Positions 1 to 45,554 of a stretch of DNA of 45,554 bases are shown piece after piece. Each line of letters starts with the position of its first letter. The first letter of the stretch is position 1. The notes under the pieces are model-generated. The model did not search any database, was not told the DNA's origin, and saw only the letters and a program-made list of their open reading frames with translations. Source of the stretch: Octopus sinensis (Eukaryota); the NCBI RefSeq assembly GCF_006345805.1, contig NW_021834704.1:1-45554 (forward strand), written 5' to 3'. Both the position numbers and the translations under genes were made by a program.

Positions 1-2236
1 AAAACTGGTTGACAAGGCGCAAACGTGCACCGTGCCGGACCGGATCATCCATGACAACCTCCACCTGATGCGCTACATCATAGACAGGGTAGTTAACGAA
101 CCTGGCATGGGTGGGGCGCTGATCAATCGAAAGCTTTCGATAGGGTAGACCATCGATACTTGGAGGCAGTCCTCAGAGCGGGCTGGCTTCGGTCCCGTCT
201 TCCGCGGCTGGATAGCCACTTTGTACAGAGGCATCCGTTCGGTAGTTCGCGTAAATGGACATCTATCGAGACCTTTCGACATCGCACGTTCGGTTCTCAG
301 GGATGCCCCCTCTCGTCGCTTCTATACGTATTGACTCTCGAGCCACTATTGCGGAAGCTGGCAACTCTGAGGGGCATCCCGTGAGAACTGGGATGCGGGA
401 CGAGCGTGTCTGCATACGCGGACGACGTCACCGTCATAGTGTCTAGCCACGAGCACATCGAGCAGGTCGGCGAGACACTGAAAAACTACGAAGCAGTGAC
501 AGGAGCAAAAATCAACCGGGAAAAGTCAGTGGGCTTGCGACTAGGCACCTGGAGAAGCAAACCCATGCCGTCCACCAGCGCCTCCGTTGTGGGACGCTGG
601 ACCGACGGTCCGGTCGAGTTGCTCAGGGTCTGGTTCAGTCCGGACCTCCAAATGGAGAAGAACTGGAACGAGATAACGAGTAGGGTGGTCACTCTCGCCC
701 AGCAATGGGCCGAGAGGAAACTGTCCCTAAAAGGTCGGGCGGAGGTGGCGAACACGTACATCGCGTCCATCATCTACTACCGCCTGACCGTCGTGCCTTG
801 TTCCGACCCTACCATCACCAAACTAGAACGTATTCTCTTTCGCTTCTTAGGGAAAGAATGCGTCCCGATGGTCAGACGATTCATTTGCTGCCAACTCCCG
901 TTAAAAGTAGGGCTGGGCATGCCGTGGTTGATGATGCGCAGACATGCGCTGAGACTGCGACATGTCAGGCTCTTCGTAGACGACGGTGAACCAGGTGTGG
1001 TCACCGTTTGTGAGGCACGCGTTCCCGCAGCTCGTCTCCATGACCGAAATGCAATCGTAGATCAAAAAGAGGCCGAGGAAGGGCGAATGGCACCCGCGAG
1101 TGTCGCGTTGCTCTCAAGCAACTCTGCCGTCCTGGGTCAACCTTGAGTGACTCCATCACAACCAAAGCATTCTATAGGGGATTAGTGGAGGGGAGGTACG
1201 ACAATGCGCTCGGGGCGAACCTGGACGTCGACGAGGAATACCTGACCCGCCTGTTCGGGACTACTTCGGGCCAGGGCCCATGGACAACTTCCAGAGATCC
1301 CTGGGCCTGGCAGTGCTACTACCGAGAAGCGCTACCCGTTCGGGATAAGCTCTACAGACACGGCTCGAGAAAAACGGGGCCGACCTGCCCGAGATGCGGG
1401 CAGAGCGACGAAACCGTTCTGCACGCACTCGTGCAGTGTCCAACAATTTCCGACCTGTGGGCTTATGTCGAACAACTGCTGTTACGTGTGGGACGAGTTG
1501 GTTATCAGCTGAGTCTATTGTCAATATTGTCACGCCTCCTTCCTTCAAACGGGAAGGAAGAGCTATTTTCATCATCCTTGTGACTATGGCGAAAGAATGT
1601 ATCTGGTGGACGCGTCTGAAAGGATTGGAGAGAAACACTTTCCTCTCTGGTCAATCTCTCATCAACTTCTTCAAGTACCACTTGAAAAGGAAGTGAGAGT
1701 AGAGAGGCAAGTTTTGTCTAGCGAACGTTTTAAAAAAAGATGGGTGAATGTAGCAAGGGTGGCACGTATGAATGACGAAGCCACCTTGAGCATAATCCTG
1801 TGAACCCAGAAATTGAAAACAGAGGGTTACCCACTTGCAAACAAATGCGGTAACATATAACAATATTGACCAAGGTTACCGTGGTCTTTTTCGTAGGCTT
1901 TTCTTCCCACGGATAAACCTTACTTGTGTTCCCTTTTACACCATATATCATAACACTGTGATACACGATCCCTATTGATCGCTTTTTTCTCCTCTGCCCC
2001 TTTTTTCCACTTTTTTCTTCTTTTTTCATTTTTCTTTTCTTTTTTTCCTCTTTTCCTTTTTTTTCTTTTCCTTTTTCTTTCTTCTTCCTTTCTTTTCCTT
2101 TTTATTGTTCTTTTTTCCCTTTTACGATCCCTTTGATCGAAAACCTACGCCACTTTTTTTTTCTCCCCCAAAAGAAAAGCTCTACCTTGTAACTTGTCCC
2201 ATCTGTGTGCAGCCCTGTGTGGCCAATAAAGAAACT
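1..2236 (+). mobile_element. Tx1/L1-clade non-LTR retrotransposon, 3' part (RT, C-terminal CCHC knuckle, pyrimidine-rich 3' UTR); frameshifted
   Basis: Joining ORFs 160-384, 406-1146, 1143-1583 and 1394-1696 gives the RT motifs KAFDRVDH, QGCPLSSLLYVLTLEPLLRKL and AYADDVTV, then CPRCGQSDETVLHALVQC. It is GC-richer than the flanks, has a T/C-rich UTR at ~1980-2170 and AATAAA at 2225-2230. Confidence 0.9.
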
Positions 2237-2258
2237 TATATTATTATTATTATTATTA

Positions 2259-2304
<46 letters not shown>

Positions 2305-2334
2305 TATTATTTTTTTGTATTATTATTATTACTA

Positions 2335-2365
<31 letters not shown>

Positions 2366-2622
2366 TATTATTATTATTATTATTGTTATTACTATTATTA
2401 TTATTATTATTATTATTATTTTGTTACTATTATTATTATTATTATTATTATTATTTTTATTGTTATATTATTATATTACACTATTATTATTATTATTATA
2501 TTATTACTATTATTATTATTATATCATTATTTTATTATTATTATTATTATTACTATATTATTATTATTATTATCATTATTATTATTATTATTATTATTAT
2601 CATTATTCATTATTATTATTAT
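2237..2622. repeat. Imperfect (TTA/TAA)n microsatellite, ~385 bp
   Basis: Direct reading. It explains the poly-I/Y/L ORFs 2105-2736. Confidence 0.98.
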
Positions 2623-4075
2623 GTTTTTTTTTTCTTCTTTCAAATTTGCTTCTATTTCTTGCCGAGTGTCTTCCCGACTCCTAGGGCAAAGAAACTCATA
2701 GTATACATTGGTAGGCCATTAAACCAAACTCAATAGTTCGTTCATTTTGTTTAAGTTAAATTAAAATACATGGGTAGTAATAGTTCTCACATCGACAATG
2801 CTCTTCCAATACGTGTGATGTACCAGTTAAGACAATCTTTGCACTTCTTGCAGGGATGGTAAGCCAGGGATCATTCTCATATAATTTTCGGTTCCCTTCT
2901 GACATTCCTAGTGCTCCTACGATCACTGGTATTGTAACCGCCTTGAGATGCCACATTTTCTCAATTTCAGTGAGCAGGTCTTATATTTTCTGAGCTTGTC
3001 AAACTCTTTCGCCGAGATATTATGATCACAGGGATGCTCATGTCGATCAATAAGCAAACTTTATTGTTTTGGTCTTTTACAACAATATCTGGTTTATTGG
3101 CTTTGATGGTTCGGTCTGTATGTACTGGAAAGTCCCACAGAATCGTTACATTTTCTCCTTCAGTTACAGCTTCAGGGTGGCAGTTTTGATATTGTAATGC
3201 CGACTTATTAGCCAGTGTAGATATTGGCCAACTCTGTCATGTCTTAATTTATACTCCACTGGTGCTAAGACTTTACGTCCAGAGATTAGGTGGTCCACTG
3301 TTTCAATCATGTCGTTGCAGAATCAGCATTTTGGGTCTGCTCCATTTTTCATCACATTGGCCTGGCAGTTCCGGGTTAATAGGCTTTGATCTTGAGCAGC
3401 CAGGATGAAACCTTTGCTCTCTGCTTTTAGCCCTGAGCTCCGTAGCCACTGATGAGTTTGCTTCTGGTCAACATCAGCTTGTTTGCTGCGGGCCACATAT
3501 TTGCCGTGCAGAGGTTTCTCCTCCCGCCTATCAGCCAATTGCTCGTGCGCTTTTTTCGTTGCCATTATTTTCACCTTCTTTGCAACAATAGTTGCCGTAC
3601 TTCCCTCGGGTTGTTCAGTTTGGGTATCCTGCACGAGATCAATAGCAAATTCTTTGCTTTCCTTTAGTCTAGGTAGGTACAGATGATCAGCATCTGCTTT
3701 TGGGTGGTGCCATGTCCTTAGATGTTAATAGTTTTCTTGTCTTCCTGTTCATACATTGGAGTTCTGTAAAATTCCAGTTAATGATGCTAAGTCTATATTT
3801 GACTACTGGAAGTGCCAGGGTGTTAATGGCTTCATTGCAATTTTTGGAGTTGAGTTCAGTTTTTAGTATGAGTCTTATTCTCCTGTATTTCCTTTCTTAT
3901 TTTTCCCTCATAGTAGCATGTTGTATACATCTCCTTCGTTTATCCCCAGCTATTTATAGCTTTCTTGTGAATCAAGCTCCTTGATGGTAGTGTCACGCCT
4001 CATCTAATGTTTGCCTTTCCTCACTACTTTAACCTTCATCTTTAGGCAACTGTGACATTGAGTCACCTACAGAGG
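2623..4075 (-). mobile_element. R4/Dong-clade non-LTR retrotransposon, 5'-truncated (RT end, CCHC knuckle, restriction-like endonuclease, 3' UTR, (TAA)n tail)
   Basis: Minus-strand peptides KPLHGKY...THQWLRSSGLKAESKGFILAAQDQSLLTR...DPKC and MWHLKAVTIPVIVGALG are typical of R4/Dong ORF C-termini. The 3' UTR ends in an A-run followed by (TAA)n, the known Dong target and tail. Confidence 0.85.
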
Positions 4076-4156
4076 AGAATCTGAGCAGTAAGATTATTTA
4101 GTATCTCTACTATGGCGTTGAAGACTCGTTTTCTGCCAGTCAACACTAAACCAATA

Positions 4157-4272
4157 TCTATCTATCTATCCATCTATCTATCTATCTATCTATCTAATCT
4201 ATCTATCTATCTATCTCTATCTATCTACCTGCATGCACACACCACCCCCCACACACAACACACACACAACAC

Positions 4273-4300
<28 letters not shown>
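4157..4300. repeat. (TATC)n followed by (CA)n microsatellites
   Basis: Direct reading. Confidence 0.95.
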
Positions 4301-4303
<3 letters not shown>

Positions 4304-4590
4304 AAGCAATCTATTGTATGCAATATTTTGTTCTGTACTGAAATATAATTTTCGTTTCTAACCATATTCTGAGATATTCTGGTAATATTGATTCAGTTTC
4401 TTTCTTTATTCTTTTCGCAGACATGATGATGGCAAATTATTACTGGAAACTCCTCACTCTATACAACAAAGGGAAATAAATAACATTGATACTGTAAATC
4501 AGATTGTGAATTGCAAAATATTTCTTTAAATGACACCAAATAAAAAATATTTGTCACAGATATTACATTAAATTCAAATACATACATACC

Positions 4591-4657
<67 letters not shown>

Positions 4658-4719
4658 GTGTGTATGTATGAATTTATGCATCCATTCATGCATGTATGCA
4701 GACACAGGCAAGTCTGTAT

Positions 4720-5919
4720 GGTGAACAAATTCACTCCAAAGCTACATGGTTTCAGTGACTTCCATGAGGCAGTGTGCCGAGTGACATCACTGTGTCTACT
4801 TCACATGTTGTCAAATTTGCGTTGCTTTGATCATGTCTATGCTATGGTCAGCGATTTTGTCATGGACAGGGACAAAGAGCCAACAGGAAATTTGGGAAGT
4901 CTGCTGCAGAGACATTGAGCATGCTTACGGTGATGAAGCAAATGGGTCATACACATGGTATGAGCACTTCAAAAGCAGAAAAACTTCCTAGAAGGCGATA
5001 ATTTATCTTCTAGAAGACTGCCATGGTGTCACCCCCTGAAATGTGGAGAAAGTTCATCATCTTGTGCCTGAGGATCGTTGGAGTACAATCATGACATTGT
5101 GATGTTGATGGTCAGTCATGTGTGTCCGAGCAGGCAATCCTAATGTCCGGATTCTTCATGACAACAATGCACCCTGTCACTGAGCTCGCTTCACGCATGA
5201 GCTTCTCACCAAAAGCAACATGCTATCACTTACACACTCACCCTATTTGCAACATTTAGCACAAGTGGACTTCCATCTCTTTCTTTCCCTAGAGGAAAAT
5301 ACAGCTCAAAGATTGCTGTTTTAACACTGCTATTAAGATGAAGGTCCTTGACTCACTTATGGTCCTTGGCTCACTTTTGGTCCTTCACTCACTTATGGTC
5401 TTTGGCTCACTTTTGGTCCTTGGCTCACTTATGGTCCTTGACTCACTTATGGTCTTTGGCTCACTTATGATCCTTGGCTCACTTATGGTCCTTGACTCAC
5501 TTATGGTCCTTGACTCACTTATGGTCCTTGACTCACTTATGGTCCTTGGCTCACTTATGGTCCTTGACTCACTTATGGTCCTTGACTCACTTATGGTCCT
5601 TGACTCACTTATGGTCCTTGGCTCACTTTTGGTCCTTGACTCACTTATGATCCTTGGCTCACTTATGGTCCTTGACTCACTTATGATCCTTGGCTCACTT
5701 TGGTCTTGGACTCACTTTTGGTCCTTGACTCACTTATGGGTCCTTGGCTCACTTATACCAAATGACTTCGAGACCAGATTCCAACATGGCACCAAAGCTG
5801 GGGACCTGGTATTCTGCATTACGTGACTATTTCAAAGGAGATGATGTTAAATATTTGGTAGATAAATCATTTTTTATTAAACATAACTAGTCTGAGAACT
5901 TCTTTGATACTACCTTGTA
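4720..5919 (+). mobile_element. Degenerate mariner (Tc1/mariner) DNA transposon with an internal deletion
   Basis: Decayed HTH region (~4860-5110) and a catalytic remnant resembling HDNAP..H...PYSPDLAP.DF.LF (~5155-5290). The C-terminal 'gactatttcaaaggagat' (DYFKGD) is followed by a TIR-like end '...ctttgatactaccttg' and TA at 5918-5919. The 5' boundary is approximate. Confidence 0.8.
5343..5756 (+). repeat. 18-bp minisatellite (GGTCCTTGACTCACTTAT) x ~23 inside the mariner transposase remnant
   Basis: Direct reading. 23 hexapeptide units are countable in ORF 5338-5826. Confidence 0.95.
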
Positions 5920-5994
5920 TATGCTGTAAAGTCTCAAAGAATGGTAATGCTGTTACTTTCAACTCCTGGTTTTGGCTAGTTTTCATATCAGCTT

Positions 5995-6680
5995 CTGACA
6001 TATTCAGCACAGGCTTTTGCAGAAAGTCCAGTGAATGTATTGGCCAACTCTGTCATGTCTCGGTTTATTTTCAGTTGAAGTGAGGGTTAAGCATCCAGAT
6101 AGCATATGATCAATTGTTTCATCATGAGCATCAGAAACTCTGCACTTGGGGTTTGCTCCATTTTTGAAGATGTTAGCTTCTGTGTGTATTTCACTCTGGT
6201 TCTGTACAGCAAGAATGAATCCTCTGTTTCTGCCTTCATCTCTGAACTCTGCAGCCACTGATGGGTTTTTGGTTGGTCTACATCAGCTCCATGGAGAAGA
6301 GTTTTTGCTTTCATCCCATACACTTTGGCTGCCTTGTTGGAATTAGATTATCATTAGTATCTTCTATATCTGTAAGTGTATATCTGCTCCCCATATTTTT
6401 CTCAGCTTTTTTGTTTATAGAATGGAACTCTTCTCTTTTCTAGGGTCCTTGCCTTTCACCAATATTCATCATCCAATCACTGGTCTTACTTAGTATTTTT
6501 GCAGAACATTTCTGCTTTATATGAGACTTCTAGTGGCTCATCCTCTTCTGCCTCATTTCCCTGATAGCTAGAGGTATTTATATCACTTTGGATAATGCTT
6601 TTTATTTTTAGTTTACGTCCATTCTTTGCAGCCCAGCAAGGTTCCAGTTGATGGCATTGAAAGCAATATTCTATCAACAG
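5995..6680 (-). mobile_element. Second, more decayed R4/Dong LINE fragment
   Basis: Peptides THQWLQSSEMKAETE, GFILAVQNQS and NPKCRVSDAHDETIDHMLSGC...RHDRVGQYIHW match the 3.3-3.6 kb copy. Confidence 0.8.
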
Positions 6681-8198
6681 GTAGCTTCTATGCAGTTCTT
6701 TGCATTTCTCCTTTCCATCTTCCCCTTCATTTGTCTGTACTGAATACCTTTACCTTATGAATATCATCTTTTTTTATTGCTGTTGTTGTTGTTAGGGCAG
6801 TAAGCTTGAAGATTGACCATTGAAAACTATTTTGTGCTATTTTTCAGGCTTTTACATTCCATCACGGTCAATAAAATAAAATACTAGCACTGGGTCGATG
6901 CAAACCAACCACCATTCTTCCCTCAAATTAGCTGGCCTACCACCTAAATCAGAAATAATAATTATTGTTGTTGTTGCTGTTACCTTGTACTAGTTATAGT
7001 GTGTGTCAAAATATATTTCAGTTATTAGACATTAATACCAACGATGTAACATGACATCAAATTTCATTTCCATTATTTCCTTAAATATTTCTTGTTGTTT
7101 TGTAAAGTGTTTTTAAATAATAATACCATTTGTCTTAGATATTTTTTATCTCCATCTCATTGTTGAGATGCTAAAATAAAGAAAGCTCTTTCTATGATCA
7201 GTATTCTTGGATGGTGACCAAGATATTGAAAAGAATGTTCAGTAACTCATGATACTCTAATGTTACCATCTGTGTATCGTTGCCTTAACTTGTCTGAAAG
7301 ATCAACTTCCATGACCTAACTGCTCAAATCAACTGTAAGATTCTTTGCCATCTTCTTCTTATCACCAAAGAGTTTTACTTAAATTGATGATCTATTTTCA
7401 TACTCACACATTTTTCTATGATTGATGAGGTTAGTGCAGCCAGCTCATTGGAGAGCGTATTGGTCACTCAATTACATCTCAAATGAAGCATGCACTTTCC
7501 ACTCTGCTGGATTCGTTTCCTATTCAAATGCACTTGCTGGCAACCATATTGAATGCTTGAATATTGTTTAGTATCAATTTTTGTTCTTTTAAGTTTCTAA
7601 TAGAAATATTTCTTGCAGTCTACCAAGTAATTATTTGTTCCACTCCATCTAATATTTCATGCATTTAGTAAGAAAATATTTATTTGCTTTTTTTCCAATT
7701 CATTTCATTTTAATTCAAAGTCGTGGATGATATTCTTCAAAAATATTGAAAAATTTGGCAGAGTTTACGCTGAAATATTCCTCTGGATTTCGATAATGCA
7801 GAATAGGAATTTTGTCCTTAAATTCTCAGAAGGAAATTGGAAAAAGTTATAGAATATCGATTTCTTTGCTTCTTTTCACTCTGCTGCTAATGGATTTAAA
7901 GATAGTAAAATTCTGTCAACATTTGTTTACCATATTAGATGTGAATTAGTACAAAAGGAAATGATAATATTGAATCAGCTTCGTTTATTTTTTGTTTGTT
8001 TGTTTGTTGGTATATTCTCTGTAATAATTATTTATAAATTTAATAGTGGTGTTGTTTACTTGTTTATTCCTTTCTTATAATATATATAATGGGATAATTA
8101 TATAGCAGTATTTATTATTTTTTCCTGGAGAAAAATTAATTGAATTACTTCATTCATATGAAAGGAACTTCTCTAGATATCCATTATCAGTTGTGTCA

Positions 8199-8325
8199 CA
8201 GGCATAGCTGTGTGGTTAAAAGTTTGGTTCCCAATCATGTGGTTTTGAGTTCAGTTCCACTACAAACCTTGTGAGTGGATTTAACAATTGGAAACTGAAA
8301 GAAACCATTCATATATGTTTGTATG
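8199..8325 (+). mobile_element. tRNA-derived SINE head (same family as the 25-kb array); further decayed copies at ~9118-9290 (+), 12590-12800 (-), 13190-13365 (-), 13590-13750 (+) and 29270-29410 (+)
   Basis: A-box-like 'gctgtgtggt', B-box-like 'gagttcagttcc' and the family motif 'ccttgtgagtggattt...ggaaactgaaagaa'. Confidence 0.7.
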
Positions 8326-10794
8326 CGTATTTGAGGAAGGGATGTAGCTTCATGCTATACAGCCTGAGAAAAATGGTAATGCCATATTTCCATTTCTGAT
8401 GCTTGATACCTATTTGTAAGAACAAGAGGAATAAAAACCTCAAATTTAAGAATTGTGGATGGCAGGAAGAACATCCTGCAGTAAGTCTTCAAATGAGTCT
8501 TCGTCAAAGCTATGCCAGCATGGAATAGGGGACATAGAAACAAAGGAAAGCAGTAACAACTGGGCCTGTGGTGAAAGAGTTTAAAAAATGAATTTCATAG
8601 GACTAAGACAAACGGGTTCCAACAGAGTGTCTTATAGAAGTAAGTCAAAAGTTTTAGCCATTAAGTTATGCCATCCTCCTCCTCTCCCTCTTCATTCTCC
8701 TCCTCCTCCTCACCATCATCATCAGCAGCAGTAGCAGCAGTAGTAGCAGCAATTTAACATCTACTTTTCTATGCTTGCATAGGTCATACAAGAGTACACT
8801 GGGGCAGTGTTTTCTATGGCCAGATACCCTTTTGGTCCCAGCTCTCTCTAAATTCGAAGCAAAGTAATAATTTCCCAAACATTTTTACATGAAGAACTAG
8901 AAACAAATGACACTGCATGAATGAGCCTTTTGTTTGCAAAGAACACACAACATGTTCAGAAGCTTTGACCTGCTTTCACAGTGGACTGTTAAGTAAATTA
9001 TATTGTCCAACACCATTGGCAAACAGCTATGAAGACGAGGATAATATGAACTCTCTCTCTCTCTCTCTCTCACCCTCTCTCTCTCACTCTCGCTCTCTCT
9101 CTCTCATACACACAAAAGGCATGGCTGTGTGTTTAGGAAGCTCACTTTGCAATCACATAGTTTAGGTTCAGTTCCACTGCCTACCACCGTGAGTGTCATC
9201 CACTATAATCCTGGGCCAACCAATTCCTTGTGAGTGAAATTACTACATGGAAATTGCATGGAAAGCCCATCATATATATAGGTGTGTGTGTGTGATTTTG
9301 TATTTCTCTTACTTTCTCTGGTTTGTAAACAATGGCTTCTTGAGAGTGTTTTTGTTTGCAATCTACCACAAAAGCATGTCTGGGCTGGGAGATTATTAAC
9401 TCACCTGGAAGGACATCTAGAAACTCTGTGCCAACATAGTCTGACACATGCAAGCAACAATGGTGTTGACATCTCTATGCAATTTATGCCCTCCAATTCT
9501 ACTCATAGAGCATTTTTCAACCCAAGGCCATAGCAGAAGTCATTTCCTTAATGTGCCAGTCACAGGGATAGCACTTGCAACCATATGGTAACAAAGTGAA
9601 CTCCATAACCACACAGCCATGCCTGTCTTTGGTTCTTTGAAATAAAATTGCCTGTTTTAAAGTGTCCAATATTTAATGGTTATTTTCAGGGTGGGGGGTC
9701 GTTTACCTACAGAGATCATCTGACAGCAGTTTTTTCTCAAGACTCTCCTACTTTTGTTTTTTGTTCCCAAATAAATACCTTCTTGCACATTTATTTAATG
9801 GTTCTTTGATCACTACTTTGGCAAGTGCTGTGGAGTCTGTACTGAGGTTTAGCATCACAGAAACATGCCCAGAAGAATCACTAGTATTGTTCCTTCTTTA
9901 CCGCAAAATGTTTTCTAGTTAGTTCCTTTGATGTTTCACAGTGATGGCCATGTTTCTACATGATTTGGGGTTTGACCCCTCAGTGCAGCTCTATAAGTAA
10001 GTGACTCCTGTTATAGCCATGAGTCAATCAAAGCCTTTGGGATGAAATTTGGTCCACAGAAAATGTGTGGATGCCAGTCAAAGGAACTGTTCATGTTTCT
10101 CTGGGATTTGACTTGATCCAACGCTATCCCAGCTACCCTTGACCTTTGGATAACTTTTTCAAAATGCTTTGTTGCAAAAATTTGGAAGAGAGTAAAAGAT
10201 ATTGGAATTGAAACTCACATTGTTGACTGCAGATAAGTACAATTCTGTACTCTACAAGAGACTTAAGAAAGATTCTTGTGATTTGAGGAGACATGTCACC
10301 AAACCTGAAAATGCTAATTAGCATTGGAATAACAACAACAACAACAGTTGTAGTAGTGGTGGTGGTGATGAATTGGGTGAGTCATTAGGGTAGTAGATAG
10401 AATATCTTGCAGTATCTATTTTGACTCACTGAGCTCTGAGTTCAAATCCCACTCAGCCCAGCAGCGGCTTTTGTCCTTGACAGTCAATAAAAAACTTATG
10501 AATCTTGGGTGGTAGATTTGTAGAATTGTATGTTGAACTGAATGTCTTGCAATATTTTTTCCCGCTCATTTCTTTCTGAGTTCAAATCCTACCATGGTCT
10601 AACTTGGGGGATAGACTTAATCTATTGCCTAACATAATGCCACCATCTTGCACCTTGAATGCTTTTAGCAGGGTTCACTGTCTTGCAAACAATCACACCA
10701 AGTCTCTTGTTTAAGAATCTGTTTCTCCTGCTTTCTCTCCCCCCTCTCTCTTTCTATATATAATTTTTTCTATAAAAAATAATACAAAATAAAA

Positions 10795-10843
10795 CATATA
10801 TACATATATATACATAATATATATATATATATTATATATATAT

Positions 10844-10907
<64 letters not shown>

Positions 10908-10921
10908 ACATATATATATAT
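10795..10921. repeat. (TA)n microsatellite
   Basis: Direct reading. Confidence 0.95.
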
Positions 10922-10925
10922 GGGG

Positions 10926-11225
10926 GGGGGCGCAATGGCCCTGTGGTTAGGGCAACGGACTCGCGGTCATAGGATCGCGGTTTCGATTCCCAGACTGGGC
11001 GTTGTGAGTGTTTATTGAGCAAAAACACCTAAAAGCTCTACGACGCTCCGGCAGGGGGTGGTGATCCCTGCTGTACTCTTTCACCACTCTTTCTTCTGTT
11101 GGCCTGCTCGCTTAGCCAGCGGGGTGGCATCATTCGAAGGCTAAAACAATGCGAACGCATTGTGACCAGCGATGTGTAACAACATCTGATGGTCAGGTTG
11201 GTCACGTGATCACGTGATCACGTGA
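10926..11225 (+). mobile_element. Young tRNA-derived SINE with a (TCACGTGA)3 tail, flanked by (TA)n; truncated relative at ~31899-32057
   Basis: tRNA-like head 'ggcgcaatggccctgtggttaggg...ggtttcgattcc' with CpGs retained and a tandem octamer tail. The homologous head recurs at 31.9 kb. Confidence 0.8.
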
Positions 11226-11439
11226 TATATATATATATATATATACAGCCAGGCTTATTCCTCATTTTCTTTTTGGGAGTGGGTAGCCACAACAAGACAC
11301 ATACCAGGAATTCCATACATTTCCCAGCTCAAAGAGGAGAGCCCTGTCCTATGCTCAGGTCAAGGCATGGAATGCAACCCCCAATATCAGCAGCGGGGCC
11401 TGACAGCATATGCTGGTTTATTCCTGCAGCATCATTCTG

Positions 11440-11740
11440 GTTCCGTACCCCTTTGAGCAACATCAAACTCACTCATCCATCCACAAACACTCTCCAAGCT
11501 TTCTCATCATTTATAAACTCTCTTGCCTCCCTCACTCCAACACCTCTGTCCACCAAAGCTTTCCTCCATCCATCCATCCACACAAACCGAGGTCTGCCTC
11601 TGGTTCTGCTCCCTACCACTTCTGCCTTCATCAGCCTCCTTACCATCCACTCCTCATCCATCCTCTCCATGTGGCCAAACCACCTCAACATTCATCTATC
11701 CATTTTGGTTGTTAGTTTTTCCTTCATTGCTGCTGTTTTT
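11440..11740 (-). mobile_element. RTE-type LINE 3' ORF fragment
   Basis: ORF 11473-11691: LRWFGHMERMDE...RGRPRFVWMD, the typical RTE ORF2 C-terminus. Confidence 0.85.
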
Positions 11741-12334
11741 GCACCTCTTCATCACTTTCTTTGCCAGAAACTCTAACAGCAGGTCGTCTTAGTTCTATGA
11801 TCCAATGTGTTTCATATTAAGAGCGTCTGATATTTTCCGTTTGTTTATTTTTCATAAAGTTCTTCAAATCTATGTTGATGTAAGAGGCAATGACTTGAAA
11901 TTTACACAAAGAATGCAAGACTTAATGAAGATTATAATAAAAACCGTTTGTCACTGTTGGCATTTACTATTCTTTGAGAATAGCATCTATAACCACTGAC
12001 TACTTTTTTTAAGCTTCTCTGAACAGTAAAATTACTTTGACTCTCCTACATTGATATAATTCTCCTCAAATAATCTGTGGTTGTTTGATCTTGATCTCTG
12101 GCACTGTGGGTTCCTATTTTTCTCCTTAAATCTTTGTCTTTTTTTTTCATTAAATCTCTTGCCCATAAATTTAGAACCCAGTCACCTAAAACCTGATTTT
12201 TGAAGTGATATATTTTCTGCTAAAATAGCTGCCCTCACCTTTTTTTTCTTCCTTTTAATATTAGGCTCAGTAGCCTGCATTATTCTTATCAGTTCTGGCA
12301 TTTGATCCTAGATACTTCAATAATGATTTACCAT

Positions 12335-12545
12335 TAAGTCGGGCGAAATGCTTAGCGGTATTTCGTCTGCCGCTTCGTTCTGAGTTCAAATTCCGCTGAG
12401 GTCGACTTTGCCTTTCATCCTTTCGAGCTCGATTAAATAAGTACCAGTTACGCACTGGGGTCAATATAATCGACTTAATCCGTTTGTCTGTCCTTGCTCG
12501 TCCCCTCTGTGTTTAACCCCTTGTGGGTAGTAAAGAAATAGTTAT
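12335..12545 (+). mobile_element. SINE with a CORE-like central domain
   Basis: B-box 'gagttcaaattcc' followed by 'gtcgactttgcctttcatcc...ataagtaccagt', as recalled for mollusc CORE-type SINEs. Family assignment is from memory. Confidence 0.6.
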
Positions 12546-15071
12546 TTCGTTTGTTTAGGATAAACTCCTAAGCTGAGGGGATGAAAACAAACCAACACCA
12601 GTTATCAAGTGGTAACAGACAAATACACACACACTCTCACACTCAAACACACACACACATACATTTGATAGACGACTACAGTTTCCATCTACCAAATTCA
12701 CTCACAAGGCATTAGTTGACCACGAACTATAGAAGATTCTTGCTCAAAGTTGGACTAAATTGAAAAGCACATCCTCATTACTCAACCATGCCTGTACTTT
12801 ACATTTGATTATGAACAAAGATGGCCAATCTTGCTGCATGGCATTTGCAAGCAAGTGACTTTTATTGTAGCTCAAAGCTGATCAAAGCCTTGTGGGTGGA
12901 TGTGGTCGATGAAAACTAAAAGAGGTCTAGACTGTTTTTATCAAACTATTGTCTAAGGTTCACTTCAAAATCTTTTCTCAGCCCTCTTTCAGCATCACTT
13001 AGTACTATTGAATTAATCTTTGATGTAGAATGTTTAATGAATACAACAACTTATTTTGGATTTTGATAGAAAATAAACAGAATGATCCAGATTTATCTTT
13101 GATGTAGAATATGAAATGGGTGTTTGTTTTTATCTGTAATAATTTTAAAATAAAAAGTCAATGTAATATATAAAAGTGAACACACACACATGCACACACA
13201 AACAGTGATCTTCTTTAAATTTCCATGTATGAAATCCACTCACAAGGCTATGGTCAGCCCAGGCTACAGTAGAATACACATGCCCAATGTGTCATGCAGT
13301 GGGACTGAACTTGAAACCACACACTTGGAAAGCAAACTTATCAACCATACAGCCACACTTGCACCTCTGTGCTTGTTTCTTTCCTTATTTATATAATTTT
13401 CATCACTTTTCTAAATTATTTTATGCAAAAAGTTTTGGATAAATCACTATTCCTAAGCCAACTAAAGATTGTCAGCATCTTTTTGAAGTAATTTATCTAA
13501 AAAATAGTGAAATGGTTTCATTATACAAATGTTAAGTATTGATAAACCCAAACAAGGCCAGTCACAGTTGCGAATTATACACACACATGTAGATGAACTT
13601 CTGGTAAAAAGATTGCTTCTCAACCATGTCGTTCTCAATTTAGTTCCACGTGTTGGCATCTTGGGCAAATGTCTTTTGCTATAGCTCTGGGCCAGCTGAA
13701 GCCTTGCAAGTATATTTGGGAGAAGAAACCCATCGTGTGTGTGTGTATGTGTTACTGTCTCCTTCCCTTAATATTGCAGGTAAGTTGTAAACCATCGTAT
13801 AAGCAGTGTCCTTTGTTCCCAATCTTCTATGGAAGCATGTCTGGTTATGGAGAAATATTATCTAACTTGGAAACTAGCGAGGTTTGATGACAGGAAGGCC
13901 ATTCACCCATAGAAAATCTGCCTCAACAAAGTTATGTTTGACCAAGCATGGAATAGTGGATATTAAATTGTGATTATGATGGTATATACACATCAACACG
14001 ATAACTATCATATTAACAAAAGTTTATTTTGGACATAATTCCTATAAAAATCATTTTCATTTTTACCAAAACTTCACCTGTTAAGTAGTCTGGTAATAAG
14101 CCAAGTTTCAAGTGAAAAATAAATTTCTTCAATATTACACTTCTACATATCTTGTATATAATTCCAAAATTTGTTATCAGCAAAATGCTGTTGGATGAAA
14201 CGCTTAAAGTAAAGTCATTAATCGAAAGCTCTGAACTTCGAATGTGATAAAGTTGAAGGAAGAAGCCACTTTTTGTAGTTTTTAATTATTATTTTTTTTT
14301 ACACAAATCTAATGTTTCGAATATTAAACTAGATGTGGTGTTGACTTAAAATCAATATAGATGTGACTGCAGAATGTTATCGTTTAAGATTTAAATTTGT
14401 ACATTTATATGATAACATATATCATCATCATAATCATGGTCATCATCATCATTTTGTAACCATGTTAATCCAAGCATGGGTGGACAGTTTGACAGGATCT
14501 GGTGAGCCACAGGGTTGTGTTGAACTCCAGCCTCAACTTTGACATGGTCTCTACGACTGGATGCACTTCTAATGCTTTACAGTGTATCATGCTATTTTTT
14601 TTATGTGTCACCATTGCTAGTGAGGAAAAGAAGAGGGAAAAAAACACCACCCTTGACTAAGTTGGGTGAAGTATATGAGAGGAAATGGCGGCTTTATGCT
14701 GGGTGTTGAGAGTCTAAAGTATGATAAAAGGTATCCTATGACAGGGGTAACCTCTATCATACAGATATTTTGCTATCAGGAAGATCTCTGGCTATGCTGC
14801 ATTGCACAAGGGTGAACAGTATTAAGTGAGAAGAAGATAAAGATGGTAATGATGGGGTGCTAGTGCAAACTCCCGAGACATAAGAAGGTGAATATAAGAG
14901 AGGATGGAGATAGAAGACGAGAGGGATGAAGGTAAGGTGGATAGTTTCATGAGAGCATGAGGCGAGAATAACAGATGGTTATAGATGGGAGTAGAGGTGG
15001 ATGGAGTGAGTGATAGATATACATTAATATGTATTTGTATGTCTGTGTGTGTGTGTGTATGTATATATATA

Positions 15072-15745
15072 TATCATCATCATCGTTTAACATCCACTTT
15101 CCATGCTGGCATGGGTTGGACGATTTGACTGAGGACTGGCAAGCCAGAAGGCTGCACCAGTCTCCAATCTTGTCTGGCAAAGTTTCTACAGCTGGATACC
15201 CTTCCTAACACCGACCACTTCGAGTGTGTAGTGGGTGCTTTTTATGTGCCACCGCCATAAGGGCCAGTCAAGTGGTACTGGCAATGCCCACACTCAAATG
15301 GTGCTTTTACGTGCCACCTGCACAGGAGCCAGTTCAGTGGCACTGGCAACAACCATGCTTGAATGGTGCTTTTAACGTTCCACTGGCACGGCTGCCAATC
15401 AGGCAGTACTGTCATTGGCCATGACAGCAATTTCACTTGCCTCAACAGTTCTTTGCAAGCATAGTTTATTGTCCAATGATTGAAGGGTACTCTTAAATGG
15501 GCTGGTTATACAGCACTGGTATAGGCCATGGTTATGGTCTCACTAGGCTTGCCAGGTCTTCTGAAGCACAGCATATTTCCAAAGGTCTCAGTCACTTGTC
15601 ATTGCCTCATTGAGGCCCAATGTTCGAAGGTTGTGCTTCATTCCAGGTCTTCCTTGGTCTACCTCTTCCGCAGGTTCCCTCAACTGCTAGGGTTTGACAC
15701 TTTTTCACACAGCTGTCCTCATCCATTCGCAACACATGATCATAT
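15072..15745 (-). mobile_element. RTE LINE 3' end: ORF tail, 3' UTR with ~3 copies of a ~62-bp module, (GAT)n tail
   Basis: 15590-15740 is the reverse complement of the same ORF end as 30380-30590. The UTR ends in 'ggatgttaaacgatgatg'. Shorter 3' ends of the family occur at ~14455-14620, 20120-20330, 28560-28825, 39490-39955 and 43445-43748. Confidence 0.8.
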
Positions 15746-15756
15746 CAGCACAGTTG

Positions 15757-15796
<40 letters not shown>

Positions 15797-17929
15797 ACAC
15801 CACACACACACATATGTATGTGTATATATAATTAAATATTCACAGTATTTAAATATGAGCTACCAATGGTTTCATGCTGTGGAAACACAATATATATCAT
15901 GTCTTGTGGCTCATGCCTGAAGGGGTGCATGGAGACACAAAGCACAAAATCTGCTGAATTATTGTTTCCGCTACATTTAACTATTAGTATCTCATATTAA
16001 ATACCGTGTGTCTTAAATATTTATCTCTCACTGGATAGAGTACTTTCTTTGATAAAGAAGAGTTTATGTAACCATGATGTTCCAGTGATCTGATGAGCTA
16101 GCTTTCTTTATAGACATTAATTTGTGAATATACAATTCTATTGTACAACACTGAGCATACGTATTAATGCCAACATGTACACAGAATTTCTTGGATATTT
16201 GAAATTAATGCTACATTAAGAAGGTTGTGAAATGGTCATAATCCTCTGGACGTTGCATTGTTAAATAAATATATAATCAGCTCTCATATCTCCTGACTTT
16301 ATGGTTTCATATTTTACTCATGAAATGCCTTCAGTGATTGGATCTTCTGGATTTTCAGTGATGTGGACACTCTACCTTACACTTCTTTGTAATTGATTGC
16401 TCTGTGGATTGATAGCAGATTCCGTAAGAAGAGCTTTCTGTGTTAGTCATACAATCCTCTTATTCCACATCTTGTACTACTCATATGTATGTATGTATAA
16501 ATGTACATGCATGGGCATGCGTGCACACATCCATGTGCACACATGCACGCTCACACACACAGACTGTAATTTAATGTTAACTGCTTCTCTGAGAAATCTT
16601 GAGTCTGTTCCATTTAGTTTTCTTTCCTATGTCTTCATTAGAATCCACTTTAGTACAACTGTGTAAGAACACGGTTTCTATAGTTACTCAAGAACAGCTA
16701 ATCTTAAGCTCTCTGTTTAACTCTGAATTCCAAATGGTGTCCATCTCTGACTGAGCTGATCGTGTTTTTAGCAATGTGAATTTTAAAGCCTTTTTCTCTT
16801 TTTTCATCCCATCAGCACAATTACAAGAAATTGTTTATTTTTTTCTGACTTGTATCCAGCTGTTGTTAATAGGCAGCTGTCTTTTTGGATGTAAGCCATG
16901 TACTTTGTTTTATCCTCATCTGTATGTAAGTCAATCTGTGAAGCACCAAACTCAACTCACAATAAAAACATAATCTTGTTTTGTTGCATCAGATCTTAAT
17001 GCTAAGTCCTCATCTGTGGGGTGCACTGCAGGATGTTTCCTGCTGCATTCATATTGTGGTCTAAAACTGATTAAATCACCATCTTTTGTTGCTTCTCCCA
17101 TCACTTAGCCTCGTGCTATTATGAATGAGAAAGGGCTGAGGCTGCCAAAATATCAAAGGACACAGAGGTGTGGAGCACTTTAACAGTCAAAACTATTTTC
17201 CAGAGGATTCTGTAAGCAACTGATGCATTAAGTCAAGAGCTTTTTAGAAATCTTTGAATTTCAGTATTGCTGAAAACCATTCTGATGTGACTCCATCAAT
17301 GAGTATCCTTACTGCTTGTATCTATGCTGTTGTTCTTCTTCTACTTTTCCAAATCCATTTTGTTATGCAGAAGTGTATAACAAAAGGAGGCCTTATTCTA
17401 TTTGGGAACAATTTGCTGTGAATTTTTGCTGTCACCACTGTTCATGTGATATCTTTGTAATTTCTCAAAGATGCCAAGTTACCTTTCTTTAGAAATAGTA
17501 GGATTCTTCCCTGTCTCCACATTGTTCTCGTGTCTCTTTTGTATGTTTTAGTGTATCTGACTCATACACTGTTCGCTCTCCAGACATTTGTACATTACTG
17601 CATATACTCTGAGAAGTTGTGGTGCACCTGAGCACTGTATACAATAATTTCATTATTATTATTATAGCAGATATATAATTGTTAAAGTGGACAACAAACA
17701 TTAAGGCAAGACAAACATCATATACATTATTATTATTATTGGAAAAAATACCTCTCTGAAATTAACCCTAGGCAAGCGTACACACATATCGGATATCCAA
17801 ACCCTCCCACTGTGGTTAGACAATCTCGCCCACCTAGCACCCACACGCATAAAACTCAATCTAAGAATACTAACATCAAACCTTCCAACTCTCCTCTAAC
17901 ATACAGTAGGTATCACACCTCCCCAAACT

Positions 17930-18160
17930 TGCCTAATAAGAATGGTAGGAGATTTATTCTCTGGTATATACCTCCATTCACTTTAAACGTTAAGGGCCTC
18001 ACCAAAGCATTCTTTAAACTAGTAGATTCTAATTTCCCATGGAACCACAAGTACCATTCTGTCTTTAACAGATCCACTTTGAAATTATCCTATTCCTTTA
18101 CAGTAAATATAGAATCTATTATCATCTCAACTAACAAACGTACACTTAGCTCTTACTATC
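17930..18160 (+). mobile_element. Penelope-like element fragment (linker between RT and GIY-YIG)
   Basis: RRFILWYIPPF...FFKLVDSNFPWNHKYHSVFNRSTLKLSYS...IIISTNKRTL resembles the PLE motif R.I.WFNPPF...FL.L.D.HFP..H.L...FNR...K.SYS...II..HN..IL. Confidence 0.75.
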
Positions 18161-18294
18161 TAAATGCATACAACTCTACTATAGAACTACACAACGGAAA
18201 CATTAACACCGATCGCAGTAACATATCCAACATCCATGGCCCAACCACTTTAAACAACTTCAACATACATAATATTGTCCCCCACAGAGAGAGA

Positions 18295-18437
<143 letters not shown>

Positions 18438-18614
18438 GAGTTCACCTGTAGCAAGGCATGTCAGCAACCCTTTGGGGCTCTATAACCCCTCCCATTACAC
18501 CACTCTACTGGCTTATCTAAAATAGTTTCATTTGCTTGGTTAAAGAGTGCACAGTTGAAACTGACACAAGTACTAATAGGCACACTGATACTATATTATA
18601 ACCACTACAACTAA

Positions 18615-19123
18615 TATAGATGTTTTCGATCTAGTTTGAATTCTTTGCCATCAAATTTGAATTTTTCAGTTGATGCTCAAGCCTTGAAAAAAAAGAGAGT
18701 TAAACTATATCAGCCGTAAGGGAATACATGTCTATCTTATCTAACTCGTCCAGTAGCGCCCACCAATTGATATCTGAAAAGTTCGATGAAATAACTCATG
18801 AACACTGCAACAGCTTCTGCCAAAAGATGCTTCAACATATTTACGTCGTTGACAGAGCAAGGGGAGATAATAAACGAATGATTCTTTTTCTATTGTCTCC
18901 CCTTGTTCAGACCTGTCCACATAACGTAGCATCTTTTGGTAGAAGCTGTTGCAGTGTTCATGAGTTATTTCATCGAACTTTTCAGATATCAATTGGTGGG
19001 CTCTACTGGACGAGTTAGATAAGATAGACATGTATTCCCCTACAGCTGATGTAGTTTAACTCTCTTTTTTTTCAAGGCGTGATCACCAATTAAAAAATTC
19101 AAATTAGATCGAAAACATCTATA
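18615..19123. mobile_element. Foldback MITE (~510 bp) with ~200-bp inverted arms and TA ends
   Basis: Arms ~18615-18831 and ~18928-19123 are near-identical reverse complements; ORFs 18728+ and 18741- translate almost identically. Termini are TATAGATG...CATCTATA. Confidence 0.85.
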
Positions 19124-19139
19124 TATATATGTATGTATA

Positions 19140-19350
19140 TATCTATGTGTCTGTGTTTGTTCTTTACCGCCAGTTGACAACCAGTGTTGGTGTGTTTACA
19201 TTCCCCATAACTTTGAGGTTTGGTGCAAAGGAGACCAATAGAATAAGTACCAGACCTTAAAAAAAAATTGTTCGACTAAAACCCTTCTTCAAGGCTGTGC
19301 CCCAGCATAGCTGCAGTCAAAGGACTAAGGTAAAAGATAAAAGGTATATA
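19140..19350 (+). mobile_element. SINE 3' half
   Basis: 'gtgtctgtgtttgt...gacaacc...aataagtacc...ccccagcat...taaaagataaaag' is the reverse-complement match of 20570-20790. Confidence 0.65.
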
Positions 19351-19369
19351 TATAGGAATTGAAACTCAT

Positions 19370-20060
19370 TTCTGGTGCAGTTTTGCCTTCAGAGTGTTGA
19401 GTGAAGTATGAGGAATGCGCAATACTCTTGTTTCCAAAATGGACCAAACAGAAAAATCCAGTTTGAGATCAGGGCTTCTTGCAAGCCATACATCCTTGCC
19501 TGTGACAACAGAATATTCTTCTGAATTCAGTGTTGTGTTTGTTTGGAGCTGTGGGATGGTGCTGAGTCCTGTTGGGGGCTCCAAGGTGCACCTTAAAAGT
19601 GCTCATTCACCCATGGAAGCAGTTCAGCTTCTAAAATGTTGTCAATGTATCGCTGGTTGTTAATTTAACACCTCAGGGCACAGAAATAAGAGGAAACCCT
19701 CCATCGTCTGTCACAGTCACCCAACTATAACTGACTGTGGGTTTTGATGTTGATTTATAAGTCTACCATCGATGGAGCCGGACACACTCCAAAGTCGGTT
19801 GGTCATTCTGGTGCTTTACTGCCTGATCAATGTCAAATTCCTTTTCATCAGTGAACACCAAGTTGAGTAGTGTGCCTTCAGCAATCTGATGTAGGATAAG
19901 ACAACTTTTCTCCAGTCTCATGGCCTTATCAACTTGCATGAGCTCATGATGGTGGATAATCTTGGAGGGATGCGTCCAGATATCCTCCTTCAGCACTCAA
20001 TACATCAATGTCCAGCTTGTTTTTGCTCTGACAGCCAGTTTTCTGATAAAACAATGAGGA
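19370..20060 (-). mobile_element. maT/DD37D-type Tc1/mariner transposase remnant
   Basis: LVFTDEKEFDIDQAVKHQND and DVWLARSPDLKLDFSVWSILE resemble the family motifs FTDEKxF...NxQNDR and WPxxSPDLNPLDFSVW. Confidence 0.8.
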
Positions 20061-20569
20061 CTTCATTGTATCATTTCTCTGGTATTTTTGATAAACTGAG
20101 GGATTGACACATTTCTTTTTTGGCCATGTCCAGGATTATCAACAATGGAACCAGTCTGGGAAGCCAGGAGGCTGCACCAGGCCCCAATCTGATCTGGCAG
20201 TGTTTCTACAGCTGGATGCCCTTCCTGACACCAACCACTCCGTGAGTGTAGTGGGTGCTTTTTACGTGCCACCGGCATGGAAGCCAGTCAAGGTGGTGCT
20301 GGCGTCGGCCACATATGGATGGTGCTTTTATGATATAGATATATCATAATAATAACAATTTCTTTCGACTTTTGGCACAAGGTCTGCAATTTTTTAAGGG
20401 AGCAGCAGGCAGTAGATTACATCAACCTCAGTGCTTAACTGATAATTATTTCATCGAGCTGGATAGGATGAAAAACAAAGTCAGTTTTGACAGAATTTGA
20501 ACCTAAAACGTAGATCTCCAACACTTTTTGTCTCATCTTCTAACAATTCTGCTATTCTTCCCCCTTTAC

Positions 20570-20945
20570 TATTTTTTATCTTTTACTTATTTCTGTCATC
20601 AGGTTGTGGCCATGCTGGAGCACCTACCTAAAGAGTCTTTTAGTCAAATGAACTGATCTCAGTACTTATTTTTTAAAACCTTGTACCTATTCTATCAGTC
20701 TCTTTTACCAAACCACTAAGTTACAGGGATGTAAACAACCAAAATTGGTTGCCAAGTGATGGTGGGAGACAAACAGAAACAGAAAGTCATGCACACACAC
20801 ATAATGGGCTCCCTTCAGTTGACATTTACGAAATCCACTCAGACAGGTTTGTTCAGCCTGGGGCTACAGTAGAAGACAATGGCCCAAGATGTCATGCAAT
20901 GGGACTGAACCCAGAACCATGTGATTGGGAAGCAATCTTCTAATA
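20570..20945 (-). mobile_element. Near full-length tRNA-derived SINE (head, internal CA tract, 3' tail)
   Basis: The head matches the 25-kb array unit and the tail matches 19140-19350. It serves as the reference structure for the family. Confidence 0.75.
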
Positions 20946-22132
20946 CAGTTTCCCAATTTCTTAGATCTATTTTCAAGCCAAGTGTATCTCTTGATATGTT
21001 TGCTGCTATGACCTTGTTTTGTTTTGAAGAATTGGTAGAGTGGGTTTTGAGGGAAATTCAGCTGTTATTTCTAGTAGGTCAAATAACAATGTAGAAAATC
21101 CTTTCTTGTATATCAATTACCAAGATGGCAATAATGTGTCTATGGTTGATTAAGTGGAGTGAATTGAAGAATATTCAGAATAGAAAAAGAGGAAACCATA
21201 TTGGTCATACGAAAACATTTGTTCTAAGCTGTCTGGACCATTGTTTCTAATTATGGTTACCTCACAGGCATCAGTCTACAAATGGAACTTGTAACAGTGG
21301 TGGTGGTGGTCACAGCTCTGTTCTCCTCCTCGTGGTGGTGGTGGTGGTGGATCTAACCTCAGATCAGCCTTGATCCAAAATAAAAGTGATTCCATCCATA
21401 AACACTCCATCTTTTTTTTCTTTCCCAAAACTAATTTACTAAGAACAATATTAGCCAATAAAAAGATGATTGTTTGATTTGAGGAAGATTTAGTTATTTC
21501 TTGCAAGTCTGGCATAGGGTTAATTATTTAGAGAAGTAGGTAGATGGGCAGGGAGGGAGAATAGTTTGTTTTTTGGTAGGTCCGTAGGTCTGTGCGTAGG
21601 TATGTAGGTAGGTAGGTAGGTAAGTAGGTAGGTAAGCTGGCAGGCTGGTTGGTTTGTTGTGATTTAGCAGAGTAGGTAAATAGATCCAAGGGAAAGGAGG
21701 TATTTAGACAGGTAGGTATATAAGCGGAAGGATAAAGAGGTAGGCAGTCTTCTTTTTTTCTTGGGTAGAGAGATAAGTTAATTAAGTTGGCTGGAACAAA
21801 AATCTGAATCCAAAATTCAGAGTTGCTTATCAGTTCCAACTACCCACCCCTTTGCCAAACCTTCCAAAATAAGCAACACAACCAACCAACAAACCTTACC
21901 CCCCTCATAAGCAGAACAATAACAACAACAACAATAAGAATGCAAAAACCAAAACGCAAAGATTCTTTCGACTGGTTTGTGCTTTCATTTTAATGCCTGA
22001 ACACAGATGCAAATATGACCCCACAATGAAGCAAATGATAAGAGAAGGGGATAATTTATCGACTGCAGGAAATATTCCATAGGAATAACACCAGAAATGT
22101 TCCACTAGCAGCTAATCAATATGACATTATGT

Positions 22133-22168
<36 letters not shown>

Positions 22169-22539
22169 TGCCATATTCCCCCCACACCCCCAAATACATA
22201 AAGGTACATATGACTGAGTGTGTGTGTATAGGTATATATATATATATATATAATATATATATATATATTTTGTGAAATAGAAAGATGAATAATCTTGTTG
22301 CAGATTAATCAAAAGTTTAACCGATACCTTGGTAGCAAAAATCACAGCAGAAGACAGCACGGTTGGAGGTACAACCATATGGTGTTGCAACCGTGCGTTG
22401 GTGCGGATAATTGAATTTTAATATTATTAGTGAATTGAAGAAATGGAGTTGAACGATTTCTGTTCAATCTTCGTTCAACTCCATTTCTTCAATTCACTAA
22501 TAATATATATATATATATATATATATCATATCATCATAT

Positions 22540-23695
22540 CATCATCATTTAACGTCCGCATCTCCATGCTAGCATGGGTTGACGGTTCCACTGGGTCTGG
22601 TAGCCCGAATCTGCACCAGTCCAGTCAGATCTGGCAGTGTTTTCTACAGCTGGATGCCCTTCCTAACGCAACCACTCCGAGAGTGTAGTGGGTGATTTTA
22701 ATGTGCCACCGACACAGGTGCCAGACGATGGCTGGCAAACGCCACGCTTCGGATGGTTTTTATTATGTGCCACCGACAAGGTGCAAACAGGCTGGCAGCC
22801 GGCCACGCTCGATGGTGTTTTTTTATTGCCACCGACACAGGTGCCAGACGAGGCTGGCAGACGGCAACCTTCGGATGGTGTTTTTTTATGTGCCACCGAC
22901 ACAGGTGCCATACGAGGCTTGCAACGGCCACGCTCGTATGGGTTTTTATTGCCACCGACACAGGTGCCAGATGAGGCTGGCAAACGGCCACGATCGGATG
23001 GTGCTTGTTACGTGCCACAGCACGGAGGCCAGTCGATGCGGTACTGGCTACGGCCACGCTGGATGGTTTTCTTATGTGCCAGTGCCACCGGCACCGGCAC
23101 CACAAAGATACAATTCCATTGATGTTCATCTATTTTGATTTGTTTTGATTTTCAACTTGTCTCACAGGTCTTCACAAGTGTCACAAGAAGGAAGGTATGC
23201 CACAGGTGGACCGCCAGTCCCAGGTAGGGGCCATGGGTTATGGTCTCAATCAGCTAGTCTTGCCGGGTCTTCGGATGGTGTTTTTTAATGTGCCACCGAC
23301 ACAGGTGACAGATGAGCTGGGAACGGCACGATCGGATGGTGTTTGTCAAGTGCCCACCCACTGAACTACGGCCTGATGATTTCTTATGTGCCACAGGCAC
23401 TGGTACCAAACAAGAATAAATTCCATTGATGTTCATCTATTTTGTCTATTTGATTTGATTTGATTTGATTTCACTGCCTTCAACCGGTCTTCACACAGTG
23501 TCACAAGAAGGAAGGATGCACAGGTGACTGACTAGTCTTGCCGGTCTTCGGAAGGTGTTTTTATGTGCCACCACCGACACAGTGCCAGATGAGGCCGGCG
23601 AACGGCATGATAGGATGGTGTTTGTTACGTGCCCACAGCACGAGGCCGGTCGATGTGGAACTGGCTACGGCCACGTTCGGATGGTTCTCTTGTGA
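22540..23695 (-). mobile_element. RTE 3' UTR with an expanded array of ~62-bp modules and higher-order duplication
   Basis: Terminal motif at 22545-22700, then units starting 'gtgccaccgacacaggtgcc' about every 61-64 bp. The UTR block 'attccattgatgttcatct...tcacaagaaggaagg' occurs twice (~23110-23270 and ~23420-23550) and is the reverse-complement match of 30570-30770. Confidence 0.8.
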
Positions 23696-24262
23696 TATAT
23701 ATATATATATATATATATGTATATGTATATTTATACACACACATACATTATACACATGTATATTTACCTCTTTCGCCCTATATAGGTGTGTGTGTGCATT
23801 TATACTCACACATGCACATATATGTATGTGTATAGAGAGAGAGGGAGGGAGAGAGAGATGAGGGAGCCAATGAAGGAGATTATTTGTGTGTGTAGGAAAT
23901 CTACATACAATCTATGTCCATCATAATCACTCACATTAGTCAAATATAACACATGTTAGACTTACAATCATAATTAGTCTTGCTTTGACACTAACTAGAT
24001 GCTAGTTTATTAATTCTTCATATTTATTAGCATCCAGGGCCAACTTCCAACTGATTATTTAAGAGACAAATATTCCATGTACATTTACCTGAAATTTTGC
24101 ATTCATTTGCAACTGCTCTCATAGTTGTCTGCATTATTCTTTATCATCCTTCAGTTTTAACCATTTCTGTGCTTGCATATGGAGCTAATCATACAGTATG
24201 ATATCATAATTCCTCAGGCATTTCATTGAATCTTATTCACAAGAGACTGTTACAACTTAGCA

Positions 24263-24297
24263 TCCATATATATATATATATATATATAATATATATA

Positions 24298-24346
<49 letters not shown>

Positions 24347-24358
24347 TATATACATATA
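24263..24358. repeat. (TA)n microsatellite
   Basis: Direct reading. Confidence 0.95.
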
Positions 24359-25054
24359 CTTGTAGAGATACTCGCCATTGCTTGGGATTAAAGTGGTGTA
24401 GTCTGTATATATATTACAGGTGTGTTGAAACAGGTGATACGGGAAAGTGCAGCATTGACAACAAAGCATTTGTGGACTAATTCGAACCAGTGACATGTCA
24501 TGCATCAGTTTGGAGTATTCCAGACCCTAACTTGTCATGAAAACTTGGAGGTGGCGGGTATGAGATATGATTTTTGGGACATACTGAAAAGCTGTCAGTG
24601 GATATACTCTCCTTTGCAGCAGCGGTCAGCACAGCATCTAACATGACCCATCATATGGTTGACAGTCAAATGAATGTAGGTGCAATGGAGATAGGGTACG
24701 GAAATGGGTACATTCTGGAGAGGGGCTGCGATAGGAAGTGAGACTTGTTGCCATTTATGTTTTCCTTGTAAGTCGACCCTATTAATGAAAGCATGAACCA
24801 GGAGGAATTTTGAGAGGGCTGACCTTGTGGAAAAGAAGAGAGGGCTAAGCATAGTAATCCTATGCTTAACCCTTACCCTAAATGGACACAACATGGATAA
24901 TGAGAGAATAAAAGGGAAAGGGATAGAAATGTCTTCTTAGTTGGCTTTGTTAACAGAGGAAAGAGAATCTACCATTCTCATTTTCGCATCCACCATTCCT
25001 TGTTCACACAAGTCGGGCAGAAGTTGTTTTGGGGAATTTTTCTAGCGATATTGG

Positions 25055-25630
25055 GAGGACAAACACACATATATATACATATATACGATGGGCCTCTTTC
25101 AGTTTCCATCTACCAAATCCACTCACAAGGCTTTGGCCGGCCCGAGGCTATAGTAGATGACACTTGCCCAAGGTGCCACGCAGTGGGACTGAACCCAGAA
25201 CCATGTGGTTGGTAAGCAAGCTACTTACCACACAGCCACTCCTACACCTATATATATATATATATATATATACATATATACGATGGGCTTCTTTCAGTTT
25301 CCATCTACCAAATCCACTCACAAGGCATTGGTCGGCCCGAGGCTATAGTAGATGACACTTGCGCAAGGTACCACGCAGTGGGACTGAACCCAGAACCATG
25401 TGGTTGGTAAGCAAGCTACTTACCACACAGCCACTCCTACACCTATATATATATATATACATATATACGATGGGCTTCTTTCAGTTTCCATCTACCAAAT
25501 CCACTCACAAGGCTTTGGTCGGCCTGAGGCTATAGTAGATGACACTTGCCCAAGGTTCCATGCAATGGGACTGAATCCAGAACCATGTGGTTGGTAAGCA
25601 AGCTACTTACCACACAGCCACTCCTACACC

Positions 25631-25662
<32 letters not shown>

Positions 25663-26020
25663 TACGATGGGCTTCTTTCAGTTTCCATCTACCAAATCCA
25701 CTCACAAGGCTTTGGTCGGCCCAAGGCTATAGTAGATGACACTTGCCCAAGGTGCCATGCAGTGGGACTGAACCCAGAACCATGTGGTTGGTAAGCAAGC
25801 TACTTACCACACAGCCATTCCTACACCTATATATATATATATATATATATATATACGATGGGCTTCTTTCAGTTTCCATCTACCAAATCCACTCACAAGG
25901 CTTTGGTCGGCCCAAGGCTATAGTAGATGACACTTGCCCAAGGTGCCATGCAGTGGGACTGAACCCAGAACCATGTGGTTGGTAAGCAAGCTGCTTACCA
26001 CACAGCCACTCCTGCGCCTA
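25055..26020 (-). repeat. Head-to-tail array of five tRNA-SINE 5' halves (~167 bp each) separated by (TA)n
   Basis: Units at ~25084-25250, 25279-25446, 25466-25632, 25662-25828 and 25854-26020, each 'tacgatggg...ccactcct(a/g)c(a/g)ccta'. Confidence 0.95.
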
Positions 26021-26173
26021 TAAATAGGGAAAACAAAGCAAAAATAATTATCATCTCAAAGAGGAAGTCATCTGGAAATAATAATAAAAAATATATAATC
26101 TACGAGAAATAACTTAACTTTTAGATCTACTCTTTATCACCATCAGTCTCTCTCTACTTGTTACCACGCTTTT

Positions 26174-26216
<43 letters not shown>

Positions 26217-27421
26217 GTATATGTATTATCTTTCATACATTCATTTTGTTTAAAACTTTTATTCACTGCAGCCATGCTGGAGCACTGCCTTGAGATAACT
26301 TACCTCTGTGATATTTTTGATACAAATAATTTCTTCCAGATTTTGAATTTATTATGTGTGTATGTGTACGTGTGGCGTATATAGATGTTTGTCCATGTGA
26401 GATGATTTTTTATAAATTATGATATCACCATTATAACATCAAATAAATTGCAGTTAAATGCACGTCTTTCAAAGTAATCCAAATTTCATTCCCTAAATAT
26501 AAACAATTTGTATGGAATTACTTTCAAATCTATACATATAGATATACATTCATATATACAGGCACACATAATTTAATGCAACCCCATATATATATATGCT
26601 CCCCACTGTCAAAAGTTATTGCCAACATCATACTTATAGTATCGCTGTAGCCTTCTTCCCAACTTGTGTACCGCACTCCCTCAATTGTTACAGATGTTGC
26701 AACTTCCATGCCACAAACCCTAGCAGACCATGACTACCACAGCCAGCTACAGCTCCTGCTGCTTCAAGAGCCACCTCGATGCCTGATCTCCTCAGAAATA
26801 CTTGTGTATCACCAGATTCATAGTTGGTCAAGAGGCTGGTAGGTTACCTCAAGTTCTAAAGTTAGCGTTGACAAAAACAGGATTGGGTTGAGAATAAGAA
26901 TCTCCTCCAAAATGTTTATTATCAATTTTATGAAAATAATCTTTATCTGGACATTTGAAAACTCATCTCTGTAAAGTTTAATTTAAAGAAACCATTATTG
27001 AAAAGCTAACAAGGAATCAGTCTAGTGTGGGGGCACTAAACTGTACATATGCCTCATGTTCTTGCTTTGTGGTCCCTTCTGTTTTGTATTTGGGGGGGGG
27101 GTCATTGTTTCTGTACATATTTGACAACTTTACAATATTCCTGAGTATAAAATAATAACTTCTGTCATTGTATAACGTATTTAATGAGGGAAGCATTTAA
27201 AATACAATAAACAATAAAATATGCTGTTAATTACAGGATGCGATATTCAAGAAAGAATAATGTGTGGGGTTGTCAGGAAGAGGAGATTTGGTATAGAGGC
27301 CCTTAGAACACGGAAAGGAAACTGCATAAACAAATGGAAAAAATCTAAAATTCTTGGAAATACTTTCATCACAATTTACAACAGAGGAATATTAAATATA
27401 GCAAACAAGAAACCATGGAAA

Positions 27422-27870
27422 CTACCCTTTTCCTTTCTCCCCTGTTTGAATATGTTTGTGTCTTTTGAAGTCAGTACTTTGAGAGAATGATTTACCACGG
27501 ACATCACAGTGGTACGCTTTCTCTCCTGTATGAATATGTTTGTGTGTAGATAAGGCAGCACGTTGAGAGAATGATTTACCACAGATATCACAATGAAATG
27601 GTTTCTCACCAGTATGAATATTTCTGTGTCTTGGTAATTGACTACTGTCAAATGATTTACCACAGATATCACAATGATATGGCCTCTCTCCAGTATGAAT
27701 ATATTTGTGTGTAGATAAGTGAACACCGCTAGAGAATGATTTACCACAGATATCACAATGATACGGTTTCTCTCCTGTATGAATATGTTTGTGCATCATT
27801 GGGTTACTTTTTCGAAAAAAAGATTTGTACAGATACCTCAGTAATATGAACTCATCTCTTTTATGAGGTG
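27422..27870 (-). pseudogene. C2H2 zinc-finger array, cephalopod type; four recognisable fingers plus a broken first finger; probably pseudogenised
   Basis: ORF 27422-27799: HKHIHTGEKPYHCDICGKSF repeats. Finger 2 lacks one codon and the last finger has C>R and H>Q. The upstream finger has TGT>TGA and a 1-nt deletion. A putative last-exon acceptor 'tttctctataatttcag' has its AG at 28257-28258. Confidence 0.85.
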
Positions 27871-29789
27871 TTAAGGGAAAAATCTATTCTATAATTTTTT
27901 TCTCTCTCTTTTCTCTTACTTTTCCTCTCAAATCCCAGTCAATATATTTTCCTTGCTTTCGTTTTTATACTTTGTTCCTTACATACACTTCTGCTGCTGT
28001 ATTTCTGCCCAGTGTGACCTTTGTTTAGTAACCCTTTCATAAATTTATCAAACTTTAATCATGACACAGTCTTATCTTCTTGACATTCCAGTCAATAATG
28101 TTCAGAAATTTGGCTAAATATATTATTTCAGAGCAAATGTTTCACAGGAATTCTTCTACAGATTTGTAAAAACAATGTTATACATGTTTTGTATATTTTC
28201 GTTTAGTCTTTAAAACATGGTAGACATTGATGATGCTTCTTCTGTCATCTGATGTTCTGAAATTATAGAGAAACAGCAGTGTAAAATGTGGAGGCTACTT
28301 AAAAAATACAGATTCAATTCTATGGAGATAAACTGTAGAAACAAACATTTACCTTAACAACTGAGCTGGATGCCAACAGCTCCATAAAGAAATGCCAATC
28401 TCTCAAAGTAGATGGGAGTGGGACACCCAAGTAGATATGGGAGAGTTTCAGGTGATATGATAAAGACAAAGGTGCCTGGCACCCAGCTGTACCCAAGAAG
28501 ACCTGTACTCCACAGCAGAAATATTCAGACTCATCCGTCTGGTGGTAAAAAACACTTGTGACCTTTCTTCATAAAAGCAGATGTGCAGTGCCATGTTAAA
28601 GTGGCACCACATTAAAGCAACTCTGTGGTGGCACATAAAATTGCCTGTGCAGTGCCACATAAAAGCAACCTGTGAACTGTGAGGTGGTTGGCACGAGGAA
28701 GGGCATTTAGCTCTCGGAACCATAAAAATTCACACTGGAGTGTGCTGCAGCTCCCCAGCTTGCCAGCCCTGCTCAAACCATCGAATCGCTTCCAGTATAG
28801 AGGTCGAAAGATGACGATGAACTTCATTTATTAAAATTTACATCATAGAATCTTGTGTGAAGCTTCTATATTTCTCAACTCCACTGACACCTTCACATTG
28901 TGTAAGGGTTTTAAAATAAAACTACAGAATGGTGGACGCTAACATTAGTCTTTCTCCAGAAATATAACTTTTTGTTTAGATCCAGGTCAGTTCTGACTGA
29001 ACAGACATGTGATTATAGACATTCCATCCATGAACATCCTGTCTATTTCTCTAACATTCTATATATATAATCATGTCATCCAATACAATCTTCAATATTT
29101 GTAACCCATAGGAGAAATTGAAGAGAAATGAGCTGTTATTTCTAGTAGGTCATGTTGTCACATGGAGAACTGCCGGAACTAAAATTTTTGTGACAGATGA
29201 AGCAAGATTAAACATTGATGAATTATGAAAAGCCAAGAAAATTAGGAAAAAAAATTTTGAACAACTTTGATTTCCAACCATGTGATTTCAAGTTCAGTCT
29301 CACAGAGCAGCACCTTGAGCAAGGGTCTTCTTTAATAGCAGCATCTAAAGCTATCTGAGTGGATTTGATAGACAGAAACTCAAAGAAGGTAGTCCTCTGT
29401 GTTTTTGTGTCTTCATATCACTTAACACATGTCAATGCACATCAACCTGAAAATATGTGCAGACATGGGGAAATATTACCTTGCTTGGAAACTAGTGAGG
29501 GTTCACAAGAAGAAGGCCACCAGGCAGAAAAATCTCTGTCTGACCCACAAAAGAATGGAAAAATGGATTTTCTTAGCAGGTACTTGTTTTGCACATCATA
29601 ATCATCATCTTCACCATCGGTTTATTGTGAAAACTTTTATGCTTCCATGAGTGAAATTCTTTTTCTGTACTATACACTTAAAAGGGTGGGGTAAAAAAAA
29701 CTCTTTTTCAACATACACAAAAAAGGCCATGAAATTGCTGAAAATTGCTGAAGTATATTTCCATCAATTATTTTCTGTTTGTGTCAGAT

Positions 29790-30920
29790 AAATTATTCTT
29801 TCGGCCCTGCTCGATCTGTAGAAAAGGCATAGGTAGAAACTCTATAAGATGCACAAAGTGTAAGCTATGGACATATAAGAGGTGCAGCAATGTCAAAGGA
29901 AGGCTGCTAAGTAGGAAGATAGTTTTAGTATGTGGCAGATGCTCAGGAGCAATAAACACTGAAAATGCTCTGAGACCAACTTCTGCCACATTCCAGGGAG
30001 AAAAACTAGAAATAGTTGATAGCTTCTGTTACCTAGGTGACCAAGTCAGTAGCGGGGGCGGGTGTGTTGAAAGTGTAACTGCTAGAGTAAGAATAGCCTG
30101 GGCAAAGTTCAGAGAGCTCTTACCTCTGCTGGTGACAAAAGGCCTCTCGCTCAGAATAAAAGGCAGACTGTATGATGCATGTGTACAAACAGCCATGCTA
30201 CATGGCAGTGAAACATGGGCCATGACTGCTGAGGATATGCGTAAGCTCGCAAGAAGCCAGTATGCTCCGATGGATGTGTAATGTCAGTGTTCATACTCGA
30301 CATAGTGTAAGTACCTTGAGAGAACAGCTGGACCTAAGAAGCATCAGATGTGGTGTGCAAGAGAGACGTTTGCGCTGGTATGGTCATGTGACGAGAATGG
30401 ATGAAGATAGTTGTGTGAAAAAGTGCCACACCCTAGCAGTTGAGGGAACCTGTGTAAGAGGTAGACCCAGGAAAACCTGGGACAAGGTGGTGAAGCACGA
30501 CCTTCGAACTTTAGGTCTCACCGAGGAAATGACTAGAGACCGAGACCCCTGGAAGTATGCTGTACGTGAGAAGACCCGGCAGGACAAGTGAGACCATAAC
30601 CCGTGGCCTCTACATGGGATGTAGCCAGTCCACTTATGCATATCTTTCCTTCTTGGGACACAAACCCTACTTGTGAAGGCCTGTTGAGTCAAGTGAAAAT
30701 CAAAATCAAAATCGAAATTGATCAACATCAATGGAAATTGTAGCTGTGATACCAGTGCCGATGGCATCTAAGAGAACCATCCGAACGTGACCGTTGCCAG
30801 CGCCGCCCCGACTGGCCTCGTGCCGGTGGCACATAAAATGCACCATCCGATTGTGGTCGTTGCCAGCCTCGTCTGGCCCCCGTGCCGGTGGACGTAAAAA
30901 GCACCATCCGATCATGGCCG
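29790..30920 (+). mobile_element. RTE LINE, 5'-truncated, with a PHD-like finger in ORF2 and a module-bearing 3' UTR
   Basis: CSICRKGIGRNSIRCTKCKLWTYKRC...CGRC, then VDSFCYLG, MLHGSETW, RLRWYGHV and RGRPRKTW; stop at 30589-30591; the UTR modules follow. Confidence 0.9.
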
Positions 30921-31425
30921 ATTACTGTATGCTCCCCCTTTATTGCTTTCTCTCTCCCCCTCCCTCCGCTCTCCCACCTCATTATATATTACTGTATGCT
31001 CCCCCTTTCTTGCTTTCTCTCTCCCCCTCCCTCCGCTCTCCCACCTCATTATATATTACTGTATGCTCCCCCTTTCTTGCTTTCTCTCCTATTCCCTCCG
31101 CTCTCCCACCTCATTATATATTACTGTATGCTCCCCCTTTCTTGCTTTCTCTCTCCCCCTCCCTCCGCTCTCCCACCTCATTATATATACTGTATGCTCC
31201 CCCTTCTTGCTTTCTCTCTCCCATTCCCTCCGCTCTCTCCACCTCATTATATATTACTGTATGCTCCCCCTTTCTTGCTTTCTCTCTCCCCCTCCCTCCG
31301 CTCTCCCACCTCATTATATATTACTGTATGCTCCCCCTTTCTTGCTTTCTCTCTCCCCCTCCCTCCGCTCTCTCACCTCATTATATATTACTGTATGCTC
31401 CCCCTTTCTTGCTTTCTCTCTCCCA
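30921..31425. repeat. 67-bp minisatellite x ~7.5
   Basis: Unit 'attactgtatgctcccc...cccacctcattatat' starts at 30921, 30988, 31055 and onward. Confidence 0.95.
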
Positions 31426-31789
31426 ATAGAAGCAAGGTTCGAGTCAACGGAACGTGCAAGGGAGTACTCGACTCGAACCTTGCAAATGGGAAATATTTTA
31501 TTTTTACCTTTATATCTGGGAGGTAGGATGTCCCGGATTAAAATTAAAAATGTCCCCCCAGAAGTAGAGGTAGGCTGGATTGTAGCCACACTTCTATACA
31601 AGAGCGAGGACAAGATACAATTGATCGAAATTACAAGAGACGGGCCTACAATTCCAGTCTGTTATATATTTTGAGTATTGTTATCACTAGCGATATCAAG
31701 ACATAGCTTTGTATTTTGTATTTTATGTGTAGATGTATATATATAGATGTACATGTAATATGTACATATATATACACATATATACATGC

Positions 31790-31829
31790 ACTAGCACTAT
31801 GAGCCAGCAACGACGGGTCATAGTGCTAG

Positions 31830-31830
<1 letters not shown>
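31790..31830 (+). mobile_element. Helitron-like 3' terminus (hairpin + CTAG|T)
   Basis: Perfect 13-bp inverted repeat ACTAGCACTATGA (31790-31802) / TCATAGTGCTAGT (31818-31830), ending CTAG followed by T. Confidence 0.5.
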
Positions 31831-31897
<67 letters not shown>

Positions 31898-34800
31898 TGG
31901 AGGCGCAATAGCCTGGTGGTTAGGGCAGCGGAATCACAGTTTCGATTCTGAGACCGGACGTTGTGAGCTTTTATTTAGCCAAAACATCTAAAGCTCCACG
32001 ATTCTCGGGCAGTGCGTGGTGGCGAACCCTGCTGTGCTCTTTCGCCACAACTTTCTGAAATTCGATCCCATTTTGTCACAAAAGAGGCAACTATGGGGTG
32101 CAAGAATGTCAATAATGTTAATAACTTTAGCTGTTCCTTGTAACACTACAACCTGATCTGCAGAAATTTTCTGTGACACAAACAACTCTCAGCGAATCAT
32201 GCGACGAGTGAAAGAAATAAGTATTTCATTCTGTCCCTCACAGATTCCTTCTGTGAATTGAAGGATTCCAATATACTTTCAAAACAACTGTATATGATTA
32301 ATTCTATAAAACGGAGACAAAATGTTTTAAATTTGTCTAGTATTCATACATTCAGACACCAAACAATTCTTATAAATTAAACGAACGGGTATTCTTTCAA
32401 TATTTTATCAAATCAATTCATTATATTTCCTCTTTTTCATGTGAAATTGTGTCGTTCTGAGAGGATTACTTATTTATGAATGCATGATACACCTTGAGGT
32501 TTGTGACTCTCCTCAGTTACATCATCATCATTATTTCCTCTGGTTTTATTCTTTGATTGACTTGACCAATCAGGGGCAATATATTTTCTCATTAATTAAT
32601 ATATGCTAATAACTGTCAGAATCTTTGCGCAAAACAAGATGAAGATCTCAATCACCAAAAGAATTGATTTGGGTCATCACAGTTGAAAGTTAAACATTTT
32701 AGTTTTATGGAATCAGTAAAAGAATTATATTTTCTCAGGTTTTCACACCTGGCCCTTTTAGAAATACATTTACTGCTACTGATTAAATTCGATACTAAAT
32801 ATGTTTCTCTTAGCTTATATAAAGAGTCACTTATTTCGTACAACTTTCAGGAAAAACAATCATGTTTATATTTTTCTTCTGTTTTAACATCACAAATAAT
32901 GTTTGAATATAATTTCGCTACCAGGTTTTGGAACTAAAAATCAGTGAAATATGTTAACAATTTATTTGAAATAATTTTATACAGAATTTGATACCAAATA
33001 ATTTGTTTTAATACTAATAAGTACCCTGCGCGCAAGCGAAAGTAAGGTATTGTGGTCGCTCGTCGTGGTCTGTTTGTGTTTTAGAAACAATAACTGGACA
33101 ACAGCTGAACAAATTTTCACCAAATTCAGCAGAAATACGCAGTGGATAAATGACTAAAATTGATGAAAATCTGGTTTGATTATCTTCAAAACTGGCGGAT
33201 GGGTGAATCAAAATGTTTTGACTGTGAATATGTTTTGCAAAAGAAATTATGAACGCAGGTTATGCATCGTTGTGGCAAGTTCTCAGTACAAGAAGCTAAT
33301 AGCAGCACAGAAACAAAAAACATGTATTATGTTTATTAAATACTATTTTTCACTCACCAGATGGGGCACGGAATAGTACACAATATATATATGTGTGTGT
33401 GTGTATGTGCGTGTGCGAGTGAGTGTATGTATGTGTTTGTGTGTGATTTGAATCGACCATTGTCTTCATGTGTACAGATCATGGTGTATCTAAGTACGTA
33501 GACACGTGTAGGTACACACATACATAAATACATACACAGATATGCGACTCTGTGTGTGTGTGTGTGTGTGTGGTGTGTGTTCAGTGATGGATGCGAGAGT
33601 TTCGTTTATTTACGAGTTGATTTCTTAATTTCACCAGAATGTATATACCTATAATGGTGATACTTAAAACAAAAAAAAAATGAAATAAAATCGAGCTTAC
33701 GAATTTCCCGATCAGCAAGTAGCCATATTATTTATATCCTGCGTTTGATTCTCTTGCCTTCATTGAAAAACGTTGAAAACACTTCTGAAATTCTATGCAA
33801 TATTTTCTATACTTATTTCATTTTGTTCACTTTCGTTTTCATAATCATAATTTTTATTTGAATAACCATTTATTTAGTCATTTGCAAATTTTACTTTTAC
33901 GGTTTGCCGTAGACATCGGTCAAGTCCACTTTTAGCTGTCATCTTCTTAGACTTTCAATCGTCTTTTAGGCAAACAATTACAAAGCTTAAGTTAGTTCAA
34001 TGCAAAAGTATGTCTAAGAAACGCATTGTAAGCCATACTATAATTTGAGAAAAAAAAACTTTATCTGCGCACAGGGTATGCATCACCCCTCAAATGCCTT
34101 TTTTCTTTTCCCTCTCAATAGCAATTTCTTATCAATTTCCGAATTAAAATTGAGGCAATTTAAATAGTTTTGTATTTAATTTCCAAATTAAACCAGATTT
34201 ATTAACTCCTATCAGAAAAGAATCCTACAACCAGTGGATAATGACTATGTGTCTTACAATCTTGTTTCATTAAATTATGTACGGTAGAGCTTTCTGTCAC
34301 ATCCCACAATTTTATAGACAAAGGAAGTCCACCAAGGAAGCTTCAAGTGTTTTACTTCTTTAAAAACTTTTCTACGTCTATGGTGCAAAAAATTATGAAA
34401 TTAAAATAAAAATTAAAATGCGATAACATCCGAGTAGTATGATGTTAAAAATTGTTGGGCAAAATAGAACTTTTCCATTATCTCAATTTATTCCGATACT
34501 GTGGGCTCACTGTGACTTTTCCTCAATCACATGAAATTACAGTAACAAATACTGTGATGTTATTTCATTATGACAGTTATACTTAAATTTCAATTTATTA
34601 AAACTCGGTAGCTAGAAAATAAAGAGCAGCCTAGAGCTAGAATACAAAATATAATGATTCTTAATTGCACTCACAACCCCATGAAGTTTTATACAAGCAT
34701 CCCCACTTTAAACTGGTCTTAAACCATAACAGAACAAAGAGAGATATCATTTATTATATAGAAATACTATCTCTATGTGATATATATTCATAGAAAAAAA

Positions 34801-35206
34801 AAACATCAATGTATGTATACCAGACATTTTGTTCTAAGCTATAAATGAAGGGAGATAACTATTAATTTGGCAGAGGATATTAAAACTGTCTAAATAACAA
34901 TGAAAGTGTTTAGGGAAGTGATTATATATACAACAACAGCAACAACAACAAACGGATATTTCAAAGTTTATCTTTATTTCAAAAGCTAATTTCTAACAAA
35001 GGAACCAAACCAGTGAAGGGTATCTCTTATGTGAGAGATAGATCTGCTAGAATTAGTAGCTAAATCCACTGCACTCCACACCTCATCATTGTAAAGGAGG
35101 ACAAATTGGAGAATGTGGTTCTTGGTTCTCTATACTTTGGTCAAAGGTCTCTCTCTTTGGTCAGCATTCACCTGGGAGTAAACAACAGTAGAATTTACAC
35201 AGAAAT

Positions 35207-35412
35207 TCACCGTTCATATAATGAGAGATACTCAAGGGCAGCAAAGCACTCAGCATCTTTAAGGCCTCTTCTGAGGGTCTCAACTGTACGTTCCTCTGGT
35301 TTACAATTTATAAACCACTCACAAAGCATTTGATAACTCTGTTTTACTGTGTCATGAGGAAAATCGTTCTTGATAATATCCTGGTCAATTGCTGGAACTC
35401 CTAGAAAAATAC
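35207..35412 (-). CDS. Death-domain protein, terminal coding exon (helices ~3-6)
   Basis: Acceptor 'gttgtatcttttgcag' (AG at 35413-35414). The phase-1 exon encodes (G)IFLGVPAIDQDIIKNDFPHDTVKQSYQMLCEWFINCKPEERTVETLRRGLKDAECFAALEYLSLYER*, with the death-domain pattern LG...I...FP.....Q...ML..W......T...L...L. Confidence 0.8.
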
Positions 35413-36169
35413 CTGCAAAAGATACAACGACAGAAAATAACAGCAACAACAACATTAACAATAATACAAAGACTATGTACTGTAAGTTATAAATATAACA
35501 AAGAATCTACATCAATAGAGAAATAACGAAATAAATAAGAAACACGAAAACTATAAGACATTGTTCTCTATTTTTAAGAATGTTGACAAAAATAACAAAG
35601 AGGTTAAAATAAAGAAGTAAGAAGAAGAAATATTAAAAAGAATGAAGGATTTGAGAAAATGTATGGTAAACAGCTGACAGGAGCAGTATTTGTGTGGAAA
35701 ATATGCTTTTTTAAGGAAGGCTTTGAAAAACCATCTGATAACATCAACGCTGGAAATAATGATGTGTGATACCCCTTCCTCGTCTGGAATATCAACATTT
35801 AGACATATCTGGAAAGTGGGGACTGAGTTGACAAACATTACCTGTAATATTCGGTACACGGTGACCAATTAAATAAAAAATAGACAAGATACCAGAATGA
35901 TCACAATGACACAAAAAATATAATATTTCTTAGTTCTCCTCAAATATTATAGAAGACACGAAATTAATTTTCTTGGTTAATGACTCATAATAAGGATTTC
36001 TTTCACTGGATCAAGGCCACAATGGAGAGAGATGTCGACAATGGAGTAAACCTAGCAATGAATAGAGTTTTAATTAACAGGAAAGAAGTGGGTAAGTAGG
36101 AATTCTATAAGCCAAGGTGATGCAGTGGGACCAGAGGTATGTTCACAGGGTAGAGGAAATACTTTGTCA

Positions 36170-36620
36170 TTAGCAGATATACGGGGGTCGCTATAGTAAG
36201 AACAACTATGGAAGTTGTAGTTGATGGTTTCTGTTACCTTGGTAACATAATTAAAAGTGGAGGAAACTATTTTGCATTCATACTATTTAGAGCAAAAGAT
36301 GAGGTGAAAATGCACAGTTAGCTATTATGGCTGTTGGTAACAAAGAGGTTCCGTTTCCAAATGAAGGGCAGATTGTATGATGCAATGATGCATTGAATAT
36401 GGAGGATGTATGAAAACTGGCAAGAAATTAAGAGAGCATTCTTTACTGGATGTGTAATGCTAATGTGTAGAAATCACAGAGAAAAAAATGAACTGGAAGA
36501 AAAACTAGGTGGTGCAGATATGGGAGGCGTACGGAAGATACAAGCTGGATAAAGAAGTACCAGGAAATCCAGATGGAAGTAAACAAGAAGTTAAAGCTGT
36601 CAAAGGACGACAACAGCTGT
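36170..36620 (+). mobile_element. Highly decayed RTE fragment
   Basis: 'gaagttgtagttgatggtttctgttaccttgg' and 'aagggcagattgtatgatgc' match the 30.0-30.2 kb RTE. Confidence 0.6.
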
Positions 36621-37767
36621 GAGATAAGTAGTCTAACTCATTCAAACTTCGAGAAATGAAACAAGATGAGGATGATGATGATGATGATGATGAACCGTTG
36701 TTTGTGGATTGATTTTAGCCCAGTATATGACTGTTAGATTTTATATTAATTCCAAAGGTATAACATGTTCGACATGTCATAGATGATATCCTCTCTTAAT
36801 TTAGATAAACCATTTCTATCAGCTGACTGACAGGATATTGTCATGACTTCTTGTATCTAGGCTGGAAGGTTCAAATCTAGTCCCCGGCACTGCTCTATAT
36901 CCCTGCTAAAGGCGTCTCTCTATGATGCAGTCTACCTAGATGCATATAGGTACCATGGGAAGGCATTTGTGTAAATAATGGGAACATTGTATAAATGGTA
37001 TTTTATGTTGTTACACATTCAGACAAGGGGAAGTGGGTTATTGTGATGTTCATGCCTTTCCAAATGACTTTTGTAATGTAATGAAGAGTGAAGTGATTTC
37101 AAGTGAGAAACAAAATCAATTCGAATTTACATATGATGGCATAATTATTTTATAATTAGGAAGTGCTTCATTAACTTATAAGTACTGAGTTCAATCCAGC
37201 AATGAAGACAATCAACAATGTGATTTGTCTGTTTCGAGACAAGACAATAGGTTGACCTGGCGCTAAAGAATTACTATAAATATAGGAAAACAGACTGGCG
37301 AAAGGGCAGACTACAACATGTCACATAAAATGCACACTCTCCTGTTTAAAAAGTTCCATTTGGTAATTTGGTCCTTGTCTCCCAGGTGAAGCAGTTATGT
37401 CACACCTGGAACACCTTTCTTCATAATATTGCCAGATTAAGTCTACACAACAACAACAACAATCTATCATTAAATTAAGTAGAAACGTAAACAACGTAAA
37501 CAACAGAAGCGTCGCTATTAACTCACCTGTTTACCTTTAAATAACAAAAGAACTTCGTTCCTTGTATCAACTCTATTGTATTTTCTAATTTCACCAAGTA
37601 TGCAAAACTATGCTAATTTCGGTGAATATTTTATGAAGTTTCAGTAATATCTTTAGCTAACATTTCAACAGGAAATTACGAATGGAACTTTTTCTTTGTC
37701 ATTTTAACAAACAAAACTTCAAGTAATGGCAACATTTATAGAAAGCAAATAGGTATTCTATACTCAC

Positions 37768-37839
37768 CTGCTTGCTGCCAGTTGCTCCCTAACTTCTCTG
37801 CTGCTCTTTTGAGATACTTCCCATTCAGGTTTCGAGACT
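37768..37839 (-). CDS. Death-domain protein, 72-nt phase-1/1 exon (helices ~1-2); module A
   Basis: Acceptor 'ggaaatacttatttcag', donor 'gtgagt'. Encodes (E)SRNLNGKYLKRAAEKLGSNWQQA(G) and joins in frame to 35412, giving the canonical ...KLGSNWQQAGIFLG... stretch. Confidence 0.8.
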
Positions 37840-37986
37840 CTGAAATAAGTATTTCCAAATTTTACACTTCACAGTAAAATCTCTTTGTCTCTGTTAATTG
37901 GTCTTTATTTTATTAGTGTATTTTATATTGTAAGACATTCCTATTATCAATGGTCAATATTTAGATCCACAACTAAATAGACTCAC

Positions 37987-38006
37987 CTTCCCTAAACTTC
38001 TTGTAT
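37987..38006 (-). CDS. Candidate mini-exon (20 nt, or 33 nt if it starts at 38019) upstream of the death-domain exon
   Basis: Donor GAAG|gtgagt and acceptor 'ttttaatag'. It reads YKKFRE in frame with the next exon. The start is ambiguous. Confidence 0.4.
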
Positions 38007-38479
38007 CTATTAAAATATCCTACATTATCAATTAACTTAGCAGTTATCTGATTTAATTATTACTCGACGAACTAGTTTACTTCTGTACCACAATTCTCTA
38101 AGTCGTACGTAAAGCTTATAACAGAATCCTGTACAAATACTTGTACACCTTCTATGGTATACTATCGCCTTCTGGGGCACCCATTGCTCTTGCCTTCTTC
38201 ACACAGCTATCTGATTGGTGTTGGTTGAAATCACTTTGCTGAAATTTGATTCGTAGTTTCATTCGATATTTCAAACCCTCCTTGAGCTGGAACTGCTGGC
38301 CTTGCTGTGGGTCACTGTAGGGATCCTGTATATACCTGTCCAGTTCATCCTCAGTACATTTTACACTACTTCACATAGCATCTGCATTTAGATTCCTATT
38401 AACATCATAAGGGTTCTGAAGGAGTTTTTCTCTAATCCAACCTCATTTCCTGTTTCAGTTGTTGCGGTCAGAGCGGATG

Positions 38480-38790
38480 GTCTCTTTTTCAACTCTGCTC
38501 CAGACATAATAATCCATGGGATTACAATCAAGGCAATTAGGAGGCTAAACGTGGGTCCATGGAAGCCGTATAAATTCTCCGACAGTCACTTCTGATTCTT
38601 CCTGCAGGTATGGAAAGGAACTGCATTCTGCTGTCATGTATAAGGCCTTCGAACAGCGACCGGGTCCAGCCAGATTTGACCACCGTCTCTAGGAGCATTA
38701 ACAGCCATCTGAATTGAACTTAAGGCTGCGTTCAAAGACGTCAGCTTCAATGGAGACACATCTGAAGACATGCTGGTCACTGCTTCGTAG
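38480..38790 (-). mobile_element. maT/DD37D transposase fragment
   Basis: Decayed VF.CVS.E...F...L..NSDG...LLETVVK.WLD.VA..RPY and PN.LDCNPMDYYVWSRVEKET. Confidence 0.75.
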
Positions 38791-41700
38791 ACTCCGTTGC
38801 AGCTTTACAATGTTTACAGAGTATTGAACAGCAGCCATGATGTTGACATTTTGATACATGGTATTTGTGCATCATAATACAGGTAAATCTTTCCCAGTCT
38901 TCAGTGATCTTCCAATCCTGTATGTCAGCTAACTTTTCCTCAATTACATTTTTCATCTTTATAATGTACATCGATATTGATTGTTCACCAATGCATACTG
39001 TTATCTCTGATAAAAGGTGACATAAACAGTTGTCAAATTTAGTGAGAACATATTGTAACTTTGCTATGCGTAAGAAATGTTATTCTCCTCTCATGTCTAG
39101 AAATTACTAACCAAAATCCTTCTCATCTTCCAGTATTCCAATGTTAATCAACATGATCATTATATGATCTACTCACAAACAACTGACACATCTTTTCAAG
39201 TAAGATAAGCATTTGCCTGCCGACTTTCTTAACTGTTGCTGTTGGTACTTGTTCATAAAACCGCCCTTATCTACAGTTCACCAGAGTGTCGTCTGATTCA
39301 GGAAACGTTTGAAGACATTTCAATGTCGCTCATTCCCCTTAAAGACGTAATTCTCAACAGATGAAATGGAACGGAAAATTATTACAGGTGTCCTAAAATA
39401 CTTTATATTTTCACAAACCCTCATTAAATACATATCAATTGTCATTCACACATTATTACAGGGAAAATAGCTGAAATGGTAATTTATCCATATTCCCAAC
39501 TATGCCAAACTTGGTGATTATTTTCCGAAATTTCAGTAGTATTCCTACCATCATCCATTATCCATTCTGGCGTGGGTTGAATGGCCAGGAACTAGCCAGG
39601 CCAGGTGTTGCACCAAGTTCTATAGTCTCTTTTCTGTTGGTTTCTATGGCTGGAGACCCTTCCTTACACCAACCACTTTACACAATATGCTGCATCCTTT
39701 TTTCGTTTCACCAGCACTAGTGCATTTTTACCAGCACCAGTGCAGCACCCATTCTAATCCTTTTTATGTGGTACCTTAATTTTAGGATCTCAATTCAGTT
39801 AGGGTGGGCACGTCTTTTCGAGTACAGTAATGCGCTCCATATTTCATCTCTGTCATTTGTTTCGTAAGGCTCAGTGTTTTGAGATGGGCCTTCAACATTT
39901 CGTCCAATGCCTTCCTGGGTCTCCTTCTCCCACATCATCCCTATTCTCTTTCTCAAACATTGATGCTGTTAATCTTGAATTTCAACTTCTTGCATCTCAG
40001 TTAACCAGAATGTCAGCTGATTCAGGAAATATTTGAAGACATCTGAAAGTCATTCATATTCCTTAATGAAGCAGATATCTTTCCAGGTGAGCGAGGATTA
40101 GTTCTACACAGGTCGAACAGCTAAATAATAATAACAGTGTGTCTTAAAACACTATACATTTGTATCAAATATCATTAACTACATGCAACTGGTGAGAAAC
40201 ATGTTACTCTAAGGAATATATCTTAAATGGTATGTAAAATGTGATTCTCAAGAATATTTAAGCGAGACGGAGATACAGATCAAACTGGAAGCGACAAATC
40301 TGATATTTGTCCAGACACTTTGGTGTATCTACTGCTTATAATTCTTACATCTGTGACAAGGTATGTATCAATTCCTCGTTTCCTACCAGACAGCAAGCTA
40401 GCACACCATCGTCCTAATCTTTATATAGGATTGTCTTTAACATTTGGTCTCGTTTCTCCAGTTATTTTTGAAATTTACTTGCTTCTGCTTAAATATGACA
40501 AATGACAGACTGCATTACGTATTTACTTTAACCTTCATTATTCACCAAGTAATTAGTTGATCCAGAACTATTTGCATATCTTGGGTCTCTTGTTAGTATT
40601 GTGATGTCATCCATGGAGTCTCTTTAGATGAATCCACTTGAGCCGTTTCTTATGATCAACCTGCTGATCATAAAATCTCCATCATAAGCAGAAAACAAAT
40701 GCTGTACAAACTACAGCAATTCCAATCTCAAGAAGGTGCCAGTCTGTTGTGAAGTTTTCTTTCATGAAGCACATTTTGAAATTGTTATAGCAACACCTCA
40801 TCACATGCTTAATCTTTTCGCATATATAAAAGAAGTCTATTGCTTCCATCAATAATTTTCGTGGTCTAAGTTTTGTGTTTCACTTTCTCAAGGAGCTGCT
40901 TTTGTGGCACTCGAGTCTTGTAAAATTTCTTTATTTGTATTGATAATCCTTTCAACAATGCGCAATGAGAAACCACTATGGCTTCGGTTAACATTTTCAT
41001 ATTTTCTACAGATTTCCTATGTAATAGCTCAATATTATGTCCGCAACAAAATGGACCAACCTTCCTAAATCTCCTCTTTCTATTAAGATGCTCTACATGA
41101 TCTAACAATGTGGTAATTATCACATTTAATTATCACTTGACAACCCTGCTTTTCTCTTCTGTTTTTCCTTTCTACATTTGGGCCAAATCTAAGACACGGC
41201 ATTTTCCTCTCACTTTCATATTTCACCAACCAATGTTATTTTTTCACCCTGAGCCATTTTCAGGAGCCTCTAAATGTTATATTATGCCTTGAGCATTATC
41301 AGTATGCTTACCATGGACAGATCAATCCTGAAAGCGAAAAAACGCACCACACGTTTTCTTGTATTACATCATGGCCCAATGGGGGTCCTTTGAATATTGA
41401 TTTAAAAAAAAAATTCCGCCCATGAAAATGTTCCTATTTGAAAGGCCAATAACGTGAATATGGAGGAAGATAATAGAGGAATTCTGATAGCAGATTCTGG
41501 CCGATCTGATTGCAGATTACACGCTGTAGCCAATTTCAGACAAATATGAATAGTTTTAAAAGCGTTCAGCACCAAAATCGTATAAATTGACATTCTTGCT
41601 CCACAAGGGGTGTGGCCCTCAAAGTTCGGTAGGGCATATCAATGGTTGAACACTAAAATTATACATGTGTTCCTTATGCATATAGAGGTATTACCAAAAC

Positions 41701-42139
41701 CCATCTGAGCCAAATCTGAGTTGGTCAAGTGAAAAGTTTCTTCCTTTTAAATTTTGTTTGAATTCATACGGAATACTCCTAATGTAAAAATATTGGCTGC
41801 GAGAAATGGAAACAATATATTTATTGACAATTGTGTCTACAAGATGGTTCTACTTGAAAGCAAAATATGTTTTTAAGCAAGCTTTACACAATGGAATTAC
41901 ACATTTCATTTTTGGAAGAATTTCACATGATTTTAATTTTGTCTATACAGCAGAGGAAGTGTCTAGGGAGATGATGGGACTTACAACAACAACATCAACA
42001 AATGAAATTTCAAAGTGTATCGTTATTTCCGCAGTTAATCTCTAACAACAAGGGAGACAAACTAGAAAGGGATTTCCGTAGTAGAGAGATCTGCTAGAAT
42101 TAGTAGCCAAAACCTACTCAGTTCACAACTTATCACCTT

Positions 42140-43045
42140 AAAGAAGGACTTTAGTTGCCAGCAGAGGCGGCATCTCTGAACTTTACCCAGCTATTCTTAC
42201 TCTAGTCGCTACACGCTCAGAGCAACCATCCCAACTACAGACTTGGTTACCTAGGTAGCAGAAGCTATTAACTATTAGTTTCTTCCCCTGACATGTGATG
42301 GAATCTGTTTTCTGTACATCTACAGTGTTTATTGCCCCAGAGCACCTGCCACTTACAAAATCTATTTTCATGGTTAACCTTCCTTTGATATAGCTGCACT
42401 TATTATGCGTCCATAGCTTACACCGGGTACATCGTGTGGAGTTTCTACCCTCTCCATTTCTACAGATAGAGCAGGGCCATCTACTTGAAAGGGGTTGTGA
42501 TTTTCAACCTTTCTACTTACCAGGCCTTTGGTTTTGGCTATGTTAAACCTAAGGCCATTCGATTCTAGACCTTGCTTCCACACCCCAAACTTTGTCTCCA
42601 GTTCTGGCATTGACTCAACTATTAGACCAAGGTCATCAGCACAGAGGAGCTCCCAGGGGCAGCCTGTCTTGGAATTTCCCTGTTATTGCCTGGAGGACTA
42701 TAAGGAATAAGAGCGGGCTGAGGACTGATCGTTGGTGAACCCTGATGTGTATTTGTAAAATGGAATGTTTCACAGAGTATAGAGGGTGTATGAAAACTGT
42801 TAAAAAATGAAGTGAGCATACTTCAGAAGAAGTGTAATATTAATGTGCTGAAGTCCCGGAGCAGAGATGAGCTGGAAGCAAAACTAGGGTTTAGAAGATT
42901 CAGAGATAGCGCACAGGAGACGAGATGGTACAGATATGGGAGGAGTATGGGGGATTTAAAAAATGTGGATAAAGAAGTGCCAGAAGATCCAAATTGAAGG
43001 AAATAAGAAGTTGAACCTGACAAAGGATGACAACAGCTGTGGGAG
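42140..43045. mobile_element. Decayed RTE (PHD type) with its 5' part inverted relative to its 3' part
   Basis: 42160-42744 on the minus strand gives the HQG.....P.LF, ADDL, KTK, PHD and FCYLG segments. 42745-43045 on the plus strand gives the continuation toward the C-terminus. Confidence 0.65.
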
Positions 43046-43059
43046 TAGTCAAATTTGAA

Positions 43060-43435
43060 TGCAACAATCAAGTCAGAACTAAAACCAGAGGTGAAACACT
43101 CAGAAAACTGTGCCTCTTTTAGCATTAATATCATCTAAAATCTAACAAGAGTGAGAAAAAGAATGACTATATGGATGGTAAATGTTGTTCAAACAATGTA
43201 ATAAGTGTATATTATATATAGTTACAAACAAGGATTTGTGAGATCAAGTCACACAGGGAACTCATATTTAATTTCTATCTTTATATTTTATGTCAACACC
43301 AATATTTTGTTTAAATGTAAACAGATGTTCACAGTTCAATACTAAATTTAATATTTAATCAACGTTAATGATCATTATACTTATACTCTTAGAGATTTGA
43401 TTTTTTAATCCTTTTAATTTATAACAATGTTATTC
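43060..43435 (+). repeat. ~370-bp direct repeat, copy 1 (copy 2 at ~45005-45368); near-identical by eye
   Basis: 'gaggtgaaacactcagaaaactgtgcc...ataacaatgttattc' occurs at both loci, ~1.94 kb apart. Confidence 0.95.
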
Positions 43436-43705
43436 AGTGGTTTGTTGCAAGTTCCACCTGGCTGGTTCCCTGTGCCGGGGGAAAGTAAAAAGCACCATCC
43501 GAACGGTGTCAATGCCAGCCCCAACCTCAACTGGCTCCTGTGTCGGTGGCACGTAAAGAGCACCCACCACACTCTCGGAGTGGTTGGCATTAGGAATGGC
43601 ATACATATGTGGAAACCTTGCCAGATCACATTGGAGCCTGGCGTAGCCTACTGCCTCTCCAGTGAAATCGTCCGACCCATGCTACTATAAAAACGGACGT
43701 TAAAC

Positions 43706-43749
<44 letters not shown>

Positions 43750-44000
43750 GTTCCATGACCAAATGACAATATTAACTCTATTGTGTCTTCTAATTTGAAC
43801 ATTATTACCAACAGCATTAACCTCAATGGGTATTTCATAAACTCACAGTAAATCGATATCTTTAATACAATTATTATACAGATAATCGTTCAATTGGAAA
43901 ATAGGAATGGAAGCTGTTTTCATTTATTCTTTCGAGCACAATATACTCGGGGAAAGAAAACCTTACAGAAATCAATTGGGAACTATTATTTTATACTCAC

Positions 44001-44078
44001 CATTTGCCTGAGATGCAGCCCCTAATTCCTGACATATAGCCTCTGTTTGTACACACCTGTCCTCAAACTTTGGAGCCT
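44001..44078 (-). CDS. 78-nt phase-1/1 exon paralogous to the death-domain N-half exon; module B
   Basis: Acceptor 'ggaaatatttatttcag', donor 'gtgagt', open frame (E)APKFEDRCVQTEAICQELGAASQAN(G). Codon-alignable with 37768-37839, and the flanking introns are homologous. Confidence 0.6.
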
Positions 44079-44295
44079 CTGAAATAAATATTTCCAAGTT
44101 TTACATTTAAAAAGAAACTTTCTTTATCTTTATTTTTATTAAACTCTATCTTGTTATTGTGAGACATTCAATTCCTGTCGTTACTGGTCAACTGTTGACC
44201 ATTATGGTTTTGGTCAATATTTCTGTACTTTCTAAAGTGGTCCCATGTAATAGCCCAATATGTCCACAATAAAACAGACTAACATCTCTAAATCC

Positions 44296-44296
<1 letters not shown>

Positions 44297-44340
<44 letters not shown>
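44297..44340. repeat. (CT)n microsatellite
   Basis: Direct reading. Confidence 0.95.
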
Positions 44341-45554
44341 AAAAACACATTAAATATTCTAACAATGTACCAATTATCTCATTTAATTAACACTTGATGA
44401 CAGTTTTCTCTTAGCTTTGTCTTTCTTTTCTTATAACTGTGCCAAATCTATGGCATGGCACAGTCCTCTCATCTCTAGAATTCACTAATCAACATTCCTC
44501 TCTAATTAAGTGAAACTGAGCCCATAAAGACATGTCCTTTATGTGTATACCCTCCACTCTGCACACAATCTGTCCCCTAAAAAACATCTCCACAAGCCAA
44601 ATTCCATACACCCTTCCCCAACATGATCCCTAACAAGATATAAAATGTAAGGTGAGGGTACACGATGTTCCTATGGCAAAATAAGTTTACATTTCATACA
44701 TACAAATGTAAGAGAGTTAATGAATTATAGCTTATTAATTATCATGATAATTGGGTATATATGTGATACAATGGCACTGTGCTTGACGGTGCAATGCTAG
44801 ATATCAATATAGATTTTATATAATCTGAGTAAAGAACATATAACCTTCATTACTATGAATATGATTGTGTCTCAGCACAGCTAATATTATGGTAGTTCCA
44901 TGAGCAAACGAAGAAATATATAACCAAGTCCACTGCCAAATACTAATGATTAATTCATTTCCTGGTCAAATAACAATGACTATCTTTCATTAAATAATTT
45001 GAACGCAACAATCAAGACCAAAGGGTGAAACACTCAGAAAACTGTGCCTCTTTTAGCATTAATATCATCTAAAATCTAACAAGAGTGAGAAAAAGAATGA
45101 CTATATGGATGGTAAATGTTGTTCAAACAATGTAATAAGTGTATATTATATATAGTTACAAACAGGGATTTGTGAGATCAAGTCACACAGTGAACTCATA
45201 TTTTATTCCTATCTTTATATTTTATGTCAACACCAATATTTTGTTTAAATGTAAACAGATGTTCACCGTTCAATACTAAATTTAATATTTAATCAACGTT
45301 AATGATCATTATACTTATAATCTTAGAGATTTGATTTTTAATTTCTTTAATTTATAACAATGTTATTCTGACCTGAGACATTCAGGGTACGTACCTAAAC
45401 AACATATCCTGACAGACATCTGGCTACATAACAACAACAACAACAATAAACTATCAGAAAACTTAGGAAAGACCTTAGTAGCAAAAGAAACAAAAACTTT
45501 CTTTTTAACTCACCTGTTTACAAATAAACAACAAAATGTTTTAGTTCTCTGTCA

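What the first reader, a model, noticed from the sequence alone, without database searches (positions are those of the whole stretch)
35207..45554. Split death domain fed by a tandem array of divergent N-half exon cassettes
Seen: the death domain is split between a 72-nt phase-1/1 exon (37768-37839, ESRNLNGKYLKRAAEKLGSNWQQAG) and a single C-half exon (35207-35412). The N-half exon lies in a module repeated at 43.1-44.4 kb and again from 45.0 kb to beyond the window. Intron homology: the acceptor 'ttggaaata(c/t)ttatttcag'; 'aactctattg...tctaattt' at ~37570 and ~43775; 'gaatggaa' at ~37680 and ~43905; 'ctaca..caacaacaacaat..ctatca' at ~37445 and ~45425. The module-B exon (44001-44078) keeps both splice sites, its phase and an open frame, but almost every residue differs (EAPKFEDRCVQTEAICQELGAASQANG; only E, LG, Q and G are shared) and the conserved Trp is lost. 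I saw no second C-half exon between the modules. Inference: this is either a Dscam-like set of mutually exclusive cassettes spliced to one C-half, giving death domains with variable helix 1-2 surfaces, or a growing spacer built from recycled death-domain exons. Coding sequence diverging while introns stay alignable would fit diversifying selection in an immune or apoptosis adaptor.
Basis: partly seen in the sequence, partly recalled or inferred. Interest (0 to 1): 0.72.

Follow-up and report, generated by a model that had tools for sequence, protein, structure and literature searches.

The report
Death-domain gene with repeated linker exons
This is the tail end of an octopus ankyrin–RING–death-domain gene in which copies of the first death-domain exon have multiplied in tandem and now appear to serve as optional linker pieces placed in series before an intact death domain, not as Dscam-style alternative halves of that domain.

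Summary
On the minus strand a canonical death domain (DD) is split between a 72-nt phase-1/1 exon (37839-37768) and a terminal exon (35412-35207). A 78-nt phase-1/1 exon (44078-44001) sits in a repeated module with the same splice-site flanks. The window has no second C-half.

The preferred interpretation, mutually exclusive N-half cassettes, is not supported. An Octopus sinensis contig collinear with most of the region carries a RefSeq model that splices four such 78-nt exons in series, then the N-half, then the C-half. Two paralogous O. sinensis genes have 8 and 12 annotated isoforms that use subsets of these exons. All 20 keep the true N-half.

The 78-nt exon adds nothing to the Pfam Death match. 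In an AlphaFold model the first three repeats have low confidence; the last is a moderate-confidence helix. The exon is still a diverged copy of the N-half exon: its intron flanks are 68-81% identical and its protein similarity to family N-halves has z=6.

Diversifying selection is not shown. The DD exons differ 3.6-fold more than introns between genomes, but four of the eight C-half differences are shared with paralogs, which points to gene conversion. No transcript reads were available.

The parts
35207..35412 (-). Coding part of the terminal exon: death-domain C-half, roughly helices 2/3 to 6, 68 codons plus stop TGA at 35209-35207. It completes the split Gly codon begun by exon A.
   Evidence: 94% amino-acid identity to the C-half of XP_036371385.1.
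37768..37839 (-). Death-domain N-half exon: 72 nt, phase 1/1, peptide (E)SRNLNGKYLKRAAEKLGSNWQQA(G). It carries the LG..W motif of helices 1-2.
   Evidence: The counterpart in L004 is at 11904-11975.
44001..44078 (-). Linker ('spacer') cassette exon: 78 nt, phase 1/1, peptide APKFEDRCVQTEAICQELGAASQAN. It is a diverged duplicate of the N-half exon and corresponds to the last of four such exons in the O. sinensis model.
43440..45012 (-). Last complete unit of the young tandem array. In order: Y element, 5' intron flank, spacer exon, 3' intron flank, SINE-like repeat. It is 90.6-91.5% identical to the other units of L004 and 90.6-94.4% identical to units of L006.
45013..45554 (-). Tail of the preceding array unit, cut by the window end. 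Its Y element spans the boundary with the unit below (44996-45368). It holds X (45434-45536), which is homologous to 37447-37549 in the intron after exon A.
   Evidence: 45553-43440 matches L006 34428-36525 at 93%.
43052..43435 (-). Y' element: the start of a further, truncated array unit, 94% identical to 44996-45368.
43442..43729 (.). SINE-like dispersed repeat with a (ATC)n-type head. Copies lie elsewhere in the window (15.1-15.4, 20.2-20.3, 22.5-22.9 and 30.8-30.9 kb) and in all the octopus loci fetched.
42145..43053 (-). Retroelement-like fragment in the intron. By eye it has a degenerate '..CADDL..' motif and a '..FCYLG..' block. Related copies lie at 29803-30145 (inverted) and 36373-36636. 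Pfam did not confirm a reverse transcriptase.
40972..41233 (-). Decayed module M: a homologue of the cassette 5' flank (72-74% to 44198-44492 and 37954-38068). Its acceptor tract and exon are no longer recognisable.
37840..38068 (-). Intron flank 5' of exon A that is homologous to the 5' flanks of exon B and module M.
37447..37767 (-). Intron flank 3' of exon A that is homologous to the intron after exon B (43760-44000) and to X at 45434-45536.
38881..40315 (.). A 1.4-kb intron segment that is absent from the otherwise collinear O. sinensis contig but partly present in the O. vulgaris paralog L006.

Best explanation
The region is the 3' end, on the minus strand, of one member of an octopus-expanded gene family. 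RefSeq labels this family 'E3 ubiquitin-protein ligase MIB1/MIB2-like'. Its members have ankyrin repeats, a C3HC4 RING finger, a repetitive linker and a C-terminal death domain.

The death domain is encoded by two exons. The first is a 72-nt phase-1/1 exon for helices 1-2 (37839-37768). The second is the terminal exon (35412-35207).

The first DD exon, together with several hundred bases of intron on each side, has been duplicated in tandem more than once. The upstream copies kept their splice sites and phase but lost the DD signature. They became 17-26-residue acidic 'xPKxEDxxVQT...' linker exons.

One 26-residue type was then amplified as a young array of units with 2.1-2.6 kb spacing. The units are about 91% identical to one another. 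There are at least 4 in O. sinensis and 5 in an O. vulgaris relative. The window holds the last full unit, with its exon at 44078-44001, and the tail of the one before.

Every one of these exons is symmetrical (phase 1/1), so any number can be included without breaking the frame. Annotated isoforms indicate that they are optional cassettes placed in series between the RING exon and the intact N-half exon. The result is a tether of variable length in front of a constant six-helix DD. In the model the first three repeats have low confidence and the last is a moderate-confidence helix.

Shown here:
- the exon anatomy;
- homology of the cassette exon to the N-half exon;
- the array structure and its differences between loci;
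- serial use in annotated gene models;
- the DD fold.

Inferred:
- that this locus splices the same way;
- that its upstream exons encode ANK and RING;
- that linker length has a function.
For: - **Anatomy:** splice sites and phases of exons A, B and C, and of four O. sinensis spacer exons, share the acceptor context 'ttggaaata[tc]ttatttcag' and the donor 'gtgagtata[ag]aa'.
- **Collinear contig:** L004 (O. sinensis VCDQ01005718.1) matches window 45012-40315 and 38881-30921 at 96.7-97.8%. Its RefSeq product XP_036371385.1 reads 4 spacers + N-half + C-half.
- **Isoforms:** the O. sinensis gene on a 46,635-bp contig has isoforms X1-X8, which cover all seven non-empty subsets of its three spacers. 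The gene on a 57,131-bp contig has X1-X12, which are subsets of a,a,b,c and include the empty one. The N-half is present in all 20. Separately deposited O. vulgaris models also string 2-3 spacers before an N-half (P0051, P0052, P0054, P0074).
- **Origin:** modules A and B align from about -330 to +270 around the exon at 68-81% in the intron. Exon B scores z=6.0 against 12 family N-halves. Its best match is ETPKLEERCLQDVAKLLGANWQQVG, score 51 against 5.3+-5.4 for shuffles, 0 of 3000 reaching it. 17-residue spacers and the N-half in L006 share the same acceptor context; all but one of them, whose donor has mutated to 'tt', also share the donor.
- **DD character:** B+C gains nothing on Pfam Death, 21.5 bits against 34.3 for A+C. 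In the AF2 model of XP_036371385.1 the DD has pLDDT 85-94, spacers 1-80 have 27-37 and the last spacer is a helix at about 70. The DD superposes on the FADD, ankyrin-G, RIPK1 and RAIDD DDs with TM 0.75-0.84.
- **Family architecture:** Ank + zf-C3HC4_3 + Death.
- **No second C-half** in the window.
Against: - No RNA reads could be examined. Serial use rests on computational gene models, and exhaustive isoform sets can be extrapolated from junctions that are hard to place among near-identical repeats.
- The only model for this locus's counterpart is partial, because its contig starts inside the array. ANK and RING exons upstream of this gene are inferred from relatives.
- The genome search and the fetch from genomes were shut, so the window could not be extended.
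- Upstream of 45012 the window follows the unit type of L006, not that of L004. Array structure here is therefore not identical to the annotated contig.
- Young spacer copies show no sign of purifying selection: exons differ by 4.7% and flanks by 3.5%. Function of the peptide is not demonstrated.
Confidence: 0.8

Rival explanations
1. Dscam-like mutually exclusive splicing. Exactly one of the homologous phase-1/1 exons (B-type copies or exon A) is joined to the single C-half, giving death domains with alternative helix 1-2 surfaces.
For: - The exons are tandem, homologous, in the same phase and of similar length (72 vs 78 nt), and there is only one C-half.
- Isoforms X6, X7 and X8 of one paralog each contain a different single spacer, so choice among spacers does occur in the models.
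Against: - All 20 isoforms examined, plus XP_036371385.1, keep the true N-half downstream of whichever spacers are used. Many contain 2-4 spacers at once.
- Exon B lacks the conserved Trp and gives no Death-profile match.
- Only AT-rich 17-34-nt inverted matches of 71-88% were found, with nothing like one docking site paired to a selector in each unit.
- The fully conserved, strong splice sites on every copy favour inclusion by default.
Confidence: 0.04
2. The B-type copies at this locus are intronic pseudo-exons, relics of segmental duplication that are rarely or never spliced in. The gene models that include them are prediction artefacts.
For: - Among young copies the exons diverge at least as fast as their flanks, 4.7% vs 3.5%.
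- One module in the window (M) and one 17-residue cassette in L006 (donor tt) have visibly decayed.
- O. vulgaris models P0064 and P0065 end by reading into the intron after a spacer. This shows that annotation in these arrays is unreliable.
Against: - Every young copy keeps an intact acceptor, donor and open frame.
- The annotations of two species' assemblies include them in series.
- The same peptide type sits between RING and DD in many paralogs whose DDs are only about 50-60% identical.
Confidence: 0.1
3. Plain tandem gene duplication: each module is the remnant of a separate two-exon DD gene with its own C-half.
For: 34864-35102, just 3' of the C-half, resembles 41919-42149 at 72%. This could be read as a second gene end.
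Against: - There is no C-half-like coding sequence anywhere else in the window; the best other hit has E=0.5.
- The 41919-42149 match adjoins a dispersed retroelement-like repeat that also occurs at 29803-30145, so it is more simply a repeat.
- The collinear contig also has a single C-half.
Confidence: 0.02

Closest known systems
Tandem exon duplication that lengthens a repetitive or linker region with symmetrical cassette exons. General principle: Kondrashov & Koonin 2001 and Letunic et al. 2002, cited from my own knowledge. Titin PEVK and nebulin-type arrays are textbook examples, also from my own knowledge.
   Same: - Exon and flanking intron are duplicated head to tail.
- All copies are in the same phase, so any number keeps the frame.
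- Copy number differs between related loci.
- Annotated isoforms differ in how many copies they include.
   Different: - The founder exon is half of a globular six-helix domain, not an already repetitive module.
- The copies have shed the domain signature while keeping the splice-site neighbourhood almost unchanged.
Mutually exclusive exon clusters that arose by tandem exon duplication: Dscam1 exons 4/6/9, and the competing RNA structure model (PMC6071210; human survey PMC5740500; PMC8373072).
   Same: Homologous neighbouring exons of similar length and identical phase, derived by tandem duplication, next to a single constant partner exon.
   Different: - The rule 'one and only one' is not met, because models include 0 to 4 copies and always the true N-half.
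- The copies are not interchangeable versions of the same structural element.
- No docking/selector pairing was found.
Death-domain superfamily adaptors (FADD, RIPK1, RAIDD and ankyrin DDs).
   Same: The A+C product passes Pfam Death. The modelled DD of the O. sinensis counterpart superposes on these DDs at TM 0.75-0.84 and rmsd 1.6-2.9 A.
   Different: The domain company is different: ankyrin repeats + RING + repeat linker + C-terminal DD. None of the solved-structure proteins matched has this combination.
Mind bomb (MIB1/MIB2) E3 ligases, the name RefSeq gives to the paralogs.
   Same: Ankyrin repeats followed by a C-terminal zf-C3HC4_3 RING.
   Different: No MIB/HERC2 domain was detected in the paralogs scanned. 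They also carry a DD that true Mind bomb proteins lack (own knowledge). The name reflects partial similarity only.

Membership tests
Death domain (Pfam PF00531) | Profile match above the curated threshold across the whole domain | tested here: met
   A+C scores 34.3 bits against a cut-off of 22.6, profile positions 2-80 of 86. The O. sinensis counterpart scores 36.7 bits.
Death domain (Pfam PF00531) | Six-helix death fold | tested here: met
   AF2 model of XP_036371385.1, whose C-half is 94% identical to the window's (N-half 76%). DD pLDDT is 85-94, with TM 0.75-0.84 to the FADD, ankyrin-G and RIPK1 DDs. The window's own spliced product could not be submitted.
Mutually exclusive exon cluster (Dscam-like) | Tandem homologous exons of the same phase and similar length | tested here: met
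   72 vs 78 nt, phase 1/1, shared flanks.
Mutually exclusive exon cluster (Dscam-like) | One and only one exon of the cluster is included in each mRNA | tested here: not met
   Tested on annotated models only. Four in series in XP_036371385.1. Subsets of 0-4 spacers in 20 paralog isoforms, always with the N-half. Reads were not available.
Mutually exclusive exon cluster (Dscam-like) | Variants encode interchangeable versions of the same structural element | tested here: not met
   Exon B adds no Death-profile score and lacks the Trp. The spacer region has low confidence or forms a lone helix in AF2.
Mutually exclusive exon cluster (Dscam-like) | A docking site complementary to a selector in each unit (competing RNA structures) | tested here: inconclusive
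   Only weak AT-rich inverted matches were found within 35000-45554. The intron after the RING exon lies outside the window.
Tandem exon-duplication linker array | Exon and flanking intron repeated head to tail | tested here: met
   Units are about 91% identical with 2.1-2.6 kb spacing in L004. 43052-43435 matches 44996-45368 in the window.
Tandem exon-duplication linker array | Copies are used in series in the mRNA | not testable with these tools
   Supported by the RefSeq model of the collinear contig and by models of paralogs in two species. There was no access to RNA reads for this locus.
Octopus ANK-RING-DD ('MIB-like') family | Ankyrin repeats and a zf-C3HC4_3 RING upstream of the linker and DD in the same gene | not testable with these tools
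   The upstream exons lie beyond the window and genome access was shut. Relatives have them: RING at L006 30426-30566 ahead of five spacers and Pfam hits.

The most novel reading that the evidence does not exclude
In some tissues or conditions a spacer exon is spliced directly to the C-half, or the RING exon is, as in the short O. vulgaris loci. This would give proteins with an incomplete or re-capped death fold that act as decoys or alternative interaction surfaces. The array would then provide regulated variation of the domain itself and not only of tether length. My evidence excludes this as the main mode. It does not exclude it as a minor, regulated product.
Probability: 0.05. Interest if true: 0.7.

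Novelty: new member of a known kind. Interest (0 to 1): 0.35.

Why it matters
This is a clear, datable example of how half of a globular domain's coding sequence can be recycled by tandem exon duplication into a linker of adjustable length. The splice-site neighbourhood stays almost unchanged while the coding body drifts.

It lies in a gene family (ankyrin–RING–death domain) that has multiplied in octopuses. I found no paper describing that family. Death domains work by assembling into oligomers, so a tether whose length is set by copy number and by optional exon inclusion could plausibly tune how an E3 ligase is positioned on such assemblies. That idea is speculative but testable.

The locus is also a warning. 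An excess of non-synonymous differences in a multigene family can come from gene conversion, not from positive selection.

Tried and rejected
- **Extending the window upstream:** Module number in the source genome is therefore unknown.
- **Locus of P0058**, the gene with isoforms X1-X8: not on record. Its exon order is inferred from the proteins only.
- **Treating L006 as the O. vulgaris ortholog:** rejected. Its spacer units are 91-94% identical to the window's, but its DD part is only 67-70% identical.
- **Second C-half or further N-half exons in the window:** none found.
- **Docking/selector search by inverted repeats:** nothing convincing.
- **Pfam confirmation that 42145-43053 is a reverse transcriptase:** negative, with only a sub-threshold PHD-like hit. 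I therefore call it retroelement-like on the basis of motif appearance and dispersed copies only.
- **Positive selection on the DD exons:** considered because of 16 differences, 14 non-synonymous, against a 1.27% background. Not accepted, for two reasons. 14 of 16 is not different from neutral expectation (p=0.22). Four of the eight C-half differences carry states shared with paralogs.
- **Folding the chimeric B+C product:** not possible, because spliced sequences are not accepted by the structure tool.
- **Literature searches for the family:** nothing relevant.

Full report
**What is in the sequence**

- Exon A is 37839-37768. It is 72 nt, with acceptor ...ttggaaatacttatttcag|, donor |gtgagtatagaa and phase 1 at both ends.
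- The terminal coding exon starts at 35412, after ttttgcag|, and ends with TGA at 35209-35207.
- Exon B is 44078-44001. It is 78 nt, with acceptor ...ttggaaatatttatttcag|, donor |gtgagtataaaa and phase 1/1.

A+C gives a full Pfam Death match of 34.3 bits against a cut-off of 22.6, over profile positions 2-80. B+C matches only through the C-half, at 21.5 bits. That is slightly less than the C-half alone at 22.6.

tblastn with the C-half finds no second copy in the 45.5-kb window.

The large direct repeat 43052-43435 / 44996-45368 is 94-98% identical.

Self-comparison and alignment add three things.
- Modules A and B are homologous from about -330 to +270 around the exon. Intron identity is 68-81%.
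- A third module (M, 41233-40972) keeps the 5' flank at 72-74% but has lost the acceptor tract and any recognisable exon.
- Much of the remaining intron is repeat-derived. It includes a SINE-like element at 43442-43729, with copies elsewhere in the window, and a retroelement-like fragment at 42145-43053. Pfam did not confirm a reverse transcriptase in that fragment.

**Related sequences**

A search with the C-half against protein-cluster representatives returned 47 hits; all those whose source names I looked up are from octopus. The best is XP_036371385.1, 'uncharacterized protein LOC118768646, partial [Octopus sinensis]'.

Its contig (L004, 21,294 bp) is collinear with window 45012-40315 and 38881-30921 at 96.7-97.8%. 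Substitutions outside the exons amount to only 1.27%.

The RefSeq product reads APKFEDRCVQTEAICQELGAASQAI / EATKCEDRC...AI / GAPKCEDRC...AI / GAPKFEDRC...AI / ESLKLNGEYLQRAAKKLGGNWQQAG / RFLGVPAID...YER. That is four B-type exons in series, then the N-half, then the C-half.

The four exons lie at L004 283, 2365, 5005 and 7104. All are 78 nt with identical acceptor and donor contexts. The window's exon B corresponds to the fourth. The array units are about 91% identical to each other.

**How the cassettes are used**

The closest relatives are RefSeq 'MIB1/MIB2-like' proteins with ankyrin repeats, a zf-C3HC4_3 RING, a run of the same 26-residue repeat, an N-half and a C-half.

Two O. sinensis genes are informative.
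- The gene on a 46,635-bp contig has three spacers. Its isoforms X1-X8 realise all seven non-empty subsets: s1s2s3 twice, then s1s2, s1s3, s2s3, s1, s2 and s3.
- The gene on a 57,131-bp contig has spacers a, a, b, c, of 26, 26, 19 and 17 residues. Its isoforms X1-X12 range from all four to none.

In all 20 isoforms the N-half exon follows the spacers.

O. vulgaris models on the GCA_951406725.2 assembly also place two or three spacers before an N-half (P0051, P0052, P0054, P0074).

These are computational models, not reads. They agree across two species' annotations, and they are what symmetrical exons with strong, identical splice sites would be expected to do. A search for docking/selector-type complementarity within 35000-45554 found only short AT-rich matches.

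**Where the cassette came from**

The cassette and the N-half exon share a near-identical splice-site neighbourhood: 23 of 25 nt upstream and 11 of 12 nt downstream. They also share several hundred bases of alignable intron.

At protein level exon B is significantly similar to the N-halves of 12 family members.
- The mean BLOSUM62 global score is 17.9, against -3.8+-3.6 for shuffles, z=6.0.
- The best score is 51, with ETPKLEERCLQDVAKLLGANWQQVG.
- None of 3000 shuffles reached either value.

In the O. vulgaris locus L006, two 17-residue cassettes and the N-half share the same acceptor context. The N-half and one cassette also share the donor context. The other cassette's donor has mutated to 'tt'.

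The simplest history is repeated tandem duplication of the first DD exon. The upstream copies then lost DD character, and the 26-residue type was amplified recently.

The exon body has diverged more than its introns. A and B are 53% identical in a codon-guided alignment, against 68-73% in the flanks (Fisher p=0.012 to 0.0016).

**Structure**

AlphaFold2 was run on XP_036371385.1 with a 16-sequence family alignment.
- The DD (residues about 106-195) is confident, with pLDDT 85-94.
- The first three spacers score 27-37.
- The last spacer is a helix of moderate confidence, about 70.

The DD superposes on the FADD, ankyrin-G, RIPK1 and RAIDD DDs at TM 0.75-0.84. The exon A / C-half boundary falls just after the LG..W..G motif, so the N-half exon supplies helix 1 and the start of helix 2. 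A spacer>C-half product would lack them.

**Array dynamics**

The O. vulgaris locus L006 has a RING exon at 30426-30566 followed by five spacer exons, at 33416, 35867, 38553, 40573 and 42362.
- Some of its units are almost identical to O. sinensis units. L004_5005 and L006_38551 differ at 3 of 726 flank sites.
- L004's second unit has no near-identical partner among the L006 units compared. L006 also has a further spacer unit after the counterpart of the window's last one, which the window and L004 lack.
- Upstream of 45012 the window follows the L006 unit type, not the L004 type.
- L006's DD part is only 67-70% identical to the window's, while its spacer units are 91-94% identical.

The array is therefore younger than the divergence of the DD parts, or it has been exchanged among paralogs.

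Within the young array the exons differ as much as the flanks, 4.7% against 3.5%. There is no sign of purifying selection on the peptide over this short time.

**Diversifying selection?**

Between the window and L004 the coding exons carry 16 substitutions in 353 sites, or 4.5%. Non-exon sequence differs by 1.27% (binomial p=1.6e-5).
- Exon A: 6 of 72, p=3e-4.
- C-half: 8 of 203, p=0.005.
- Exon B: 2 of 78, not significant.

Fourteen of the 16 are non-synonymous, which is not different from the neutral expectation (p=0.22).

Aligning the C-half with four O. vulgaris paralog copies shows the pattern at the eight sites where window and L004 differ. At four sites (positions 53, 57, 145, 148) both states recur among the paralogs. 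Three more form an adjacent cluster unique to L004. The window's C-half differs from the paralog L005 at only 3 of 206 sites, although their upstream introns are unrelated beyond -15.

This mosaic is what ectopic gene conversion between paralogous exons produces. I therefore do not accept the excess as evidence of positive selection, though selection is not excluded.

**Verdict**

The favoured interpretation, mutually exclusive alternative N-halves, is not supported.

The fallback, a growing spacer made of recycled death-domain exons, is well supported. I refine it as follows: optional cassettes used in series form a variable-length tether between a RING finger and a constant death domain. The first three repeats of that tether have low model confidence and the last is a moderate-confidence helix. 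The gene belongs to an octopus-expanded ANK-RING-DD family.

The kind of event is well known: tandem exon duplication yielding cassette repeats (PMC6071210, PMC8373072 and PMC5740500 for the related mutually exclusive outcome). The gene models already exist in RefSeq. The new points are the origin of the cassette from a half-domain exon and the behaviour of the array.

The main weakness is that no transcript reads and no upstream sequence for this very locus could be examined.

Noticed in passing
L001 9933-11785; L002 28182-30027; L003 8256-10120; L005 13872-15743 (O. vulgaris GCA_951406725.2): At four O. vulgaris loci a RING exon is followed about 1.5 kb later by a C-half exon, with no spacer and no N-half between them. 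Gene model P0055 splices RING directly to the C-half. The RING exon of L003 has an in-frame stop and that of L001 has lost a Cys, so at least some are decaying copies. Homology to the window's intron stops 15 nt upstream of the C-half acceptor.
   Followed up: partly
window 37768-37839 and 35207-35412 vs L004: The DD exons carry 14 substitutions in 275 sites against 1.27% in 12.2 kb of surrounding non-coding sequence. Four of the eight C-half differences have states shared with paralogs, which suggests exon-limited gene conversion.
   Followed up: partly
L006 31965-44826 vs L006 50890-52436: The spacer units of this O. vulgaris paralog are 91-94% identical to the window's, but its DD module is only about 69% identical. 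The array appears to be younger than the genes it sits in, or exchanged among them.
   Followed up: partly
window 27422-27883 (-): An open frame of 153 residues encodes about four to five C2H2 zinc fingers (HTGEKPYHCDICGKSF...). Pfam zf-H2C2_2 gives 1e-31. At DNA level it appears as an 84-nt tandem repeat. It is probably part of a zinc-finger gene or pseudogene downstream of the DD gene.
   Followed up: partly
window 30921-31424; L004 18286-21294: A 67-bp satellite has 7.6 copies in the window. It extends for at least 3 kb to the end of the O. sinensis contig.
   Followed up: no
window 385-1583 (+): A GC-rich (53%) stretch holds open frames with a reverse-transcriptase tail (SAYADDVTV). Pfam RVT_1 gives 25 bits, below the cut-off. 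It is a retroelement fragment.
   Followed up: partly
window 25069-26026; 5343-5756; 2239-2622: Further tandem arrays: 197 bp x 5, 18 bp x 23 and (TAT)n x 130.
   Followed up: no
window 38881-40315: A 1.4-kb intron segment is missing from the otherwise collinear O. sinensis contig but is partly matched in O. vulgaris L006 (49803-50551). A deletion in O. sinensis is therefore more likely than an insertion here.
   Followed up: no
O. vulgaris P0064/P0065 (L006); O. sinensis P0073: Several deposited gene models end with GEYKIIVPN*, which is read-through into the intron after a spacer exon. The same sequence is at window 44000-43972. Several O. sinensis contigs also break inside the array. Annotation and assembly of this family are unreliable.
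   Followed up: no
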